A DNA stretch of 64,000 nucleotides from an uncultured Clostridia bacterium (GTDB taxonomy: Bacteria > Bacillota > Clostridia > TANB77 > CAG-508). The stretch spans positions 19,451 through 83,450 of the forward strand of contig CAKPKP010000005.1 of the NCBI GenBank assembly GCA_934167495.1. Reading direction: 5' to 3'. Positions 1 to 64,000 of the stretch are shown piece after piece. Position numbers and translations under genes: made by a program. Under the pieces are notes generated by a model that made no database searches, was not told the origin of the DNA, and saw nothing but the letters and a program-made list of their open reading frames with translations. Positions within the stretch are counted from its first letter, which is position 1. Every line of letters begins with the position of its first letter.

Positions 1-566
1 GATTCTTCTATTTCTGTAAAATTACTAAATGTAGGGAATTTAAATGTGCTTAAAGTTGGCTCTACAGAATTTAAATAAGATGATATTTGATTAAATGAAC
101 TATAAAAATTCTCTACTGTTGGATTACTTAATACAACTGCATCTGCAAATACTTTGTATTGAGTACTATTTCCAGATAGTTGACTATAATTCTGCCACGT
201 ACTTTTTGCACTTTCACTCTTTAATAATGGTTGAATTTTTAACATTAAAAATATTTGATTGTTAGTATCCTTTGGATCATATGCTCTAATTGCATAATAC
301 ATTCCAGTTCCACCTGTCTCTACTGTCCAACCTTTTGGCTTTTTCATACTAAAAGCTGTGTTTGAAAAATCCTCCAATTCTATTGCTTCTTCTTTAACTA
401 CTTTTACATTTTCTTTGTTCAATATACTATTATTTGAATTATTATTTATAGCTATCTCACCTCCATTTTTTTGATTTATCAAAATTGCTAATAATACAAA
501 AATTATTATTATCAAAGCCACTATAACTATAAGAAATATTTTTTTACTTTTATTTTTTTCTTCCAT
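1..566 (-). CDS. Hypothetical membrane-anchored protein (N-terminal TM helix), 3' end outside the window. It is not in the supplied ORF track because no stop codon lies inside the window.
   Basis: Reverse-complement reading from ATG (plus coords 566..564) gives MEEKNKSKKIFLIVIVALIIIIFVLLAILINQKNGGEIAINNN... and stays open to position 1. AAGGAG RBS 7 nt upstream. Confidence 0.5.
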   Translation of the reverse strand, partial: MEEKNKSKKIFLIVIVALIIIIFVLLAILINQKNGGEIAINNNSNNSILNKENVKVVKEEAIELEDFSNTAFSMKKPKGWTVETGGTGMYYAIRAYDPKDTNNQIFLMLKIQPLLKSESAKSTWQNYSQLSGNSTQYKVFADAVVLSNPTVENFYSSFNQISSYLNSVEPTLSTFKFPTFSNFTEIEE

Positions 567-676
567 ACTTATAACTCCTTTTACTAAATATATCACATAA
601 TACTTTTTTATTTTATGTTTTTACCACTTTTTCCATGCATTTTTGGTAATTATATTTTGCTTTTAATTTACTAATA

Positions 677-1249
677 TTACATACTCTTTATATATCTATA
701 TATTTCGCCCCAGTTACTAACTTCTTTTAAATATTCATTTTGTTCTAATTTTTTCATTTCTTTATCTCTAAAATAAATTGTTTTAATACCATTTGATGAT
801 AATTTCTTACAAACCTCATATGAATCATCTATCATAAAATCAATATTTTCTTTTTGTGCAACTTCTAGTTTATCTTCTTGTTTCCAGTAATATGCGTTAA
901 ATGAAATTCCTTCTTCTTTAAACTTTGCCATTGCAACATCCTTCATTTCTTCTATCATACCTCCTCTTGCTGATATTACAACAAATTCATTTCCTTCTTT
1001 TTGCAACATATTAATTACATCTTTTGCACCTGGTATTAGTTGTGTTTGTTTTGACAATTTTAAGAAATATTTATTAACAAAATTCATCCTCTCCTCTTCA
1101 GTCCAGTCATATCTATTTCTTAAATAATGTTCATTTCTATTAATAATCCCATTTTTCTTTAATTCTATAAAATCGTATAAATCACCATAAGTTTTTAATA
1201 CTCTTTCATAATCTAGTATTACTCCATCTACATCTATTCCTATTTTCAT
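677..1249 (-). CDS. HAD-superfamily 5'(3')-deoxyribonucleotidase-like hydrolase
   Basis: N-terminal MKIGIDVDGVILD (DxDG HAD motif I). Size and motif layout resemble the NT5C/YorS-type nucleotidases. Confidence 0.5.
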   Translation of the reverse strand: MKIGIDVDGVILDYERVLKTYGDLYDFIELKKNGIINRNEHYLRNRYDWTEEERMNFVNKYFLKLSKQTQLIPGAKDVINMLQKEGNEFVVISARGGMIEEMKDVAMAKFKEEGISFNAYYWKQEDKLEVAQKENIDFMIDDSYEVCKKLSSNGIKTIYFRDKEMKKLEQNEYLKEVSNWGEIYRYIKSM

Positions 1250-1319
1250 AATTTTCCCCCTTTATTTTTTTCACTCCAACTATATATATAATATACTTTC
1301 GCCTTCTCTACCATTACTC

Positions 1320-2039
1320 CTATTTTATAGCAAGACTTCCTTCAATTCTTGATTCGATATACTTACTAATTTTAGAATCTATACTAAAGTCGGAATCAAA
1401 ACATTCATCAATAATTTGGTTAATATTTAGTTTTTTATAATTCTCCTTTGACTTTTCATTTGATGAAATAAATATATTTTTTCCGCCTATACTATGTATG
1501 TATTCAAATGCAAATTTGTCAGTTAATCCATCTCCAAAATATACAATTTCTTGTGTTTCATTATTTTCACTTTGAATTCTTCTTATAACCTCTACTTTCT
1601 TTTCATCTGTCAATAAAAAATCTATATCTTCTAGCATCTCGTTTTCTTTTTTAAAAGTTACCCCATAAATTCCATCTACTAACTTACTAATTGCTGTCTC
1701 TTCAATATAATCCTTTATACCGGAAGTAACTATATAATGCTTAATTCCTGTTTTTGAACTTTGAAATTTTTTAAAATATTCTATAACTCCATTATTAAAT
1801 TTAACGTTTTTTGCCCCTAAACAAATATTGTTTCTTGACATTATGATTCCATTTTCTCTTAAAATATCTCTATAACATTTATAATAAGAATCATATATTC
1901 CTACAGCATTACCATTTTCTATTTCTTTATTAATTCTTTTCATTAAAATTTCATCTGTATAACCAGTTTGACGTAATATTTCATATTGTGGTAATGAATA
2001 TGGAGTTAATGTGCCATCAAAATCATATATTATTATCAT
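1320..2039 (-). CDS. HAD-family hydrolase (phosphatase)
   Basis: MIIIYDFDGTLT motif I (DxDGT); later FGDGLTD-like motif III. Confidence 0.55.
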   Translation of the reverse strand: MIIIYDFDGTLTPYSLPQYEILRQTGYTDEILMKRINKEIENGNAVGIYDSYYKCYRDILRENGIIMSRNNICLGAKNVKFNNGVIEYFKKFQSSKTGIKHYIVTSGIKDYIEETAISKLVDGIYGVTFKKENEMLEDIDFLLTDEKKVEVIRRIQSENNETQEIVYFGDGLTDKFAFEYIHSIGGKNIFISSNEKSKENYKKLNINQIIDECFDSDFSIDSKISKYIESRIEGSLAIK

Positions 2040-2127
2040 TTTTTAGTCTCCCAATTATATCTTTTAGATAGATTTTATAATTGCTCATATTTTGAAATAA
2101 TTTCAATCTGTCTACAATACAGCAATT

Positions 2128-2958
2128 TTATATTTCAAATCTTATATAAGCCCTATCATCATAACTTTCTTGATTGTTATAAAAACCTCTTTCATAAGCA
2201 AATTCTTTATAACAAAGAGGATCAACTTCTTTAATATGTTTTAAATATTCTTCTGACTCCTTTAAACTACTAAATGGCTTTCTATATCCATCTGATACAA
2301 AAACAATTTCTTTTACATCAGATGGAACATCAATACATTTTATTAATTCTTTATTAGGGTTATTAAATCCATCAATCACTGCATAATCATATTTACTATT
2401 ATATAATTTATTTCTTATGTATGGTTGTCTTTTTGATAAATTCTGCACAAACTTTCCTGCAACATCTTCCTCTAGAAGTTGTTCCTCTGTATATCCTGTT
2501 GCTAAAAAATATTCTATTGTCATTATTCTTATTTTAGTATATAATTCATCAACTTCTAATTTATTTTCAAGTATATTATCACCATATAAAGCCATGCAAT
2601 CTCCTATTAACCATATTTGATTATAGTTTTTTGAATATATTATAACAGATGCAGATGGTTGGTCAGCAGCATCTCCTGATATTTCTTCAAAAATATTGTG
2701 TTTCTTATAAAACTCAAGTATATAATTATTTAAAAAATCTATACTTTGATAACAGTCAAACTTATTATTTAACTTTGGGATAGCTTCTAATAAAACATCA
2801 CATATTATTTTTCCTAATTTTTTATTTTCATACTTAAACGGGCTTTGAGAAGTAACTCCATCTATTACAGCTATAAAATCTTCTGTAACACAAATACCAT
2901 CTTCACATAATTCTTCCTTATTAAATTTTCCTCTTAAAAATTTTTCTATAACTCTCAT
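2128..2958 (-). CDS. Divergent PP2C-like (SpoIIE-like) phosphatase domain protein
   Basis: Spacing of AVIDGVTS, WLIGDCMALYG and VFVSDGY resembles PP2C motifs (DGxGG / GDSR / SDG). Low similarity, tentative. Confidence 0.3.
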   Translation of the reverse strand: MRVIEKFLRGKFNKEELCEDGICVTEDFIAVIDGVTSQSPFKYENKKLGKIICDVLLEAIPKLNNKFDCYQSIDFLNNYILEFYKKHNIFEEISGDAADQPSASVIIYSKNYNQIWLIGDCMALYGDNILENKLEVDELYTKIRIMTIEYFLATGYTEEQLLEEDVAGKFVQNLSKRQPYIRNKLYNSKYDYAVIDGFNNPNKELIKCIDVPSDVKEIVFVSDGYRKPFSSLKESEEYLKHIKEVDPLCYKEFAYERGFYNNQESYDDRAYIRFEI

Positions 2959-2995
2959 ATCTGCTCCTCTCTTCTATAATTTGCCATTTATTAAA

Positions 2996-3327
2996 CTAAT
3001 CTTTATAATTTAACAACTCTAGTCTTAACTTATCATATACCTTAGTTTCAAGTTTTGATTTTTTCTTTAATTCTTCAAATTTATTATCCATAAGTGTAAA
3101 CTCTTCTCTTGCACTCATTGCATGATCTGATATACAAATTTTTCCTATAAAATTAGAAAACATAAATCTATAAATAAATGCACATAAATCCTTTTTATTA
3201 ACACAATTTTCATATTCACCTTTAGGAAGTATTTCATATCCTAGTTTTTTTAAGACATCATACCCTTCGATAATCGCATCCATAAATTTGAGCCAAGTAC
3301 ACCAGCACCAATAATTAATATTCTCAT
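2996..3327 (-). pseudogene. Frameshifted and truncated remnant of an NAD(P)-binding Rossmann oxidoreductase (ketopantoate-reductase-like N-terminus)
   Basis: Upstream of the 95-aa ORF, a second frame reads MRILIIGAGVLGSNLWMRLSKGMMS* (GxGxxG Rossmann motif) with a GGAGG RBS. The two frames together total about 110 aa, far shorter than a full-length enzyme. Confidence 0.4.
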
Positions 3328-3362
3328 TTTACCTCCTTCTTTTTCATATACTATTATATTTT

Positions 3363-4256
3363 TTATCTCACCAAAACTCCATTAAAAAATTGTTCTTGAA
3401 ATGCAATCTGTGCATATATTTCATCATCACTTGGAATATTCACATCACTACGGATATTCCCTTCTTCATCACAAGGAACTACAATCCATTTGGTTTCATT
3501 ATCATCATATCGATGATATACTGCAATTACTTTTCCTGTATATTCCGTTACAACTGAATTCTCCCCCAAAAGATAAATATCCTGCTCCGCTCCATCGCCA
3601 CCTTTTACATCAGTAACATATCCGTAATTAATAGGATAAATTATATTTTTATGTTTTGGATGAAAACTTCCAATAGGACGATCTATTTTTCCTCTTACTA
3701 CTTGACCTATGACATCACGATATCTATCTAAAGGTATAGGATTTTTCTCAACTTCAAAAATATCACCAATACTCAAACAGCATTCACCACGATCATACAT
3801 TTCTTTAATTTCTTCCAATGTAAGCCATTTTGTTTGAATTACTTCTTTTGTTGTAGCTCTTTGTAAATCTGGTTCTTCTGTTATCTCAAAATAATAAGAA
3901 TCTCTTATCCAGTTATATCGGCATCCATGATAAGTCATTGCAACTTTTGTAGCAAGAATTGTTGCATTTTCTGGTTGTAATGTGATTCCTACTTCCTCAA
4001 ATACTTCTCTCAAAGCAGCATCTAAGCTATTTTCTCCTAATATGGAATGTCCCTCAACTGTTTCCCATTTCAAAGGATCTCTGTCTTTATCTGCAGAGCG
4101 CTGAGACACTAAATATTTTCCGGTCTTAGTATTTTTAATAAATACCATAACCCACATATGAAATTCATCTTCCAAAAGATTTCCTTGTTCACCACGAACA
4201 CACTTTTTTCCTGTTCTTTTCCTATCTCTTGTATACACGTCCCACAATTCACTCAT
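3363..4256 (-). CDS. NUDIX hydrolase fused to a family-I inorganic pyrophosphatase domain
   Basis: Nudix box GHSILGENSLDAALREVFEEVG in the N-terminal half. The C-terminal half has YPINYGYVTDVKGGDGAEQDIYLLG and IPSDDEIYAQIAFQEQFF, which match the PPase motifs YPxNYGxI...DGDPxDVLV and AQIAHFF. Local GC is visibly higher than the flanks. Confidence 0.7.
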   Translation of the reverse strand: MSELWDVYTRDRKRTGKKCVRGEQGNLLEDEFHMWVMVFIKNTKTGKYLVSQRSADKDRDPLKWETVEGHSILGENSLDAALREVFEEVGITLQPENATILATKVAMTYHGCRYNWIRDSYYFEITEEPDLQRATTKEVIQTKWLTLEEIKEMYDRGECCLSIGDIFEVEKNPIPLDRYRDVIGQVVRGKIDRPIGSFHPKHKNIIYPINYGYVTDVKGGDGAEQDIYLLGENSVVTEYTGKVIAVYHRYDDNETKWIVVPCDEEGNIRSDVNIPSDDEIYAQIAFQEQFFNGVLVR

Positions 4257-4475
4257 TGCTAATCCATATTCCTTTCTACTTTCTATTTCTTCTATTTTAT
4301 ATCATAAATCAACATTTTTTTATAGTCTTTTATAAATGGTTTCAAAAATATTCTTTCTTACGCTTATGTTTCAATATTTTAAGTGTTGCATGATGCACAC
4401 TATTCTGCCTTAAGTCTCTTTTTTTAGTTCATTCAATCTAAAATATTCTATATTACATATTTTCCAGTATTTTTG

Positions 4476-6092
4476 TTAATTATTTATACTTTTTAATTCA
4501 TTCCATCTATCTATAGACATCAAAACCTCTCTTGGCTTACTTCCTTGATAACCAGATATAATTCCTCTTTCTTCCATCTGATCAATAATTCTTCCTGCTC
4601 TTGCATAACCTATTTCAAATCTTCTTTGTATAAATGAAGTAGAAGCTTGTCCTGTTTCTATTACTGCATCTATGGCATCCATTAAAAAAGGATCTGTATC
4701 ATCATCAATATCTAATTTATGATTATTTAATATTTGAAATCTATCTTCATTATATCCATTTTTTTCTTCTGATTTTATATAATTAGTAACTTTTTCTAAC
4801 TCATTATTAGAGATAAAAGCACATTGATATCTTTTTAATTCATATATACCAACTTCTTTAAAAAACATATCTCCATTTCCTAATAGTTCTTCTGCTCCTA
4901 TAGCATCTAAAACTACTTTTGAATCAATTTGTGATGGAAGTCTAAAAACTACTCTAGTAGGTATATTGGCTTTTATTGTTCCGTTTATAATATTTATTGA
5001 AGGTCTTTCAGTAACTATTATGATATATATTCCAACAGCCCTTGCTTTCTGAGTTAGTATGTAAATATATTCTTCAATTTCCTTTTTATCTGTTTCTATT
5101 AAATCAGCATATTCATCTATAATAAGTATAATATTAGGCAATTTCTCACAATCATTATGTTTTTCATTATATTCTTCTATATTCTTTACGCCTTTATTTT
5201 TAAGCATTATATATCTATTCTGCACCTCTTGACAGAGCCATGCCAATGCTCCTAAAGCCTTTCTTGTATCAGTTATAACTGGTACTAATAAATGTGGTAT
5301 TTTATTATATAATGATAATTCTACAATTTTAGTATCTATCATTAAAAATTTTACTTCATTTGGTTTTGCTTTATATAAAATACTATTTATTAATATATGT
5401 AAAAACATACTCTTTCCAGATCCTGTTGTTCCTGAAATTAACATATGGGATGTTTTTTCAATATCCATTATTTTATATTTTCCATAAATATCTTTTCCCA
5501 ATCCAACTGTAAGTTTAGATATACTATTTTTAAATTCTTCAGCTTTTATAATTTCTCCTAATTTAACTATCTCTTTATCTCTTCTTTCAGTTTCGATACC
5601 TAATAATTGCTTTTCTGGTATTATTTTAATATCTATAATTTTTGTTCCTAAATTTAAAGCTAAATCATCTTTTAGTTTCTTTACTTTATTAACAGCAATG
5701 CCTTCATCTAATCTTATTTCATATGTTACAATTATTGGACCTATTGATACCTCTTCTACTTTAGCTTTCACTCCAAAGCTATATAATGTTCTTTGCAATT
5801 TTTTAGCACTTTCTACTAATATTTTTTTACTTTCTATTTGATTGAAATTTGTTTTCACATCTAATAATTCTAATGGTGGTAAATTATATTCTATTATTTC
5901 TGTTTCACTTTCTAGTGTTTCATTTTGACTATTATTTTGTTCTTTTTCTGTTAGTATTATATCTTCTTTTTGGTTTTCTTTAATTTCTATAACTTCTTGT
6001 TTAAATAATATTTCTTCATTTTCTTTTATTGCTTCAGCTACTAAATCGTTATTTTTTTTATTTTTTATAAATTTAAAAAATCTTTCTATCAT
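4476..6092 (-). CDS. FtsK/SpoIIIE-family DNA translocase ATPase, soluble form without an N-terminal membrane domain, with a C-terminal gamma winged-helix
   Basis: Walker A GTTGSGKSMFLH. The C-terminal DPFLMDAIDAVIETGQASTSFIQRRFEIGYARAGRIIDQMEERGII resembles the FtsK gamma domain. No hydrophobic N-terminus. Confidence 0.75.
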   Translation of the reverse strand: MIERFFKFIKNKKNNDLVAEAIKENEEILFKQEVIEIKENQKEDIILTEKEQNNSQNETLESETEIIEYNLPPLELLDVKTNFNQIESKKILVESAKKLQRTLYSFGVKAKVEEVSIGPIIVTYEIRLDEGIAVNKVKKLKDDLALNLGTKIIDIKIIPEKQLLGIETERRDKEIVKLGEIIKAEEFKNSISKLTVGLGKDIYGKYKIMDIEKTSHMLISGTTGSGKSMFLHILINSILYKAKPNEVKFLMIDTKIVELSLYNKIPHLLVPVITDTRKALGALAWLCQEVQNRYIMLKNKGVKNIEEYNEKHNDCEKLPNIILIIDEYADLIETDKKEIEEYIYILTQKARAVGIYIIIVTERPSINIINGTIKANIPTRVVFRLPSQIDSKVVLDAIGAEELLGNGDMFFKEVGIYELKRYQCAFISNNELEKVTNYIKSEEKNGYNEDRFQILNNHKLDIDDDTDPFLMDAIDAVIETGQASTSFIQRRFEIGYARAGRIIDQMEERGIISGYQGSKPREVLMSIDRWNELKSINN

Positions 6093-6110
6093 AATTTTTC
6101 CTTTTTATTT

Positions 6111-7607
6111 TTATATACTTACATATTTTTGATTTTTATGATTTGGTTTTTCTGGTATAGTCATCTGCAACAATCCTTTTTCTAATAATGGTTTTAAATA
6201 TAGCATTGTGAAATTTCTTGTATGTTTATATTCCATATATTCCATTATCTCTTTTTTGCTATGCGGTTCATTACAAAATTCTAATATCTTTATTTCTTGC
6301 TCATTTAACTTAGTCGGTTCTTGGTCGGTTCTTGGTCGGTCTTTTATTTCATTTTCAAATCCCTCATGCATAAATATAGTTGTAATAAAATAATCTCTTG
6401 TATCATTTGTTTCAAATTCTGGTTCTTTTGAACCATTATTTTTTAAAGCTCTTTTAATTTTGGGAACTCCTGTATTTCTGCCCTCTGTTAATTTCAATTC
6501 TTTCAAAAATTCACCAATTCTACGATTTCTATATTTTCTTGCTATCATATTTTTATCTTCAATTGATTTTTCGCTTATTGAGCGATCTGGTCCGGGATAG
6601 CTTACAATATGAATTCTATCTTCCATTATTCTTACTTCCACAGGTTCTCTTACATCATATCCTCTGTGATATACTGCATTTACAAGGGCTTCTTCAATTG
6701 CTTGATAAGGATAATTGAAAAATCTTTCTGCTTCTGCTTGTCCTTCAATTTTTAGTATTCTTTCTTCAATTACTGTATTTCTAATAAAAGTTAATGCACT
6801 TTTTATCATACTATCTATTGGTCCTTTAAATATTCTCTCTGTCATATTATCACCTTCAGGACCATTTCTTAAATCTACTACTTCTATTTGTGAATATGGA
6901 AAGAATTTTTGTGGTTCATCATTAAAGAACATTAAACCAACATTTAGTGGTTTCATATATTCTGGTGTTCCATCAACAATTCTCATACTTTTGCATAAAT
7001 TCATAAAATCCATATTTTCAGATTCTTTTAATAAATCACTCTTAATTTCATATAAATAATTTTGAATTAATGGCAATTTCAAATCTCTAATTTCCGCTTC
7101 ATGATTCATCCTATCGTCAAAAGGAATTGTTCTTGCCATATCATATAATTCTTTTTGCTCTGTTTCTGTTGCTTTTACTGTATTGGACATTTTTCTTATA
7201 TAATATGAATATCCTCTGGAAAAATCTTTATCTAATGTTGTTGGACACTTGTATGGTCTTGTTTGTCCTCCAAAGCACCATACTACTAATATATTTTTCT
7301 CTTTATATTTTGCAACATCTACTATTGGTGTATATGATGGTTGTATTAATTTGCATTTTGCTAGTAATTCTTTTTGAATTTTATCTATTTCTGATAATTC
7401 CAGTCCTGTTATTGGAATTTTAGGTCTCCCGTTTTCTTCTTCGACACCAATTAATATATATCCTCCACCCCAATTATCTATATCATTTGCAAATGCACAA
7501 ATTGTATGTAATATTGGTTCTGGATTCCAATTTTTCTTTAATTCTAACCTTGCATTTTCGACAATGTTCTCATTTAGTATATTCTCTATACTTGTAGGTA
7601 ATTTCAT
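6111..7607 (-). CDS. AlbA_2 (Schlafen-like) plus HATPase_c_4 ATP-binding putative DNA-binding protein (COG2865-like)
   Basis: N-terminal ICAFANDIDNWGGGYILIGVEEENG (AlbA_2 signature). Later EEALVNAVYHRGYDVREPVEVRIMEDRIHIVSYPGP (HATPase_c_4 signature). C-terminal HTH-like tail. Confidence 0.65.
   Translation of the reverse strand: MKLPTSIENILNENIVENARLELKKNWNPEPILHTICAFANDIDNWGGGYILIGVEEENGRPKIPITGLELSEIDKIQKELLAKCKLIQPSYTPIVDVAKYKEKNILVVWCFGGQTRPYKCPTTLDKDFSRGYSYYIRKMSNTVKATETEQKELYDMARTIPFDDRMNHEAEIRDLKLPLIQNYLYEIKSDLLKESENMDFMNLCKSMRIVDGTPEYMKPLNVGLMFFNDEPQKFFPYSQIEVVDLRNGPEGDNMTERIFKGPIDSMIKSALTFIRNTVIEERILKIEGQAEAERFFNYPYQAIEEALVNAVYHRGYDVREPVEVRIMEDRIHIVSYPGPDRSISEKSIEDKNMIARKYRNRRIGEFLKELKLTEGRNTGVPKIKRALKNNGSKEPEFETNDTRDYFITTIFMHEGFENEIKDRPRTDQEPTKLNEQEIKILEFCNEPHSKKEIMEYMEYKHTRNFTMLYLKPLLEKGLLQMTIPEKPNHKNQKYVSI
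6313..6345. repeat. 11-nt tandem repeat (tcggttcttgg), about 2.6 copies, inside the 3' part of the 6111..7607 CDS
   Basis: Direct reading: tagtcggttcttggtcggttcttggtcggtctttt. Confidence 0.6.
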
Positions 7608-7688
7608 ACTTTCAACTTCCTCTCAATCATAAAATATTTTAAAACTTTACTTTTTCCTTTGATATTTTACTTTCAAATTTCTTTTGTT

Positions 7689-8561
7689 TTAATAAGTTTC
7701 TTCTCTTAAAACGCCTAAACCCAAATAAAATTTCTGATTATTTAATAATTTTTCTTTTATTTTCTTTTGTAATGTTGTATTTTCAGATAATTCTTTATAA
7801 TCATTACATTTATTTATTCCATATACAAAATTCATAATATCATTAACACAATCTTCTCCATCTTTAATATCAAACAAATTACGAAAAAGTGAAATATTTG
7901 AATTTTTATCAAGTATATTATAAATCTGATTGCTTAATAACCATGAATTACAGATATACTTAGTTTTATCTAAATTATATATTTGTTTTAATATATTTTT
8001 TGACTCTTTTATTGAATCCTTTACTTCTATTAAATCCAATTTTTTACCTTTAGGTATATGAATCTTTATTATAGAAATATTTTTTTCTGTATCATCATAT
8101 TCATATTGTAATCTTCCTATTTCTATAATTCTAACTCTAATGAAATATACTGCCCATAGCATTTGCGATATTCTCACACCGTTATACTTTCTATATATCA
8201 AGTCACTTTCAAAGCATTCTTTTACTCTACTCTTATGAATATTAACTTGATTTATATCTAATCTGTATTTATCAATATTATTTTTATGTAATTCATACCC
8301 CAATATTATCATTAAATTTGTTACAAATGGATTTACATTATTTCCAAATAATTCATTAATATCTTTTATTTCCCATAATTCTTTTATTTTAATAAAATCA
8401 CTACAATATAAAGTTTTATACACATCATCAAATAATTTTTTATAATACTCACTTTGCTTTATTTCCTCGGCGCACCTATAACATTTTTCTTTGTATGATT
8501 TATCTATATTATAAAATTCAAATGCTTCATCAATTTTATTTTTACTAATCATTTTTATCAC
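7689..8561 (-). CDS. Hypothetical protein (AT-rich accessory)
   Basis: 290-aa ORF with no motif I can assign. Confidence 0.4.
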   Translation of the reverse strand: MIKMISKNKIDEAFEFYNIDKSYKEKCYRCAEEIKQSEYYKKLFDDVYKTLYCSDFIKIKELWEIKDINELFGNNVNPFVTNLMIILGYELHKNNIDKYRLDINQVNIHKSRVKECFESDLIYRKYNGVRISQMLWAVYFIRVRIIEIGRLQYEYDDTEKNISIIKIHIPKGKKLDLIEVKDSIKESKNILKQIYNLDKTKYICNSWLLSNQIYNILDKNSNISLFRNLFDIKDGEDCVNDIMNFVYGINKCNDYKELSENTTLQKKIKEKLLNNQKFYLGLGVLREETY

Positions 8562-8883
8562 CTACTTAATAAAATTTTAATTTTATTAGTTTAATATTAT
8601 TTTCCAAAATTTTTTCAATATAATACTGTTACAAACTCACATGTATCGTTTCTCTCTAGTTACAGTGTTATTTTAATGTTGTTTATTGCCTGTAGCAGTA
8701 AATTTATCTTTGCTATTTCTTTTTTCATGCTACCATTATATTACTCTGTTTTTATAAAATCAATTCCCTTTTTATTCCCTGTTTTCTATTTCTTATATAA
8801 TTTAAAATGTGCTTTTAAAATTTAGTTAATGTTGTGCCATAGCACATGCATTTTAACCTTGACTTGATTTTATAAAGCACATA

Positions 8884-8925
8884 AAAAACCCCTTAGTAAT
8901 TATAATTACTAAAGGGTTTTACTAC
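8884..8925 (-). terminator. Bidirectional rho-independent terminator downstream of the kinase gene
   Basis: aaaaaa-CCCCTTAGTAATTAtaATTACTAAAGGG-tttt: perfect stem flanked by A-run and T-run. Confidence 0.6.
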
Positions 8926-8965
8926 AATTTAATCTAGCTTTTGGAATTACCATTAGCTAATTTAA

Positions 8966-10729
8966 TCAACCATAGTTATAGATATTGTTCTTATTGTAAA
9001 TTTTGAAACCACGCCCAGTAAACTGAAGTCTAGAGCTTTCATCAACAACACTACAATTGAATTCCTTTGCAGTATTTTTAACGATATTAGTTCCGATAAT
9101 CTTGCCATCTGCCGGATCATAAATAGTGTTGTTGTAAAAATCAATATTTCCCAGTGGCTGAGCATTATACATGATAACATCATCATCATATTCAATGCAA
9201 TTCTTGTTAAATACTATTGTACGATACTTACCATTGGAAAGCTGATATACAAACAACCATTTCTGAGTAACACGATCATACTTGATAGCATACTCATTAA
9301 TTCTTCCATTGTAATCTACCTTGAAAGTATAATCCGGAGTTGTAATTATTGCAGTCTTAGGATACATAGATACGATAAATACTTTGCCATCATCCGATGC
9401 TTCAAAGAACGGATTATACACCTGTCCCAAATAGTTCGGCATATTTCCACTCTTAGTGATAGAAAGTCTGACCAAATTATTGCCTTTATCCACATAATAC
9501 AGGTTTCTATCTTTTACAAGATAGTTAGACTTATGCATACGTTCGATAGTGGCTGTAACCTGATTATTCTCATCATACACCTGAATTGAATCATCATCAA
9601 TAACAAAGACAACCTTACCATCATTAGAGAAATCTACTCTCTTGCCTCTTTCAACTACAAACTTTCTTCCAGTTTCAAAATGAACAGCCTCATTGCTTCT
9701 GTTAAGATAATGCACATTGCTTAATACGTATGCACAATCCACACCAGCAAATATAACTGTAATCTGAGGTCCATTTGCAGTCTGGGTAACCTTTGCCACA
9801 ATAGGTGCTATCTTGACCTTCGCATTCTCGTTACAAAGTGAACACTCATTGAACTTTGAGTAATAATAAATATCGTGAATGCTACAATACTTCATATTTT
9901 TAAGAAGTTCCTGAAGATCTGCTGTGATGTCAATTTTCTTTCCCTGCTCAAAGATTTCAAGAAAATCCTTTTCAAGCTGAGGCGACATCCATTTCCAACT
10001 GCCGATAATTTTTGGAATTTTAATATCTCCCTTGTGCTTGCCCACAATTGATATTTTCCTTTTCATTCTCTCTATAGTAGAAAGGTTTTTATCAGGAAGA
10101 TATGTTCCACCGAAAGGATGGATTCTCGTAAGCATATTGAATGCAAGAATAGCAAAGTTGTAGTTTTCATTTTCCATAGAAAAATTAATACTGCCACTTG
10201 AAGAATAACTGTCGGGGCATGTGAAAAGTTCTGTATAAGCGTCGGGAGTATATTTTCCTTCAATCCCCCAACTATCAACATCAATAAAGTAATCACACTT
10301 TCCATTAATCTGGAAGTTATAATCACTTACATCTCCGACAATAATGCCTGTAGAGTGCAATTTGCCTAAATCTTTGCCTAAATCTGTAATTATCTGCAAT
10401 ACATCCTGATTTGACAAGTGTGCAGCAGTAAGATACTTTGGTTTAGTAAGCATATGCAAATCTTCGACATCAACAAGTTTTCTCATTGCATAACCAACAA
10501 ACTTGCCCTGAACTGTTACCACTTCTTCCGGACCAATCACATTTTTAGGCAACTGATCTTTAATTGAAATGAAATAGTTTACCTTTTCCTTTTTCCGTGC
10601 CAAATCTACATTAGGTTTAAAAACCTTGATAACTCTTTTCGAGTCATATTCGTATATAGTCGCTTCTCCGCCTTCTGCCAATTTGTTAAGGCTTTCAACA
10701 CGGCTTCGACTAGTAAAATTAATAGCCAT
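8966..10729 (-). CDS. Hanks-type Ser/Thr protein kinase with a roughly 400-aa C-terminal beta-propeller-like region (kinase of a TerY-P-like triad)
   Basis: Gly-loop LAEGGEATIYEY, beta3 Lys VIKVFK, catalytic loop LHSTGIIVGDVSDYNF (D-x4-N), DFG-like FIDVDSWG. The C-terminal half shows repetitive beta-strand-like segments. Confidence 0.65.
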   Translation of the reverse strand: MAINFTSRSRVESLNKLAEGGEATIYEYDSKRVIKVFKPNVDLARKKEKVNYFISIKDQLPKNVIGPEEVVTVQGKFVGYAMRKLVDVEDLHMLTKPKYLTAAHLSNQDVLQIITDLGKDLGKLHSTGIIVGDVSDYNFQINGKCDYFIDVDSWGIEGKYTPDAYTELFTCPDSYSSSGSINFSMENENYNFAILAFNMLTRIHPFGGTYLPDKNLSTIERMKRKISIVGKHKGDIKIPKIIGSWKWMSPQLEKDFLEIFEQGKKIDITADLQELLKNMKYCSIHDIYYYSKFNECSLCNENAKVKIAPIVAKVTQTANGPQITVIFAGVDCAYVLSNVHYLNRSNEAVHFETGRKFVVERGKRVDFSNDGKVVFVIDDDSIQVYDENNQVTATIERMHKSNYLVKDRNLYYVDKGNNLVRLSITKSGNMPNYLGQVYNPFFEASDDGKVFIVSMYPKTAIITTPDYTFKVDYNGRINEYAIKYDRVTQKWLFVYQLSNGKYRTIVFNKNCIEYDDDVIMYNAQPLGNIDFYNNTIYDPADGKIIGTNIVKNTAKEFNCSVVDESSRLQFTGRGFKIYNKNNIYNYG

Positions 10730-10741
10730 TTCAATACCTCC

Positions 10742-11668
10742 TTAGAAGCAGATTGAAATATCATCATGGAACATCTCATTTTTAAGATTATTCCTATTAA
10801 TGAGTTTTTCAATCTGAGGTCCTTTACCTTCATGTAAAAACTTCATCAATTTTGACTTTTCAAGCTCCAGAAGATTTTCCGAATATCTTAATCCATCGCT
10901 CGCAACTCCGACATTAGAATATTCGGATTTGCTAAAACGAGTTACCTTAAAGCTCACGCCTTCTTTGTACTCTTTGAGAGCGGATTTGTCTGTTATAAAA
11001 TTGTAGATGTAGTAGCAAGGATATTCACCATCATGGAGTTCATCAAAGAAGATTCCTTCCTCATTTTCCTTAATGATGTATCCATCACCACAGCTATATA
11101 CAACAAACTCATCCTCTAACTCAAAACATACCAGAATCGTAAAACAGTAATTCTGAAAAATGAAAGATGTATCACTACAGAGCTCCAGCATCTTCTCAAA
11201 AATGCTATTTACAATTTCGATAAAGTTTTCCTCACATATTGATTCACCTTTATCAAAGTATTCTTTTGATTTTCTGGCAAAAAGTTGCCCGAAAAGCCTT
11301 GTTCCAACCTCAGAGTGTTTACCAGAGCCACAACCATCTGTTACAATCTTCATATTAAGAAGATTAAATGCAAAATCATGATTATTCATGTTTGCAAATT
11401 TATGGTCCGAGCCCATTTTACAAACTCTGATAGTTGTCCTTTTAGGATGTTCCTTTGATGCAATTTCTTCAGATTCGACTGTTTCGAGTTCAGTTGCAGT
11501 TACACTCTCGGTTTCTACAACTACCTGGGTAGTATTCTTTGTAGACTCACTTTCTACCACAGTAGTTTCACTACTTACATTGGTTGTTTCTGTTATTTCC
11601 GAGACTTTTTCATCCATAGGTGGATTTTTGGCAGTCCGGAAATTTTCTAAAATTGATTTCATATACAT
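10742..11668 (-). CDS. PP2C-family protein phosphatase with a disordered N-terminus rich in Ser, Thr and Glu
   Basis: VTDGCGSG, VYSCGDGYII and VGVASDGL correspond to PP2C motifs. About 80 aa of low-complexity TETTNVSSETTVVESESTK... at the N-terminus. Only 12-nt gap to the kinase gene. Confidence 0.65.
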   Translation of the reverse strand: MYMKSILENFRTAKNPPMDEKVSEITETTNVSSETTVVESESTKNTTQVVVETESVTATELETVESEEIASKEHPKRTTIRVCKMGSDHKFANMNNHDFAFNLLNMKIVTDGCGSGKHSEVGTRLFGQLFARKSKEYFDKGESICEENFIEIVNSIFEKMLELCSDTSFIFQNYCFTILVCFELEDEFVVYSCGDGYIIKENEEGIFFDELHDGEYPCYYIYNFITDKSALKEYKEGVSFKVTRFSKSEYSNVGVASDGLRYSENLLELEKSKLMKFLHEGKGPQIEKLINRNNLKNEMFHDDISICF

Positions 11669-11677
11669 TACCTCCTA

Positions 11678-11712
11678 TAGAAAAAGAGGGATTGCACTGC
11701 AACCCCTCTCAG
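11678..11712 (-). terminator. Internal stem-loop plus T-run (attenuator or partial terminator) between the vWA and PP2C genes
   Basis: Minus-strand reading gagaggggttgcagtgcaatccctctttttc: stem AGAGGG(g)TTGCA / TGCAA(t)CCCTCT followed by TTTTT. Confidence 0.4.
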
Positions 11713-11751
11713 ACTTTAGTTATTGTTGTTAACTTGCAGATTGTCTACTTC

Positions 11752-12453
11752 TTATACGTCGAAGAATCCGCCGTCATCGTTTCCGCCTGCACCAGAACTT
11801 GCCTTCTTAGATGCTGAAATAGCACTCTTGGAAACAAGATCGATTACTCTACGGAGTTCACTCTCATCATTGCTTACTTCCTTAACATTGTTCTTCTTAA
11901 CACCGATAGAATCAGCAACTCCGAAAGCTCCCTGTCCAAAAGCGATGAAAGCTACCGTGATTTCCTTAGAAATCAAATCCTGAATAGCCTGACGTGCATC
12001 GCTTGCACGATACTGTGAACCATAATCTTCTCCATCCGACAGAATAATCAAACATGCACGGGCATTTGTACCATTGTTTTTCAACTGATCCATATAGTCC
12101 AGCATACGCTGACGTCTGTCGATGATAGCATCATACAATCTTGTACAACCGCCTGCAGAATAATCAGTATTGAAATCCTCAGGGGCTACATAGCCACCGG
12201 TCTCAATTGTAGATTCGAAAACAGTTTTGCTTACAAGCATTTCATCGGACTGTTTGGAATTTGAGATTGCTTCCTTGTAGTGCTCAAGGCACTCGCACAT
12301 TGCTCTCTCATACGGATCCATTGAGCCGCTGCCATCGATAAGAAAATCGACAAGCATAACGCTTGGGGATACGACGTCATCAACGTCCATGTTTGTTGCA
12401 TAGGTTTCGTCCAAACCGTCGATTGTAATGTTGTCCAAATATTCTTCGCTCAT
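11752..12453 (-). CDS. vWA (von Willebrand factor A) domain protein, TerY-like
   Basis: MIDAS motif LVDFLIDGSGSM (DxSxS) near the N-terminus. Length and order (vWA, PP2C, kinase) match the TerY-P triad. Confidence 0.7.
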   Translation of the reverse strand: MSEEYLDNITIDGLDETYATNMDVDDVVSPSVMLVDFLIDGSGSMDPYERAMCECLEHYKEAISNSKQSDEMLVSKTVFESTIETGGYVAPEDFNTDYSAGGCTRLYDAIIDRRQRMLDYMDQLKNNGTNARACLIILSDGEDYGSQYRASDARQAIQDLISKEITVAFIAFGQGAFGVADSIGVKKNNVKEVSNDESELRRVIDLVSKSAISASKKASSGAGGNDDGGFFDV

Positions 12454-12476
12454 AGTGTAATCCTCCTCATTATTGT

Positions 12477-13391
12477 TTAAAACTGAATATCTGTTGACTT
12501 GGCAAACTTGATGCCGTAGGAATTCTTAAAGTTGTCAAACGCTGCCACCGTATCTGCTTCAAAACCAGTAATTGGAGAAGTACAATCCTCCAAAATGGTA
12601 ATCTTCTGAGTAACCTCAGGACGGTTAGCAAAGTGTTCTGCGATCTGTTTAACTGATTCCATAAGGCAATGGCTTGCCGCTTCACCTACAACGTAGATCT
12701 CATCATACTTCTCGATAGCCGTGAGAACAGGCGTATTCAAGAAGTTTTTCTTGCTGTATTCCGGCTTAATGATACCATACATTTCACTGTACGGATCTTC
12801 ACCCTTAGGTATCATGTGGTCAACACACTTACGAGCTACAGAATGGAAATAAACCATCTTTGCGAATTCGTTTTCGAGTGAGTTGCCCTCTGTACCTTTG
12901 ATGCAGTGATAAGGCCAGATACAAAGCTGTTTCTTACCGGCTCCGACCTTTTCCAGTTCTTTCAGATACTGAATAGAATCTTTCGGGTTACCAATAACGG
13001 GACGCCAACGATTGTTCACAACATCATCGTAGGTAATAACTGTATAAGGGTCCGGATGATCACCTGCAGAATTTACCCACCAACAAGGATGGAAAATCTG
13101 GTGCGCGATATGAGTATCCAGACTGCACATAATACTTGAAATTCCCTCAATGTTGTTGTAAATGAAACGTGTCATACGTTCCACATCGCCGATAGATCCA
13201 GGAACTGCCAAAGCACCGCCTTCGATGAAATCCTTCTGAACATCAATGCACAAAAGCAAACGCCGAGGAGAATCATCAATTGATGCCGTAAACCGTTCCT
13301 GTTCTGCCATAGCAAAGATGGCGTTCATGTCTGTTGCAGAATGCTGACCAATCTTGGTAACATCTACAATCTGTTCGTAATTTGTCTTCAT
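12477..13391 (-). CDS. Isochorismatase-family cysteine hydrolase, nicotinamidase (PncA)-like, enlarged to 304 aa
   Basis: LLLCIDVQKDF (catalytic Asp), later Lys, and VVGEAASHCLMES (catalytic Cys). CSLDTHIAHQIFH matches the PncA metal-binding D-x-H-x3-H...H pattern. Confidence 0.6.
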   Translation of the reverse strand: MKTNYEQIVDVTKIGQHSATDMNAIFAMAEQERFTASIDDSPRRLLLCIDVQKDFIEGGALAVPGSIGDVERMTRFIYNNIEGISSIMCSLDTHIAHQIFHPCWWVNSAGDHPDPYTVITYDDVVNNRWRPVIGNPKDSIQYLKELEKVGAGKKQLCIWPYHCIKGTEGNSLENEFAKMVYFHSVARKCVDHMIPKGEDPYSEMYGIIKPEYSKKNFLNTPVLTAIEKYDEIYVVGEAASHCLMESVKQIAEHFANRPEVTQKITILEDCTSPITGFEADTVAAFDNFKNSYGIKFAKSTDIQF

Positions 13392-13538
13392 GTGAATACC
13401 TCCTTGAACTAAAGTTGATTAATAAATTTTTGCTAGTCAGTTGACTGCTGTTTGCCTCAAATCTCATTGTGTACCTCCTTAAATGTAAATGAGACAACAG
13501 TTTTGAATGCAAAGCAATCATTTATTGACATGTCAGTT

Positions 13539-13567
13539 ATTATACCATAGATAACATAAAAAGTAAA
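13539..13567 (-). promoter_or_regulatory. Candidate sigma-A promoter (TTTACT-17-TGgTATAAT) for the nicotinamidase-vWA-PP2C-kinase unit, with a roughly 150-nt leader
   Basis: Minus-strand reading tttactttttatgttatctatggTATAATaactg; extended -10 TGn. Confidence 0.35.
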
Positions 13568-13635
13568 TAGTTATGTTAATTTTTACAATTTTCTTTGATA
13601 TTTGCACTATTTGTTAAGTTTACATTTTAAATAAA

Positions 13636-13664
13636 GCTAGCCCACTTTAATAAAGTAGGCTAGC
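13636..13664 (-). terminator. Stem-loop terminator after the NAMPT-like gene
   Basis: gctagcccactttaataaagtaggctagc (GCTAGCC stems) followed on the minus strand by a T-rich stretch. Confidence 0.45.
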
Positions 13665-13696
13665 ACAAAATAAAATTATTTAGAAAATATTAACTC

Positions 13697-15256
13697 TTAG
13701 AACTTGCCGTTATAAACTCTCACGGATTCACTTGCAACTCTTTCTCTGATTTGATCGAAAGTCTGAGTGCGAACGAAATTTCCGTTAACAAAAACATCTT
13801 CAAGCTGGTTTCCTTCAACATTTTTGATAGTTTCAGGTGTGAGATTATCAATGAGCTTGTAATCTCCATCTTCAAAAACGACGGCAACCAAGCCTTTCTG
13901 AGACTTCTTGAATTTGTCCGAATCTGTCGCAGGGTCCTTATAAATTGCTCTAAATTCCCCATTAACAACTTCAGCTGTTCCCTTCAATGCAAAACCTAAG
14001 GTATCACGTGTCATATACTGGTATGTATAAGAACCAATACCTAAGCCAACACTTACAGTAACGAATTCTTTTTCCATCAAGACTTTGCAAATTGCCTCTG
14101 CTCTTTCAGGAGTAATAGAATCTCCGTAAACAGAACCAATATGAGGATCAATGTCAATGAATCCTTTTTCGTTTTTCGTACCGCCAAATATCTCATACAG
14201 ACGCTGAATCAAACCTTTATTGATTGTTTCAGCAAAGCCCTTTAAACGTTCATCCACATTTTCCTCAGTTGCATCTTTATCTCCGCAAATGATTTTAATG
14301 GGATCGCCGGAGTCAGGTCTGATATTGACCTTTCCATGACGTTTCATAATGGCCTCTTTAACCTCAGAATCTGTCAAAACATTGTCAACAAGATTCCACA
14401 GATTGTATGTATCGGATACGATTGTAACAGTTCCACTCGGATACACATCTGTAACCAGTCTTAAAATAGCATTCTTTTCATCACGCCCATAAGACTCCAT
14501 TACACTATGCTCTGTTGAAGGAGCATAAGCGATAACATTCGGATTAGCATCGTAATACGCCATAAGGTAATTTCTCGCAGGAATCGTTGCAGAACCACCG
14601 AAACTTAACAAATGGCCGGGTGTAGAACGATATGCAGCCTCAGGGCTACCCATGCCACGCATAGAAAAGTCTCCACCCTGATTGAAAACTCTTTTTTCCT
14701 GATTGCATCCAGTCAGTTTAGCATAATGAGTAAGAATTCTCTTATACTTATCTGCTATAGTTGCATCCGTCATTGGCTGCCAAATAAGGCAAGATACCGG
14801 TGTTTCCAAGTAACCAGTAAACCAGAAAAACTCAGGTAGAGTATTCTCGATGGTAAACATAGGAACTCCGATAGGTACAAATGTACCTTCTTTTAGAGCT
14901 TTCACTTTAATAGGTAAATAACCTAACTTGTGAAGTTTCTCAAAATGAGAATAGTCATAGTTCTTTACCATTTCAGGATTTGTAACTGAGAATGTACCGC
15001 TGAGGCTTTCTGTGATTTCCTCCATCACAACGTCAAGAGGTCTTTCAAAAAAGCCTTTCTGCCACTTCCAGTAAAGTGTTGAGAGTGCACCCTGCAGACC
15101 AAAGAACACAGCATGGCTTACGCCTTCAATCCGAGATTTTCTTGGTGTCCATGTTTCATAAGTCCATTCCAGACCATTAGGATACTGATCCTTATGACAG
15201 AATTTGTATCCATCTGTCAGTAAAGCGGGGTTTTCAATCATTTCGTTAAACATCAT
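13697..15256 (-). CDS. Nicotinamide phosphoribosyltransferase family protein (NAMPT/NadV homologue; possibly a Namat-like enzyme)
   Basis: Collinear matches to NAMPT blocks: [10 protein letters not shown] vs [33 protein letters not shown] vs [35 protein letters not shown] vs [23 protein letters not shown] vs LIIRPDSGNP. 519 aa. Confidence 0.85.
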   Translation of the reverse strand: [519 protein letters not shown]

Positions 15257-15276
15257 AAAGCATTCCTCCTTTTTAA

Positions 15277-16095
15277 TTACCTGTTTACATAGCCAATTAC
15301 ATCAACATCCATATACTTGATATTAGGATGTTCTTTACACATAATGGATGTACTTGTGTAAACTTTACTGATAGTTGAATCTTCGGTGAGAAGTTTTCCA
15401 TCGAAAATCGTTTCTTCGCAATGAGAAACAACCAAGTAAACTTCGCTTGCTCCCAAAGATTTCAGGATACTTCCTGCCCAAGCAAAAGTTCCTCCTTTAG
15501 AACAAAGGTCATCAATAATGATACACTTTGAACCAGGATTAACTGTTCCTTCCTTGAGACGCATATTCTCGATATTGCCGGTTATAGGATTACGCTTTTT
15601 CTCCATAATGCAGATATTAGCATAATCACTATCAGCATATCTTGCCGCAGCTCCTTTGTCAGGAAATACAACATGATCTTGCTCTGTAAAACCAATTTCC
15701 TTCTGAACTTCGGGTAACCAATCCTTTACAGGATAAATTGCAGTTGCTCTTTCCAGAAGTTCCATTGTTTTGCCAGAATGTGGCTCCATTACAACGATTT
15801 TTGCAAAATTAAGCCAATTGATGAAGTTGCAGACATATTGGAGAGTAAATAAATCTCCTTCAATCTTACGATCCATGCGACTGTATGGCATATACCATAT
15901 AAAAAGTGTACAGGGAACGTTGAACTCATCAATTCGTTTCTTTACAAACATCAAAGTAATGAGATCCGCATCGGTTGTGAACTTGAATTCGAGAACATTT
16001 TCTCCATCTATGATGGATTTCTCAAAATCTTTGACTTTGGTTTCGTTGTTAGGAAACCGCTCTGTAAGAAGTTTTGTACCATTGAGTATAAGCAT
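15277..16095 (-). CDS. Ribose-phosphate pyrophosphokinase (PRPP synthetase) homologue, short and divergent (Prs/Adps-like)
   Basis: YMPYSRMDRK vs canonical PYFGYARQDRR. IIIDDLCSKGGT vs the PRPP-binding loop VLVDDMIDTGGT. The canonical DLHA motif is replaced by EPHSG. 272 aa vs about 315 for canonical Prs. 20-nt gap to the NAMPT-like gene. Confidence 0.7.
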   Translation of the reverse strand: MLILNGTKLLTERFPNNETKVKDFEKSIIDGENVLEFKFTTDADLITLMFVKKRIDEFNVPCTLFIWYMPYSRMDRKIEGDLFTLQYVCNFINWLNFAKIVVMEPHSGKTMELLERATAIYPVKDWLPEVQKEIGFTEQDHVVFPDKGAAARYADSDYANICIMEKKRNPITGNIENMRLKEGTVNPGSKCIIIDDLCSKGGTFAWAGSILKSLGASEVYLVVSHCEETIFDGKLLTEDSTISKVYTSTSIMCKEHPNIKYMDVDVIGYVNR

Positions 16096-16182
16096 AAGCT
16101 GATACCTCCTAAAAATATTTTGTTTTAGTGTTTTGTAAGGAAATATTGTTTTCCATACTTAGTAACACAAAACTTATATAAA

Positions 16183-16211
16183 ATTATATCAAAATTTACA
16201 TAAATTTGCAA
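16183..16211 (-). promoter_or_regulatory. Near-consensus sigma-A promoter (TTGCAA-17-TATAAT) for the prs-like/NAMPT-like unit
   Basis: Minus-strand reading ttgcaaatttatgtaaattttgaTATAAT. Located about 90 nt upstream of the prs-like start. Confidence 0.5.
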
Positions 16212-16257
16212 TAGGCTAATTTCCACTCTAATTCAGTTATATTAAGCAGTTTAAAAA

Positions 16258-16286
16258 TTGACATAATATAAAAATGATGTTATAAT
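16258..16286 (+). promoter_or_regulatory. Consensus sigma-A promoter (TTGACA-17-TATAAT) for nadE, divergent from the prs-like promoter
   Basis: ttgacataatataaaaatgatgtTATAAT; about 105-nt 5' UTR ending in an AAGGAGG RBS. Confidence 0.55.
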
Positions 16287-16394
16287 ATGGCACAAGTGTT
16301 TTTATATAGCTATCAGCAATTATAGATAGCCTAAAAAACAAAGCCAAAAATATGTTGTTACTATTAAATCACAATTTTAAGGAGGTTTTTCATT

Positions 16395-18305
16395 ATGGTA
16401 AACTATGGTTTTGTAAAGTGTGCTATTGCAACTTGTAATAGTGGACTTTCTAATCCGGTAAATGCAACACAAAAAATTAAGGATTTAGTAATCACGGCAG
16501 AATCTCGGGGTGTCCAGGTATTAGTATTTCCTGAACTTTCGATGACCGGTTATACTTGTCAAGACCTTTTCGGATATTCGCAACTGTTGGAAACAACTAT
16601 GGAATGCTTACAGGATCTTGTATCCTTTTCAGCTTCTTATAATGTTCTCTTTGTTGTCGGAGCTCCTATAGATGTCTTTGATACTTTGTATAATTGTGCA
16701 GTTGTTATTCAGGGTGGAAAGATTCATGGAATCGTTCCAAAGCAGTACCTTCCTAACTACGGGGAGTTTTACGAAAAACGGTGGTTTACAACCTATACAG
16801 ATTATTCCATTACATCTGTTAATATGTTTGGTGAAGAAGTACCTTTTGGTAACTTGATTTTTTCTTCATCTGTAGGTTACAGATTAGGAATAGAAATCTG
16901 CGAAGATCTTTGGTCTGTTATTCCGCCAAGTTCTTATCTGGCATTAGCCGGTGCAAATATTATCGCAAACTTATCTTCAAGTAACGAGTTGGTTGGCAAA
17001 GATGATTACCGTAGAGAGCTGATTAGAACTCAAAGCTCAAGAACCATTTCAGCATACCTCTATACTTCTACAGGTTTTTCCGAATCAACAAGTGATTTGG
17101 TATTCGGAGGTAGTGGTTATGCTTTTGAGAATGGTAAAGTACTAACACAACTTAAACGGTATCAGATGGAAGATCAGATGGAAATTTTTGATGTTGATAT
17201 TGAATCTTTAACAAACGAAAGAATCGCTAATAAAACCTTTAGCGATAGTAAGAGAAATCTGAACTGTACTCATCGTGAGATTAAGATTTCACAATCAATA
17301 ACATCGACATCTCTTTCTCGAAGTGTTAATGCACATCCATTTGTGCCTACTTTAGATAATGACTCTAGGAGTAGAGTCTGCAAAGAGATTATTTCTATCC
17401 AGTCAACAGGCTTAGCAAGAAGGTTATCTGCAATCGACAACACAAAAGTAACTATCGGCATTTCTGGAGGATTAGATTCTACATTAGCATTACTTGTATG
17501 CTATGATGCTTTTAAAAAGCTGAATCTTGATTTTTCTGGAATAATTGGAATCACGATGCCTGGCTTTGGCACAACTGATCGCACATACAATAACGCACTT
17601 AGATTGTGTAAAGAACTTGGTATTACTTTACATGAAATTCCTATAAGGGATGCGTGTATGCAACATTTCAAAGATATTGGGCACAATCCTTCTGTTCATG
17701 ACATTACATATGAGAATGTTCAGGCAAGGGAACGAACCAAGATTCTTATGAATATGGCAAATAAACATAACGGCATTTTGGTTGGAACAGGTGATTTATC
17801 CGAATTGGTATTAGGTTGGTGTACCTATAATGGTGATCACATGAGTATGTATGGAGTAAACTGCTCTATACCTAAAACTCTTGTTAAATATCTCATTGAA
17901 TGGTATGCAATCGAAGCCGGCAAAGAAAAACCTGAACTTAAGGAAACTCTGTTGGATATTATAAATACTCCAATTAGTCCAGAGTTGCTTCCAACTGATG
18001 GTAAACAGGTTGTTCAGAAAACTGAAAGCACGGTAGGTCCTTATGAAGTCATAGACTTCTTTATCTACAATTTTTTGAGAAAGAGATTTTCTCGTAACAA
18101 GATTCTGTATCTTGCAGTTAACGCTTTTGAAGGGGTATATACAATGGAGGAACTTTCACGTTACTATGATGGATTTATTAAAAGGTTTTTCCATAATCAA
18201 TTCAAGAGAAATTGTATCCCGGACGGTCCTAAAGTTGGAACAGTAAGTGTTTCGCCGAGAGGTGATTTGAGACTGCCCTCTGATGCAGATTCAAGCAATT
18301 GGTAA
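16395..18305 (+). CDS. nadE: Glutamine-dependent NAD+ synthetase (N-terminal nitrilase/CN-hydrolase domain plus C-terminal NAD synthetase domain)
   Basis: N-terminal VFPELSMTGY and EICEDLW (CN hydrolase Glu and Cys). C-terminal GISGGLDSTLAL (SGGxDS PP-loop). Overall collinear with two-domain NadE. Confidence 0.85.
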   Translation: MVNYGFVKCAIATCNSGLSNPVNATQKIKDLVITAESRGVQVLVFPELSMTGYTCQDLFGYSQLLETTMECLQDLVSFSASYNVLFVVGAPIDVFDTLYNCAVVIQGGKIHGIVPKQYLPNYGEFYEKRWFTTYTDYSITSVNMFGEEVPFGNLIFSSSVGYRLGIEICEDLWSVIPPSSYLALAGANIIANLSSSNELVGKDDYRRELIRTQSSRTISAYLYTSTGFSESTSDLVFGGSGYAFENGKVLTQLKRYQMEDQMEIFDVDIESLTNERIANKTFSDSKRNLNCTHREIKISQSITSTSLSRSVNAHPFVPTLDNDSRSRVCKEIISIQSTGLARRLSAIDNTKVTIGISGGLDSTLALLVCYDAFKKLNLDFSGIIGITMPGFGTTDRTYNNALRLCKELGITLHEIPIRDACMQHFKDIGHNPSVHDITYENVQARERTKILMNMANKHNGILVGTGDLSELVLGWCTYNGDHMSMYGVNCSIPKTLVKYLIEWYAIEAGKEKPELKETLLDIINTPISPELLPTDGKQVVQKTESTVGPYEVIDFFIYNFLRKRFSRNKILYLAVNAFEGVYTMEELSRYYDGFIKRFFHNQFKRNCIPDGPKVGTVSVSPRGDLRLPSDADSSNW

Positions 18306-18343
18306 AATAATCATTATAGTGATAACATATTTTTTGGTTTGAG

Positions 18344-18375
18344 AGATGAGTGGGTGCATACCTACTCATCTTTTA
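18344..18375 (+). terminator. Rho-independent terminator of nadE
   Basis: AGATGAGTgggtgcataccTACTCATCT followed by TTTTATT. Confidence 0.6.
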
Positions 18376-18415
18376 TTAAAACTACAATAAATATAAAAAT
18401 CAAGCATTTTTTATA

Positions 18416-19606
18416 TTATTCTTCAAATTTTTCTATTTTAGTTATGTTTAATCCCATTATAGGTATAGACAATGTCAATAAAACCATAACAATACTTAAC
18501 ACAAATTGACTACCTGTTAATCCTGCTAACAACAACATTGTATATCCCATTACTCTTCCAATATTCAATATACCTTCTCTTAATGAAAAAAATTCGCACT
18601 GATTGTTTTTATCTACTATATGACTATCTGATATATTAAATAACCTTATTTCCCTTGTTAATGTAAGTAATGATGTAAATATTACATAACATATATTGTA
18701 AATAATAATAGTTATATTGTTTCTCCATATTAATAGTATAAAAACTGCTATAACAGGTAAAATACTAGAAACAATTATTAATCCTTTGTCATCTCTCTTT
18801 TTATATATTTTTCCATATAGATGCACACAAATCATTGATAATACTGTAGTAATTGAAGTTATTATTCCTAAATTCATATCTGTTTTAAATGAATTTAAAA
18901 TAAGTATCGTCATTAAAATCTCAAGAGCTCCATCACTTACATTCATACCAATAAAAAATTCAACTATTGATATTCTTCTTATTTGCTTATTACTTTTTAA
19001 TTTATTCCATGTTTGTTTCGCATTAAATTTAGCTAAATTAGTTTCATTGTCAGGTGATAGCATAAAAGAAAGTATTATTTGTATAATTGATATCACTAAT
19101 ATTATAATAGCTGTTAACTCATAATTAGTTACTGTTATAATAGATCCTAATATAATAGGACATAAAACACCAATAATTGATGCTATAATCTTAGATTTTA
19201 CTGTATATTCAGTTCTTCTTTCGTTATCAATTTTATTAATTACAAATAAATTATAAGAAAACCAATATGCACTAGATGATATACCATAAAGAATTGATAT
19301 TAACCCTAAATACTCTATAATTTTTTCTTTAAGAATTATTATTGTCATTATATATATAAAATTAATTATAACTCCAATTCTAAACATACCTACTCTAAAC
19401 TTATTCTTTATTATGCTTGCAACAACAAAGCTTCCAACACCGAGTAATGTATATGAAAAAATATAATATATAGATAAATCTGTTATACTTTCTTGTGATT
19501 TTTTTATGAAATATGCTGTTAAAAATGGTCCTAAAAATAATATCATTACTTTTTTCATAGCATTTATTGCTATTATTATATTTTCCTCTATTTTTTTATT
19601 TTTCAT
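18416..19606 (-). CDS. Polytopic membrane transporter (MFS-like, about 12 predicted TM segments)
   Basis: Hydrophobicity pattern only; AT-rich. Confidence 0.45.
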   Translation of the reverse strand: MKNKKIEENIIIAINAMKKVMILFLGPFLTAYFIKKSQESITDLSIYYIFSYTLLGVGSFVVASIIKNKFRVGMFRIGVIINFIYIMTIIILKEKIIEYLGLISILYGISSSAYWFSYNLFVINKIDNERRTEYTVKSKIIASIIGVLCPIILGSIITVTNYELTAIIILVISIIQIILSFMLSPDNETNLAKFNAKQTWNKLKSNKQIRRISIVEFFIGMNVSDGALEILMTILILNSFKTDMNLGIITSITTVLSMICVHLYGKIYKKRDDKGLIIVSSILPVIAVFILLIWRNNITIIIYNICYVIFTSLLTLTREIRLFNISDSHIVDKNNQCEFFSLREGILNIGRVMGYTMLLLAGLTGSQFVLSIVMVLLTLSIPIMGLNITKIEKFEE

Positions 19607-19970
19607 AAATTTCTCCTACATTATTTCATTTATTAGCTCTGAAACACTTTCACATTCTTTTTTAGCTACTTTTTTTAATTCTTCTACCAAATCTTTCATA
19701 GCATATCCATTAAAATTCTTTATCATTTCTATATTACTATATCCATCATCAATTGTGTAAATAAATTTATTATCTAAATTATAATAATCTGCAAGTAGTT
19801 TTATATTTTTCTTTTTTTCTTACAAATTCAAGTATTACAAAGTTTCTTTCGCATATAGCACCGTAACACACCCAACATGGCTTACCTATCCACTGTTGAT
19901 AGTTTTTTGGTAGCTCGTATATTCACTATTGATTCGTTGCATTGATATTAAGCTCTACCTTTTATAACTT

Positions 19971-21020
19971 TTACTCATCCTCATTTGTTAAGCTATTGTC
20001 TTCTAAACTATCGTCTTTTTTTACATAATTTTCTAAATTTAATTCCTTCTTAAATTCTTCTTCTGTTGGCAAATATAATTTATACTTTGAAGCAAATATT
20101 TGCTTATTATCTTCTGGCAAAGTATATTTTACAACTTGTTCACTTTTATCTGCACAAAGTACAATTCCAATTGGTGGATTGTCTCCCTCATTCATCATTT
20201 CTCTTGTATAATAATTTACATACATTTGCATTTGTCCTATATCTTGATGTGTTAAATCTCCTAGTTTTAAATCTATTATTACAAAGCATTTTAATATATA
20301 GTTGTAGAATACTAAATCTATAAAGAAATGTCTACCATCAAATGTTATTTTTTGTTGTCTTGATACAAAAGAAAATCCTCTTCCTAATTCTAATAAGAAT
20401 TTTTGCAAATGATCTATTATTGCTTGTTCTAAATCTTTTTCATAGAAACTTGTTTTTCCTTCTAATCCTAAAAATTCTAATACATAAGGATCTCTTATTA
20501 TATTCTTAGGTTCTACTTTTTCTGGTAATCCTATTTCTTTTTCTACCGCTTCTTTATCTTGACTCGCTAATAATCTTTCATAGTAGAATGTTCCTATTTG
20601 TCTTTCTAATTGCCTTACACTCCATCCAGATTTCACACATTCTTTTGCATAAAAACTTCTTGTTTTTTCATTTTCTACTCTCATTAACAATCTGTAATGT
20701 GACCAACTTAAATCGTCACACAGTGTGTGACGATTTGGAAAAGCACGATAAAATTGTCTCATATACTTTAAATTTGTAACTGTAAAACCTTTTCCAAATT
20801 CATTAGTTAATTGTTCTGATAAATATTCTAACAGTTTCTTACCATATTCTGCTCTATCATTTTTGCCACAAGCCTTATGTATTTCTTGACCTATCTCCCA
20901 GTATGCTTGTACCATTGCAGTATTAACGGCAGTATATACTTTAGCCTGTGCAGTTAGTACACTATTTCTAATTATTTTGTATGATTCTTCTGGTTGGATT
21001 GTTATTTGGTTATCTTCCAT
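19971..21020 (-). CDS. DUF1016/YhcG-like PD-(D/E)xK nuclease-family protein
   Basis: Recognisable YhcG-type N-terminal region (YMRQFYRAFPN...) and a C-terminal region with IDLVFYN...IIDLKLG, a restriction-endonuclease-like core. Confidence 0.55.
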   Translation of the reverse strand: MEDNQITIQPEESYKIIRNSVLTAQAKVYTAVNTAMVQAYWEIGQEIHKACGKNDRAEYGKKLLEYLSEQLTNEFGKGFTVTNLKYMRQFYRAFPNRHTLCDDLSWSHYRLLMRVENEKTRSFYAKECVKSGWSVRQLERQIGTFYYERLLASQDKEAVEKEIGLPEKVEPKNIIRDPYVLEFLGLEGKTSFYEKDLEQAIIDHLQKFLLELGRGFSFVSRQQKITFDGRHFFIDLVFYNYILKCFVIIDLKLGDLTHQDIGQMQMYVNYYTREMMNEGDNPPIGIVLCADKSEQVVKYTLPEDNKQIFASKYKLYLPTEEEFKKELNLENYVKKDDSLEDNSLTNEDE

Positions 21021-21212
21021 TGTTTACCTCCTCATATACTTTTTATATTCAATTTAGTTATTTATTCAAAACAACTTATTCTTCCATATTCATCTAAAAA
21101 ATATTATTTTAATGCTTTATAAATAAAATCTTGAATTTTATATAAATATGTATCGTATCTTGTCATTTTTACTTTCTCAAAGCTTTTGATATTGATTTAA
21201 CTGCTTGTTTTT

Positions 21213-22757
21213 TTACTTTTTTAGAAACATCTTTTCAACAACTCTTTTCAAATCTATCTCTAGTAATTCATCAACTAAAACATAAACTCCAAATGATGCT
21301 AGTATTGAATTTACTTCTTTTCTATATGCACTATTGTTTATCATAATATGTTGTTCAACATTTGGATTTATGTTTGCTAGTTTTTTCATCCTTTTATATC
21401 CGTTATTTAAACTATCATCTGTTACATATCCAAATGCATCAATTTCATCATAATCTATTTTAAATTTCTTAATATTGTTTATAGAAAAAAATCTCTCTTT
21501 TGCATAAATCTCAAATAAATTCTTATTTATATTACTAAGTAATATTATGCTATGTAGGTCAATAACATTTATTGTAATTGGAAAAACAGAAATGCAGTTT
21601 TCACTTTCTTTATCAAAAAAATGTATACTTGTACTCAAAAATTCGACAGGATATAAAGTAATATTAAATGAAATTACTTTCTTATCTTTTAAGTTAAATT
21701 GTTGCTTTTTATTTTCTATTTCTAGCTCTATGCACCCTTCATTTTTTTCTAGTGTTCTATGAAATGTGTCTATTGAAAAATAACCTCTTCCAAAAGCTTT
21801 TTTCATATCCATCATTGTTTCAGCGTCATTATGCGCATTATATATATTAAATCCAGAAGATTTACATTCAAAATTGATACAAATATCATCTCTAATAATT
21901 AAATTATCTAATTCCATTTTTCTTGATTTATCATCAATATACTTTGCATTTGTTATTACATCATCATATATGTTTATCAAAATATTTCTAACATATTTTT
22001 CAAATGATTTTCCTCTTTTCTTATAATAACTATCTAATTTATTATCTTTAAGATTTTTAAAATATTCAATTATTAATTTCTCACATTCATTAAAAATATA
22101 TGTACAAAATTCTCCTAAATACATTAATATATAAGTATTATCTGCCTTAATAATTTTTTTAGTGTCTTCTACTGCAGATACTTCTTCTAATTCAAGTGAA
22201 AATAGTTTAAGGTATTTTTTTATGCATTCTAGTTCAATATCTTTATTAAGAATGTTTATTTCTTCTGCAGAAAACCAACATGTGGGTTTTGTAGTACCAA
22301 AAAAAATCATTCTATCATTACTTGTCATGTTTTTTCTATATATATAATCATTGTATATTAATACTCTCAAAATTATTAAACCAGTTATATTATAAACATC
22401 TGAAATAGAGATTCCGAAAATATTTATAGCTTGTTCTTCTGTTATCGCAGAATTAAGTATTTTTAATCTATCAATATTTAAAATAAATGGATATAGTATA
22501 CTACTCATTGCTTTGTCTATTGCTAATGAATCACTTTTGTCTAATAAGTCAACACTTAAACTTTCTTTAAAAAACTGTTTAGAAAAATGTTTAATATATT
22601 CATTAAAACCTTTATAATCATCAATTTCATTAATTTTTGAAAAAACAAAATACCCTTGTTTATCAAACTCAATCTCATTTACACGATATTTTTTTACATA
22701 ATCACCTAAATAATAATCATTATAAAATTTTTCTACTAATTTCTTTTTATTTTCCAA
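21213..22757 (-). CDS. Hypothetical 514-aa protein with a possible C-terminal PD-(D/E)xK nuclease motif
   Basis: ELDNLIIRDDICINFECKSSGF fits the D...(D/E)xK spacing; otherwise no assignable domain. Confidence 0.35.
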   Translation of the reverse strand: MENKKKLVEKFYNDYYLGDYVKKYRVNEIEFDKQGYFVFSKINEIDDYKGFNEYIKHFSKQFFKESLSVDLLDKSDSLAIDKAMSSILYPFILNIDRLKILNSAITEEQAINIFGISISDVYNITGLIILRVLIYNDYIYRKNMTSNDRMIFFGTTKPTCWFSAEEINILNKDIELECIKKYLKLFSLELEEVSAVEDTKKIIKADNTYILMYLGEFCTYIFNECEKLIIEYFKNLKDNKLDSYYKKRGKSFEKYVRNILINIYDDVITNAKYIDDKSRKMELDNLIIRDDICINFECKSSGFNIYNAHNDAETMMDMKKAFGRGYFSIDTFHRTLEKNEGCIELEIENKKQQFNLKDKKVISFNITLYPVEFLSTSIHFFDKESENCISVFPITINVIDLHSIILLSNINKNLFEIYAKERFFSINNIKKFKIDYDEIDAFGYVTDDSLNNGYKRMKKLANINPNVEQHIMINNSAYRKEVNSILASFGVYVLVDELLEIDLKRVVEKMFLKK

Positions 22758-22994
22758 TTTTTTGTATTCTCCTTACTAGTTTTTTACTTCTAAACATTTT
22801 ATCAAACACACTATAATATCAGTATTTTAGGTCAGGAGAAATACCAGTCTTTTTTATTATTTTTTGACTCATCAACCATTTACCAGATTGTGTTTTTTAT
22901 GTATAATTTTTATTAATTTAAATCATATTTTTATATAATTACAGGTTATTTTCCAGTACAGTTGACATATCATAAAACATTGACATTTTTGGAT

Positions 22995-24362
22995 TTATTT
23001 AAGTTTTAATACCGCAACGCACTCAACATGACTCGTATAAGGAAACATATCTACCGGAGTTATCTCTTTTATATTGTAAGCTTCTATAAGTTTTGATAAA
23101 TCTCTTGCTAGTGTTGCTGGATTACAACTAATATAAACCAATTTTTTAGGTTTAATACTTAATATTGTTTTTATTGTTGTTTCGTCTAATCCTTTTCTTG
23201 GGGGATCTATAAATATTACATCTGGCATTATATTTTGTTTTTTTATAAATTCAGGAAGTAATTTTTCAACATCACCTGCAAAAAACTCAGCATTTTTAAC
23301 ATTATTTATCTCAGCATTTTCTTTAGCATCTTGTATTGCTTGCTCAATTATCTCGATTCCATATAATTTACTTGCATGCTTTGATGCAAATAATCCTATT
23401 GTTCCAATTCCACAATATAAATCAAAAATTGTCTCTGTTCCTGTTAAATTTGCATATTCTATTGCTTTATTATATAACACTTCTGTTTGAATTGGATTTA
23501 CTTGATAAAAAGACATTGGAGATATTTTAAATTTATAATCTCCTAAAAAATCATATATGTAACCATTACCATATAGTACTTCATTTTCTTTCCCTAATAT
23601 AACATTTGTATTTCTATTATTTATGTTTTTTACTATTGTTTTAATTTCTTTATGTTTGCGAGTTAAATATTGAATTAGTTCTTTTTCTTTATTAATTTTT
23701 TTCTCATTTGTTACTAATATAACCATTATTTCATTTGTTTTTATTCCTATTCTGATTATTATGTGTCTTATTGTTCCTTTTAAATCTTTTTCATTATATA
23801 CATCTATATTGTTTTCTGTAATAAATTTAAATATGTCATTTGCTATTGTCTGACATTCTTGATTTTGAATTTTACATTCTTTTGTTTCTATTATATTATG
23901 ACTTCTTTCTGTAAAAACTCCCATTACAGGATTTCCATTTTCAGATATTCCCACTGGATATTGTAATTTGTTTCTATAATATAAAGGCGTTTTCATACCT
24001 ATACAATCATTTATTTTTATATCTTTTAAATTAACTTTTTTTAAACAACTTTCAACATTACTTTTCTTTATTTTCAAAGTTTCTGCATAATCAATATGTC
24101 TTAAATTACAGCCACCGCATTTCTTATATGTACTACAATCTTCTTGAACTCTGTTTTCAGATTTTACTATTATTTCTATAATCTTACCGTAAGCATGAGA
24201 TGATGTTACTTTCAATATTTTTACCTTTACTTTTTCTCCTTTTAAAGCATATGGTATAAATATTATATAATTATCTATCTTAGCTATTCCTTCTCCTTGA
24301 TATCCATTATCTATTATATCTACAATATATTCTTCATTCTTTTTTACAGGTATTAGCTCCAT
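22995..24362 (-). CDS. rlmD: 23S rRNA (uracil-C5)-methyltransferase RlmD/RumA family (TRAM plus 4Fe-4S plus SAM methyltransferase)
   Basis: Cys cluster CSTYKKCGGCNLRH, SAM motif FDLYCGIGTIGL, DPPRKG motif. Confidence 0.85.
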   Translation of the reverse strand: MELIPVKKNEEYIVDIIDNGYQGEGIAKIDNYIIFIPYALKGEKVKVKILKVTSSHAYGKIIEIIVKSENRVQEDCSTYKKCGGCNLRHIDYAETLKIKKSNVESCLKKVNLKDIKINDCIGMKTPLYYRNKLQYPVGISENGNPVMGVFTERSHNIIETKECKIQNQECQTIANDIFKFITENNIDVYNEKDLKGTIRHIIIRIGIKTNEIMVILVTNEKKINKEKELIQYLTRKHKEIKTIVKNINNRNTNVILGKENEVLYGNGYIYDFLGDYKFKISPMSFYQVNPIQTEVLYNKAIEYANLTGTETIFDLYCGIGTIGLFASKHASKLYGIEIIEQAIQDAKENAEINNVKNAEFFAGDVEKLLPEFIKKQNIMPDVIFIDPPRKGLDETTIKTILSIKPKKLVYISCNPATLARDLSKLIEAYNIKEITPVDMFPYTSHVECVAVLKLK

Positions 24363-24383
24363 AAAAATCTCCTTATTTAATGG

Positions 24384-24413
24384 AAAACAGATAGATTATA
24401 ACCTATCTGTTTT
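24384..24413 (-). terminator. Terminator hairpin at the 3' end of rnpB
   Basis: aaaACAGATAGattataacCTATCTGTttt, perfect stem with flanking A/T runs. Confidence 0.6.
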
Positions 24414-24417
24414 CATA

Positions 24418-24763
24418 TTTTGAGTAAATCTGTAAGCCGGGTTCTGTCTTGGACAATCATTTATCTAGAATATATATTTCTATATATTTCAAGCCACCTA
24501 TTCAGAAGACGACGAGCAGTCTTAACCTTCTACTCCGGTGTTGCTCCAGATGGGGTTTACACAGCTAGCATATCACTATGCTACTGGTGAGCTCTTACCT
24601 CACCTTTTCACCTTAACCATTAAATTAATGGCTGTTATTTTCTGTTGCACTTTCCTTAAGGTCACCCTCACTGGGAGTTACCCAGCACCATTGCTCTATG
24701 GAGCCCGGACTTTCCTCATATACAGTTTTTCAACTTTGTATCCGCGATCATCCAACTTACTCT
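24418..24763 (-). ncRNA. rnpB: RNase P RNA (bacterial type B, Firmicute-like)
   Basis: A GC-rich patch in an AT-rich genome. The minus strand reads ...UAUGAGGAAAGUCCGGGCUCCAUAGAGCAAUGGUGCUGGGUAACUCCCAGUGAGGGUGACCUUAAGGAAAGUGCAACAGAAAAUAACAGCC... with the universal GAGGAAAGUCC (P4) block. The 5' and 3' ends can pair as P1 (GAGUAAG / CUUAC...UUACUC). Own promoter and terminator. Ends are approximate (about 10 nt). Confidence 0.85.
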
Positions 24764-24769
24764 TTATAT

Positions 24770-24798
24770 ATTGTAAACTTTATTTTGGAAAATGTCAA
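24770..24798 (-). promoter_or_regulatory. Sigma-A promoter of rnpB (TTGACA-17-TACAAT)
   Basis: Minus-strand reading TTGACAttttccaaaataaagttTACAAT, about 7 nt before the inferred RNA 5' end. Confidence 0.5.
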
Positions 24799-25644
24799 TT
24801 ATATTTCATCTGTTAATGCTTGATACTTCATAAAAAATATGTCTTGATTTCTATAACCAATTGCATTTTTTACTTCTTCTAATAAAATATATATCTTATT
24901 CATATTGTATGAATTTTGACTTGCATAATTTGCATTATTCATTAATTTTATATATTCATTCTCTGCTATCTCTATTTGTTTTGTAGCTTCATCCCAATTA
25001 TCATTTTTTACTAAAATTCCTGTATTTATAATACAATATTTAATATTCTTCTTTGCAACTTCAAAACTATCATCAGAATAACTAGAAATATACTTTGGAA
25101 TATAACTATATAAATTTATTAATGATATTAATAAATTAGATTCATTTTTTGACTGTATTGATATTTTCACATCATTGATTATCTGACCAAAACTTAATAT
25201 TTCTTTATTATCTACATTTAATTTGTTTAAATCTATAGCCAATATACTCCAAGAAGAATATATATCTTCTAAGTCTTGATTAAGTTTATCCCAATCTATT
25301 TGAACAGCTTGATTATTGGTATTATTTTCTTCAGTTACATTGCTTGAATTATCTGTATTTTTTGTACTTTCACTTTCTGATTGTTTTTTTGAATCATTGT
25401 TTTTATTACCATTTTTAGCATTTTCTTCAGAATTAGTATATTCTTTAAGCAAAATTCCATTTGTGATTCTACTTAGAGTATTTTCAAGATATGCAATCTG
25501 TGAATTACTTTTTTCTTTTAAATCTTTTGTTTCATCTTTTTTATCGCATCCAACTAATATAAAACTACTAATTAGTAGGATTAAAAAAATCGCAATATAT
25601 TTTTTTATTTTCAAATTAATCACCTTATTTTTATTTATTACCAA
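24799..25644 (-). CDS. Putative lipoprotein
   Basis: Signal peptide ending in the lipobox LVGC (MVINKNKVINLKIKKYIAIFLILLISSFILVGCDKKDE...). Confidence 0.5.
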   Translation of the reverse strand: MVINKNKVINLKIKKYIAIFLILLISSFILVGCDKKDETKDLKEKSNSQIAYLENTLSRITNGILLKEYTNSEENAKNGNKNNDSKKQSESESTKNTDNSSNVTEENNTNNQAVQIDWDKLNQDLEDIYSSWSILAIDLNKLNVDNKEILSFGQIINDVKISIQSKNESNLLISLINLYSYIPKYISSYSDDSFEVAKKNIKYCIINTGILVKNDNWDEATKQIEIAENEYIKLMNNANYASQNSYNMNKIYILLEEVKNAIGYRNQDIFFMKYQALTDEI

Positions 25645-25703
25645 AAATTAACCGTTTATTCTTCGTTTAATTATAAATAATAAATTTAAAGGAGTTTTTT
25701 AAA

Positions 25704-25985
25704 TTGAATACAGTTATTAAATTATATAGTGAAAAAAAAGATGAAATAAAAAAATTCTTAGAAAAATACTATTCTAAGAATTTCATATTAGAAAATGATT
25801 TGCTATGGTGTAAGGAATTTCCTAATCCTATTGAAATGGCCGAAATTATTGGTACTTTTGTTGAAAATATGGAAGACTTTCAAATTAATATGTGGGTTAG
25901 CTTAGATAAAGATGTTTTTATAAATATTACTAAATCCAATGCAAATGAATTTATAAAGTATTTATATGAACGTTATCCTTATTAA
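25704..25985 (+). CDS. Hypothetical small protein
   Basis: 93-aa ORF with AAAGGAG RBS; one of the few plus-strand genes. Confidence 0.35.
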   Translation: MNTVIKLYSEKKDEIKKFLEKYYSKNFILENDLLWCKEFPNPIEMAEIIGTFVENMEDFQINMWVSLDKDVFINITKSNANEFIKYLYERYPY

Positions 25986-26275
25986 CAAACTAATTTTTTA
26001 TAACCTTCAAGTAATATTACTAATTCATCCTTTTCGTCAATTATAAAATCTTCGCTATCATATAACACTCTAGCAATTTTCCTTTTGTCACTTTTTATAT
26101 ACTTTTCACTAGCACTAATTAAATTATAAATATCTGTATATTGGAAATTTTTACATTCTTTGCGTATTAATTTAGTAACCTCAAGTTTAATTTCTTTTCT
26201 TACAAGTTCTATTGCTTCTTGATATTTCTCTTCTTTAATTTTATCTTTCACTTTCTCCATCATCATTTTTGCCAA
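25982..26275 (-). CDS. Hypothetical protein (97 aa), translationally coupled to the upstream 605-aa ORF
   Basis: ORF only; 35-nt overlap with 26241..28058. Confidence 0.3.
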   Translation of the reverse strand: MAKMMMEKVKDKIKEEKYQEAIELVRKEIKLEVTKLIRKECKNFQYTDIYNLISASEKYIKSDKRKIARVLYDSEDFIIDEKDELVILLEGYKKLVC

Positions 26276-28058
26276 TTCCTCCTATATCAGTATCGATTGG
26301 TATATATTTTTTCTTTTCTATTGTGAACATTTTTCCTGTAGAAACATCAATATATTTTCTAACTCTTCGTTTAATCGTTTTTCTACCTTCTTGAACTTCC
26401 TCTTTTAAATGTTCTGGAAACTCATCAGCCTTTCTTAAAAAATTTAAATGTTTTACAAATTTGTATCTTTCATCATTTTCTTTACACTCTAATGATAATT
26501 GTCTTATTTCATTTTTATGATTTTTATCTAACGGAAGAAAATTTTGAGTTTTTATAATACTATTTCTATACACAAAATCATCTCCACCATCATAAATTGG
26601 AATTATCATATCATTTTTAATCATTCTCAATTTATCTTCTAAATCTTCTCTTTTCATGTGAACTCTTAAAGGCATATTAAATCCCTCATAATCAATTCCT
26701 ATTAAAACATACTTTTTCTCAGTTATCGGCTTTTTGGCTTCACCAAACTCTTCAATATATCCCCAATTTCTAATTTTTTCATTATTTAAAAAAGTGTTCA
26801 ATAAATTCATTAGTGTTGCATCTTTACAAAAATATATATTTTCCTTATTAGTATATAATATTATACTATCTGCTATATCTGAATATAAAGAATTTTGCGA
26901 TTGTGGTAATATTTTATCAAAGTATTTTTTATATTCATCTCTGTATTTTTCGTCAAATTCTTTTAAAGCTTCTGTAGGATCATATACTATTCTATTTCCT
27001 CTTTTTGAAAATTCATATTTTTTTACATCTTGAGATGTGGTTGAAATAGTTGCTTTACTAATAATTTGCATAAATGAAGATTTTATTGCTAGAGCATCTA
27101 TCATATCTGGTGTTATTTCAATTTCTTTTCCTTCTTTTATATCTTTAAAAACATTCAATGTTGACAAAAAGAATATTCCATCATTTATGGATTTTGTTTC
27201 TTTAGCAAATCTATTTTGCCAAAAAGTATTTAATATTGCAAGTTTTTCTAAATCTAATGTTTTCAAATAATCTTCATCAAATAAATCTTTTATAGCTATT
27301 TTTGATTTATCATTATTACTGTTATCCAAATCATTTTCTAACTGTTCCAACCCAATTCTTCTCATATTTATATCATTTATTGCATTCATTTGATCCAACA
27401 ATTCAAATGTTTCAAAAAACTGACCTATTTGAACCATTAATCTTATGTACTTAGCTTTTAAGATCTTTTCAACTTCTATTTTATTTTGTTTAATAAATTC
27501 TACTAATTGATCTCTTTCTTCTCCAGAAATCATTCCATATATTTTTTCAATTGAAACTCTTGTCTTGTTAGGTATTGTATATTTTGATTTGTCATTCATG
27601 TATTCTTTAATATCACTTATTGTATCTTCGCCTAATTCAGCTTTCTGCTTTCTAAGCATTGCTAGTAATGGTTTTATATTTTCTCTGCTATTAGTTGATG
27701 AATCTTCAAAAGTTAATTCCATTCCTTCAATAAAATTTGATAAATCCATATCTTTTATTTTATCATATTCTTCATATATAATCTTTTTATCCTTCAAAAC
27801 ATCTTCACTCATTACTATTTGATTAATCTCCGATACACAATCCGCATTTTCTGTATATTCTATAGTCATATTGCTCGTTTTTTCTTTTATTAATTCATTA
27901 ATTTCTAGTTCAGATAAATCAGGGTTTGCATCATATAGTTTTTTTACATATTTTATTGCTTTTTGGATATATGAATAAATAGCTCTATAATTTTGATCTT
28001 TATTTCTTTCACAAAATCTTATTGTTTTAGCAAAATTAATTTTCATAAATCTCTCCAT
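26241..28058 (-). CDS. Hypothetical 605-aa protein (accessory, AT-rich)
   Basis: Long uninterrupted ORF; no assignable motif. Confidence 0.4.
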   Translation of the reverse strand: MERFMKINFAKTIRFCERNKDQNYRAIYSYIQKAIKYVKKLYDANPDLSELEINELIKEKTSNMTIEYTENADCVSEINQIVMSEDVLKDKKIIYEEYDKIKDMDLSNFIEGMELTFEDSSTNSRENIKPLLAMLRKQKAELGEDTISDIKEYMNDKSKYTIPNKTRVSIEKIYGMISGEERDQLVEFIKQNKIEVEKILKAKYIRLMVQIGQFFETFELLDQMNAINDINMRRIGLEQLENDLDNSNNDKSKIAIKDLFDEDYLKTLDLEKLAILNTFWQNRFAKETKSINDGIFFLSTLNVFKDIKEGKEIEITPDMIDALAIKSSFMQIISKATISTTSQDVKKYEFSKRGNRIVYDPTEALKEFDEKYRDEYKKYFDKILPQSQNSLYSDIADSIILYTNKENIYFCKDATLMNLLNTFLNNEKIRNWGYIEEFGEAKKPITEKKYVLIGIDYEGFNMPLRVHMKREDLEDKLRMIKNDMIIPIYDGGDDFVYRNSIIKTQNFLPLDKNHKNEIRQLSLECKENDERYKFVKHLNFLRKADEFPEHLKEEVQEGRKTIKRRVRKYIDVSTGKMFTIEKKKYIPIDTDIGGIGKNDDGESER

Positions 28059-28126
28059 TTTAATTATTAAGCAGAATACTTTAATACTAAAGCATTCTGC
28101 CTAATTTAATGTATTTTTATTATATT

Positions 28127-28618
28127 CTATTCTTTATTTTCTTTTGATTCTTCTTCGTTGTTTTCTGTAGTAACATTTTCTTCATGGACTTCTATTATTT
28201 CTACTTCTTTTGCATCTTCTGGTTCTGTTTTTATTTCTACGTTTACAATTTCTTCTTTTGGCTGTTCAGCACCACATTTAGGACAAAATGTAGCATTTAC
28301 ATCTATTTCAGCTGAACATTTCTCACAAGTTTTTATATCTTTTAGTTTTAAAATTTCAGCTTCTGCTTTTTGAATCTCTTTAAATAAAGTAGTTATATTA
28401 TCACAAACAGCTTGAATTTCTTCTTCACTTGAAGTATTTCCATTTGTTCTATTTTCATAAATCTTTTTACCTAATTCATTATAAGCTTTTTGGATTTTTT
28501 CTTTGTTCTCAGAAATTTTTCCTCTTAATTTTAATTCTCCAGATATTTTATTAGTTTTTTCTTTTGTTACTTTATAAGTTTCGCTTGCCTTTTTAGTTAA
28601 TTTGTCAAAAAACTCCAT
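28127..28618 (-). CDS. Zinc-ribbon domain protein with coiled-coil N-terminal part
   Basis: CEKCSAEIDVNATFCPKCGA (CxxC...CxxC). The likely true start is MEFFDKL rather than the upstream Met in the track. Confidence 0.45.
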   Translation of the reverse strand: MEFFDKLTKKASETYKVTKEKTNKISGELKLRGKISENKEKIQKAYNELGKKIYENRTNGNTSSEEEIQAVCDNITTLFKEIQKAEAEILKLKDIKTCEKCSAEIDVNATFCPKCGAEQPKEEIVNVEIKTEPEDAKEVEIIEVHEENVTTENNEEESKENKE

Positions 28619-28669
28619 TTTAATACCTCCTATAATTAATATTTCCATAACAATTTTAGCTATTCATGT

Positions 28670-29650
28670 TTATTCTTCTTTTAACTCTCTTGTCATTAAC
28701 ATATTTACTGCATCTTTTGGCTTTAAATTATTATACAATACATTATAAACACAGTCAACTATTGGCATTTCTATATTGTATCTTTTACTTAATTTATATG
28801 CTACTTCTATGTTATCTATACTTTCAATAGTCATTCCTATTTCTTTTCTTACTTCTTCAATACTTTTTCCTTTGCCAACTAAGAATCCAGCACCTCTATT
28901 TCTACTATGTAAGCTTCCACATGTAACTATTAAATCTCCAAGTCCAGTTAATCCATAAAAAGTATCTTTATTTCCACCCATTGCAACACCAAGTCTTGTT
29001 ATTTCAACTAATCCTCTAGTAATTAATGCTGCATATGAATTATCCCCTAATTCTAATCCAGCTGCAATTCCAGCACAGAATGCAATTATGTTTTTTAATG
29101 CTCCACCAAGTTCAACACCTTTAACATCTTTTGATGTATACATTCTAACTTTTTCACTTTTAAAAGCTTCTACAACTTTTTCTTTAACTTCATCATACTC
29201 TGAAGCAATAACTAAAGCTGTTGGAATTCCTATTGAAACTTCTTCAGCATGGCTAGGTCCAGATAATATACCATATTTAGAATTTGGTAATTCTGCTTTT
29301 ATTATCTCATCTAGTGTTGATAAAGATTCTTGTTCAAATCCCTTTGAGCACATTATTATGTATTGATTAGTAACAAATTCTTTATATCCATTAATTATGT
29401 TTCTAACAAATTTTGATGGTGTAACATGTAAAATTAATTCTGTTCCTTCTATTGCTTCTTTATAATCTAAGGTACATTCTACATTTTCAGGAATAACAAC
29501 ACCAGGAAGAAATTTACACTTTTTTTCATTATTTATTAAGTTTTTTTCTTCTTCAGCAAATGACCATATTTTTACTTTATTACCTTGTTTTGCAAGGTGT
29601 ATTGCTAATGCAACACCCCAACTTCCGCTTCCTATTATAGCTATATTCAT
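28670..29650 (-). CDS. gpsA: NAD(P)H-dependent glycerol-3-phosphate dehydrogenase
   Basis: MNIAIIGSGSWGVALAIHLA Rossmann N-terminus; collinear with GpsA. Confidence 0.9.
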   Translation of the reverse strand: MNIAIIGSGSWGVALAIHLAKQGNKVKIWSFAEEEKNLINNEKKCKFLPGVVIPENVECTLDYKEAIEGTELILHVTPSKFVRNIINGYKEFVTNQYIIMCSKGFEQESLSTLDEIIKAELPNSKYGILSGPSHAEEVSIGIPTALVIASEYDEVKEKVVEAFKSEKVRMYTSKDVKGVELGGALKNIIAFCAGIAAGLELGDNSYAALITRGLVEITRLGVAMGGNKDTFYGLTGLGDLIVTCGSLHSRNRGAGFLVGKGKSIEEVRKEIGMTIESIDNIEVAYKLSKRYNIEMPIVDCVYNVLYNNLKPKDAVNMLMTRELKEE

Positions 29651-29666
29651 TTTATTTCCTCCACAT

Positions 29667-30308
29667 TTATTCTTCTTTTTTACTAAAACTTAGTTTATTC
29701 TCATTTCCAGCTAATATTCTCTTTATATTGGTTCTATGGTTGAAAATAACAATAACAGCCATTAATAATCCAAATATTATATAATTTCCATCATATAAAT
29801 AATTGCTATGTATAAAAAGTGTTAGCACTGGAAGTAAAACTCCAGCTAATATTGAACCTAATGAAACCATTTTAGTTGCTGCCATTATAATTATTGCAAA
29901 TACTAAACAAATCAAACCAATTTGATAATTTATTAACATTATAACTCCAAGACTTGTAGCAACTCCTTTTCCACCTCTAAATTCAAAGAATATTGGAAAA
30001 GTATGTCCTAACACTGCACATATACCAGCAATTTGTACTAATAAAGCTCCATTTACATCTTCTACATATTTTGCTACAAAATATGCTATTAAAACAGCCA
30101 CAATTCCTTTTAATATATCACATACTAATGTTAAAGCAGCTACCTTCTTTCCTACTGTTCTTAATACATTTGTTGTTCCTGCATTTTTACTTCCTTTTTC
30201 TCTTACATCAAACCCAGCAAATTTTCTACTAAATATTACTGAAAAACTTATACTTCCTAGAAAATATGCCACAACCGCAATTATTATATAAGCTACCATT
30301 TTCTTCAC
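29667..30308 (-). CDS. plsY: Glycerol-3-phosphate acyltransferase PlsY
   Basis: About 210-aa polytopic membrane protein with GSGNIGATN-like motif (GTTNVLRTVGKK), adjacent to gpsA as in Firmicutes. Confidence 0.85.
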   Translation of the reverse strand: MKKMVAYIIIAVVAYFLGSISFSVIFSRKFAGFDVREKGSKNAGTTNVLRTVGKKVAALTLVCDILKGIVAVLIAYFVAKYVEDVNGALLVQIAGICAVLGHTFPIFFEFRGGKGVATSLGVIMLINYQIGLICLVFAIIIMAATKMVSLGSILAGVLLPVLTLFIHSNYLYDGNYIIFGLLMAVIVIFNHRTNIKRILAGNENKLSFSKKEE

Positions 30309-30312
30309 CTCT

Positions 30313-31695
30313 TTAGAATATCATTTTTTTCATTAACCATGAATTTAATTCATTTATATTTATTCTTTCTTGTTCCATTGTATCTCTATCTCTAACTGTA
30401 ACACAATTATCATTCTCAGTTTCAAAATCAATAGTTACACAATATGGTGTTCCAATTTCATCTTCTCTTCTATATCTTTTTCCTATACTACCAGCTTCAT
30501 CATAATCACACATAAAATCTTTTGCAAGCATATTATATACTTCTGTTGCTTTATCTGATAATTTTTTAGATAAAGGTAATACAGCTACTTTATAAGGTGC
30601 TAATGCAGGATGTAAATGTAATACTATTCTTGTATCTCCTTCTGCAATTTCTTCTTCCTCATAACTGTTGCATAAGAAAGCTAAAACAACTCTATCAGCC
30701 CCTAAAGAAGGTTCTATTACATATGGCACAAATTTTTCATTTGTTTCAGGATCTTGATATGATAAATCTTGTTTTGAATGATTCATATGTTGTGTTAAAT
30801 CATAATCTGTTCTATCAGCAATTCCCCATAATTCTCCCCAACCAAATGGAAATGCAAATTCAATATCTGTTGTTGCTTTGCTATAGAAAACTAACTCTTC
30901 TTTAGAGTGATCTCTTAAACGTATATTTTCTTTTTTCATTCCTAATGATAATAGCCAATTTTCAGAATATTCTTTCCAATATTTATGCCATTCTAAATCA
31001 GTTCCTGGTTTACAGAAAAATTCAAGTTCCATTTGTTCAAATTCTCTTGTTCTAAAAGTAAAGTTTCCTGGTGTTATTTCATTTCTAAAAGCTTTTCCTA
31101 TTTGTGCTATTCCCATAGGTAATTTTTTTCTTGATGTTCTTAAAACATTTTTAAAATCAACAAAAATACCTTGAGCTGTTTCTGGTCTTAAATAAATTTC
31201 TGCTTTTGAATCTTCTGTTACACCTTGAAAAGTTTTAAACATTAAATTGAATTTTCTAATGTCTGTAAAATTAGTTTTTCCACAAGATGGACATGGAATT
31301 TTATTTTCTACTATAAAATCTATTAATTCCTTATCGCTCATACCATCTGCTATCATATCTTTTCCATTATTATGAGCCCATTCTTCTATTAATTTATCTG
31401 CTCTATGTCTTGTTTTACATTCTTTACAATCTATAAGTGGATCAGAGAAACCACCAACGTGTCCAGAAGCTACCCAAGTTTCAGGATTCATTAATATAGC
31501 AGCATCTAATCCTACTATATTTGGTTGCTCTTGTATAAATTTTTTTCTCCATGCTGACTTCACATTATTTTTTAATTCTACACCCAAAGGGCCGTAATCC
31601 CAAGTATTGGCCAAGCCTCCATATATTTCAGAACCTGGATATATGTATCCTCTAGCTTTACATAGGTTTACTATTTTTTCCATTGAATCTAACAT
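30313..31695 (-). CDS. glyQS: Glycine--tRNA ligase (single-chain class II)
   Basis: 460-aa protein with class-II motifs (FRNEISP..., GIGIDR-like GADRVVLA) and an anticodon-binding C-terminus. Confidence 0.9.
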
Positions 31696-32107
31696 TTTTT
31701 AATCACCTTTTTTCATAATTTTTTCTTGTTATACTTTATCAAATATACGAAAAAAAGTCAATGGGTGTGTCAATAAGCCGAAGATTTTTTGTGTCAATGG
31801 GGACGGAGATTTTTGACAACTTTTGTTAACTTATTGACATAATTATTTTATGTTTTGATTATATAATGTTCTTTTTGTGTATTTTGTCACAAAATACTGT
31901 GAATAATTTTTGAGTTTTACTGTTTGTTTTACAGTTATTCACAGAGTTTTCCACATTATCCACAGGTGCATTTTTGTCGTAAAAAGTAAACCAATGTAAA
32001 CTATATATTATGTTATTTATATTATAAAATTTTGGAAAATTTCCTATTGTATAAAAAAATACACCAAAATATCAAATTCCATTTAACATTTCAGTGTATT
32101 TAATAAT

Positions 32108-35100
32108 TTAAAATAAACTCATTTGATTGCTTTTGCTCATTCCATCAAGACATCCTGCATTTTTCAAAGTTTCTATTGCAACTTTTCCTATTTTAGCACG
32201 AATTTGTAAATCATCGATAGACATAAACTTTCCATCATTTTTTGCAATATTTATATTTTCTGCATCAACTGGTCCAAGTCCTGGAATTGCACTAAGTGGT
32301 GGTCTAATTCCTTCATCTTCCATAATAAATTTTATAGAATGTGATTTATACAAATCTACTGGTAAGAATTTTATTCCTCTTTCATTCATCTCCAGAACTA
32401 ACTCTAAAACAGGATACATTTCTTTATCTTTATTTTGAGCTGCATTTCCAGCTAAATCTATTTCTTTCATTTTATTTTTTACTTTATCTTTTCCATGGCA
32501 CATTATTTCGCTATCAAATTGTTTTGCTCTAATAGAAAAATATGCAGAATAATATGCTTTTGGTATATGCACTTTAAACCATGCAATTCTAAATGCCATT
32601 GTAACATATGCAGCAGCATGAGCTTTTGGGAACATATATTTTATTTTTTTACAAGCTGCTATATACCAATCTGGAACTCCATGTTCTTTCATCATTTCTT
32701 CCTGCTCTGGCTTCAAACCTTTTCCTTTACGAACACTCTCCATTATTTTGAATGCTGGATTTGGTGGCAATCCTTGTTTTATTAAATAAATCATAATATC
32801 ATCTCTTGTACATATAGCTTCGTCCAATTTTATAATACCTTGATTTATTAAATCTTGAGCATTGTTAAGCCACACATCAGTACCATGTGACAATCCAGAT
32901 ATTCTTATAAGCTCTTCAAAAGTTTTTGGTTTTGTATCTAAAAGCATTCCTCTTACGAATTTTGTTCCAAACTCTGGTACTCCAAAACTTGCAACTTCTG
33001 AGTTTATTTGCTCTGGAGTAATTCCTAATGCATCTGTAGAACTAAATATACTCATTGTAGGTTTATCATCTAATGGTATTTTAGTTGGATCTATTCCTGT
33101 TATATCTTGAAGCATTCTTATAATTGTCGGATCATCATGGCCAAGTATATCTAATTTTAATAAGTTTTGATCTATTGAGTGATAATCAAAGTGTGTTGTT
33201 ATTATATCTGAATTCGGATCATCCGCTGGATGCTGTACAGGAGTAAATTCAAAAATCTCTCTTCCTTTTGGAACAACTATAATTCCACCTGGATGTTGAC
33301 CTGTTGTTCTTTTTATTCCTGTACATCCAACAGATAATCTTGATATCTCTGCACTACTTACAGGAATATGTCTATCTTCATAATATCCTTTTACATATCC
33401 ATATGCTGTTTTATCGGCAATTGTACCAACTGTACCAGCTTTAAAAGTTGTACCTTTTCCAAATATTACTTCTGTATACTTATGAGCTTTTGCTTGATAT
33501 TCTCCTGAAAAGTTTAAGTCTATATCAGGCTCTTTATCTCCATTAAATCCTAAGAATGTTTCAAAAGGTATATCCATTCCATCTTTATCTAATTTATGTC
33601 CACATTTTGGACAATCCTTATCTGGTAAATCAAATCCGTTTTTATATCCATAGTCTGTAAAATCTGAATATTTACAATTAGGACATCTATAATGTGCTTG
33701 AAGTGAATTAACTTCAGTTATACCTGTCATGTTTGCAACAAATGAAGATCCTACTGATCCTCTTGAACCAACCAAATATCCATCCTCATTAGATTTCCAA
33801 ACCAATTTCTGAGCAATAATATACATAACAGAGAAACCATTTCTTATTATAGAATCTAATTCTTTATCTAGTCTAGTTTGAACTATTTCTGGTAATGGAT
33901 CTCCATATAATTCATGAGCTTTATTATAAGCTATTTCCTTTATTGTTTCTTCACAACCTGGAATGTGTGGAGGACATTTTTCTCCTGAAATAGGGCTTAT
34001 TTTTTCACACATATCTGCTATTTTATTTGTGTTTGTTACAACAACTTCATAAGCCTTTTCTTCACCCAAATATAAAAATTCATCAAGCATTTCTTCAGTT
34101 GTTCTTAAGAATAATGGTGCTTGCATATCTGCATCATCATACTTTTGACCAGCTTGTAAAATTCTTCTATATATTTCATCTTGTGGATCCATAAAATGAA
34201 CATCACAAGTAGCGACAACAGGTTTCTCTAGTTTTTCTCCTAATTTTACTATCTTTCTATTTATATTTCTTAATCCTTCATCATCTTCTACAGTACCATT
34301 TCTAACTAGGTATTCATCATTTCCTATTGGTTGAATTTCCAAATAATCATAATATTTTGCAATTTCTTCTATCTCTTCATCTGGCTTACCTGCTACTATT
34401 GCTCTATATAATTCTCCGGCTTCACATGCACTACCTAAAATTAAACCTTCTCTATATTTCTCAAACAAACTCTTTAATATAATCGGTTTTTTATAGAAAT
34501 AATATAAGTGAGAATAAGATATTAATTTATATAAATTTCTAAGTCCAATATAATTTCTTGCAAGAATAATAGCATGATATGGATGTGGCATTTTATAAGC
34601 CTCTTTTAAAGCTTTTTCATCAACACCTAATACATCTATGTCATCTACTTTTTTAACACCTTTTTCTTTTAGCATTTCTAACATTTTTTCAAATACAGCA
34701 ACTAAAGTAATAACATCATCTAATGCTCTATGTGCGTTTTCAACTTTTATTCCTAAATTATCTGCAATTATTCCTAATTTATACTTCTTATAATCTGGAA
34801 ATAAAGCCTTTGAAAGTCTTAAAGTATCAATGTATGTATTATTAAAATCTAATCCTAAAACTTCACAATTATATTTAATAAATCCCATATCAAAATCCGC
34901 ATTATGAGCTACTAATACAGAATTTCCTATAAATTCTAAAACTTTTGGCATTACTTTATCTATTGTTTCTGCATCTTTTACCATGTCATCAGTTATATGT
35001 GTTACTTCTACTACTTCTGGTGGAATTGGTTTCTCTGGATTTACAAAACATTCAAATTCTGCTATTCTCTCTCCATTCTTATATTTTATTATTCCTACTT

Positions 35101-36451
35101 CTGTTATTTTTTCTGTTCTAAATGAAATACCTGTTGTTTCTAAATCTAAAACACAATATTCTGTATCTATATCTTGTCCTTTTGGGAATGTTACACTATT
35201 ATTTCTGTCTGGCACAAAATATGCCTCAACTCCATATATTACTTTTAAATCAGCTCCTGTTTTCTCTAAATATTTATGAGCTTCTGGGAAACTTTGAGCA
35301 ACACCATGGTCAGTTATAGCAATTGATTTCCAGCCCCATTTTATAGCCTTTTTTAATAATTCTGCCGCTGGAGTTACCGCATCCATTTGACTCATCTGAG
35401 TATGCATATGAAGTTCAACTCTTTTTACCTCAGAATTATCCATTCTTACTTCTTTTTTCATTCCAGCTGTTTCTATTATTGCATTTGCCATTATTGTAAT
35501 CTCTTTAGCAAAATTATCAAAAGAAGCTATACCGTCTACTTTTACACCTTTTGCACTTTTAATTCTATCCAAAACACCTTTAAATTTTGCTTTTTCTATA
35601 AAAGCTTTACATGTTATAGAGCTTGTTTTATCGTATACATTAAACATTAAAATTACTTTTTCATTTTTAATTTCTCTTGAATCTATACTACCTTCTATAA
35701 CTTCACCATCTATAACAACTTTATTACTATCTGGACCTATTTCACTTATTTTAGTAAAATCACCCTTCAAATTCATATTTCTACCATATATTAAAGGTGT
35801 TACTTCTTCTGGTTCTTCTCCTGTTTCTTCAGCTTTCATTTGAGCTTCAATCGCACTTGCTAAAGCTTCTTCTTCTTTTTTCTTAGCAATTTCTGCTTGT
35901 GCAATTTTGTTTAGTTCATTAATAGCTGCTTGTTCTTCTTTTTTTACTTGTTCATCATATAATTTCAAATCTTCTTCAGTCATATTATCAATGTATTTTA
36001 CTTCATATTTTTTATTATATAAATTTTCTAATAAGTGACTTAATCCTTTATCGAATTTTTTAGAATTCAAAAAATCAGAACCCTTTACATTAAGCAATAC
36101 ATCTATTTTATTAGAATTTATTTTTAATTTACTTGTCTTTAGCATTGCCTTTGTTAAAGGTTCTTTTTTTCCTATATAGTTTATAATGTTGTCCCAATTA
36201 TTCTCTATATTATTTTCAAATTCATTTTCCGTTTTATATTTTATTTCTATTAAAGTTCTATCAACTTTAAATCTATCTTTTAAATAATTTTCAAAATTCT
36301 CTATTTCATTTACATTTATCTGATTTTCTGATAATACATCAACTTGCAATTTATTTGTTTTCTTGTATAAACTAACATTTGAAACAATTGCGCTTTTTAT
36401 ATTATCTTCCTCTAAATAATCCTTAAATACATCCCTTATATACTTTTCCAT
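32108..36451 (-). CDS. polC: DNA polymerase III PolC-type (Gram-positive replicative polymerase with inserted 3'-5' exonuclease)
   Basis: 1447 aa; exonuclease motif region (DLETTG...), PHP and polymerase core. Correct size and order next to rseP. Confidence 0.95.
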   Translation of the reverse strand: MEKYIRDVFKDYLEEDNIKSAIVSNVSLYKKTNKLQVDVLSENQINVNEIENFENYLKDRFKVDRTLIEIKYKTENEFENNIENNWDNIINYIGKKEPLTKAMLKTSKLKINSNKIDVLLNVKGSDFLNSKKFDKGLSHLLENLYNKKYEVKYIDNMTEEDLKLYDEQVKKEEQAAINELNKIAQAEIAKKKEEEALASAIEAQMKAEETGEEPEEVTPLIYGRNMNLKGDFTKISEIGPDSNKVVIDGEVIEGSIDSREIKNEKVILMFNVYDKTSSITCKAFIEKAKFKGVLDRIKSAKGVKVDGIASFDNFAKEITIMANAIIETAGMKKEVRMDNSEVKRVELHMHTQMSQMDAVTPAAELLKKAIKWGWKSIAITDHGVAQSFPEAHKYLEKTGADLKVIYGVEAYFVPDRNNSVTFPKGQDIDTEYCVLDLETTGISFRTEKITEVGIIKYKNGERIAEFECFVNPEKPIPPEVVEVTHITDDMVKDAETIDKVMPKVLEFIGNSVLVAHNADFDMGFIKYNCEVLGLDFNNTYIDTLRLSKALFPDYKKYKLGIIADNLGIKVENAHRALDDVITLVAVFEKMLEMLKEKGVKKVDDIDVLGVDEKALKEAYKMPHPYHAIILARNYIGLRNLYKLISYSHLYYFYKKPIILKSLFEKYREGLILGSACEAGELYRAIVAGKPDEEIEEIAKYYDYLEIQPIGNDEYLVRNGTVEDDEGLRNINRKIVKLGEKLEKPVVATCDVHFMDPQDEIYRRILQAGQKYDDADMQAPLFLRTTEEMLDEFLYLGEEKAYEVVVTNTNKIADMCEKISPISGEKCPPHIPGCEETIKEIAYNKAHELYGDPLPEIVQTRLDKELDSIIRNGFSVMYIIAQKLVWKSNEDGYLVGSRGSVGSSFVANMTGITEVNSLQAHYRCPNCKYSDFTDYGYKNGFDLPDKDCPKCGHKLDKDGMDIPFETFLGFNGDKEPDIDLNFSGEYQAKAHKYTEVIFGKGTTFKAGTVGTIADKTAYGYVKGYYEDRHIPVSSAEISRLSVGCTGIKRTTGQHPGGIIVVPKGREIFEFTPVQHPADDPNSDIITTHFDYHSIDQNLLKLDILGHDDPTIIRMLQDITGIDPTKIPLDDKPTMSIFSSTDALGITPEQINSEVASFGVPEFGTKFVRGMLLDTKPKTFEELIRISGLSHGTDVWLNNAQDLINQGIIKLDEAICTRDDIMIYLIKQGLPPNPAFKIMESVRKGKGLKPEQEEMMKEHGVPDWYIAACKKIKYMFPKAHAAAYVTMAFRIAWFKVHIPKAYYSAYFSIRAKQFDSEIMCHGKDKVKNKMKEIDLAGNAAQNKDKEMYPVLELVLEMNERGIKFLPVDLYKSHSIKFIMEDEGIRPPLSAIPGLGPVDAENINIAKNDGKFMSIDDLQIRAKIGKVAIETLKNAGCLDGMSKSNQMSLF

Positions 36452-36474
36452 TTATTCCCCCGATTATATTGTTA

Positions 36475-37026
36475 TCACATAGCAATTATTTTCTTTATAT
36501 CATCAAAAACTTTTTCTACGTCTTCTATACAATCAATATCAATTCCATTATTAAAAATATTACCTGAATTTGTCTTTATTTGAATTTGTCCTAAGTTAAA
36601 AATTCTCTCCCAAAAAGTTTGAGAATATGTTACTTCTTTAATATCTTTATATTTTATAATTTTAGATTCTTTTTTAAAAAAAGTATATTCATATATTAAT
36701 TTTGTTTTATAAAATTTAAATACATATGATTCTATTTTCATCTTTTTTATTAGCATATTTACAAAAAACATTGCTAACATAATAGCTAAGAACACCATAT
36801 ATATTTTTAGCATTGAAAAATTTATTGCTCCTATTAATATAATAATCATAATAAAAGCATTTTCAACATAAAAGCCTGATTGATGAAGTATCTTAAATTT
36901 CTTTTTTAGTTCATATACAACTTCATCATCATTTTTATATTTTTTATCTTCTAATAATTCATTCATACAATTATTACATATATCTCCTGGTTTTGTTAAT
37001 TGAGCTCCACAGATTTGACATTTCAT
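36475..37026 (-). CDS. Small membrane protein with N-terminal zinc ribbon and bPH-like C-terminal region
   Basis: MKCQICGAQLTKPGDICNNCMNEL followed by two TM helices. It occupies the position where proS sits in Bacillus. Confidence 0.4.
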   Translation of the reverse strand: MKCQICGAQLTKPGDICNNCMNELLEDKKYKNDDEVVYELKKKFKILHQSGFYVENAFIMIIILIGAINFSMLKIYMVFLAIMLAMFFVNMLIKKMKIESYVFKFYKTKLIYEYTFFKKESKIIKYKDIKEVTYSQTFWERIFNLGQIQIKTNSGNIFNNGIDIDCIEDVEKVFDDIKKIIAM

Positions 37027-37045
37027 AATATATCACCTATTCCTT

Positions 37046-38311
37046 TTATTTTATAAATATTCTTACTATATCATTGTACGAAATATATATAGAAAAAGTA
37101 ATTAAAACTAAAAAACCAGCTGTTTGCAATCCAATTTCAAAATTTTCTCTTAATGGTTTTCTTCTTATTGCTTCAATTATTAATAGTACAATCTTTCCTC
37201 CATCTAAAGGAGGGAATGGTAATAAATTTGTAACACCTAATGATAAAGAAATTAATGCTAATAAGTAAACAAATTCATAAACACCATTTGTTTCTGCAAC
37301 CATCTCTGATATTCCAATAGGTCCCATCATTTGGTCTACAGATACTTTACCTTTAAATAACATTTTTAAATTATCAATTATTGAAGTTGAAAATCTAACA
37401 GTATCCCAAAAGCCATAATAAATATTATTTCCAAAAGACTTATCTGATTGTTTCATATAAACACCTAAATAATATGCTTTTGAAATAATAGGCTCTATTT
37501 CAACATTTATTTCTTCTCCATTTCTTGTTACTGTTATATTTATTTTTCCATCTGATGAATTTATTAATTCTACAACGTTATAAGGGTTTGATTCTACATC
37601 AATACCATTTATTTTCTGAACTATATCACCTTTTTTTATAATATCACTTGCTGGTGACTCAGGATACACATATTTAATTTCAGTAGACAAACTTTCACTA
37701 GAATTTCCAAAATATATTCCTATATTTTTAGTTTGTTCTTCTGTTGGATTGACCTTGTAATTGATTATTTCATTATTTCTTTTTATATCTATACTTAATG
37801 TTTCTCCAGCATTTTTTTCCATTATATCATCAATGTCATATTTTAAATGCACTGTTTTATTATTTATTTTTATAATTTCGTCTCCACTCTGAATTCCTGC
37901 AACCTCACAACCATATCCAGAAATAGTATTTTCTATAGTTGTAGTTACAAAATTCCCATTAGAGCTAACTAATACAAAATATAATATTACTCCAAATATT
38001 ATATTTACTCCTCCACCCGCTACTACTATCGCAATTCTTTTTGGTATTGGAGCTTTACTAAAAGAACCTTCTTTATCAGAACGTTCTTCTTCTCCTTCTA
38101 AGTTAACAAAACCTCCAAGTGGTATAAGTCTTAATGTATATTTTGTTTCTTTTCCTTGTTTTTTCCAAATAATTGGACCAAAACCAATTGAAAAATCATT
38201 TACCTTAACTTTGCATAATTTAGCTATAAGAAAGTGTCCACCTTCATGAATAGTTATAAGAAATCCTAATACAAAAACTATTTTTATAGCATTTATTAAT
38301 ATTTCAAACAA
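37046..38311 (-). CDS. rseP: RIP site-2 zinc metalloprotease RseP/YluC with PDZ domain
   Basis: HEGGHFLIAK (HExxH) in TM1, PDZ region, LDGG motif near the C-terminus. Confidence 0.85.
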   Translation of the reverse strand: MFEILINAIKIVFVLGFLITIHEGGHFLIAKLCKVKVNDFSIGFGPIIWKKQGKETKYTLRLIPLGGFVNLEGEEERSDKEGSFSKAPIPKRIAIVVAGGGVNIIFGVILYFVLVSSNGNFVTTTIENTISGYGCEVAGIQSGDEIIKINNKTVHLKYDIDDIMEKNAGETLSIDIKRNNEIINYKVNPTEEQTKNIGIYFGNSSESLSTEIKYVYPESPASDIIKKGDIVQKINGIDVESNPYNVVELINSSDGKINITVTRNGEEINVEIEPIISKAYYLGVYMKQSDKSFGNNIYYGFWDTVRFSTSIIDNLKMLFKGKVSVDQMMGPIGISEMVAETNGVYEFVYLLALISLSLGVTNLLPFPPLDGGKIVLLIIEAIRRKPLRENFEIGLQTAGFLVLITFSIYISYNDIVRIFIK

Positions 38312-38322
38312 AATATTACCTC

Positions 38323-39132
38323 CTATATAAACAATATTAATGCATAATACGCAAAAGGTGCTATAAATATAACACTATCTATTCTATCTAACATTCCTCC
38401 ATGACCCGGAATTAAATCACTAAAATCTTTAACATCTAAATTTCTTTTTATACTTGATGCTGCAAAATCTCCTATTTGACTAAATGCACTAAGAATTATT
38501 CCAAGTATTGCTATAAATATGTACGAAATATTTTGTTCAAAAAAGTTATTAAGCACAACTGTATATAAAACTACTGAAATAGTTGCACCAACTAAACCAG
38601 CTATACAACCTTCTATAGATTTATTTGGACTTACTTTACTAAATTTATGTTTTCCAAATTTTTTACCAATTGTATATGCTGCTATATCTGTTCCCCATGA
38701 TGATATAAGTATATACCAAATTAAAAGTTTTCCATTTTCTATTCCATATAATATTGGAATAAATACTGTAAATCCAACTATATAGGCAATACCTAAAAAT
38801 GTATATGCCATATCTTCAAAATTCCATTTTAAATTAGATATTATTACTTGCAAAAACAATAACAACAAAGTTACTGGTATCATTAAATGAATTATAATAT
38901 TAATATACTCCTGTGGTATAATATGTATAAAAGCTATAATAGCACAAGCAACATATCCTACCCATGATATTGGTTTAATTTTTCCTTTGCAACTTTTACT
39001 ATATTCATAAAATGATCTCATTGCTATTATAGCCATAAATCCATCAATTATATACTTATTTGCAAAAACAAATAACAAAACAACTAATGGTAATCCAATT
39101 ACACCTGATAAAATTCTTTTTATATTATTCAT
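38323..39132 (-). CDS. cdsA: Phosphatidate cytidylyltransferase
   Basis: Polytopic protein with C-terminal GHGGMLDRIDS signature. Confidence 0.8.
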   Translation of the reverse strand: MNNIKRILSGVIGLPLVVLLFVFANKYIIDGFMAIIAMRSFYEYSKSCKGKIKPISWVGYVACAIIAFIHIIPQEYINIIIHLMIPVTLLLLFLQVIISNLKWNFEDMAYTFLGIAYIVGFTVFIPILYGIENGKLLIWYILISSWGTDIAAYTIGKKFGKHKFSKVSPNKSIEGCIAGLVGATISVVLYTVVLNNFFEQNISYIFIAILGIILSAFSQIGDFAASSIKRNLDVKDFSDLIPGHGGMLDRIDSVIFIAPFAYYALILFI

Positions 39133-39152
39133 ATATTAAAATTTCCTTTCGT

Positions 39153-39869
39153 TTATTTAGCTCCGAATTTTCTATTTCTTCTTTGATATTCTTCAATAGC
39201 TTCTAATAAATCCTCTTCACTAAAATCTGGCCAGTTTTTACTTACGAAAACAAATTCAGAATAAACTAATTGCCAAGGTAAAAAATTACTTGTTCTTATT
39301 TCTCCACTTGTTCTTATTAATAAATCTGGATCAGGCATATTTTTAGTATATAAATTATTTGAAATTAATTCTTCATTTATATCTTCTATATCTATTTTAT
39401 TTTCTTTTATATCTTTTGCAATATTTTTAACTGCATTTACTATTTCATTTCTTCCACCATAATTAAATGCAATATTAAAAACTATACCTGTATTATTTTT
39501 TGTTTTCTCTTCTGTTTCTTCTATACTTTTTTGTAAACTTTTTGAAAGTTCCTCTCTGCTTCCTAATATATTAATTTTTATATTTTCTGTGTCTGCCTTT
39601 TTTCTAAAATTGTCTATATAGCTTTGAAGTAATAACATTAATGCTCCTACCTCTTCTTTACTTCTTTTCCAATTTTCTGTTGAAAAAGCATATACAGTAA
39701 TATATTTTATTCCTATACTATTTGCATATCTTACTATTTTTTCTAAAGTTTTAGCTCCTTCTTTATGTCCAAATTTAACATCAAGATTTTTACTTCTTGC
39801 CCATCTTCTATTTCCATCCATTATTATTGCTATATGATTTGGTAAATTATTATTATCAACTTGAGCCAT
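39153..39869 (-). CDS. uppS: Undecaprenyl-diphosphate synthase (isoprenyl transferase)
   Basis: HIAIIMDGNRRWA signature at the N-terminus. Confidence 0.9.
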   Translation of the reverse strand: MAQVDNNNLPNHIAIIMDGNRRWARSKNLDVKFGHKEGAKTLEKIVRYANSIGIKYITVYAFSTENWKRSKEEVGALMLLLQSYIDNFRKKADTENIKINILGSREELSKSLQKSIEETEEKTKNNTGIVFNIAFNYGGRNEIVNAVKNIAKDIKENKIDIEDINEELISNNLYTKNMPDPDLLIRTSGEIRTSNFLPWQLVYSEFVFVSKNWPDFSEEDLLEAIEEYQRRNRKFGAK

Positions 39870-39879
39870 ATTTTTCTCC

Positions 39880-40437
39880 TTATACAGACATTATTTCTTT
39901 TTCTTTATTAGCTAATATATTATCTATATCTTCAATTTTCTTGTCTGTCATTTTTTGTATAGTTTCTTCTGCTTTTCTTAAATCGTCTTCAGTTATAAGA
40001 CTTTCTTTTTGCATAGATTTTGCTTCTTCTATTCCATCTCTTCTTATTGATCTTATGCTTATTTTAGCTTCTTCAGCTATTTTTTTAATTTCTTTTACTA
40101 AGTCTCTTCTTCTTTCCTCTGTTAATTCTGGAAAACTTAATCTTATAACTTTTCCATCATTATTAGGATTTAATCCAATATCAGAAGCTAATATTGCTTT
40201 TTCGATATCTTTTAAAACACTAGCATCCCATGGTTGAATTACTATTAATCTTGCTTCTGGTATAGAAACACCAGCAACTTGATTTATTGGTGTTGGCACA
40301 CCGTAATAATCTACTTTTACTTTATTTAATATTGCTGGATTTGCTCTTCCAGCTCTAATCTCTGCTAAATTTTCTTCATAAACACTTACTGTTTTTTTCA
40401 TTCTTTCTTCTATCTCATTATATTCCATAATATTCAC
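39880..40437 (-). CDS. frr: Ribosome recycling factor
   Basis: 185 aa; the conserved Frr length and conserved synteny between pyrH and uppS. Confidence 0.9.
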
Positions 40438-40454
40438 CTTTCAAATTAAAATTA

Positions 40455-41156
40455 TTATTGTACTATTGTACCTACTTTTTCACCTTTTACTGCTTTAACA
40501 ATATTTTCTGGTTCACTTATTGCAAATACAAGTAAAGGTATATTGTTTTCTTTACATAAAGATGTAGCTGTTGCATCCATTACTTTTAAATCTCTATTTA
40601 AAATATCTAAATATGTTATTTCATCAAATTTTTCTGCTGTTGGATCTAATTTTGGATCTGCAGTATAAACTCCATCTATAGTTTTTGCAAGAAGTATAAC
40701 TTCTGAATCTGTTTCAGCTGCTCTTAAAGCTGCTGCTGTATCTGTTGTAAAGTATGGGTTTCCTGTTCCTCCAGCAAATATTACTACTCTACCTTTTTCT
40801 AAATGTTTTATAGCTTTTCTTTTTATATATGGTTCTGCTATTTCTCTCATTTCTATTGATGTTTGTAATCTTGTAAATATTCCTCTTGCTTCTAATGCAT
40901 CTTGTAAAGCTAAACCATTTATAGTAGTAGCAAGCATTCCCATGTAATCTGATGTTGTTCTTTCCATTTGATGTCCATATTTTCCTCTCCAAAAATTTCC
41001 TCCTCCTACTACTATAGAAACTTGAACTCCAAGCTCTACTATTTCTTTAACTTTATCACAAATGTTTCCTATTGTTTCAGCATCTATTCCAGCTGATTTA
41101 TTTCCAGCTAATGCTTCCCCACTTAATTTTAGTAATACTCGCTTATATTTTATCAC
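40455..41156 (-). CDS. pyrH: UMP kinase
   Basis: [13 protein letters not shown]-terminus; amino-acid kinase fold. Confidence 0.9.
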
Positions 41157-41249
41157 AAAAAAACACTCCTCTTCTTATAAATTTTTACTTTTCACATTTT
41201 ATCATATAATTTATAAAAAAAAAGTGTTTTTTCAAATTTTTTTCAAATT

Positions 41250-42041
41250 TTATATATATTTTTTTATATTTACTACAACTTTTCCAGATTTTGTTTCTTT
41301 TTCTATAGAATCAAATACAAATTTACCTTTTCCTCTTATTGTTATAATATCTTTTTCATTTATTTTTTTAGACAATCTTATCTCGTTTTCTGAATTTATA
41401 AACACTCTTCCCTCTTCAATTATTTCTGTTGCTTTAGTTCTAGAACACTTTGCAAGTTCTGATATAAAATTATCTAATCTATTAGAAGATATAATAATCT
41501 TAAACTCCTCAAATTCAGTTTTCTTATTTAATAATTCATCAATATTTTCTATTTCAATTTTTGCTTTTTTAAATCTTATTAATTGTTCCAAATTCATTTT
41601 TATATACTCAGCTATTTCTTTTAAAACAATAATATCAGCTCCATCGCTATTTACAATTATATCTCCGAATTTTTCTCTTTTTATTCCAAGTTTCATAATT
41701 CCACTCAAATAATCTCTATGTTCATATTTTCCTTTAAGATCATTTGGAAGAATAATTCTTACTATTTCTAAAATATCTTTAATATTATTTTTGATTAAAT
41801 CTAAATTTAATTTTTCTGGATAAAATATTAGTACATTTCTATCTGCATTTTCATTTCTTCCACCATAAAAAATATAATTAGTTATTTTTTCTTGTTTTAT
41901 TATTTTTTCTGCAATTCCTCTTTGATATAAATCTAAAAAATCTGTATTAACAATTTTATTTTTAGATTTGCAAAATTTTATTTTATCTAATATTTTAGCT
42001 TGTATTAATAAATCATATTCTTTTTTATTGGCATCTTGCAT
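41250..42041 (-). CDS. S4-domain RNA-binding protein (YlmH-like)
   Basis: C-terminal RLDNFISELAKCSRTKATEIIEEGRVFINSE matches the S4 domain pattern. Start overlaps the dxs stop by about 36 nt. Confidence 0.45.
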   Translation of the reverse strand: MQDANKKEYDLLIQAKILDKIKFCKSKNKIVNTDFLDLYQRGIAEKIIKQEKITNYIFYGGRNENADRNVLIFYPEKLNLDLIKNNIKDILEIVRIILPNDLKGKYEHRDYLSGIMKLGIKREKFGDIIVNSDGADIIVLKEIAEYIKMNLEQLIRFKKAKIEIENIDELLNKKTEFEEFKIIISSNRLDNFISELAKCSRTKATEIIEEGRVFINSENEIRLSKKINEKDIITIRGKGKFVFDSIEKETKSGKVVVNIKKYI

Positions 42042-43909
42042 ATTTTCCCTCTATTTGACACATTTTCATTGCATAATTCTTTACATATTTTATAGATACT
42101 TTCTATATCTAACCCATAATCTTTTTCTATTTCATCTACATTCCCTTGTTTTATAAATCTATCTGGGTATCCTAAATTTACTATTTTAGCACCGTTTGCT
42201 ATTAATTTTATTTGTTCTCCTAATCCGCCTTTTAATATTCCATCTTCGATAGTAACAACAGTTTTAGTTTTGTTTATAGATTCTTGTATTGTTTTAGAAT
42301 CCAATGGTTTTAATGTTCTAGCATTAATTACTTCTACTTTAATTTTATCTTTTAAAAGCATTTCTTGCACTTGCATAGCTTTTGAAACCATTTTTCCTAT
42401 GGCAACTATGGTTAAATCATTACCATCGCATAAAATTTCACTTTTTCCATATTCTATTTTTCTATTAATTTCAAATTTATAGGCACTCTCTGAACCTCTT
42501 GGATATCTTATAGCAACTGGCTTTCTTAAATTTACAGCAAATTCAAGCATATCTTCTAATTCTCTAAAATCTTTTGGTGCTAATATATTCATATTCGGAA
42601 TTTGATTTAAAAATGCCATATCGAACATTCCTTGATGAGTTTCACCATCATTACCTACAATTCCAGCTCTATCAATACATAGAATAACAGGTAAGTTTTG
42701 TAAACATATATCATGTATTATTTGATCATATGCTCTTTGAAGAAAAGATGAATATATTGGAACAACAGGAATTAATCCTTGTGTAGCAAATCCAGCAGCT
42801 AATCCAACAGCATGTTGTTCAGCAATTCCTACATCAAAAAATCTATTTGGAAATTTCTCTGAAAATTCTTTAAGTCCTGTACCATCAGTCATAGCTGCAG
42901 TTATTGCAACAATTTTTTCATTCTGCTTTGCAAGCTTTACAAGTTTGTCCCCCATGACTCTTGAATAATCAATTTTTCCTTTTGATAATTTTTCTCCTGT
43001 AGATATATTAAAGCTTGATGTACTGTGAAAGCTATCTGGTTTTTCTTCAGCTGGTTTATAACCTTTTCCTTTTTTAGTTAAAACATGTATTAGGATAGGT
43101 CCGTCAAGTTCTGTACTTATCTTTAATATTTCTTCTAATTTTTCTATGTTATGCCCATCAACAGGCCCTAGATATCTAAAACCAATATCTTCAAAATACA
43201 TTTTAGGAATTACTAATTGTTTTATACTTCTTTTGAATTTTTGAATTATTTTTACTAAAAATCTTCCTATAATAGGTATTTTTTGTATAATTCTTTTTCC
43301 TGATATATTAGTTTTGGTATATAATTGTTTAGTTCTAAGTTTTGTAAGTAGCATTGAAATACCACCAACATTTTTAGAAATACTCATCTCGTTATCGTTT
43401 AATATTACAATTAAATTTGAATTACTACTTCCTGCATCATTTAAAGCTTCTAATGCCATTCCACCTGTTAAAGCACCATCACCTATAATTGCTATAACTT
43501 TGTTATCTTCTTTTAAAATATCTCTTGACCTTGCCATTCCCAAAGCTATAGAAATTGAATTACTACTATGCCCTGTATTAAATGTATCATATTCTGATTC
43601 TGATGTTTTGGGAAATCCTGCTATTCCATTTTTAGTTCTTAATGTATCTATCTTATCTTTTCTACCTGTAAGTATTTTATGTACATATGTCTGATGCCCA
43701 ACATCCCATATTATTTTATCCTTTGGTGCATTAAAAATTGAATGAATCGCAATTGTAAGTTCAACTACACCTAAATTAGATGCTAAATGCCCACCTGTTT
43801 TTGAAACAGTATTTATAATTAATTCTCTTATTTCTTTTGATAATTCTTTTTTATCTTCCAAATTTAATTTTTTTAAATCACTTGGATTATTTATACTATC
43901 TATTACCAT
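42005..43909 (-). CDS. dxs: 1-deoxy-D-xylulose-5-phosphate synthase
   Basis: 634 aa; TPP-binding GDGAL...N motif (IGDGALTGGMALEALN); transketolase-like architecture. Confidence 0.9.
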   Translation of the reverse strand: MVIDSINNPSDLKKLNLEDKKELSKEIRELIINTVSKTGGHLASNLGVVELTIAIHSIFNAPKDKIIWDVGHQTYVHKILTGRKDKIDTLRTKNGIAGFPKTSESEYDTFNTGHSSNSISIALGMARSRDILKEDNKVIAIIGDGALTGGMALEALNDAGSSNSNLIVILNDNEMSISKNVGGISMLLTKLRTKQLYTKTNISGKRIIQKIPIIGRFLVKIIQKFKRSIKQLVIPKMYFEDIGFRYLGPVDGHNIEKLEEILKISTELDGPILIHVLTKKGKGYKPAEEKPDSFHSTSSFNISTGEKLSKGKIDYSRVMGDKLVKLAKQNEKIVAITAAMTDGTGLKEFSEKFPNRFFDVGIAEQHAVGLAAGFATQGLIPVVPIYSSFLQRAYDQIIHDICLQNLPVILCIDRAGIVGNDGETHQGMFDMAFLNQIPNMNILAPKDFRELEDMLEFAVNLRKPVAIRYPRGSESAYKFEINRKIEYGKSEILCDGNDLTIVAIGKMVSKAMQVQEMLLKDKIKVEVINARTLKPLDSKTIQESINKTKTVVTIEDGILKGGLGEQIKLIANGAKIVNLGYPDRFIKQGNVDEIEKDYGLDIESIYKICKELCNENVSNRGKICKMPIKKNMIY

Positions 43910-43924
43910 TTTTCAACTTCCTTT

Positions 43925-44569
43925 TTATATAACTCCAATAACTAAAGCTAATGCTATTACTGGTACAAAAATATTATCAGTTCCTTTTATTGAAACAGCT
44001 TCAACAACTGTTAATATACAAGCTATTGCTAAAGCTTTTAATAACCAATATGAAACTCCTGTTACAGCAAAAAATACTGATAAAATTAATAAAGAAACCG
44101 TTAGCATAGTTAATGAACCAGCTATTGTTTTAGTTTTATTTCCAACTTTATAAGATTTACTTTTTATCTTTTGTCCAATTATAGATGCTAATCCATCACC
44201 ATATCCCATTATTAAAATTCCGCACAATCCTACATATGGTTTATTTATTATACCAAATGTAACTATTGAAGTTATTAATAGTGATATTGCGTAATATACT
44301 GTACCTAATCCATCATTTTCTTCTCTTTCCATTGTTTTTATTATATTAAATTTATATGATGCATAATTTATGAATATAAATAATGTAGGTAAAATAGATG
44401 CCCATATTACATTATCGAATAGTAACATTGCTATTATCCACCAATTTGATAATGATATATGTACAAATTTTCTACTAGCTTCCTTACCAAATTTTTCGAC
44501 TTTCTTTGATATCATCATAACAATAGCTATGTATAAAATTGATACAACTATTCCAATAATATTATTCAT
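43925..44569 (-). CDS. CTP-dependent transferase-family membrane protein (CdsA/dolichol-kinase-like)
   Basis: GYGDGLASIIGQKIKSKSY...KTIAGSL resembles the CDS/DGK1 family motif GDxxAS..G...KT.EG. Confidence 0.45.
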   Translation of the reverse strand: MNNIIGIVVSILYIAIVMMISKKVEKFGKEASRKFVHISLSNWWIIAMLLFDNVIWASILPTLFIFINYASYKFNIIKTMEREENDGLGTVYYAISLLITSIVTFGIINKPYVGLCGILIMGYGDGLASIIGQKIKSKSYKVGNKTKTIAGSLTMLTVSLLILSVFFAVTGVSYWLLKALAIACILTVVEAVSIKGTDNIFVPVIALALVIGVI

Positions 44570-44684
44570 ATTAAAATTCCTCCTACGTCAATAGTTGTTT
44601 TATTATATCAGATATTGTCAAATATTTAAATAGTTTTTTATTAATTAGTTCTTCATATACAAAATTTGCATATGAAGAAAAAAA

Positions 44685-44706
44685 ACAGATGGAAAATTCC
44701 ATCTGT
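44685..44706 (-). terminator. Rho-independent terminator after the surface-protein gene
   Basis: ACAGATGGAaaatTCCATCTGT preceded on the plus strand by an A-run (a T-run on the minus strand). Confidence 0.55.
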
Positions 44707-44721
44707 TAATATAAATTATAA

Positions 44722-45429
44722 TTATTTAACATCTCTTAAATCTTTTAATTTAAAACTTAATACAATTGATACTATTCCAATAGCAATCATGGCAAAGAAT
44801 ATTGTGAATTCTTTTCCGGCATATGGTATTTCTGTTTCTGATACAGTGCTATCTTCTCCATTATCTTCTATTGGATTTATTGTAGGTATTTCAGTTGGCT
44901 TTGGAGATTGAGAAGGTGTTACTGTTGGTGCTGGAGTTGCAGTTGGTGTAACTGTTGGAGTTGGTGTTGGTGTTAAATCTTCTTTTTTTACTATATCTTT
45001 AATTACAAGTGGTGTTGATGTACATTCTGAAGGTCTTTCCAAATTTTCGTTAGCAAATGCTTCTGGATTTACACTTAAATTTGCATCTCCTTCTCCTATT
45101 ACTTTAAATTTAAAAGTCATTCCTGTTAATTCATCGCTTCCTGAATACCAACATACATTTATTTTTCCTAGAGTTTTTACACTATAATTATCTTCTGATA
45201 TATTTGCACTTATAAATTCTAATTTATCTGAATCATAATTTAAAATATAATCTGCTGCTTGCATTTTTTCTTTCCAGTTGACATAAATGTCTATTACATC
45301 ATCTACTTTTGCATTTGCATTTGATGTAGTTATGCTTATATTTAAATTTTCTAAAGCAAAAACACTTCCAATAAATACAGACATTATTACTACTAAAATA
45401 GTACTTATTATTAAAATTTTATTTTTCAT
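44722..45429 (-). CDS. Secreted, membrane-anchored surface protein with beta-sandwich (cohesin-like) domain and Thr/Pro linker
   Basis: Signal peptide, TPTPTPTVTPTATPAPTVTPSQSP linker, C-terminal TM helix plus basic tail. Confidence 0.45.
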   Translation of the reverse strand: MKNKILIISTILVVIMSVFIGSVFALENLNISITTSNANAKVDDVIDIYVNWKEKMQAADYILNYDSDKLEFISANISEDNYSVKTLGKINVCWYSGSDELTGMTFKFKVIGEGDANLSVNPEAFANENLERPSECTSTPLVIKDIVKKEDLTPTPTPTVTPTATPAPTVTPSQSPKPTEIPTINPIEDNGEDSTVSETEIPYAGKEFTIFFAMIAIGIVSIVLSFKLKDLRDVK

Positions 45430-45610
45430 ATGTAATCTCCTTAAAAATAGTTTTCTATATTTATTTTAACTATTTTCTTCTTCATTTTCAATACTTATTT
45501 TCATTATTACATAAATGATATTTGTTTGTAACAATATTGTAATAGTTTCTTTCACTTAATGCGTAAATAACTTTTTGTGCAAAATATTTATGATATATTC
45601 TTTTAGGTTA

Positions 45611-46267
45611 TTAATAATTACTCTTACATATTTTATTTACAAAATATTCAAAGAATTTCATATCCATCAGATACTCAGGATGCCATTGCACTGCAATTAT
45701 ATTTTTATTTTCTATACCTTCTACAATATTATCTTCGCTTTTTGCAATTACTTTAAAGCCTTTTGCAACATCTTTCACAGCTTGATGATGTAATGAATTT
45801 ATTTCCATACTATCTGTATTATAACAATCATATAGAAAAGAATCTTTTTCTAACTTTACCTTATGTCTTTCTTCTAGATTTAATTTATGATTTGGAATAT
45901 CTTGATATAATGTTCCTCCAAAACAAACATTTATAGCCTGTATTCCTCTACAAATTCCTAATATAGGTTTATTAACATTATTAAATGCTTTAATTAATGT
46001 AAAATCTAATGTATCAGTTTCTTGTGCCATTTTATGAATTTCTTCAATTGGTTGCTCTCCATACTCTTTTGGATTTACATCTATAATACTTCCTGTAACA
46101 ATTAATCCATCACATATTTTAACAACTTCATCTAAATTTGTTAATGAACTAATTGGAAATAATAATACATTAAGTTTTTCAAATATATCTTTATACTCTT
46201 TGTCTATATAATACTTTTCACTATTACCTTCAGATAAAAAATATCTTTCTGTTATTCCTAATATCAT
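45611..46267 (-). CDS. Class-I glutamine amidotransferase-like / peptidase C26 (gamma-glutamyl hydrolase family)
   Basis: GICRGIQAINVCFGG (nucleophile Cys) and WHPE motif. Confidence 0.65.
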   Translation of the reverse strand: MILGITERYFLSEGNSEKYYIDKEYKDIFEKLNVLLFPISSLTNLDEVVKICDGLIVTGSIIDVNPKEYGEQPIEEIHKMAQETDTLDFTLIKAFNNVNKPILGICRGIQAINVCFGGTLYQDIPNHKLNLEERHKVKLEKDSFLYDCYNTDSMEINSLHHQAVKDVAKGFKVIAKSEDNIVEGIENKNIIAVQWHPEYLMDMKFFEYFVNKICKSNY

Positions 46268-46287
46268 AATTTTCTCCTTAAATTTTT

Positions 46288-46363
46288 TGGCTGGGGTACT
46301 GTGATTCGAACACAGGAAATGTCGGAGTCAGAGTCCGATGCCTTACCGCTTGGCGATACCCCA
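46288..46363 (-). tRNA. tRNA-Gln (anticodon CUG), CCA encoded
   Basis: Minus-strand reading UGGGGUAUCGCCAAGCGGUAAGGCAUCGGACUCUGACUCCGACAUUUCCUGUGUUCGAAUCACAGUACCCCAGCCA. Cloverleaf with U1-A72, anticodon loop CUCUGAC, T-loop UUCGAAU. Nearly identical 5' half to E. coli tRNA-Gln. Confidence 0.85.
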
Positions 46364-46520
46364 ATGATTAATTTATTTTATCACAAAAAAAATTATATAT
46401 CTAGTATTTATCTTAAATTTATATTATATTTTTATCTTCTCAAATTTAAATTCTTTATTGCAAAAGAAAATAGACTAAAGTGCTAATTTTTCACACTTTA
46501 ATCTATTTTGATTACAAACT

Positions 46521-47789
46521 TTACTCGTTTTCTAACTCATTTTCAATATTTAATAATCTATTATATTTAGCCACTCTATCAGTTCTACAAGGTGCTCCTG
46601 TTTTTATTTGTTTACTATTTACTGCAACAGCTAAATCCGCAATAAAAGTATCTTCTGTTTCTCCTGATCTATGTGATATTATTGTTTTATATCCATTTCT
46701 CTTTGCCAAATCTATACAATCTAAAGTTTCTGTTAAAGTTCCTATTTGATTTGGTTTAATTAAAATACTATTTGCTATTTTATTAATAATACCTTTTTCT
46801 AATCTCTTTTGATTTGTAACAAATAAATCATCACCTACAAGTTGTACTTTTTCACCTATTTTACTACTTAAAATTTTCCAAGATTTCCAATCCTCTTCTG
46901 CTAATCCATCTTCTATTGAAATTATTGGATATTTTTCTGTTAATTGAACTAAATAATCTATCATTTCTTCATTACTTTTTAGTTCACCTGTCTTCCAAAA
47001 CAAATATCCTTCTTCGCCTTTCTTTCTTGCTTCATCATACATTTCTGTACTTGCTACATCCAATGCAATTGCAATATCTTCTTTTGGTCTAAAACCTGCT
47101 TTTTTTATTGCTTCTATTATCGTTTCAATTGCTTCTTCTTCACTTGGTAAATTTGGTGCAAATCCCCCCTCATCACCTACTCCAACAGAATACCCTTTAG
47201 CTTTTAAGATACTCTTTAAATTATGATAAACTTCTGCTCCCATCTGAACAGCTTCTTTAAACGAAGATGCACCTATAGGCATTATCATAAATTCTTGAAT
47301 ATTAATATTATTTTCTGCATGTTTTCCTCCGTTTAATATATTCATCATAGGAATTGGTAAATACTTAGCATTAACTCCACCAACATAATTATACAAAGTT
47401 TGCCCTAAAGAATTAGCTGCCGCTCTACAAACAGCTAATGAAACTCCTAAAGTAGCATTTGCACCTAAGTTAGACTTATTTTCTGTTCCATCCAATTTTA
47501 TAAGTTCTTCATCTATTTTTATTTGATTATACACATTCATTCCTTCAATTCTTTTAGCTATCTTATTATTTACATTATCTACTGCTTTTTCTACACCTTT
47601 TCCATTATATCTTTCATCTCTATCTCTTAATTCTATTGCTTCAAAACTACCCGTTGAAGCACCTGATGGAACCATAGCTGTACCAGAAAATCCACCTTCT
47701 GTAACAACCTCAACTTGTACGGTTGGATTACCTCTAGAATCTAAAACTTCTAAGGCCTTAACACTTTCTATTTTTAAATAATCTTTCAC
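46521..47789 (-). CDS. eno: Enolase (phosphopyruvate hydratase); likely GTG start
   Basis: [23 protein letters not shown]-terminus. The track ORF extends 21 codons further upstream, but a GGAGTG RBS sits 8 nt before an in-frame GTG (VKDYLKIE...), giving about 422 aa. Confidence 0.9.
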
Positions 47790-47898
47790 TAATATCACTC
47801 CTATTCTATATCTAGTATCCCCATAATTTTCCTTAATAAACATATATAACAAAAATTATAATATATGGAAGGATTTCAAATTTAGTAAAACTTTTATA

Positions 47899-48086
47899 TA
47901 CAAAGTATTTATCTAATAGGAATTTCAAAGAAATTTTCTATTAGAGAACAAAAGCGGAAATTAATAACTTTTGTACTTATTAAAACATTTTGAAGTCCGC
48001 GTCTTTGTTCGTGTGCGAAATTTGCAAAGCAAATTTCTGTACAAAGTATTTATCTAATAGGAATTTCAAAGAAATTTCCTATTAGA
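47899..48086 (-). repeat. Structured intergenic repeat, copy A (about 95-nt core flanked by two 46-nt direct repeats, each a hairpin AATAGGAATTTCaaaGAAATTTCCTATT)
   Basis: The core aacaaaagcggaaattaataacttttgtacttattaaaacattttgaagtccgcgtctttgttcgtgtgcgaaatttgcaaagcaaatttctgtacaaa is nearly identical to 54782..54877 and 60590..60685. Sits directly 3' of the minus-strand gene 48143..48883. Confidence 0.8.
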
Positions 48087-48142
48087 TAAAAAAGAAGCTA
48101 CCTATATTTCAAGGTAACTTCTAAAAAATCTAATTACTAATT

Positions 48143-48883
48143 TCAATCTTTTTTTCTTCCGCCAAATAAAATTTGATTATTACTAAAATCTTCTTCCTCT
48201 TCAACCTCTTGTTGCTTCTTAGATTTTAATATTTTCTGTCTAGGCTTTTTTATTTTTTCTTCTTTCTGAGTTCTTGCAATTGCTTCATCTACAGACAAAG
48301 TTTTTTCATATTCTATAATATTATGCACTGGTTCTTCATAAATTCCCTCTAAATATATATCTTTTTTTAAAGGTTTCTCCATACTAATATCATATAAATA
48401 TCTATCTATTATATTTCTTTCGTTTTTACTATATAAATCCATTTCTAAGTGTAAATAATTATATCTCCATATTACATGTCGTTCATATGGTGTATACTTA
48501 GATTTATTTAAATTTTCATAATCATATTCTACTTTAAAATGAAATTTTTCAATAGATATTGTAATATTACTCCAAACTTTTCTTTCTTTTTTTATAGCAA
48601 TCTCTCTTAATTTTTTTATAGTATTATATAAACTATTTATTAATTCAGAATATTTATCTTCATCTATGTTAAATATTGTAGGTATTTCATATGCATTTAT
48701 TGGCTTCTTTTTTATTATTCCTTTTGGAAAGTAATAAAAATACATTTCACCTACTGGTCTTTTAAATGGTACATCTATTATAGAAGCATACAAAAATATG
48801 CTTTCCCATTTTTCTGGGATTAGATAAAACAATTTCTTTTGTATGTCTTCATATAAAATTTTTTCTTGTTTTGAGCTTAGCAT
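48143..48883 (-). CDS. Hypothetical protein (246 aa) inserted between eno and gpmI
   Basis: ORF only; lysine/glutamate-rich C-terminal tail. Confidence 0.35.
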   Translation of the reverse strand: MLSSKQEKILYEDIQKKLFYLIPEKWESIFLYASIIDVPFKRPVGEMYFYYFPKGIIKKKPINAYEIPTIFNIDEDKYSELINSLYNTIKKLREIAIKKERKVWSNITISIEKFHFKVEYDYENLNKSKYTPYERHVIWRYNYLHLEMDLYSKNERNIIDRYLYDISMEKPLKKDIYLEGIYEEPVHNIIEYEKTLSVDEAIARTQKEEKIKKPRQKILKSKKQQEVEEEEDFSNNQILFGGRKKD

Positions 48884-48914
48884 AAATGTATATCCCTTCC
48901 TTAGAATACTTAAA

Positions 48915-50444
48915 CTAATCTTCTAATAAACTTTCCCCTGTCATTTCCTCTGGTTTTTCTAATTCCATAAGATCTAACATTGTTGGTGCTAAATCTGCTA
49001 GTCTACCTTCCTTTAATTTTTTATTTGTGTCTGAAATTAGAACTAATGGTACTGGATTTGTAGTATGTGCTGTATGTGGTTCTCCAGTTTTATAATCTAT
49101 CATTTGTTCTGAATTTCCATGATCAGCTGTTATTAAAAGATTTCCATGTTTTTCTTTTATTGCTTTAACTACTCTTGCAACACATGTATCTAATGTTTCT
49201 AAAGCTTTTATACAAGCTTCTATATTTCCTGTATGACCTACCATATCTGGATTTGCATAATTTAAAATAATGCAATTATATTTTTCTGATTCTATTGCTT
49301 CTACAACTTTATCAGTAACTTCTATAGCACTCATTTCTGGTTTTAAATCATATGTTTCAACTTTTGGAGAAGGTATTAATATTCTGTCTTCACCTTCATA
49401 TTGTTTTTCTTGTCCTCCATTAAAGAAGAATGTTACGTGAGCATATTTTTCTGTTTCTGCTATTCTTAATTGTGTAAATCCTAATTTACTTATATATTCT
49501 CCTAATGTATTTTTTATTTCATCTTTCTTAAATGCTACTTCTACATTTGGCATTGTTTCATCATATGGTGTGAAACAAACGAAAAATGTTTTAAAATATT
49601 CTCTTTCGAATCCGTCAAAATTTTCATCAACAATACTTCTAGTTATTTCTCTTGCTCTATCTGGTCTAAAATTAAAGAATATTACTGAATCATTTTCTGA
49701 AATTTTAGCAATTGGTTCGTCATTATTACATATAACAATAGGTTTAACAAATTCATCAAATACTTCTTTTTGATATGATTCTTCAATTGCTGCTGTTGCA
49801 GAACTAAATTTTTCACCTTCACCTTTAACCATTGCATTATAAGCTTCTTTTACTCTTTCCCATCTTTTATCTCTATCCATTGCGTAAAATCTACCACATA
49901 AAGTTGCTATTTTACCAACACCTTTTTCTTCCATCTTCTTTTCTAATTCTGCAATATAAGTTTCTGCTGATGCTGGTGGTGTATCTCTTCCGTCTAAGAA
50001 GCAATGTACATATACATCTTCAAAATCTTTTCTTTTAGCCATTTCTAATAATGCATATAAATGTCTTATATGACTATGAACGCCACCATCTGAAACTAAT
50101 CCCATAATGTGTAATTTTGAATTATTTTTCTTACAATTTTCTATTGCAGAAACAAACTCTGGTATACTAAAGAAATCTCCATCTTCTATAGATTTTGTTA
50201 TTTTAGTAAAATCTTGATAAATAATTCTTCCTGCACCTATATTTGTATGTCCTACTTCTGAATTTCCCATTTGTCCTTCAGGTAATCCTACATCTAATCC
50301 ACTAGTATGAATTATTGTACTAGGATTTTTTGTAAATATTTCATCCAAATTTGGTGTGTTTGCTAATTTTACACAATTTCCTTCTTCTGATTCATTAATA
50401 CCATACCCATCAAGTATCATAAGCATTGTTAATTTTTTATTCAT
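48915..50444 (-). CDS. gpmI: 2,3-bisphosphoglycerate-independent phosphoglycerate mutase
   Basis: 509 aa; N-terminal LMILDGYG and metal-binding motifs; glycolytic synteny. Confidence 0.9.
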   Translation of the reverse strand: MNKKLTMLMILDGYGINESEEGNCVKLANTPNLDEIFTKNPSTIIHTSGLDVGLPEGQMGNSEVGHTNIGAGRIIYQDFTKITKSIEDGDFFSIPEFVSAIENCKKNNSKLHIMGLVSDGGVHSHIRHLYALLEMAKRKDFEDVYVHCFLDGRDTPPASAETYIAELEKKMEEKGVGKIATLCGRFYAMDRDKRWERVKEAYNAMVKGEGEKFSSATAAIEESYQKEVFDEFVKPIVICNNDEPIAKISENDSVIFFNFRPDRAREITRSIVDENFDGFEREYFKTFFVCFTPYDETMPNVEVAFKKDEIKNTLGEYISKLGFTQLRIAETEKYAHVTFFFNGGQEKQYEGEDRILIPSPKVETYDLKPEMSAIEVTDKVVEAIESEKYNCIILNYANPDMVGHTGNIEACIKALETLDTCVARVVKAIKEKHGNLLITADHGNSEQMIDYKTGEPHTAHTTNPVPLVLISDTNKKLKEGRLADLAPTMLDLMELEKPEEMTGESLLED

Positions 50445-50474
50445 TTCGTTATTCTCCTTTTCATTTTCCGTTTC

Positions 50475-51233
50475 CTATTTATCATAATTAACTATTTTGC
50501 TAAATTCTTCTGGTTTCAAGCTTGCTCCACCAACTAATCCACCATCTATATCAGATGTTGTAAATAATTCTTTTGCATTAGTTGATTTTACACTTCCGCC
50601 ATATTGTATTATAACACAATCAGCAACATCTTTTCCATATATTTTTGAAATTTCTTCTCTTATACTTTTTATACTATTATTTGCATCTTCTGAAGTAGCT
50701 GTTTTTCCAGTACCTATAGCCCAAATTGGTTCATATGCTATTATAGTATTTTTAACTTGCTCATTTGTTAATCCATCTAAAGCAAGTCTTGTTTGTGTTG
50801 TTATTATTTCTTCTGTTTTACCAGCTTCTCTTTGCTCTAAAGATTCTCCTACACAAACTATTGGTTTTAAATCATTTGCAAATGCTGCTTTTATTTTTTT
50901 ATTTACAGTTTCATCTGTTTCTGCAAAATATTGTCTTCTTTCAGAATGACCTATTATTACATATTCTACTCCTATTGATTTAAGCATTTTTCCTGATACT
51001 TCACCAGTGTATGCACCACTTTCTTCAAAATGCATATTTTGTGCACCTATTTTTATATTTGTTCCTTGCGCATGCATTAATACATAAAATAAATCTGTGT
51101 ATGGTGCACAAATTATAACTTCATTATCTGTATCTTTAACAAGTGAAGATAACTCTGTCATATATTCAATTGCTTCATTTGGAAGCATATTCATTTTCCA
51201 ATTTCCTGCTATTACTTTTTTTCTCATATACAT
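50475..51233 (-). CDS. tpiA: Triose-phosphate isomerase (true start probably the second Met, [13 protein letters not shown])
   Basis: IAGNWKMN motif, catalytic IGHSERR and [11 protein letters not shown]. Confidence 0.9.
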
Positions 51234-51315
51234 CCTCCTAATTTAGATAGTTTACAAGTTTTAGAAAAGATAATTTTACAATTATCTTTTCTAAATTATC
51301 TAATGATATATTATA

Positions 51316-52500
51316 CTATTTATCTAATAAACATTCAATACCTGGTAATTTCTTTCCTTCTAAGAATTCTAATGAAGCTCCACCACCTGTTGAAACATGT
51401 GTAAATTTTTCTGATAATCCAGCTTTTTCAACAGCAGCTGCTGAATCTCCACCACCTATTATTTTTACTGCATCTACATCTGCTAAAACTTTTGCTATTG
51501 AATTTGTTCCATTAGCAAATTGTTCAAATTCAAATAAACCTAAAGGTCCATTCCAAATTACTGTTTTTGCTTTCTTTAATTCTTCTGAATATAAAGCAAT
51601 TGTTTCATCTCCTATATCAAATCCTTCCCAACCATCTGGAATTTCTGTATATTTAACTACTTTACTTTCTGTATCTGGTTTAAATTCTTTACCAACTTTT
51701 GTATCTACTGGTAACATTAATTTAACACCTTTAGCTTTAGCTTTTTCCATTAATTCTTTTGCTAAATCTAATTTATCTAATTCACAAATTGAATTTCCTA
51801 CATTATATCCCATTGATTTGAAAAATGTATAAGCCATTCCACCACCAATCATTAATGTATCTACTTTTTCTAATAAACTATCAATTACTCCTATTTTATC
51901 AGAAACTTTTTTTCCACCTAATATTGCTACAAATGGTCTTGCTGGATTTTCTAATGCATCTCCCATGAAATTTAATTCTTTTTCAATTAAAAATCCTGAT
52001 ACTGCAGGTAAATAGTCTGCAACACCTGCTGTTGAACTATGTGCTCTATGAGCTGTACCAAAAGCATCGTTAACAAATATTTCTGCAAATGAAGCTAATT
52101 TTTTTGAAAGCTCAGGATCATTTTTTTCTTCTCCAGCTTCAAATCTAACATTTTCAAGTAATACAACTTCTCCTTCTTTCATGTTAGAAACTAATTCTTG
52201 TGCTGATTCTCCAACAACATCTTTTGCAAGTTTTACTTCTTGTCCTAATAATTTAGAAAGTTCTTTAGCTACTATATCTAGTGAAAATTCTGGTTTAACT
52301 TCTCCCTTTGGTCTTCCTAGATGAGAGCATAATATTACTTTACAATTGTTTTCTAATAAATATTTTATTGTAGGTAATGCAGCTACAATTCTTCTATTAT
52401 CTGTAATTACTCTTTCTTCATTATATGGTACATTAAAATCGCATCTAACTAAAACTTTTTTTCCTTTAACATCAATGTCTTTAACTGTTTTCTTATTCAT
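51316..52500 (-). CDS. pgk: Phosphoglycerate kinase
   Basis: 394 aa; [11 protein letters not shown]-terminal motif. Confidence 0.9.
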
Positions 52501-52532
52501 AAAAAATCTCCTTTATCTTTTATTATTTATTT

Positions 52533-52592
52533 AATAGGAAATTCAGAGGAATTTCCTATTAAACAAAAAGAAGGTTGGAACCCAGCCAACCT
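52533..52592 (-). terminator. Two tandem hairpins between gap and pgk. One is the lone AATAGGAAATTCagagGAATTTCCTATT module. The other is AGGTTGGaacccagCCAACCT plus a T-run on the minus strand.
   Basis: Read directly. The first hairpin belongs to the same family as the hairpin modules of the structured repeats. Confidence 0.5.
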
Positions 52593-52608
52593 CCTTTATA
52601 TTTATAAA

Positions 52609-53625
52609 CTAATTTAATTCTGCAAAATATTTGATTGTTCTAACCATTTGGCTAGTATATGAATTTTCATTGTCGTACCAAGCTACAACTTGAACTTGAT
52701 ATAAACCTTCTGAAATTTCTGTTACCATTGTTTGTGTTGCATCAAATAATGAACCATTTGTTATACCTATTATGTCTGAAGAAACTAATGGTTCTTCTGT
52801 GTATCCAAATGATGCACTAGATTGTGCTTTCATTGCAGCATTTATTGAGTCTACTGTTATATTTTCTCCTTTTACAACAGCTACTAATATAGTTGTTGAT
52901 CCTGTTGGTACAGGAACTCTTTGAGCAGATCCTATTAATTTTCCGTTTAATTCTGGAATAACTAATCCTATAGCTTTAGCTGCTCCTGTTGAGTTAGGAA
53001 CAATATTTACTGCAGCTGCTCTAGCTCTTCTTAAATCACCTTTTCTGTGTGGTCCATCAAGAACCATTTGATCACCTGTGTAAGCATGAACTGTTGTCAT
53101 TATTCCTGATTGAATTGGTGCATAATCGTTTAATGCTTTAGCCATAGGTGCTAAACAGTTTGTTGTACATGAAGCTGCTGATATTATAGTATCTTCTGCT
53201 TTTAAAGTACCTTCGTTTACTCCATAAACTATTGTTGGTAAATCTTTTCCAGCTGGTGCAGAAATAACAACTTTTTTTGCTCCTGCTTTGATATGAGCTT
53301 CTGCTTTTTCTTTTGATGTATAGAATCCTGTACATTCTAATACAACATCAACACCAATTTCTCCCCAAGGAAGATTTACGGCATCTTTTTCTGCATATAT
53401 TTTTATTGTTTTTCCATCAACTGTTATTGAGTTTTCCCCAGCAACAACTGTATCTGCTTTTTCATATCTTTTTTGTGCAGAATCATATTTTAATAAATGA
53501 GCTAACATATCAGGGCTTGTTAAATCGTTTATTGCTACGATTTCGTATCCCTCTGCTCCAAACATTTGTCTAAATGCTAGACGTCCTATACGTCCAAATC
53601 CATTTATAGCTACTCTAACTGACAT
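52609..53625 (-). CDS. gap: Glyceraldehyde-3-phosphate dehydrogenase
   Basis: [16 protein letters not shown]-terminus; SCTTNCLAP catalytic motif. Confidence 0.9.
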
Positions 53626-53982
53626 TTTATAATTCCTCCACTTCTGATACTTTAACCTATATAACTAATAAAGCATCGTTAAAAATTTAGTCTGTCATTG
53701 ACCAATGCTATTCTATATCAATTCTCAAAATTTTTCAAGTATTTTTTTGATAAATTTGAATACATATGTATTTTTCCCATTTTTTAGTAATTTTATACGT
53801 TTCAATATATTAAGAAGACTAAAGAGCTAATTAATTTTTTCAGATGTTTTCATGTAGTAAAATTTATGAAATAAATTTTCTGTGCAATGTAATTTTCTAT
53901 AATAGAAACTTGAATAACCTTCCTATTATAAATATAAATAGAGACTTTGAAGTTTCAAAGTCTCTTAAAATAGTATGCTGTC

Positions 53983-54684
53983 TTATTCAATCCATAAAGC
54001 TATCCTAAATGTAATATCTTTACTTTTCTCATTATTAATTGCAATATTTTTTGGAAATTTTTGACTTATGAACTTAGAATTTCTGACGATTTTACAAGCT
54101 ACGCCTATACCTTTTGATTCTTGCGTCCACTCCATCATCATTTTGTTACATTCAAAATCATAGTCAACTGATGCATCATATTCACTGCCAAAAAGCAAAT
54201 GACTTTTTACTTTGTCAGTATTTTCAAACATTTTTGCAATTTCTTTTGCAGAATCATAGCTAATTTCATTCCAAGGTTCACCTTCTTTAGTAATAACAGG
54301 TTTTCCATCTGGATTTTTTGAAACATAGAAACAAGAAATATAAAACCCTCCATATTTTTTTACACTTTCACATTGTAATGCAAATTCTTTTTTAAACGCT
54401 TCATTTAAATTTACATTCTTTAAAAAAGCCATGGATATAAATTTCTTTGAACCTACCTTTCTTTTTATAAAAGTTCCATCTGATTCCACTGATTTTACAG
54501 AAATCCATACAAATCTACTTCCATCAGACATTCTCTGAATAACAAAAAACTCTTCTATTGTTACATCTCGAAAATACCCTTCTGGAATAGGTGGATTAAT
54601 CGGATAAGCTTTTTTGTTTTCTACATTTTGCATACATCTTTCTTGGTTTTCAAACCGAATTCTCATTATTAAAAACCTCCTCAA
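53983..54684 (-). CDS. Hypothetical protein (233 aa)
   Basis: ORF only. A 12-bp perfect hairpin AGAGACTTTGAAgtTTCAAAGTCTCT lies immediately 3' (53940-53965). Confidence 0.35.
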   Translation of the reverse strand: MRRFLIMRIRFENQERCMQNVENKKAYPINPPIPEGYFRDVTIEEFFVIQRMSDGSRFVWISVKSVESDGTFIKRKVGSKKFISMAFLKNVNLNEAFKKEFALQCESVKKYGGFYISCFYVSKNPDGKPVITKEGEPWNEISYDSAKEIAKMFENTDKVKSHLLFGSEYDASVDYDFECNKMMMEWTQESKGIGVACKIVRNSKFISQKFPKNIAINNEKSKDITFRIALWIE

Positions 54685-54781
54685 ATTGTTAATAATCGGC
54701 TTTTGCTAAATATTTTAACATATATATTATAACACTTTTATTTATAAAACTCAATTTCAATATATATTATTTTCTATTGTA

Positions 54782-54925
54782 GAACAAAAGCGGACATTAA
54801 TAACTTTTGTACTTATTAAAACATTTTGAAGTCCGCGTCTTTGTTCGTGTGCGAAATTTGCAAAGCAAATTTCTGTGCAATATATTTATATTATAGGAAG
54901 TTCAGCGAACTTTCCTATAATATAA
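54782..54925 (-). repeat. Structured intergenic repeat, copy B (core plus TATAGGAAGTTCagcGAACTTTCCTATA hairpin module)
   Basis: Core about 97% identical to copy A. Sits 3' of the minus-strand gene 54964..55392. Confidence 0.8.
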
Positions 54926-54963
54926 AAAAAAACAAAGATGATTTTATCATCTTTGAAATTTTT

Positions 54964-55392
54964 TTATTTTTTCTTTCCGAATATTGTAATCTCTTGGAAT
55001 AAGAAATCGTGTAATTCTGGAAAGTGAACATCTTGAAACCAGAAATCATGAACTTCTTTTAGAACTTTCTCTTCTTTTGGAGTTAATTCTAATACTATCT
55101 TTTTATTTAAGTCTATTTCTTGGAATAAGAAATTTTTAACCTTTCCCCATAATCCAACTTTTTGAGGTAATGCTGTATTTCCTACTGAAACATTTTGACC
55201 TACTTGTCCATTTATTGTACCTGCGTTAACACCAAAATTTTCTCCAGTTCCACCTATTACTCCACCTTCTGTTCCAATTCCACCTGCATTTTCACCAAAA
55301 GCTCTATATACATTTCCTGCTTGAACTGCACCAGCTTGAGTATTTTCTTCTTGAACATCACCATTGTATTGAACTAATTTGTACTCTTTCAT
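54964..55392 (-). CDS. Small Gly-rich protein with three C-terminal DF[LW]FQ[ED] repeats
   Basis: GIGTEGGVIGGTGENFGVNAGTINGQVGQ followed by KNFLFQEID / HDFWFQDVH / HDFLFQEIT. Confidence 0.35.
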   Translation of the reverse strand: MKEYKLVQYNGDVQEENTQAGAVQAGNVYRAFGENAGGIGTEGGVIGGTGENFGVNAGTINGQVGQNVSVGNTALPQKVGLWGKVKNFLFQEIDLNKKIVLELTPKEEKVLKEVHDFWFQDVHFPELHDFLFQEITIFGKKK

Positions 55393-55513
55393 ATGCTTCC
55401 TCCTTTGTGAATTTAATTATCTACAGTATTTATACTACATATTTTTATTTTAATCAATAATTTTTACTTTGTTTTATATTTCTTTTTGGTTACAAAATGT
55501 AACATTTTTGTAA

Positions 55514-56819
55514 TTATTTCAATTCACCTAACAAACTATTATTATCAATTATAGAATTTAATTTCACTTCTTTTATAGTATTTTCAATATCTTTATTAGT
55601 TTTAACTTTTACTAATAAATAGTTTTCAGTATGTCCTTTTATAAATTCTCCTTCTCTATCTTCAAATAGTACCTTTTCTTTTTTATTTAAATATGAATTT
55701 AAATATTCTAATTCATTTTTATTTGAAAGTTCTATTAAAGCTTTACTTCTTACATCTTTAATATCATTACTAACTTGGTTATCCATTTTGCTTGCAACAG
55801 TACCTTTTCTAATTGAATATTTAAAAACATGCATCTTGTAAAATTTAATTTTTTCAAGAAAATTATAAGTTATATTAAATTCTTCATCTGTTTCTCCCGG
55901 AAATCCTACAATTATATCTGTAGTAAGCATAACATCATTATAAATTTCTCTTAGCAATTCTACAACTTTTTCAAATTCTTCTGTACTATATTTTCTATTC
56001 ATTCTTTTCAAAGTTCCGTTGCATCCGCTTTGAAGTGATAAATGAAAATGATGACATAATTTATTCAATTTTTTTATTCTATCACAAAATTCTTCATTTA
56101 TTATTGTTGGTTCAAGTGAACCTATCCTGATTCTTTCTATACCTTCAATTTTATTTATGTCTTCTAATAAATCAATTAATCTATAATTGTTATCAAAATC
56201 TTTTCCATATGAAGCTATATGTATCCCTGTTATTACAACTTCTTTTATTCCTTTTTCAGCAATTTTTTCAATTTCCTCTAGTATGCTTTCTTTTTTTCTG
56301 CTTTTAATCCTTCCTCTAGCATATGGAATTATACAATATGTACAAAAATTATTACATCCATCTTGTACTTTTATTGTAGCTCTTGTCCTTTCTGTATATG
56401 TAATACATCCAAATTCATTATATTCTTCAGATGACTCTATATTAACATCATTGTGATTTATATAATTTTCTACATGATCTACAATATTCTTTTTTTCACT
56501 ATTTCCTAAAATTAAATTTATTTCTTTTATTTTACTTAATTCTTCTTTTGCAACATCTGCATAACACCCAACAGCAACTATTATAGCATCTTTATTTAGT
56601 TCATGTGCTCTTCTTAACATTTGTCTTGATTTTCTATCAGACATATTTGTTACTGTACATGTATTTATAATATATATATCAGCCTCTTCTTCAGAATTAA
56701 CTATTTTATATCCTTTTTCTTCAAACTTTTGTATCATAGCATTTGTTTCATATTGGTTAACTTTACAACCGTAATGTAATAAATGCTACTTTGTTTATAT
56801 TTTTTCCATTGTTATTCAT
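55514..56819 (-). CDS. MtaB-like radical-SAM methylthiotransferase (tRNA ms2t6A-type), with an apparent +1 frameshift near the N-terminus
   Basis: CNNFCTYC (CxxxCxxC). The N-terminal MNNNGKNINKVAFITL is in one frame and ..YGCKVNQYETNAMIQKFEEKGY continues in another. A single extra base (minus-strand c in ttaCggttg, about plus position 56771) separates them. Removing it yields KVAFITLGCKVNQYE, the MiaB/MtaB family N-terminal consensus. Confidence 0.6.
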
Positions 56820-56822
56820 ATA

Positions 56823-57821
56823 TTATCTCTTCTTTTTCCCATCTAAACTATCTAAATTATCTAAGGCTTTTCCTGTTCCTAATGCTACACAAGATACAGC
56901 ATCTTCTGCTATCATTACATTTATTCCTGTTTTTTCTTGTAATAGCCTGTCCAATCCGTCTATTAGACAACCTCCACCAGTCATATATATACCTTTATCA
57001 CTTATATCAGCAACAAGTTCTGGTGGTGTTTTTTCAAGTACTGAATGAACTGCATCTGCAATCATTAAAGCTGGTTCTTGAAGTGCTTCCATCATTTCAC
57101 TTGAGTATACTGTTATTGTTTTTGGAAGACCTGTCATTAAATCTCTTCCTCTAATATCCATTTCTACATCTTGAATTTTTGGATATACACATCCAATATT
57201 AACTTTCAAATCTTCGGCAGTTCTTTCTCCTATCATCATGTTATGTCTTTTCTTTATATATTTAATTATATATTCATCAAATTTATCTCCTGCAACTTTT
57301 AATGAAGTACTTACTACTGAACCTCCTAGTGATATAACAGCTATATCTGTTGTTCCTCCACCTATATCTACTATCATATTTCCACAAGGTTTTGAAATAT
57401 CTATTCCTGCACCTATTGCTGCTGCTATTGGCTCTTCTATTAAATATACTTTTCTAGCTCCTGCTTGAGAAGCAGCATCTATAACAGCCTTTTTTTCAAC
57501 TTCTGTAACTTGAGATGGTATACATATCATGATTCTAGGAGAGAATATAAATCTTCCACCTATTTTACTAATAAAATATTTTAACATTTTTTCTGTAACA
57601 GTATAATCTGATATTACTCCATCTTTTAAAGGTCTTGTTGCCACAATATTTCCTGGTGTTCTTCCAAGCATTCTTCTTGCTTCATGTCCAACAGCTAAAA
57701 CATCTCCAGTTACATTGTTAACCGCAACAACTGATGGTTCTCTTAATACAATTCCTTTTCCTTTTACATATGCAATTACAGTTGCAGTACCTAAATCAAT
57801 TCCTATATCTTGACCAAACAT
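56823..57821 (-). CDS. Rod-shape-determining protein MreB family (Mbl/MreBH-like)
   Basis: DLGTATVIAY..., actin-fold phosphate motifs, 332 aa. Confidence 0.85.
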   Translation of the reverse strand: MFGQDIGIDLGTATVIAYVKGKGIVLREPSVVAVNNVTGDVLAVGHEARRMLGRTPGNIVATRPLKDGVISDYTVTEKMLKYFISKIGGRFIFSPRIMICIPSQVTEVEKKAVIDAASQAGARKVYLIEEPIAAAIGAGIDISKPCGNMIVDIGGGTTDIAVISLGGSVVSTSLKVAGDKFDEYIIKYIKKRHNMMIGERTAEDLKVNIGCVYPKIQDVEMDIRGRDLMTGLPKTITVYSSEMMEALQEPALMIADAVHSVLEKTPPELVADISDKGIYMTGGGCLIDGLDRLLQEKTGINVMIAEDAVSCVALGTGKALDNLDSLDGKKKR

Positions 57822-57932
57822 AATAGCTAATCTGTCCTTTCTATTATTATATTTATCCTAGTTACATTATTATTACATTTTCTTTGCAATTATATTACAT
57901 TTTTTCAAAAATAGCAAATACTTTTTATGAAT

Positions 57933-58319
57933 TTATGGTAATATTCTTAAAATTGTTTCTAACATTGAAGATATTATAGGAACAGACATAGAAACTATAA
58001 GTACTTTTCCTCCTAAATCAACTTTATTTGCAATAGCTGTTTCTCCTGAATCTTTGCAAATACTAATTGCAAACTCAGCTAAAATTGAAATTCCCGTAAT
58101 TTTCAATAATAAAATTAAAAAAGAATTATTTATATTAGTTTTATTAGCTAAATTGTTAAGCAATGACATTATTGATGATAATTTATCTATCACCAAACTT
58201 AATATAATTATTCCAGCAATTAGTGATATGTATATAGAAAATTCTGGTTTATATTGCTTTAAAATTATGGCTATTATTATTGCTGATATTCCTATTCCTA
58301 CTATTTTTACAATTTCCAT
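57933..58319 (-). CDS. spoIIIAD: Stage III sporulation protein AD (true start at MEIVKIVGIG)
   Basis: Collinear with the B. subtilis SpoIIIAD small membrane protein (KIVGIGI...AEF..G...A). Confidence 0.75.
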   Translation of the reverse strand: MEIVKIVGIGISAIIIAIILKQYKPEFSIYISLIAGIIILSLVIDKLSSIMSLLNNLANKTNINNSFLILLLKITGISILAEFAISICKDSGETAIANKVDLGGKVLIVSMSVPIISSMLETILRILP

Positions 58320-58335
58320 GAATCTTCCTCCAATT

Positions 58336-58530
58336 TTATAAATTAAACACAGTTCTAACTGTAGCAAATAACGTACTTATTTCTTTTATAACAATAGTAA
58401 GTACTACAATTATTCCTGCTAAAGTTGTCATCATTGCTTGATCTTCTCTTCCTGCTCTTACTAATACCTGATGCAATACTGCAACCAAAATTCCTATTGC
58501 AGCTATTTTAAATAATAAATCTATATCCAT
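58336..58530 (-). CDS. spoIIIAC: Stage III sporulation protein AC
   Basis: 64-aa two-TM protein in the canonical position. Confidence 0.75.
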   Translation of the reverse strand: MDIDLLFKIAAIGILVAVLHQVLVRAGREDQAMMTTLAGIIVVLTIVIKEISTLFATVRTVFNL

Positions 58531-58548
58531 ATGTCCTCCTTTACATTT

Positions 58549-59058
58549 CTAAATCAATATTATTGATATGGCAACTCCAGCTAATGTCCCTAAAGTTTTA
58601 TAAAGTTTTTCATTTTTCACCTTTTCTTCTTCTGCTTTTGATATTTGTGTTTCTATAAATGTTTGCATAAGCTCTATTTCACTTATTTGCCCTTCTTTAT
58701 CCGTTTTTCCTAATAAATTTCCTAGTGACTTTAATATATTTACATCTTCTGTTTTCATATTAGTTTCACTCTCTTCTAATGCCATACTCCAAGATTCAGT
58801 TGCACTTTTTATATTCATATGTTTACTTGCATTTATAAAAATATTAGAAATATTGGTTTCTCCAAATTTAGATATCTCTTTAAAAATCTCTGGTATGGGT
58901 TCATATGTAAATTTTATTTTAGTTTTAAAAATATTTAATGCCTCTTGCATTTGTTTTAATTCGTCAACTCTATATTTATATTTTTTTGATTTAATATTTC
59001 CAAGCATTGAAGATATCACTATTATTAAAAATATTACAATTATCTTTATGTATATCAT
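58549..59058 (-). CDS. spoIIIAB: Stage III sporulation protein AB
   Basis: 169 aa, N- and C-terminal TM helices, canonical position after spoIIIAA. Confidence 0.75.
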   Translation of the reverse strand: MIYIKIIVIFLIIVISSMLGNIKSKKYKYRVDELKQMQEALNIFKTKIKFTYEPIPEIFKEISKFGETNISNIFINASKHMNIKSATESWSMALEESETNMKTEDVNILKSLGNLLGKTDKEGQISEIELMQTFIETQISKAEEEKVKNEKLYKTLGTLAGVAISIILI

Positions 59059-59068
59059 TTGCTTCTCC

Positions 59069-64000: not shown

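What the first reader, a model, noticed from the sequence alone, without database searches (positions are those of the whole stretch)
3363..4256. NUDIX hydrolase fused to an inorganic pyrophosphatase domain, in a second GC-rich patch
A clear Nudix box is followed in the same polypeptide by family-I PPase motifs (YPxNYGY...DG...D, AQIAxxF). I do not recognise this as a common fusion. A Nudix enzyme that releases a pyrophosphate-containing product, coupled to PPi hydrolysis, could process NAD, ADPR or (d)NTP-derived signals. Together with the NAD genes 5-12 kb away, and with phage NMNAT-Nudix fusions as a precedent, this suggests nucleotide-signal or NAD turnover chemistry. The gene is GC-richer than its neighbours, so it may have been acquired separately.
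Basis: seen in the sequence. Interest (0 to 1): 0.65.

Follow-up and report, generated by a model that had tools for sequence, protein, structure and literature searches.

The report
Nudix hydrolase fused to mini-pyrophosphatase module
The gene is a real fusion of a Nudix hydrolase with a stripped-down relative of inorganic pyrophosphatase, but this fusion is common in gut Clostridia, was noted in print in 2017, moves between bacteria on small integrative elements, and shows no tie to phages or to the nearby NAD genes.

Summary
The ORF at 3363-4256 (minus strand, 297 aa) is real. Residues 1-175 form an IDI/YfcD-like Nudix domain with a canonical Nudix box. Residues about 182-297 are a true but reduced homologue of family-I inorganic pyrophosphatase. 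This roughly 110-aa module keeps the equivalents of Y51, Y55, D65, D70, D97, D102 (as Glu) and K104, and probably D42/R43. It lacks the hairpin that carries K29/E31, has F/N in place of Y141/K142, and here has Ala in place of the water-activating D67. The module is promiscuous (1408 representative clusters). It occurs alone, auto-named "inorganic diphosphatase", or fused to GNAT, Nudix, kinase and nucleotidyltransferase domains. Iyer et al. 2017 described this hairpin-less "InPase" group and its NUDIX/GNAT fusions in Lachnospiraceae. Orthologues are mostly from Lachnospiraceae, and none was found in phage collections. Some are 99-100% identical between genomes whose adjacent RumA proteins are about 40% identical, as leading-edge cargo of rumA-targeting integrative elements. 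The window copy is a solo CDS. Its higher GC lies in codon positions 1-2. The NAD genes sit in a compositionally different patch and never accompany orthologues. Verdict: a real fusion of a known but biochemically uncharacterised kind. PPi hydrolysis is unproven. Interest is modest.

The parts
3363..4256 (-). Complete CDS of the Nudix-InPase fusion protein (297 aa plus stop codon)
   Evidence: ORF list. A 100%-identical protein occurs on 30 contigs, and more than 120 full-length orthologues share the same ends. Nucleotide similarity to the orthologue in L006 (82%) is confined to 3358-4263.
3732..4256 (-). N-terminal Nudix-fold half (residues 1-175), IDI/YfcD-like subfamily with an N-terminal beta-hairpin
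   Evidence: Pfam NUDIX covers residues 35-151 at 54 bits. The best NCBIfam hits are a Deinococcus-type Nudix hydrolase and IPP isomerase, both far below their cut-offs. Foldseek matches 2i6k (IDI-1) and 2fkb (YfcD). The same Nudix subfamily appears in the divergent fusions P0133, P0165, P0236 and P0262 at 26-41% identity.
3984..4052 (-). Nudix box G69-I91, GHSILGENSLDAALREVFEEVGI (catalytic and metal-binding motif)
   Evidence: Read directly from the sequence. G69, G74, R83, E84, E87, E88 and G90 are invariant in 121 orthologues, and position 75 is E or D.
3714..3731 (-). Start of the inter-domain linker (the lower-confidence stretch, residues about 152-181, extends into the Nudix-half coordinates)
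   Evidence: In the AlphaFold model the per-block pLDDT is 76-83 here, against more than 90 in the module.
3366..3713 (-). C-terminal hairpin-less type-I pyrophosphatase-like ('InPase') module, residues 182-297
   Evidence: Profile against PDB: 37 of 37 hits are family-I PPases. Foldseek matches 5tea, 3ld3, 4z70 and 1ipw. There are 1408 representative clusters. In 97 copies D192, H199, Y207, Y211, G212, D221, D226, R249, D252, K256 and E288 are invariant, and R193 and N210 are each kept in 96. The model shows strand 186-193 followed directly by the NYGY strand 210-218, with no hairpin between them.
3579..3638 (-). Core PPase motif Y207-PINYGY...D221-GAEQD226 (E. coli Y51, Y55, D65, [D67 to Ala223], D70)
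   Evidence: hhalign alignment to E. coli PPase residues 47-73 at 93% probability. HMMER alignments to 5tea, 3d53, 3d63 and 4xel. Position 223 is A in 86, E in 16 and S in 15 of the orthologues, and E in 76 of 97 copies family-wide.
3489..3512 (-). R249-YDDNET-K256 loop: D251/D252 correspond to D97, E254 to D102 and K256 to K104, and the loop is two residues shorter than in PPases
   Evidence: HMMER alignments to 5tea and 3d53. R249, D252 and K256 are invariant and E254 is present in 92 of 97 copies. Position 255 is D or E in 85 of 97 copies but Thr here.

Best explanation
This is an ordinary bacterial gene, though one that moves horizontally. It is not a phage gene. It encodes a two-domain phosphoanhydride hydrolase of a known but uncharacterised kind.

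Shown: the N-terminal half is an IDI/YfcD-like Nudix hydrolase with a fully canonical catalytic box. The C-terminal 110 aa is a member of the hairpin-less 'InPase' branch of family-I pyrophosphatases. It keeps the acidic metal-binding cluster (D221, D226, D252, E254) and the phosphate-contacting residues (Y211, K256, probably D192/R193). It has lost the K29/E31 hairpin and Y141/K142. In this orthologue group it has also lost the water-activating Asp (Ala223), although the adjacent, conserved E224 remains.

Inferred: the Nudix domain cleaves a diphosphate bond in an unidentified nucleotide-like or diphosphate metabolite. The InPase module then binds and probably hydrolyses the phosphoryl-containing product. 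That product would be PPi if the substrate is an NTP-type compound, or otherwise a terminal phosphate on a bulkier leaving group. The residues lost are, as I recall, the ones that hold the leaving-group phosphate in canonical PPases.

The physiological role is most likely metabolite housecleaning or detoxification. In many gut Clostridia the gene is carried, together with a SAM methyltransferase, as cargo at the edge of rumA-targeting integrative elements. The window copy is a solo gene in a variable region downstream of rumA.
For: Domain identities. A conserved, functional-looking site in the module: 12-13 invariant or near-invariant polar residues across 97 copies that share only 45-55% identity. 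A functional link between Nudix and the module: at least two independent fusions, in both domain orders and with unrelated Nudix subfamilies. Other partners are also nucleotide- or small-molecule enzymes: GNAT, P-loop kinases, PfkB, NTP_transf_2, a CCA-type nucleotidyltransferase, GrpB and HIT. In Priestia the stand-alone module lies next to a GNAT gene. Literature: Iyer et al. 2017 describe hairpin-less InPase domains fused to NUDIX and GNAT in Lachnospiraceae and propose processing of a nucleotide-like substrate or clearance of PPi. Bacterial setting: PolC, RumA and similar genes are in the window, and 46 genome loci are mostly Lachnospiraceae. Mobility: fusion proteins are 99-100% identical where the RumA proteins are 36-45% identical. 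The 97-98% identical DNA begins 250 bp upstream of the gene, inside the rumA 3' end. The element genes are NikA-like, RepA_N and a large serine recombinase.
Against: No biochemical data exist for any member, so the substrate of either domain is unknown. The module scores below Pfam's PPase threshold and fails the DxDxxD signature. Ala223 replaces the residue that activates the nucleophilic water in family-I PPases, so the module may be a poor PPi hydrolase or none at all. GNAT, kinase and methyltransferase partners do not release PPi, which argues against simple 'PPi clearance' as the module's general role. IDI-like Nudix enzymes often act on non-nucleotide diphosphates and release Pi rather than PPi (my own knowledge, not tested here). 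No conserved operon partner or riboswitch points to a pathway.
Confidence: 0.55

Rival explanations
1. The C-terminal module is not catalytic, at least in this orthologue group. It would be a metal- or phosphate-binding domain, or an oligomerisation domain derived from the oligomeric PPase fold. Its job would be to assemble, localise or allosterically regulate the Nudix enzyme and the module's many other partner enzymes.
For: The water-activating Asp is Ala in 86 of 121 orthologues and varies among A, E and S. The otherwise acidic position 255 is Thr. K29/E31 and Y141/K142 are absent. The extreme promiscuity of partners, including enzymes that neither make nor use PPi, is typical of regulatory or scaffolding modules. 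pTM of 0.81 suggests a fixed arrangement of the two domains.
Against: The metal ligands D221, D226 and D252, together with K256, R193, H199, R249 and E288, are conserved across very divergent copies. That is more than a scaffold would need. Stand-alone 107-aa forms are extremely abundant, so the module has a function on its own. E224, next to position 223, is conserved and could take over as the general base.
Confidence: 0.25
2. The gene is a conflict or resistance cargo of mobile elements. The Nudix-InPase enzyme would destroy a nucleotide-derived immune signal in a newly entered host, or a nucleotide-like toxin or antibiotic.
For: The gene lies at the leading edge of rumA-targeting integrative elements that spread among gut Clostridia. 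Iyer et al. place hairpin-less InPase domains in phage and conjugative polyvalent proteins, and next to the tunicamycin-resistance protein TmrB. Neighbours in some loci are GNAT and APH-GNAT genes. The window region contains defence-like genes: a protein resembling the SspH C-terminus, an AlbA_2 protein and a PDC-S34-like HAD protein. An unidentified Lachnospiraceae Nudix hydrolase conferred trimethoprim resistance in a functional screen.
Against: PADLOC gives only a generic 23.7-bit Nudix hit. The fusion is absent from phage collections. Many orthologues sit among housekeeping genes such as HtrA, HD, RumA and UDG. The trimethoprim Nudix cannot be linked to this family because no sequence was available.
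Confidence: 0.13
3. This is the first reader's view: the enzyme turns over NAD, ADPR or related signals, works with the NAD genes 9-14 kb away, and is analogous to the phage NMNAT-Nudix fusions.
For: NAMPT/NadV-type (442 bits), Prs-like, PncA-like and NadE genes are indeed present at 12477-18305. Nudix enzymes commonly hydrolyse ADPR or NADH (general knowledge).
Against: Seven unrelated genes lie in between. The NAD patch has a different composition (GC3 28-43% against 18%), so the two regions were acquired separately. No NAD gene neighbours any of the 39 orthologue loci examined. The protein has no NMNAT domain. The Nudix half resembles IDI/YfcD-type rather than ADPR-pyrophosphatase-type enzymes. 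The fusion is not found in phages.
Confidence: 0.06
4. The PPase resemblance is a coincidental motif match or an annotation artefact.
For: The Pfam score is below the gathering threshold.
Against: The profile search hits only PPases (37 of 37). hhalign gives 93% probability. The fold match has probability 1.0. 48 of 92 family members hit PF00719, the best at 2.4e-12.
Confidence: 0.01

Closest known systems
Hairpin-less type-I 'InPase' domains of Iyer, Burroughs, Anand, de Souza and Aravind 2017 (J Bacteriol 199:e00245-17, PMC5512222), including the NUDIX and GNAT fusions they cite from Lachnospiraceae (WP_051639333.1)
   Same: OB-fold core homologous to type-I PPase, with no beta-hairpin after the first strand and a conserved acidic metal-binding cluster. 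Fused to NUDIX, found in Lachnospiraceae, and sharing partners such as GNAT and P-loop kinases.
   Different: The paper centres on the versions found in phage and conjugative polyvalent proteins. This one is a simple two-domain cytosolic-type protein that was not found in phages. I could not retrieve WP_051639333.1, so orthology to the cited example is not verified. This orthologue group also has Ala at the D67 position and Thr at position 255.
Family-I soluble inorganic pyrophosphatase (E. coli Ppa, yeast IPP1; Pfam PF00719)
   Same: The same core fold and the motifs YPxNYGY and DGxxxD. The equivalents of D42/R43, Y51, Y55, D65, D70, D97, D102 (as Glu) and K104 are retained.
   Different: About 110 aa instead of 160-215. 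There is no K29/E31 hairpin and no E20. Y141/K142 are F/N and D67 is Ala. The score is below the Pfam cut-off. The module has its own additional invariant residues (H199, R249, E288). It is fused to, or works beside, other enzymes rather than acting as a free-standing hexameric housekeeping enzyme.
IDI-type and YfcD-type Nudix proteins (human IDI1, PDB 2i6k; E. coli YfcD, PDB 2fkb)
   Same: These are the best structural matches for the N-terminal half. They share the N-terminal beta-hairpin and the W-x-x-x-x-G-H context before the Nudix box.
   Different: This protein has a canonical hydrolase Nudix box. It has Glu where IDI has its catalytic Cys (TVEGHS against SVCGHP). NCBIfam IDI scores 34 bits against a cut-off of 127, and YfcD 21 against 152. 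It is therefore neither an isomerase nor a YfcD equivalog.
NadM-type NMNAT-Nudix (ADPR pyrophosphatase) fusions of bacteria and phages
   Same: A Nudix domain fused to a second nucleotide-handling domain.
   Different: No NMNAT (cytidylyltransferase-like) domain is present. The Nudix subfamily is different. There is no conserved NAD-gene neighbourhood. The fusion is not found in phages.
PPi-releasing Nudix enzymes (MutT, NudB) acting in trans with cellular PPase
   Same: This is the reaction logic the fusion would embody if its substrate is an NTP-like compound: NTP is split into NMP and PPi, and PPi is then split into two Pi.
   Different: Those enzymes are single-domain and rely on a separate canonical PPase. 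NCBIfam scores for MutT and NudB models are far below their cut-offs.

Membership tests
Nudix hydrolase superfamily (PF00293) | Nudix box GX5EX7REUXEEXGU | tested here: met
   G69-I91, GHSILGENSLDAALREVFEEVGI, fits every position, and the key residues are invariant in 121 orthologues.
Nudix hydrolase superfamily (PF00293) | Profile score above the Pfam gathering threshold | tested here: met
   54 bits against a cut-off of 21.1, over residues 35-151.
Nudix hydrolase superfamily (PF00293) | Alpha/beta/alpha Nudix fold | tested here: met
   The AlphaFold model matches 2fkb, 2i6k, 3hhj and 1x51 with Foldseek probability 1.0.
Nudix hydrolase superfamily (PF00293) | Hydrolysis of a nucleoside-diphosphate-X or other diphosphate substrate | not testable with these tools
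   Needs enzymology. No equivalog model reaches its cut-off.
Family-I soluble inorganic pyrophosphatase (PF00719) | Profile score above the Pfam gathering threshold over most of the domain | tested here: not met
   21.2 bits against a cut-off of 23.5, and only profile positions 29-107 of 153 are matched.
Family-I soluble inorganic pyrophosphatase (PF00719) | Signature D-x-D-x-x-D (E. coli D65, D67, D70), in which the middle Asp activates the nucleophilic water | tested here: not met
   The sequence is D221-G-A223-E-Q-D226, with Ala at the middle position. Among orthologues this position is A in 86, E in 16 and S in 15. The role of yeast Asp117 is given in PMC11210485.
Family-I soluble inorganic pyrophosphatase (PF00719) | Metal-binding Asp residues D65, D70, D97 and D102, plus K104, Y51 and Y55 | tested here: met
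   They correspond to D221, D226, D251/D252, E254 (a Glu for Asp change in a loop two residues shorter), K256, Y207 and Y211. All are invariant or nearly so across 97 module copies.
Family-I soluble inorganic pyrophosphatase (PF00719) | Substrate-binding K29, E31, E20 and Y141/K142 | tested here: not met
   The N-terminal strand and hairpin are absent: the module starts at residue 182, and strand 186-193 leads straight to the NYGY strand. The helix motif AQIAFQEQFFN has F and N where PPases have Y141 and K142 (sequence).
Family-I soluble inorganic pyrophosphatase (PF00719) | PPase OB-fold core | tested here: met
   Foldseek matches 5tea, 3ld3, 4z70, 1ipw and others with E values of 1e-5 to 1e-4 and probability 1.0.
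Family-I soluble inorganic pyrophosphatase (PF00719) | PPi hydrolysis activity | not testable with these tools
   No member of the hairpin-less group has been assayed in the literature I could search.
Hairpin-less InPase module (Iyer et al. 2017) | [quoted passage not shown] | tested here: met
   Homology. In the model, strand 186-193 is followed by a 16-residue loop and then strand 210-218, with no hairpin. The module is 107-116 aa, while all PDB PPases hit are 167-214 aa.
Hairpin-less InPase module (Iyer et al. 2017) | Four conserved acidic metal ligands | tested here: met
   D221, D226 and D252 are invariant, and E254 is present in 92 of 97 copies.
Hairpin-less InPase module (Iyer et al. 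2017) | Occurs fused to, or next to, NUDIX, GNAT and P-loop (TmrB-like) enzymes | tested here: met
   Pfam census of 92 proteins: GNAT in 17, NUDIX in 10, plus AAA_18, AAA_33 and Zeta_toxin. A GNAT gene neighbours the module in Priestia.
Type-1 isopentenyl-diphosphate isomerase (IDI) | Catalytic Cys in the CGH motif, and an equivalog score | tested here: not met
   The sequence is E-G-H (TVEGHS) where IDI has C-G-H (alignment to 1ow2). NF002995 scores 34 bits against a cut-off of 127.
NMNAT-Nudix (NadM / NARP2-type) fusion | An NMN adenylyltransferase domain joined to an ADPR-pyrophosphatase-type Nudix domain | tested here: not met
   The only Pfam families with E below 0.001 are NUDIX and, below its threshold, Pyrophosphatase.
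Known anti-phage defence systems (PADLOC) | Match to a defence-system component model, with the partner genes nearby | tested here: not met
   The only hit is PDC-S07 at 23.7 bits over the Nudix region, which is generic.

The most novel reading that the evidence does not exclude
The hairpin-less InPase modules would not be PPi hydrolases at all. They would form a distinct class of metal-dependent phosphohydrolases with a remodelled leaving-group pocket. The Nudix-InPase pair, carried at the entering edge of rumA-targeting integrative elements, would be an anti-defence or anti-toxin enzyme. It would dismantle a nucleotide-derived immune signal, or a nucleotide-like antibiotic, in two steps.
Probability: 0.1. 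Interest if true: 0.7.

Novelty: new member of a known kind. Interest (0 to 1): 0.3.

Why it matters
The window gene itself is ordinary. It is one more copy of a fusion that is widespread in gut Clostridia and that was noted computationally in 2017. What remains open is the chemistry of the 107-aa hairpin-less PPase-like module. It is very abundant in gut Firmicutes (1408 representative clusters, and the scored set saturated at 8000 proteins). It is routinely auto-annotated as 'inorganic diphosphatase', although it lacks several residues that canonical PPases need. It is repeatedly recruited next to Nudix, GNAT, kinase and nucleotidyltransferase enzymes. If it is a genuine minimal PPase, it would define the smallest catalytic core of the family. 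If it acts on something else, thousands of annotations are wrong. The finding that the gene travels at 99-100% identity on small integrative elements between bacterial families also suggests a selectable phenotype that would be worth testing.

Tried and rejected
1. Promoter and terminator scan of 500-4700: 31 promoter-like sites against 30.4 expected, and no terminators, so it is uninformative.
2. Rfam search for a riboswitch that might name the substrate: nothing in window 1-9000 at E up to 1, and nothing relevant in 12 orthologue loci. Two earlier calls failed on size limits.
3. The AFDB50 fold library was not available.
4. hhalign of the module profile against E. coli PPase aligned only 27 columns. 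The mapping of D97, D102 and K104 therefore rests on HMMER alignments to PDB chains, and the D42/R43 mapping rests on inference. One HMMER alignment (6n1c) instead pairs D192-R193 with D33-K34.
5. Naming the host organism failed. The clusters for the fusion protein, RumA and the FtsK-like protein carry no names, and the GTDB scan found no copy closer than 80%. The host is an unnamed gut bacterium of about 28% GC, also seen in Hadza metagenomes.
6. Trimethoprim-resistance Nudix from Lachnospiraceae 7_1_58FAA: no sequence is given, so it cannot be linked to this family, and I dropped it.
7. Ancestral rumA-fusion synteny as evidence of vertical descent: rejected. The shared DNA starts inside the rumA 3' end, and fusion identity is decoupled from RumA identity, so the adjacency reflects an integration site.
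8. A search for a rumA remnant or the element's methyltransferase near the window copy found none.
9. GC content as evidence of recent transfer: rejected after the codon-position analysis.
Full report
**1. The observation**

The ORF 3363..4256 lies on the minus strand and encodes 297 aa. A 100%-identical protein occurs on 30 metagenomic or MAG contigs, including Hadza gut samples and GCA_977038395.1, all with the same neighbours.

The Nudix box G69-I91 (GHSILGENSLDAALREVFEEVGI) fits GX5EX7REUXEEXGU at every position. Its key residues are invariant in 121 orthologues. Pfam NUDIX scores 54 bits against a cut-off of 21.1.

The C-terminal PPase resemblance is weak for the single sequence. Pfam PF00719 gives 21.2 bits, below the 23.5 cut-off, and covers only profile positions 29-107 of 153. 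phmmer against the PDB gives a best E of 7.8e-4. The homology is nonetheless real:
- A profile of 44 module copies hits only family-I PPases in the PDB (37 of 37, best E = 6.9e-07).
- hhalign aligns YPxNYGY...DGxxxD to E. coli residues 47-73 with 93% probability.
- 48 of 92 family members hit PF00719, the best at 2.4e-12.
- The AlphaFold model (pLDDT 83.8, pTM 0.81, module above 90) matches PPase crystal structures with Foldseek probability 1.0. Its N-terminal half matches IDI-1 (2i6k) and E. coli YfcD (2fkb).

**2. Anatomy of the C-terminal module**

I mapped the module onto E. coli numbering.

| E. coli residue | Window protein | Status |
|---|---|---|
| Y51 | Y207 | kept |
| Y55 | Y211 | kept |
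| D65 | D221 | kept |
| D67 | A223 | lost |
| D70 | D226 | kept |
| D97 | D251/D252 | kept |
| D102 | E254 | Glu, in a loop two residues shorter |
| K104 | K256 | kept |
| D42/R43 | D192/R193 | probable (inferred; one HMMER alignment pairs them with D33/K34 instead) |
| E20, K29, E31 | none | absent with the hairpin |
| Y141/K142 | F/N | lost |

These assignments rest.

In the model, strand 186-193 leads through a 16-residue loop straight to the NYGY strand 210-218. The beta-hairpin that carries K29 and E31 in canonical enzymes is therefore absent, as is E20. The helix AQIAFQEQFFN has F and N at the Y141/K142 positions.

The review PMC11210485 states that yeast Asp117, the middle Asp of the signature and the equivalent of E. 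coli D67, activates the nucleophilic water. It lists D115, D120, D152, Y93 and K56 as active-site residues. The metal-binding core is intact. The water-activating Asp and several substrate-binding residues are not.

Across 97 divergent module copies, D192, H199, Y207, Y211, G212, D221, D226, R249, D252, K256 and E288 are invariant, and R193 and N210 are each kept in 96 of 97. This points to a working metal/phosphate site, not a decayed relic. Position 223 is Glu in 76 of 97 copies family-wide. In the close orthologues it is A in 86, E in 16 and S in 15. The adjacent E224 is conserved and could compensate.

**3. The module is a widespread, promiscuous domain**

An exhaustive HMMER search with residues 170-297 found 1408 representative clusters (708 at E of 1e-10 or better). 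Among 96 full-length module copies, 65 are C-terminal, 16 are N-terminal and 15 stand alone.

Partners found by Pfam are:
- GNAT acetyltransferases (17 of 92) and NUDIX (10 of 92)
- P-loop kinases (AAA_18, AAA_33, Zeta_toxin) and PfkB
- SAM methyltransferases
- GrpB, HIT, CN-hydrolase and NTP_transf_2
- a CCA-type nucleotidyltransferase with HD and methyltransferase domains, and an NDP-sugar epimerase

A profile search of the 5.8-billion-protein set saturated: 7999 of the 8000 scored candidates passed. The top hits are 107-aa stand-alone proteins that NCBI names 'inorganic pyrophosphatase' or 'inorganic diphosphatase'. In a Priestia plasmid the stand-alone gene lies directly upstream of a GNAT gene.

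Nudix fusions occur in both domain orders. The Nudix-to-module fusions share the same IDI-like Nudix subfamily (26-41% identity). The module-to-Nudix fusions use an unrelated MutT-like Nudix. The two domains have therefore fused at least twice independently.

**4. Prior knowledge**

Iyer et al. 2017 (PMC5512222) describe exactly this group. They report type-I 'InPase' domains that lack the beta-hairpin between the first two core strands. [quoted passage not shown] They propose either processing of a phosphoester bond in a nucleotide-like substrate or clearance of PPi.

Literature searches found no biochemical or structural study of the group. Every PDB hit is a full-size PPase of 167-214 aa.

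**5. Distribution and mobility**

The window is a low-GC bacterial chromosome carrying PolC, a RumA-like methyltransferase and other core genes, nearly all on one strand. Close orthologues (70-80% identity) occur in 46 genome loci. Most are gut or rumen Lachnospiraceae, with scattered copies in Treponema, Prevotella, Faecalibacterium, C. butyricum and Acutalibacteraceae MAGs.

None of the phage searches found the fusion:
- IMG/VR with the protein as query: no relative.
- GenBank phages by tblastn: seven records, none covering both domains.
- BFVD structures: TMq of 0.32 or less, single-domain matches only.
- The module profile found six IMG/VR loci; five show no Nudix box, and the sixth is cut off by the contig end.

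Neighbour clustering shows no universal partner. A RumA-like gene is upstream in 11 loci and a SAM methyltransferase is downstream in 9. Elsewhere the neighbours are GNAT, APH-GNAT and UDG genes.

Fusion proteins are 99-100% identical between genomes whose adjacent RumA proteins are only 36-45% identical, for example Jutongia against an Acutalibacteraceae genome. The 97-98% identical DNA begins about 250 bp upstream of the gene, inside the rumA 3' end. It runs through the fusion gene and the methyltransferase. Downstream lie NikA-like, RepA_N, HTH, ORF6N and large serine-recombinase genes. The gene pair is therefore leading-edge cargo of rumA-targeting integrative elements.

In the window, similarity to these orthologues (82% nucleotide identity) is confined to the CDS. 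There is no methyltransferase and no rumA remnant. The window's own rumA lies 18.7 kb upstream on the same strand, with accessory genes in between.

**6.

GC content: the gene has 33.7% GC against about 25% for its neighbours. The excess is at codon positions 1 and 2 (49% and 34%). GC3 is 18% against 10-17% in the neighbours. Composition therefore reflects the conserved protein sequence, not recent import. Past transfer is better supported by the contrast between 75-79% fusion identity and 33-47% RumA identity to the same genomes.

NAD genes: a PncA-like gene, a NAMPT/NadV-type gene (442 bits), a Prs-like gene and NadE lie at 12477-18305. They sit in a patch with GC3 of 28-43%. Seven unrelated genes separate them from this gene. 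None recurs beside any orthologue.

PADLOC gives the fusion protein only a generic 23.7-bit Nudix hit. No riboswitch precedes the gene in the window or in 12 orthologue loci.

**7. Mechanism**

Shown: an intact Nudix catalytic motif, and a PPase-derived module with a conserved metal/phosphate site but without the canonical water-activating Asp, the K29/E31 hairpin and Y141/K142.

Inferred: the Nudix half cleaves a diphosphate bond in an unidentified nucleotide-like or diphosphate metabolite, and the module binds and probably hydrolyses the phosphoryl product. As I recall the Heikinheimo structures, the residues lost are those that hold the leaving-group phosphate in canonical PPases. The residues kept surround the electrophilic phosphate and metals M1 and M2. 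A terminal-phosphate hydrolase with a different leaving group is therefore as plausible as a true PPase.

The main rival is that the module is a non-catalytic binding or oligomerisation domain in this orthologue group. The element-cargo context keeps a conflict or resistance role alive at low probability. The NAD/phage reading is not supported.

**8. Verdict**

The fusion is real, bacterial and horizontally mobile. It is a new member of a known, computationally described but biochemically uncharacterised kind. Interest is modest (0.3). The open and testable question is what the very abundant 107-aa 'inorganic diphosphatase' module actually does.

Noticed in passing
window 8966-18305: A compositionally foreign patch (GC 35-44%, GC3 28-43%, against about 13% in the flanks). 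It holds a 587-aa protein with weak Bud32-type kinase similarity, PP2C and VWA proteins, a PncA-like 304-aa protein, a NAMPT/NadV-type enzyme (PRK09198, 442 bits) next to a short divergent Prs-like protein (97.5 bits, below its 113 cut-off), and a divergently oriented NadE. The NAMPT plus Prs-like pair resembles both bacterial nadV-prs salvage clusters and, as I recall, the phage NARP1 (Adps plus Namat) NAD-reconstitution pair.
   Followed up: partly
window 4476-7607: A 538-aa FtsK-like protein with alpha, motor and gamma domains whose Pfam hits start at residue 71, much shorter than I recall for chromosomal FtsK. Its best PADLOC hit is the C-terminus of SspH (189 bits). Next to it is a 498-aa AlbA_2/Schlafen-HATPase_c_4-Fic_C protein that hits pAgo-associated models. 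Together they could be a defence-island segment.
   Followed up: partly
window 1320-2039: A 239-aa HAD-IB-like phosphatase matches the PADLOC candidate defence system PDC-S34 at 91 bits over the first half of the model. It lies downstream of the fusion gene together with two unknown proteins (95 and 276 aa, no family hits) and a second HAD-like gene. Short intergenic gaps suggest possible co-transcription, but none of these genes accompanies orthologues elsewhere.
   Followed up: partly
L006-L010 (fusion gene at 8001-8894 in each; the element region continues to about 15100), and L023, L026, L029: A family of small rumA-targeting integrative elements in human-gut Clostridia. The gene order is: rumA 3' end, Nudix-InPase, SAM methyltransferase, NikA-like, RepA_N, a small ORF, an Xre-type HTH, ORF6N and a large serine recombinase. 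In L010 a second serine-recombinase gene (653 aa) lies directly upstream of the fusion gene, where rumA sits in L006-L009. The cargo pair is 97-100% identical across bacterial families.
   Followed up: partly
window 19971-22757: A YhcG/DUF1016 PDDEXK nuclease (349 aa) and a 514-aa protein with no family hit lie directly downstream of rumA. This is where integrative elements sit in related genomes, so the 514-aa protein could be an unrecognised recombinase or an island boundary gene.
   Followed up: no
L060, L061 and L063 (IMG/VR contigs), module ORFs at about 2930-3320: Stand-alone copies of the module on viral contigs lack the otherwise invariant His199-Pro200 (DRPMGYKDDFDNVYPINYGY). This suggests a distinct viral subgroup with an altered site.
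   Followed up: no
literature: PMC3827270: [quoted passage not shown] The paper gives no sequence, so whether it belongs to this fusion family is unknown.
   Followed up: no
L057 4992-5864 (Lachnospira eligens ATCC 27750 chromid NC_012780.1): A divergent 290-aa paralogue of the fusion (WP_012740636.1, 36% identity, annotated only as 'NUDIX domain-containing protein') sits in a cultured type strain. This would be a convenient experimental entry point.
   Followed up: no

What the first reader, a model, noticed from the sequence alone, without database searches (positions are those of the whole stretch)
8930..18380. Roughly 9.4-kb higher-GC foreign block combining NAD+ metabolism genes with a vWA/PP2C/kinase signalling triad
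GC content in this stretch is visibly far higher than the genome background of about 27%. Long runs such as gccgtcatcgtttccgcctgcaccagaacttgcc are GC-rich, and the GC level drops sharply at both flanks; each flank carries a terminator. The block encodes, in two to three transcription units with near-consensus promoters, a divergent Prs homologue, a NAMPT-family enzyme, an enlarged PncA-like nicotinamidase, a TerY-like vWA protein, a PP2C phosphatase, a Hanks kinase with a beta-propeller-like tail, and a divergently transcribed two-domain NadE. No NMN/NaMN adenylyltransferase is present. Co-localisation of a dedicated NAD supply module with a phospho-signalling triad on an acquired segment is not a standard housekeeping arrangement. 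It suggests either an NAD-replenishing or anti-defence island, or an NAD-linked conflict or stress system regulated by phosphorylation.
Basis: partly seen in the sequence, partly recalled or inferred. Interest (0 to 1): 0.85.

Follow-up and report, generated by a model that had tools for sequence, protein, structure and literature searches.

The report
Phage-derived NAD-rebuilding island with phospho-switch
A 9.4-kb foreign insert in an uncultured gut Clostridia chromosome joins the phage NAD+-rebuilding pathway NARP1 and an NAD synthetase to a four-gene nicotinamidase/vWA/phosphatase/kinase cassette; that cassette is common in phages, and I found no description of it in the papers I could search.

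Summary
Window 8930-18380 has GC 0.370 against 0.265 elsewhere. Its seven genes have the seven highest third-codon-position GC (GC3) values of 47 ORFs, and both flanks carry terminators.

The "Prs + NAMPT" pair is NARP1 (Adps + Namat), which makes NAD+ from ADP-ribose and nicotinamide. That explains the missing NMN adenylyltransferase.

The block is composite, with two modules:
- **Cassette (8.96-13.55 kb):** nicotinamidase-like enzyme, TerY-like vWA, PP2C, and a kinase with zinc ribbon and beta domain.
- **NARP1 plus NadE (13.56-18.38 kb).**

The cassette occurs in at least 23 related gut MAG species. Its GC3 is foreign in the ten species checked gene by gene, and block GC exceeds the flanks in nearly all loci. 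Its flanking genes mostly differ between species.

The slot upstream of the cassette varies. It holds NARP1+NadE, a new ADP-ribosyltransferase, PncB-NadE-NadD, or a short NadE.

The same four-gene cassette is widespread in phages. IMG/VR gave 114 hits, and 73 of 76 loci found through the kinase carry the nicotinamidase.

Best reading: a phage-derived, phosphorylation-controlled NAD+ salvage and reconstitution island. A role as a defence system is the main rival. I found no published description of the cassette. It is a new variant of known kinds.

The parts
8883..8920 (-). Intrinsic terminator after the kinase gene; right edge of the block.
   Evidence: 16-bp stem, TATA loop and T-run read directly in the sequence. 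Cross-species DNA homology starts at 8884-8964.
8966..10729 (-). Protein kinase (587 aa): kinase domain, Cys/His zinc ribbon, then an all-beta C-terminal domain.
   Evidence: No Pfam hit; weak Bud32/RIO-like and PD-T4-6 hits. The AF2 model (pLDDT 70) matches kinase folds at E 1e-7 to 1e-10; the top hit is LRRK2 kinase+WD40. K35, D133, N138, D150, D152, C282, C296 and C299 are conserved in phage and bacterial copies. dN/dS is 0.05-0.09.
10742..11668 (-). PP2C phosphatase (308 aa) with a hypervariable S/T/E-rich N-terminal tail.
   Evidence: PF13672 at 1.6e-13. D98, D111, D195, D258, D302 and D303 are conserved in 17 phage and bacterial copies. The tail region (about 11426-11635) is the only part of the block without cross-species DNA homology.
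11684..11710 (-). Hairpin with T-run between the vWA and PP2C genes; a possible internal attenuator.
   Evidence: 12-bp stem with 6 GC pairs. Function not tested.
11752..12453 (-). TerY-like vWA protein (233 aa) with an intact MIDAS site.
   Evidence: PF00092 at 1.1e-5 and a weak vWA-TerF-like hit. D40-x-S42-x-S44, T104 and D140 are invariant in 18 phage and bacterial copies, as are tail serines S208, S210 and S215.
12477..13391 (-). Enlarged nicotinamidase-like (PncA-like) enzyme, 304 aa.
   Evidence: Best PDB matches are nicotinamidases Pnc1 and PncA. D50, K196 and C242 (catalytic) and D92, H94 and H162 (metal site) are invariant, including in E. coli PncA. Scores are below the Pfam and NCBIfam cut-offs. 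The family has 1434 clusters.
13411..13567 (-). Promoter and conserved ~110-nt 5' leader of the cassette operon, with a unique palindrome AGTCAACTGACT at 13435-13446.
   Evidence: -35/-10 at 13567-13539. The leader is conserved in 13 species, with compensatory changes in two stems. The palindrome occurs once in 64 kb. No Rfam match.
13636..13664 (-). Terminator of the Adps-Namat unit; junction between the two modules.
   Evidence: 13-bp stem with T-run. Homology to cassette-only species ends at 13549-13559.
13697..15256 (-). Namat (nicotinamide ADP-ribose transferase), 519 aa; second enzyme of NARP1.
   Evidence: phrog_448 at 1.5e-159. Best PDB hits are 9W5X/9W5W, the SPbetaL1 Namat, at 496 bits against about 170 bits for human NAMPT. 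50.9% identity to SPbetaL1. The selectivity-clamp motif GSYTYQYMTRD fits GSX-phi-X-phi-X-phi-TRD.
15277..16095 (-). Adps (ADP-ribose pyrophosphokinase, Prs-like), 272 aa; first enzyme of NARP1.
   Evidence: phrog_619 at 2.8e-60, whereas TIGR01251 scores 97.5 against a cut-off of 113. 43% identity to phage FADO Adps. Residues equivalent to R87, H121, D161, K185, D212 and D213 are kept. The PP loop DDLCSKGGTF resembles FADO's DDLSSYGGTF. The C-terminus is short.
16183..16286 (.). Divergent promoter region between Adps and NadE.
   Evidence: 12/12 consensus match with TG at 16258-16286 (+) and 10/12 with TG at 16211-16183 (-). Conserved across species. One strain has an IS inserted here.
16395..18305 (+). 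Glutamine-dependent NAD+ synthetase NadE, 636 aa.
   Evidence: NF002730 scores 825 bits against a cut-off of 473; CN_hydrolase plus NAD_synthase domains. GC3 is 0.28.
18344..18377 (+). Intrinsic terminator after NadE; left edge of the block.
   Evidence: 12-bp stem with one mismatch, GCAT loop and T-run. Cross-species homology ends at 18374-18378 and strain-level homology at 18387.

Best explanation
The block is a composite island, ultimately of phage origin, that keeps the cell's NAD+ pool supplied from the breakdown products of NAD+.

**Module A (13.56-18.38 kb)** is the NARP1 pathway plus NadE.
- Adps pyrophosphorylates ADP-ribose to ADPR-PP.
- Namat joins ADPR-PP to nicotinamide to give NAD+ directly, so no NMN/NaMN adenylyltransferase is needed.
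- NadE amidates deamido-NAD, the last step of the nicotinate route.

**Module B (8.96-13.55 kb)** is a four-gene operon.
- A nicotinamidase-like enzyme, predicted to convert nicotinamide to nicotinate, opens the deamidated (Preiss-Handler) route.
- It is co-transcribed with a TerY-P-type triad: a MIDAS vWA protein, a PP2C phosphatase, and a Ser/Thr kinase with a zinc ribbon and a beta-rich sensor domain.
- I infer that the triad is a reversible phosphorylation switch. It would set the activity or partnering of the nicotinamidase, and so decide whether nicotinamide is kept (for Namat) or deamidated.

**Shown:** gene identities, conserved catalytic residues, two-module structure, phage distribution, purifying selection.

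**Inferred:** enzyme substrates, the target of the phospho-switch, and the physiological trigger. The trigger could be NAD+ loss caused by NADase defences, toxins or ADP-ribosyltransferases.
For: **NARP1 identity.** Supported. Bacterial NARP1 copies outside prophages are already on record, and one was shown to be active.

**Nicotinamidase.** The catalytic triad and metal site are invariant.

**Triad.** MIDAS, PP2C and kinase catalytic residues and the zinc ribbon are conserved across 17-18 phage and bacterial copies. This matches the published TerY-P definition.

**Recurrent link to NAD synthesis genes.**
- Gln-NadE with NARP1 occurs in six species.
- PncB-NadE-NadD lies next to the cassette in L024, L025 and L035.
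- A short NadE lies directly upstream in L026 and L027.
- NadE or NadD lies near the cassette in about 12 phage loci.

**Phage distribution.**
- 114 IMG/VR hits were found. 58 of the 83 viral loci analysed (79 IMG/VR plus 4 GenBank phage records) have the same gene order.
- 73 of 76 loci retrieved through the kinase carry the nicotinamidase.
- The phage context is genuine: terminase, portal, DnaB, and three assemblies of about 164 kb.
- Bacterial kinases nest inside the phage diversity in a neighbour-joining tree.

**Selection and stability.** All seven genes show dN/dS of 0.03-0.18. Every contig of the species that carries the identical neighbouring MFS gene also has the block.
Against: - Namat and the nicotinamidase compete for the same substrate, so the two modules look partly antagonistic unless they are regulated.
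- PncB and NadD, which are needed between the nicotinamidase and NadE, are not in the 64-kb window. I could not check the rest of the genome.
- No phage locus holds NARP1 within 8-10 kb of the cassette.
- In sister species the slot next to the cassette holds an NAD+-consuming ADP-ribosyltransferase rather than an NAD+-building enzyme. That fits a conflict system at least as well.
- The neighbourhood looks like a defence island. It holds YhcG/PDC-S02 and a Schlafen-like ATPase, and a strain variant has SIR2+Fic.
- The persistent high GC3 despite saturated dS is unexplained.
- No enzyme activity was measured.
Confidence: 0.5

Rival explanations
1. Module B is a TerY-P-type conflict or defence system whose effector is the nicotinamidase. 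On sensing infection, the kinase/phosphatase/vWA switch turns on nicotinamide removal. This would starve phage NARP1 and NARP2 (both need nicotinamide) and relieve product inhibition of NADase or ADP-ribosyltransferase effectors. Phage copies would serve in competition between phages. NARP1 and NadE in the window would then be the host's own recovery or immunity arm.
For: - TerY-P-like triads are validated stand-alone anti-phage systems (Gao 2020, as cited).
- In at least 9 related loci an R-S-ExE ADP-ribosyltransferase sits directly upstream in the same operon. Its model has pLDDT 92.6, and its top 33 PDB fold matches are all ART toxins or effectors.
- The cassette is flanked by large serine recombinases in L030, L009 and L016.
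- The neighbourhood is variable and defence-like.
Against: - No PADLOC TerY-P model matches the vWA or PP2C, and the kinase only weakly hits PD-T4-6.
- In the Gao systems the kinase is fused to an OB fold, not to a zinc ribbon plus beta domain.
- The cassette is far more common in phage genomes, including large, apparently lytic ones, among replication and RNA-repair genes.
- It repeatedly sits beside NAD-building genes.
- NARP1 in the same island consumes the nicotinamide that this system would remove.
Confidence: 0.22
2. The four metabolic genes form one closed 'deamidated NARP1' pathway. The steps would be: nicotinamide to nicotinate (PncA-like); ADPR to ADPR-PP (Adps); nicotinate plus ADPR-PP to deamido-NAD (a Namat variant); and deamido-NAD to NAD+ (NadE).
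For: - It uses every enzyme in the block and needs neither PncB nor NadD, which are absent from the window.
- NadE is retained in all six NARP1-type islands, although the PncB-NadD partners seen in sister islands are gone.
Against: - Namat keeps the Asp equivalent to human NAMPT D219 (GDFSMRG). From my own recollection of the NAMPT literature, this residue selects nicotinamide over nicotinate.
- The rest of the pocket is close to the characterised SPbetaL1 Namat.
- PncB and NadD may simply lie elsewhere in the genome.
Confidence: 0.1
3. It is an ordinary, vertically inherited housekeeping NAD salvage operon of this bacterial lineage, and the GC difference reflects protein composition or expression level.
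For: - The block is found in all sampled strains of the species, and the same order recurs in five other species.
- Selection is strongly purifying.
- L017 and L028 share flanking genes on both sides; L014 shares the downstream flank.
Against: - The shift is largest at third codon positions: 0.28-0.43 against 0.12.
- Flanking genes differ in most species.
- The cassette at 91-93% DNA identity sits in unrelated contexts next to recombinases.
- Homologues are abundant in phages and the bacterial clade nests within them.
- The Adps and Namat clades are predominantly phage-borne.
Confidence: 0.05

Closest known systems
[quoted passage not shown] 2024; Lan et al. 2026; Liu et al. 2026)
   Same: - Adjacent Prs-like and NAMPT-like genes in the order Adps-Namat.
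- The Namat selectivity-clamp motif is present.
- Adps acceptor and catalytic residues are kept, and the C-terminus is short.
- The closest relatives are Bacillus-phage enzymes (SPbetaL1, FADO).
- Bacterial copies outside prophages are already reported, and one was shown to be active.
   Different: - It is chromosomal, in a low-GC gut Clostridia lineage.
- It is flanked by a divergent NadE and by a nicotinamidase/TerY-P operon, a combination not mentioned in any of the NARP papers read.
- The PP loop follows the FADO type rather than the ICP1 type (S instead of D216, GGT instead of AAS).
TerY-P triad (TerY-like vWA + PP2C + Ser/Thr kinase-zinc ribbon; Anantharaman et al. 2012; Gao et al. 2020; CoCoNuT systems)
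   Same: - Same three domains in the same order.
- The MIDAS motif DxSxS..T..D is intact.
- The kinase is followed by a Cys/His zinc ribbon.
- It behaves as a mobile cassette that attaches to other systems.
   Different: - No match to PADLOC's defence models for the vWA or PP2C, only weak PD-T4-6 hits for the kinase, and no Pfam kinase hit.
- The kinase has an extra ~270-aa all-beta domain after the zinc ribbon instead of an OB fold.
- The obligate partner is a nicotinamidase-like enzyme, and the family is mainly phage-borne.
PncA nicotinamidase and the Preiss-Handler salvage genes (pncA-pncB-nadD-nadE), including NAD gene clusters of gut jumbo phages (Microbiome 2024)
   Same: - Catalytic D-K-C triad and D-H-H metal site.
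- Sister islands carry PncB-NadE-NadD next to it.
- Jumbo phages are known to cluster pncB, nadD and nadE, and to carry pncA.
   Different: - About 90 aa larger than PncA, with an N-terminal extension and a ~45-aa insert before WPxHC.
- Below the family cut-offs of Pfam and NCBIfam.
- Always co-operonic with a signalling triad.
NARP2 (NAMPT + NMNAT) and NARP3 (PnuC + NadR)
   Same: These are phage-encoded routes that rebuild NAD+ to overcome NADase defences.
   Different: The block has no NMNAT, NadR or PnuC. The Namat motif places the NAMPT-like enzyme in NARP1, not NARP2.

Membership tests
NARP1 | Prs-like protein belongs to the Adps clade rather than to canonical Prs. | tested here: met
   phrog_619 at 2.8e-60; the Prs model TIGR01251 scores 97.5, below its cut-off of 113; 40-43% identity to Bacillus-phage Adps including FADO; at most 62 bits to any solved Prs. 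No formal phylogeny was made.
NARP1 | A Namat gene lies next to Adps. | tested here: met
   The genes are 20 bp apart on the same strand, in the order Adps-Namat. The same arrangement is seen in FADO and ICP1.
NARP1 | Namat selectivity-clamp helix motif GSX-phi-X-phi-X-phi-TRD, with aromatic residues at the X positions. | tested here: met
   The window has GSYTYQYMTRD, SPbetaL1 has GSFTYQYNTRD, and human NAMPT has GSGGALLQKLTRD.
NARP1 | Namat selectivity-clamp loop with a stacking Arg, Lys or Tyr. | tested here: inconclusive
   The loop TPRKSRIEG aligns with SPbetaL1 TPRTSRVED. The exact stacking position was not mapped on a structure.
NARP1 | Adps acceptor and catalytic residues and a remodelled PP loop. 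| tested here: met
   Residues equivalent to R87, H121, D161, K185, D212 and D213, and F221, are kept. The PP loop matches the FADO type, and D216 is replaced by S as in FADO.
NARP1 | Makes NAD+ from ADPR, ATP and nicotinamide. | not testable with these tools
   This needs an enzyme assay.
TerY-P triad | TerY-like vWA domain with a MIDAS motif. | tested here: met
   D40-G-S42-G-S44, T104 and D140 are invariant in 18 copies. PF00092 scores above its cut-off; the vWA-TerF-like model scores below its cut-off.
TerY-P triad | PP2C phosphatase with metal-binding aspartates. | tested here: met
   PF13672 scores 51 bits against a cut-off of 24. D98, D111, D195, D258, D302 and D303 are conserved.
TerY-P triad | Ser/Thr kinase fused at its C-terminus to a zinc ribbon. 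| tested here: met
   The kinase fold is supported by Foldseek (E down to 1.5e-10). K35, D133, N138 and D150/D152 are kept. C282, H285, C296 and C299 follow the kinase domain. Zinc binding itself was not tested.
TerY-P defence system (Gao 2020 / PADLOC) | Match to the defence-system protein models, and a kinase-OB fusion. | tested here: not met
   There is no PADLOC hit for the vWA or PP2C at E<=0.01. The kinase hits only PD-T4-6 at E 0.0025. The C-terminal domain is a ~270-aa beta domain, not an OB fold.
Nicotinamidase (PncA) | Catalytic Asp-Lys-Cys triad and Asp/His/His metal site. | tested here: met
The best PDB hits are nicotinamidases.
Nicotinamidase (PncA) | Reaches the curated family thresholds. 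| tested here: not met
   Pfam Isochorismatase scores 16.7 against 27. NCBIfam PRK11609 scores 39 against 174. It is therefore a divergent subfamily, and its substrate is unproven.
Glutamine-dependent NAD+ synthetase (NadE) | CN-hydrolase plus NAD synthase domains, scoring above the equivalog cut-off. | tested here: met
   NF002730 scores 825 bits against a cut-off of 473.
Horizontally acquired island | Deviant codon composition, sharp boundaries and non-syntenic flanks. | tested here: met
   No att repeats and no integrase were found in the window.
Prophage | Phage structural or replication genes, or an integrase, in or next to the block. | tested here: not met
   Neighbours are GNAT_C, MFS, YhcG, NUDIX, a tRNA methyltransferase and GPD. 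None is a phage structural gene.

The most novel reading that the evidence does not exclude
The nicotinamidase-vWA-PP2C-kinase cassette is an undescribed, widespread phage module in which NAD+ precursor metabolism is placed under a Ser/Thr phosphorylation switch. That would make it a fourth kind of phage NAD+ counter-measure, or alternatively an anti-NARP weapon. A lineage of gut Clostridia captured it and plugs it interchangeably into NARP1+NadE, the Preiss-Handler enzymes, or a new ADP-ribosyltransferase. Together these build a regulated NAD+ consumption and regeneration cycle.
Probability: 0.3. Interest if true: 0.85.

Novelty: new variant of a known kind. Interest (0 to 1): 0.68.

Why it matters
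NAD+ depletion and reconstitution is currently one of the most active fronts in phage-bacterium conflict research. Three points make this finding useful there.

- **Bacterial NARP1.** Both NARP1 papers read here say the role of bacterial NARP1 is unknown. This locus gives a concrete, conserved genomic context for it: NadE plus a phospho-regulated nicotinamidase. It also offers natural swap variants (ART, or PncB-NadD) that suggest what NARP1 is exchanged for.
- **A new phage cassette.** The four-gene cassette appears in more than 100 phage contigs, from 45-kb siphovirus-like genomes to 500-kb huge phages, and I found no description of it in the papers I could search. It would be the first case I know of where signalling proteins are hard-wired to an NAD salvage enzyme.
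- **Testability.** All components are small soluble enzymes, and the NADase defence assays already exist.

Tried and rejected
- **PADLOC.** The scan found nothing for the vWA or PP2C and only marginal kinase hits, so I did not file the triad under the Gao defence system.
- **Rfam.** Searches at the gathering threshold and at a permissive E-value found no riboswitch in the block's intergenic regions.
- **att sites.** The longest direct repeats between the block ends or module ends are 9-10 bp, no better than shuffles.
- **Strains lacking the block.** None was found among 22 contigs carrying the identical neighbouring MFS gene.
- **NARP3.** It is PnuC+NadR and unrelated.
- **The c5 protein upstream of the cassette in sister species.** It had no Pfam, PHROG or PDB sequence match. 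Only structure prediction revealed the ART fold. It is absent from IMG/VR.
- **Adps/Namat in phage loci.** tblastn on 150+ phage loci found none within 8-10 kb of the cassette.
- **NadE origin.** NadE's best 'phage' hits are unverified virome fragments at 45-47% identity, which I judged uninformative about origin.

Full report
**1. Observation**

A 1-kb and a 200-bp composition profile show GC of 0.33-0.45 from about 9.0 to 18.3 kb, against 0.21-0.30 on both sides. GC dips to 0.22-0.25 only in the two internal intergenic regions.
- The block 8930-18380 has GC 0.370; the rest of the window has 0.265.
- 500-bp windows give 0.372+-0.036 inside and 0.266+-0.032 outside (Mann-Whitney p=4e-11).
- The difference lies chiefly at third codon positions. 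The seven block genes have GC3 0.28-0.43 and are the top seven of 47 long ORFs. The other 40 average 0.116+-0.029, with a maximum of 0.184.
- Terminators stand at both edges: 8883-8920 on the minus strand and 18344-18377 on the plus strand.
- A strong terminator at 13636-13664 follows the NAMPT-like gene.
- Promoter-like sites, one a perfect consensus, precede NadE, the Prs-like gene and the PncA-like gene.

**2. Gene identities**

*Prs-like and NAMPT-like genes.* The Prs-like protein matches the phage family phrog_619 (2.8e-60) far better than bacterial Prs models, where it falls below the cut-off. The NAMPT-like protein matches phrog_448 (1.5e-159). These two families are the enzymes of NARP1. 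Adps makes ADPR-pyrophosphate from ADP-ribose and ATP, and Namat joins it to nicotinamide to give NAD+.

*Namat.* Its best solved relatives are 9W5X and 9W5W, the SPbetaL1 Namat structures, at 496 bits against about 170 bits for mammalian NAMPT. It carries GSYTYQYMTRD, which fits the published Namat-specific clamp motif. Human NAMPT has GSGGALLQKLTRD at that place.

*Adps.* It aligns with the structurally characterised ICP1 Adps and with the FADO Adps. FADO is a phage whose NARP1 operon was deleted experimentally in the Osterman et al. study. The acceptor and catalytic residues are kept, the C-terminus is short, and the PP loop is of the FADO type.

NARP1 needs no adenylyltransferase.

*NadE.* It is a bona fide glutamine-dependent NAD synthetase, scoring 825 bits against a cut-off of 473.

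*PncA-like protein.* It falls below the family thresholds. However, it keeps the Asp-Lys-Cys triad and the Asp/His/His metal site of nicotinamidases, invariant across bacterial and phage relatives and E. coli PncA.

*vWA, PP2C and kinase.*
- The vWA protein has an intact MIDAS site.
- The PP2C keeps its metal-binding aspartates.
- The 587-aa protein has no Pfam hit but folds as a protein kinase with K35, D133, N138 and D150/D152.
- The kinase domain is followed by a Cys/His zinc ribbon and a ~270-aa all-beta domain.

That architecture is the published definition of a TerY-P triad.

**3. The block is composite**

The host is an uncultured low-GC 'Clostridia bacterium' lineage from animal and human guts. 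tblastn of the window proteins on 23 species-level loci gave the following.
- PncA-like, vWA, PP2C and kinase are always together, down to 41-52% identity.
- Adps, Namat and NadE accompany them in only five other species.
- Two species whose cassette is 91-93% identical in DNA to the window's lack NARP1 and NadE altogether.
- DNA homology to those two species stops at 13549-13559, inside the intergenic region after Namat.
- Homology to the NARP1-type species covers exactly 8884-8964 to 18374-18378.

The slot upstream of the cassette is variable. It holds one of the following:
- NARP1 with a divergent Gln-NadE;
- a ~300-aa protein of no known family (c5);
- c5 preceded by a divergent PncB-NadE-NadD set;
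- a short ammonia-type NadE.

L017 and L028 share flanking genes on both sides, yet one carries NARP1+NadE and the other c5.

c5 was predicted with high confidence (pLDDT 92.6). Its top 33 PDB fold matches are all R-S-E mono-ADP-ribosyltransferase toxins or effectors (Vis, ExoS, C3, iota/CDT, Tre1, HopU1). R136, S156-x-T158 and E206 are invariant, and E204 is nearly so.

Every variant of the slot is therefore about NAD+. It is either consumed, with release of nicotinamide, or rebuilt.

**4. Foreign origin, and from where**
- Block GC exceeds the flanks in nearly all loci. GC3, computed gene by gene for ten loci, is raised in each, reaching 0.62.
- Flanking genes are mostly unrelated between species.
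- Large serine recombinases flank the cassette in three species.
- No att repeats or integrase are present in the window.
- Within the species the block is stable. All 22 contigs with the identical neighbouring MFS gene have it, and one has an IS between NadE and Adps.
- All seven genes are under strong purifying selection, with dN/dS of 0.03-0.18.

The decisive clue came from phage collections.
- The only GenBank phage records matching the kinase are the same four that match the PncA-like protein. Three are huge phages and one is a faecal virome contig.
- LR756500.1 and MT837596.1 carry the full order PncA-like-vWA-PP2C-kinase. The two other huge phages carry PncA-like and kinase more dispersed, with vWA detected in one.
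- An IMG/VR scan seeded with the PncA-like family found 114 viral hits. 58 of the 83 viral loci analysed (79 IMG/VR plus the 4 GenBank records) have the identical order, and most others are permuted or partial.
- A scan seeded with the kinase found 76 loci, 73 of them with the PncA-like gene upstream. Two of the other three are cut by contig ends.
- The contigs are real phages. One has terminase, SPP1 portal and Mu-F genes around the cassette. Another has RNA ligase, Thg1 and DnaB. Three independent assemblies are about 164 kb.
- Phage GC ranges from 0.24 to 0.56, and there the cassette matches the phage's own composition.
- NadE or NadD lies next to the cassette in about a dozen phage loci.
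- In a rough neighbour-joining tree the bacterial kinases form one clade nested inside phage diversity.

I conclude that the cassette is a phage module captured by this bacterial lineage. NARP1, which is also chiefly a phage pathway, was joined to it secondarily.

**5. How it most likely works**

*Shown by sequence:* two routes that start from nicotinamide lie side by side, and both end in NAD+.
- Route 1 is NARP1: ADPR + ATP to ADPR-PP, then ADPR-PP + nicotinamide to NAD+.
- Route 2 starts with the nicotinamidase (nicotinamide to nicotinate) and ends with NadE (deamido-NAD to NAD+).
- In route 2 the middle steps, PncB and NadD, are encoded in the island in sister species but not in this window.

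*Inferred:* the vWA/PP2C/kinase triad is a reversible phospho-switch acting on the nicotinamidase or its partners. The supporting observations are these:
- The triad is co-operonic with the nicotinamidase wherever either occurs.
- All of its catalytic residues are conserved.
- Candidate acceptor sites exist. These are the three conserved serines in the vWA tail and a hypervariable S/T/E-rich tail on the PP2C.

I put 0.5 on the reading that the island's job is regulated NAD+ salvage and reconstitution after NAD+ cleavage.

*Rivals.*
- The main rival (0.22) is that the cassette is a TerY-P-type conflict system. Its effector would remove nicotinamide to drive ART or NADase reactions and to starve phage NARP pathways. 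The ART variant and the defence-island-like setting favour it. The dominance of phage carriers and the company of NAD-building genes count against it.
- A neat third option (0.1) is a closed deamidated pathway in which Namat accepts nicotinate. The conserved Asp equivalent to NAMPT D219 argues against it (the role of D219 is from my own knowledge of the NAMPT literature).
- An ordinary vertical operon (0.05) is contradicted by GC3, synteny and the phage distribution.

**6. Comparison with what is known**
- NARP1, bacterial NARP1 homologues, TerY-P triads, nicotinamidases, and NAD gene clusters in gut jumbo phages are all published.
- Neither full-text searches nor the seven NAD-conflict papers I searched link a nicotinamidase to a TerY-P triad. 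None describes NARP1 next to such a cassette.
- The library is incomplete, so this is absence of evidence only.
- I classify the finding as a new variant of known kinds. It is a recognised pathway (NARP1) and a recognised signalling triad (TerY-P) in an undescribed, conserved and largely phage-borne combination with a divergent nicotinamidase.

**7. Unexplained**
- GC3 stays far above the host level although synonymous sites between species copies are saturated. This suggests continued exchange through a higher-GC reservoir, or biased conversion.
- It is unclear why NadE is retained without PncB and NadD.
- A conserved ~110-nt leader before the PncA-like gene carries a palindrome that is unique in the window, and shows compensatory changes in two stems. 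It has no Rfam match and is absent from phage copies.

Noticed in passing
window 13411-13519 (- strand); palindrome at 13435-13446: A conserved ~110-nt 5' leader lies upstream of the PncA-like gene. It contains the palindrome AGTCAACTGACT, which occurs only once in the 64-kb window. Two stems show compensatory changes across species. There is no Rfam match, and the leader is absent upstream of phage copies. In L025 and L035 the palindrome sits upstream of the ART gene instead. It may be an operator or a cis-regulatory RNA.
   Followed up: partly
L035 5978-6922; also L013, L016, L019, L024, L025, L028: A ~300-aa protein family with no Pfam, PHROG or PDB sequence match occupies the slot that NARP1 fills in the window. 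AlphaFold (pLDDT 92.6) plus Foldseek show an R-S-ExE mono-ADP-ribosyltransferase toxin fold. The 98 family members come only from this MAG lineage, and none is in IMG/VR.
   Followed up: yes
window 4380-7688: A two-gene indel is present in the window but absent in strains L002 and L006. It encodes a Schlafen/AlbA_2-HATPase_c_4-Fic-like_C protein (498 aa) and an FtsK/SpoIIIE-like ATPase (538 aa). It may be a small mobile or defence element.
   Followed up: partly
L002 1-1847 (strain variant of the region left of NadE, window >18387): One strain carries a 985-aa SIR2_2 protein plus a Fic protein next to NadE, where the window has MFS + YhcG. The SIR2_2 domain suggests a possible NAD+-cleaving defence protein. 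If so, it would sit directly beside the NAD+-rebuilding island.
   Followed up: no
window 19971-21020 (- strand): A YhcG/DUF1016 PD-(D/E)xK nuclease matches the PADLOC candidate defence family PDC-S02 (E 6e-148).
   Followed up: no
L125 13452-14647 (equivalent to window ~16100-16390): In one strain an IS (DDE_Tnp_1 transposase) is inserted in the divergent promoter region between NadE and Adps.
   Followed up: no
window ~11426-11635 (PP2C N-terminus) and 11752-11830 (vWA C-terminus): The PP2C begins with an ~80-aa S/T/E-rich low-complexity tail. It varies in length between species and is the only part of the block without cross-species DNA homology. The vWA tail has three serines conserved in phage and bacterial copies. 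Both are candidate phospho-acceptor regions.
   Followed up: partly
block genes in the ten related loci checked gene by gene (WIN, L009, L016, L017, L023, L026, L028, L030, L031, L035): GC3 of the block stays at 0.2-0.6 in hosts with GC3 of about 0.1, even though dS between species copies is saturated. In phages the cassette matches the phage's own GC. The lack of amelioration is unexplained.
   Followed up: partly
window 24417-24763 (-) and 46291-46363 (-): An RNase P RNA (class A, 278 bits) and a tRNA. Together with the flanking housekeeping genes, these show that the window is chromosomal.
   Followed up: no
L042 8487-9938; L083 6096-7655; L039 2255-3706: In many phages the cassette is preceded by a DUF2828/DUF7788 vWA protein. 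In the 100-165-kb phages it is also preceded by RNA ligase and Thg1-like genes, so it sits in an RNA-repair or counter-defence neighbourhood.
   Followed up: no

What the first reader, a model, noticed from the sequence alone, without database searches (positions are those of the whole stretch)
13697..16095. Prs-like plus NAMPT-like gene pair: candidate NARP1-type (Adps/Namat) NAD+ reconstitution module, as opposed to canonical NadV+Prs salvage
A short (272 aa) PRPP-synthetase homologue is tightly coupled (20-nt gap, shared promoter and terminator) to a full-length NAMPT homologue. Its canonical DLHA catalytic-loop motif is replaced (EPHSG), but the ribose-phosphate binding loop is retained. 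By established knowledge, the phage NAD reconstitution pathway 1 consists of exactly such a pair: a Prs homologue that pyrophosphorylates ADP-ribose, and a NAMPT homologue that condenses ADPR-PP with nicotinamide. These were previously mis-annotated as Prs and NadV. The absence of any NMNAT in the island fits NARP1, which needs none, better than NadV salvage, which does. From sequence alone I cannot separate Adps/Namat from Prs/NadV, so this is a hypothesis.
Basis: partly seen in the sequence, partly recalled or inferred. Interest (0 to 1): 0.8.

Follow-up and report, generated by a model that had tools for sequence, protein, structure and literature searches.

The report
Nicotinate-type NAD rebuilding gene cluster
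A gut Clostridia chromosome carries the two enzymes that phages use to rebuild NAD+ from its breakdown products, but in a so far undescribed version whose altered nicotinamide pocket and constant partners (a nicotinamidase and NAD synthetase) suggest that it works through nicotinic acid.

Summary
The gene pair is real: a 272-aa Prs-like ORF (15277-16095, -) and a 519-aa NAMPT-like ORF (13697-15256, -), 20 nt apart and followed by a strong terminator hairpin. Both belong to the Adps/Namat (NARP1) family rather than to housekeeping Prs/NadV. The NAMPT-like protein scores 496 bits against the crystallised SPbetaL1 Namat, against about 170 for human NAMPT, and it keeps the adenine clamp [11 protein letters not shown]. 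The Prs-like protein is 39-43% identical to validated Adps and fails every curated Prs cut-off.

The locus is a bacterial chromosome (uncultured gut Clostridia), and it is syntenic in 13 species. The Namat homologue also belongs to a separate subclade in which the nicotinamide-amide site is rebuilt (H187G, D215A/S, A242S in SPbetaL1 numbering). In pooled viral and metagenomic loci with at least 4 kb of flank on both sides, this subclade sits next to NadE and a nicotinamidase in 10 of 10 cases. Ordinary Namat does so in 0 of 72.

My best reading (confidence 0.55) is a deamidated NARP1: nicotinamide is converted to nicotinate, ADPR to ADPR-PP, the two are joined to give NaAD, and NadE makes NAD+. 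I found no description of this in the searchable literature.

The parts
15277..16095 (-). Adps-like gene (272 aa): PRPP-synthetase-fold enzyme of the ADP-ribose pyrophosphokinase (Adps) clade. Key residues: F14, R73, H106 (EPHSG), D146, K166, PP loop DDLCSKGGTF 195-204.
   Evidence: 39% identity over 97% of its length to SPbetaL1 Adps, 43% to FADO Adps. 233 bits against an HMM built only from phage Adps, where E. coli Prs scores 77. TIGR01251 score 97.5, below the cut-off of 113. It lacks the Prs C-terminal helices and has the shortened RF loop.
15257..15276 (-). 20-nt spacer with an AGGAGG ribosome-binding site between the two genes
   Evidence: Sequence read.
13697..15256 (-). Namat-subfamily gene (519 aa). 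The catalytic core is kept (D15, Y17, F197, R200, H250, R313, D315). The adenine clamp is kept (SCL R42; SCH 408-418 [11 protein letters not shown]). The nicotinamide-amide site is rebuilt (G195, A223, Y244, S247).
   Evidence: 496 bits, E 7e-148 to PDB 9W5X/9W5W (SPbetaL1 Namat), against about 170 bits to human NAMPT. Residue mapping. Subclade placement.
13636..13664 (-). Terminator-like hairpin (13 bp, 6 GC) followed by a T-run, ending the two-gene operon
16183..16211 (-). Promoter-like site TTGCAA-17-TATAAT (with TG) upstream of the Adps-like gene. This is a consensus match only.
   Evidence: The number of such sites in the region is not above the shuffled expectation.
16395..18305 (+). Glutamine-dependent NAD+ synthetase NadE (636 aa), divergently transcribed. 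Proposed last step (NaAD to NAD+). A perfect -35/-10 consensus lies at 16258-16286 (+).
   Evidence: NCBIfam PRK02628 at 825 bits, cut-off 473. Pfam CN_hydrolase plus NAD_synthase. Adjacent to the pair in 12 of 13 related species.
12477..13391 (-). Long nicotinamidase-fold amidase (304 aa) with its own promoter-like site at 13567-13539. Proposed first step (nicotinamide to nicotinate).
   Evidence: D50, D92, H94, H162, K196 and C242 are invariant in 32 homologues. AlphaFold model pLDDT 94. The 12 best PDB fold matches are all nicotinamidases. Directly downstream of the Namat-like gene in 11 of 13 species, in at least one (L015, confirmed by ORF map) without the vWA-PP2C-kinase genes.
8966..12453 (-). 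Neighbouring vWA (11752-12453), PP2C phosphatase (10742-11668) and 587-aa kinase-like (8966-10729) genes. They travel with the 304-aa amidase as a module. A link to the NAD pathway is possible but not shown.
   Evidence: Pfam. Weak PD-T4-6 kinase hit. The same module appears in L025, L114, L115 and L117.

Best explanation
The window holds a chromosomal, vertically inherited NAD+ recycling locus built around an Adps/Namat pair of the NARP1 family, in a variant that probably runs through deamidated intermediates.

Proposed steps:
1. The 304-aa nicotinamidase-fold enzyme converts nicotinamide to nicotinate.
2. The Adps homologue uses ATP to pyrophosphorylate ADP-ribose to ADPR-PP.
3. The Namat homologue transfers ADP-ribose from ADPR-PP to nicotinate, giving nicotinic acid adenine dinucleotide (NaAD). 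Its adenine clamp is intact, but its amide-binding Asp is replaced by Ala, and two neighbouring pocket residues are also changed.
4. The divergently transcribed glutamine-dependent NadE amidates NaAD to NAD+.

Shown here: family membership of all four proteins, the pocket substitutions, and the strict genomic linkage. Inferred: the substrates (ADPR, nicotinate) and the product (NaAD).
For: Family membership:
- The Namat-like protein scores 496 bits to the crystallised SPbetaL1 Namat, against about 170 to human NAMPT.
- It carries the Namat-defining SCH motif GSX.X.X.TRD and the SCL Arg described in PMC12774641.
- The Adps-like protein is 39-43% identical to the validated SPbetaL1 and FADO Adps. 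It scores 233 against 77 bits (E. coli Prs) on a phage-only Adps HMM and falls below all curated Prs cut-offs.

Pocket change:
- In 23 against 219 family members, three positions separate the groups perfectly: H187 to G/C/E, D215 to A/S, A242 to S/G (Ser in 22 of 23, Gly in one).
- D215 and A242 are listed nicotinamide contacts of Namat, and D215A cut NAD+ output 8-fold.
- Human D219 binds the amide, and NAPRT has Ser at that position. D219S switches substrate and D219A inactivates.
- The variant sequences form one clade.

Genomic linkage:
- With at least 4 kb of flank on both sides, the variant type has NadE in 10 of 10 loci and a nicotinamidase in 10 of 10. The Asp/Glu type has 0 of 72 for each, although 69 of 72 have Adps (raw tables).
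- The variant type comprises 9 clusters at 60% identity, in viral and bacterial contigs.
- No NadD was found in any variant locus.

A natural swap:
- A related Clostridia contig (L114) has the same NadE (60% identity) and the same amidase-vWA-PP2C-kinase block (46-63% identity), but with pncB and nadD where this window has Adps and Namat. Both arrangements would deliver NaAD to NadE.

The amidase:
- It has a nicotinamidase fold and the catalytic residues.
Against: - No enzyme was assayed and no ligand-bound model was made. Nicotinate is inferred only from the pocket changes and the operon partners.
- The variant clade is monophyletic, so the linkage could stem from a single ancestral event. 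The Fisher values therefore overstate independence.
- The 304-aa amidase is not the orthologue of the small PncA found in the other cassettes. Its orthologue in L025 sits with the vWA-PP2C-kinase genes, and the module also occurs without NAD genes.
- One related species (L014) has the pair without NadE or the amidase within 9 kb.
- One metagenomic locus (L121) has 3.8 kb downstream and no NadE.
- ADPR arises only from NAD(P) breakdown, so this route cannot give net NAD synthesis. I could not check whether the genome has pncB or nadD elsewhere.
Confidence: 0.55

Rival explanations
1. Ordinary NARP1: the pair rebuilds NAD+ directly from ADPR and nicotinamide, as in SPbetaL1, Bas63 and Paenibacillus foliorum. 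NadE and the amidase are simply neighbouring NAD-metabolism genes.
For: Clear membership of the Adps/Namat family, with an intact catalytic core and adenine clamp. Bacterial NARP1 has been shown to be functional. SPbetaL1 D215A keeps residual activity, about 8-fold lower.
Against: The amide-binding Asp is never present in this clade, and H187 and A242 change with it. A nicotinamidase in the same operon would destroy the substrate. NadE has no role if NAD+ is the direct product. The Asp/Glu-type loci show 0 of 145 with NadE or PncA, against 21 of 24 for the variant type.
Confidence: 0.17
2. PRPP-based Preiss-Handler booster: the Prs-like enzyme makes PRPP, the NAMPT-like enzyme acts as a nicotinate phosphoribosyltransferase making NaMN, a NadD encoded elsewhere makes NaAD, and NadE finishes.
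For: Namat retains PRPP-dependent activity in vitro. The pocket change towards the NAPRT state (Ser or Ala at D219) would fit NaMN formation just as well. NCBIfam names the family nicotinate phosphoribosyltransferase.
Against: The adenine-stacking clamp and the SCL Arg, which are needed only for ADPR-PP, are conserved across the clade. The Prs-like partner lies in the Adps clade and fails the Prs cut-offs. The cassettes carry the first and last steps but never NadD (and the Pfam lists).
Confidence: 0.13
3. The pair has been recruited for something other than bulk NAD+ recycling, for example control of ADPR or NaAD levels as signals tied to the adjacent vWA-PP2C-kinase module, or use of another pyridine base.
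For: The amidase-vWA-PP2C-kinase module is conserved next to the pair, evolves faster than it (36-52% against 67-82% identity between species), and occurs on its own elsewhere. NrtR-type ADPR-responsive regulators flank two cassettes.
Against: There is no direct evidence. At least one species (L015, with L017 probably the same) keeps NadE, the pair and the amidase without the triad. Most variant cassettes in other lineages lack the triad.
Confidence: 0.08

Closest known systems
NARP1 (Adps + Namat) of phages SPbetaL1, FADO, Bas63 and ICP1 (NrsAB)
   Same: Same two protein families, same gene order and tight coupling. The catalytic core, the adenine selectivity clamp and the Adps-type trimmed PRPS scaffold are all kept.
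   Different: The nicotinamide-amide site is rebuilt (G195, A223, S247 in place of His, Asp, Ala). The pair is always accompanied by NadE and a nicotinamidase. The predicted product is NaAD rather than NAD+. Here it is chromosomal and vertically inherited in Clostridia.
Bacterial NARP1 of Paenibacillus foliorum (PMC12774641)
   Same: An Adps-Namat pair encoded in a bacterial genome. This shows that such pairs function outside phages.
   Different: pfNamat is 72% identical to SPbetaL1 Namat and makes NAD+ from nicotinamide. The window protein is 51% identical and lies in the Ala/Ser subclade.
Preiss-Handler salvage (PncA, PncB, NadD, NadE)
   Same: Same first step (nicotinamidase) and last step (NadE), and the same predicted intermediate, NaAD. 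A related contig has pncB-nadE-nadD in the equivalent position.
   Different: The two middle steps (PRPP-dependent PncB, ATP-dependent NadD) would be replaced by Adps plus an ADPR transferase, which reuses ADP-ribose instead of building the dinucleotide from PRPP and ATP.
Extended NARP1 operons: NARP1-AP (Macro-domain phosphatase Adpp) and RyDEP-associated NARP1
   Same: Accessory enzymes added to the two-gene core to widen what can be fed into it.
   Different: Those accessories act on the ADPR side (ADPR-1P, cyclic ADPR). Here the accessories act on the pyridine side, and the core transferase itself is changed.
NARP2 / NadV + NMNAT salvage
   Same: A NAMPT-fold enzyme is used to recover the pyridine base.
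   Different: NARP2 needs an NMNAT and uses PRPP. No NMNAT is present here, and the protein carries the Namat clamp.

Membership tests
Namat (nicotinamide ADP-ribose transferase) | Closer in sequence to characterised Namat than to NAMPT/NadV | tested here: met
   496 bits to 9W5X/9W5W against about 170 bits to human NAMPT. Best hit among 50,697 phage genomes is SPbetaL1 Namat, 50.9% identity.
Namat (nicotinamide ADP-ribose transferase) | [quoted passage not shown] | tested here: met
   [11 protein letters not shown] at 408-418. R42 aligns with SPbetaL1 R40.
Namat (nicotinamide ADP-ribose transferase) | Nicotinamide pocket residues Phe189, Arg192, Asp215, Ala242, Arg306, Asp13', Tyr15' | tested here: not met
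   Five of the seven are kept. Asp215 is Ala223 and Ala242 is Ser247, and His187 is Gly195. These residues are invariant in 13 related species.
Namat (nicotinamide ADP-ribose transferase) | Adps gene immediately adjacent | tested here: met
   20-nt spacer.
Namat (nicotinamide ADP-ribose transferase) | Makes NAD+ from ADPR-PP and nicotinamide | not testable with these tools
   Needs an enzyme assay.
Adps (ADP-ribose pyrophosphokinase) | Falls with validated Adps and apart from Prs | tested here: met
   39-43% identity to SPbetaL1, FADO and KKP_3916, against 22% to E. coli Prs. 233 against 77 bits on a phage-only HMM. No full maximum-likelihood tree with diverse Prs was made.
Adps (ADP-ribose pyrophosphokinase) | Loss of the PRPS C-terminal alpha11-alpha12 region and a remodelled RF loop and PP loop | tested here: met
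   The alignment shows no C-terminal helices, an RF loop 2 aa shorter, and the PP loop DDLCSKGGTF, like SPbetaL1 DDLSSFGGTF (features taken).
Adps (ADP-ribose pyrophosphokinase) | Catalytic and acceptor residues (ICP1 F18, R87, H121, D161, K185, D212, D213) | tested here: inconclusive
   All are present (F14, R73, H106, D146, K166, D195, D196), but E. coli Prs has them too, so they do not discriminate.
Adps (ADP-ribose pyrophosphokinase) | Makes ADPR-PP from ADPR and ATP | not testable with these tools
   Needs an LC-MS assay.
Housekeeping ribose-phosphate diphosphokinase (Prs) | Reaches a curated family cut-off | tested here: not met
   TIGR01251 97.5 against 113. All equivalog models are far below cut-off, for example 75 against 296.
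Canonical NAMPT/NadV salvage | Amide-binding Asp (human D219) and an NMNAT partner | tested here: not met
   Ala at that position. No NMNAT/NadD in the window.
Nicotinamidase (PncA) for the 304-aa protein | Asp-Lys-Cys triad, metal ligands and the isochorismatase-like fold | tested here: met
   D50, K196 and C242, plus D92, H94 and H162, are invariant. The fold matches nicotinamidases first. Activity was not tested. The protein has a 40-aa N-terminal extension and an insertion of about 55 aa.
Glutamine-dependent NAD+ synthetase (NadE) | Reaches the curated equivalog cut-off with both domains | tested here: met
   PRK02628 at 825 bits against 473. CN_hydrolase plus NAD_synthase.

The most novel reading that the evidence does not exclude
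A previously undescribed fourth kind of NAD+ reconstitution, a deamidated NARP1. In it a Namat-subfamily enzyme is a nicotinate ADP-ribose transferase that makes NaAD from ADPR-PP, flanked by a nicotinamidase and NadE. It is spread across phages and bacteria (9 clusters at 60% identity). In this Clostridia lineage it stands where relatives have pncB and nadD.
Probability: 0.5. Interest if true: 0.85.

Novelty: new variant of a known kind. Interest (0 to 1): 0.72.

Why it matters
NAD+ depletion is a central antiviral strategy of bacteria, and NARP1 is the best-known way round it. A version that works through nicotinate would be a new enzyme reaction, ADPR-PP plus nicotinate giving NaAD. It would also explain how NAD+ can be rebuilt in cells where host nicotinamidase quickly removes nicotinamide.

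Three residues (His187, Asp215, Ala242 in SPbetaL1 numbering) would then serve as a simple rule for telling the two kinds apart in annotation. All are currently labelled NAMPT or nicotinate phosphoribosyltransferase.

The locus further shows a phage-type counter-defence pathway settled as a conserved chromosomal trait in gut Clostridia, at the position where a relative keeps the classical Preiss-Handler genes.

Tried and rejected
- Megablast of the island against GenBank phages gave no match.
- Rfam over the whole window found only RNase P RNA and one tRNA, with no riboswitch in the intergenic regions.
- The PDB sequence search found no Adps entry, only PRPP synthetases, so no direct comparison with the ICP1 Adps structure was possible.
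- The ICP1 Adps active-site residues turned out to be shared with E. coli Prs, so I dropped them as a discriminator.
- PADLOC gave nothing for the amidase, vWA or PP2C genes, and only a marginal kinase hit for the 587-aa protein.
- Searches of GenBank phages with three variant-type proteins found only one variant-type record, MT835544.1. The crAss-like cr111_1 proved to be an ordinary Glu-type NARP1.
- I first treated the 304-aa amidase as the orthologue of the cassette PncA. It is not: its orthologue in L025 lies with the vWA-PP2C-kinase genes.
- An Arg that follows the pocket strand (IPARNY) looked like a carboxylate ligand, but it is confined to the Clostridia branch and its nearest relatives, so I do not use it.
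- My guess that the 318/331-aa gene upstream of the amidase module in L114 and L117 is an ADP-ribosyltransferase got no Pfam support.
- Literature searches for any link between NARP1/Namat and nicotinic acid, deamidation, NadE or nicotinamidase found none. The library does not cover most subscription journals.
Full report
**Observation.**
- They are 20 nt apart, and the spacer holds an AGGAGG ribosome-binding site.
- A 13-bp hairpin with a T-run at 13664-13636 follows the second gene.
- A -35/-10 match lies at 16211-16183. Such matches are no more frequent here than in shuffled sequence, so only the hairpin carries weight.
- EPHSG (104-108) and DDLCSKGGTF (195-204) are present as described.

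**Setting.** The window is a bacterial chromosome, not a phage.
- It carries polC, dxs, frr, pyrH, uppS, cdsA, rseP, plsY, gpsA, a tRNA synthetase, iPGM, RNase P RNA and one tRNA.
- Identical proteins occur on contigs of human-gut metagenomes and in one MAG, and relatives are labelled as uncultured Clostridia.
- Genes from 8966 to 18305 have 35-44% G+C, against 21-29% in the flanks.
- The block NadE | Adps-like, Namat-like, 304-aa amidase, vWA, PP2C, 587-aa protein is syntenic in most of 13 species-level genomes. The pair and NadE are 64-92% identical between species. The downstream four genes are sometimes only 36-52% identical.
- The flanks vary between strains. In one strain, a 985-aa SIR2_2 protein with NUDIX and Fic genes lies beside NadE.

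**The NAMPT-like protein is a Namat-family member.**
- It scores 496 bits (E 7e-148) against PDB 9W5X/9W5W, which the depositors identify as SPbetaL1 Namat, and about 170 bits against human NAMPT.
- The Namat structure paper defines the family by an adenine clamp: the SCH motif GSX-phi-X-phi-X-phi-TRD and a stacking residue in the SCL loop. It shows that the clamp is needed only for ADPR-PP, not for PRPP.
- The window protein has [11 protein letters not shown] (408-418) and R42 at the SCL position. It also has D15, Y17, F197, R200, H250, R313 and D315.

**The Prs-like protein is an Adps-family member.**
- It is 39% identical over 97% of its length to SPbetaL1 Adps (also 272 aa, same gene order) and 43% identical to FADO Adps. 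Both are functionally validated.
- It is 22% identical to E. coli Prs.
- It scores 233 bits on an HMM built only from four phage Adps, where E. coli Prs scores 77. It misses every curated Prs cut-off.
- It lacks the C-terminal helices of Prs and has the shorter RF loop reported for Adps.
- The catalytic residues named for ICP1 Adps are all present, but Prs shares them, so they decide nothing.

**The pocket is different.**
- At the position of SPbetaL1 Asp215 (human Asp219) the window protein has Ala223, and at Ala242 it has Ser247. The same holds in all 13 related species, whereas SPbetaL1, FADO, KKP_3916 and ICP1 keep Asp and Ala.
- Asp215 and Ala242 are two of the seven nicotinamide contacts, and D215A lowered NAD+ output 8-fold.
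- In human NAMPT, Asp219 binds the amide, and NAPRT has Ser there. A review table lists D219S as switching substrate and D219A as inactive. The Xanthomonas study argues that the negative charge disfavours nicotinate.
- Among the 150 best 50%-identity cluster representatives, 138 have Asp/Ala. The Ala-or-Ser/Ser sequences, one of which has Gly in place of the second Ser, form a single clade in a neighbour-joining tree.
- A position-by-position comparison of 23 against 219 sequences finds three perfectly separating sites: H187, D215 and A242. S239 is nearly perfect, and there is a 2-aa deletion at 182-183. All lie around the base site. The ribose-phosphate and adenine contacts do not differ.

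**The variant always travels with NadE and a nicotinamidase.**
- Five look-ups of variant-type proteins from other lineages each showed isochorismatase/PncA, Adps, Namat and NAD synthase together on one strand.
- Two IMG/VR viral contigs (116 and 146 kb) and one GenBank phage scaffold (MT835544.1) show the same.
- Pooling 80 viral loci, 80 metagenomic loci and the look-ups gives the counts below.

| Namat type | Loci | With NadE | With PncA | With Adps |
|---|---|---|---|---|
| Variant, all | 24 | 21 | 21 | 22 |
| Asp/Glu, all | 145 | 0 | 0 | 125 |
| Variant, at least 4 kb on both sides | 10 | 10 | 10 | 9 |
| Asp/Glu, at least 4 kb on both sides | 72 | 0 | 0 | 69 |

- Most of the missing cases in the variant group are contigs that end within about 1 kb of the gene.
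- The variant set spans 9 clusters at 60% identity, but it is one clade, so the Fisher values (5e-13) are not independent-event probabilities.
- No NadD homologue was found in any variant locus or in the window.

**The neighbours in the window.**
- NadE is a bona fide glutamine-dependent NAD+ synthetase.
- The 304-aa protein has the nicotinamidase triad and metal ligands invariant in 32 homologues. Its model is confident, and its 12 best PDB matches are all nicotinamidases.
- It is not the orthologue of the small cassette PncA. In L025 its orthologue lies with the vWA, PP2C and kinase genes, and a separate small PncA lies in the cassette.
- The amidase-vWA-PP2C-kinase module also occurs alone.
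- In at least one Clostridia species the amidase follows the Namat gene without the triad: L015 by ORF map, with L017 showing the same tblastn pattern.

**A natural swap.** Contig L114 has NadE (60% identical to the window's) and the amidase, vWA, PP2C and kinase-like genes (46-63% identical). There, pncB (split in two) and nadD flank nadE, and there is no Adps/Namat. One species with the pair still has an orphan pncB N-terminal half beside nadE. Both layouts make sense if each supplies NaAD to NadE.

**Mechanism proposed.** Nicotinamide is converted to nicotinate by the amidase. ADPR plus ATP gives ADPR-PP (Adps). ADPR-PP plus nicotinate gives NaAD (the Namat variant). NaAD is converted to NAD+ by NadE. 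The family memberships, the substitutions and the linkage are shown. The substrates and the product are inferred. I put this at 0.55.

**Rivals.** The report form gives the evidence for and against each.
- Ordinary nicotinamide-type NARP1: 0.17.
- A PRPP-based NaMN route that needs NadD from elsewhere: 0.13.
- A signalling or other role tied to the triad: 0.08.

**Known and new.** NARP1, its bacterial occurrence, NARP1-AP, RyDEP, NARP2 and NARP3 are all described. The original study already noted non-prophage bacterial copies and suggested housekeeping roles. I found no paper that links NARP1 or Namat with nicotinate, NaAD, NadE or nicotinamidase. The library is incomplete, so this is absence in what could be searched.

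**Limits.**
- There is no biochemistry and no ligand modelling.
- The tree is neighbour-joining, without support values.
- The NadE and PncA HMMs were built from variant-locus sequences, although both families are well conserved.
- The rest of the genome could not be searched for pncB, nadD or a second prs.

Noticed in passing
window 8966-13391 (-); also L025, L114, L115, L117: A four-gene module travels as a unit: long nicotinamidase-fold amidase, vWA, PP2C phosphatase and a kinase-like protein of about 590 aa. It sits beside this locus, beside a pncB-nadE-nadD operon in L114, and alone in L115 and L117. It diverges faster between species than the NAD genes. Its function is unknown. It resembles vWA/PP2C/kinase triads.
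   Followed up: partly
L114 6467-7423; L117 6738-7733; L115 6257-7750: A variable gene with no Pfam match sits about 250-300 nt upstream of the amidase module. The 318-aa and 331-aa versions are 55% identical. By eye the sequence has an R...STT...ExE-like pattern reminiscent of ADP-ribosyltransferases, but nothing supported this.
   Followed up: partly
window 8966-18305: This block has 35-44% G+C in a 21-29% background, although it is syntenic in 13 species. That suggests an old acquisition from a higher-GC source. L025, which carries the same gene set, has 49% G+C.
   Followed up: partly
L007 1215-7213 (same species as the window): In one strain the MFS, YhcG and 514-aa genes beside NadE are replaced by a 985-aa SIR2_2 protein with NUDIX, Fic and NTPase genes. 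This puts a likely NAD+-degrading defence system directly next to the NAD+ rebuilding locus.
   Followed up: no
window 4476-7607 (-): A 498-aa Schlafen/AlbA_2, HATPase_c_4 and Fic-like_C protein has PADLOC hits to pAgo-associated and SIR2-PNTD models. It lies next to a short (538-aa) FtsK-like translocase. Both are absent from strains L007 and L008, so this looks like a strain-variable insert.
   Followed up: no
L019 6056-6745 (+): An orphan gene for the N-terminal half of a split PncB lies beside nadE in a species that has the Adps/Namat pair. No catalytic half is nearby. It may be a relic of a displaced Preiss-Handler operon.
   Followed up: partly
L025 16543-17217; L027 128-958: NrtR-type regulators (Nudix plus winged helix, ADPR-responsive) flank two variant cassettes. 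No such regulator was recognised in the window. The 297-aa NUDIX protein at 3363-4256 has no winged-helix match.
   Followed up: no
window 16096-16394: This 299-nt divergent intergenic region holds a perfect TTGACA-17-TATAAT site with TG, facing NadE (16258-16286), and a good match facing the Adps-like gene. There is no Rfam element. A shared operator was not looked for.
   Followed up: no
L031 5986-9406 (IMG/VR, 146-kb contig): This viral contig has a variant Namat (565 aa, with a large insertion), NadE and a 277-aa isochorismatase, but no Adps within 6 kb upstream.
   Followed up: no
PDB 9KE8/9KEO (seen): A third solved 'nicotinamide phosphoribosyltransferase' scores 349 bits, well above NAMPT. 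Its motif is GAQTYQRNTRD and it keeps the Asp. I did not identify its source or whether it is a Namat.
   Followed up: no
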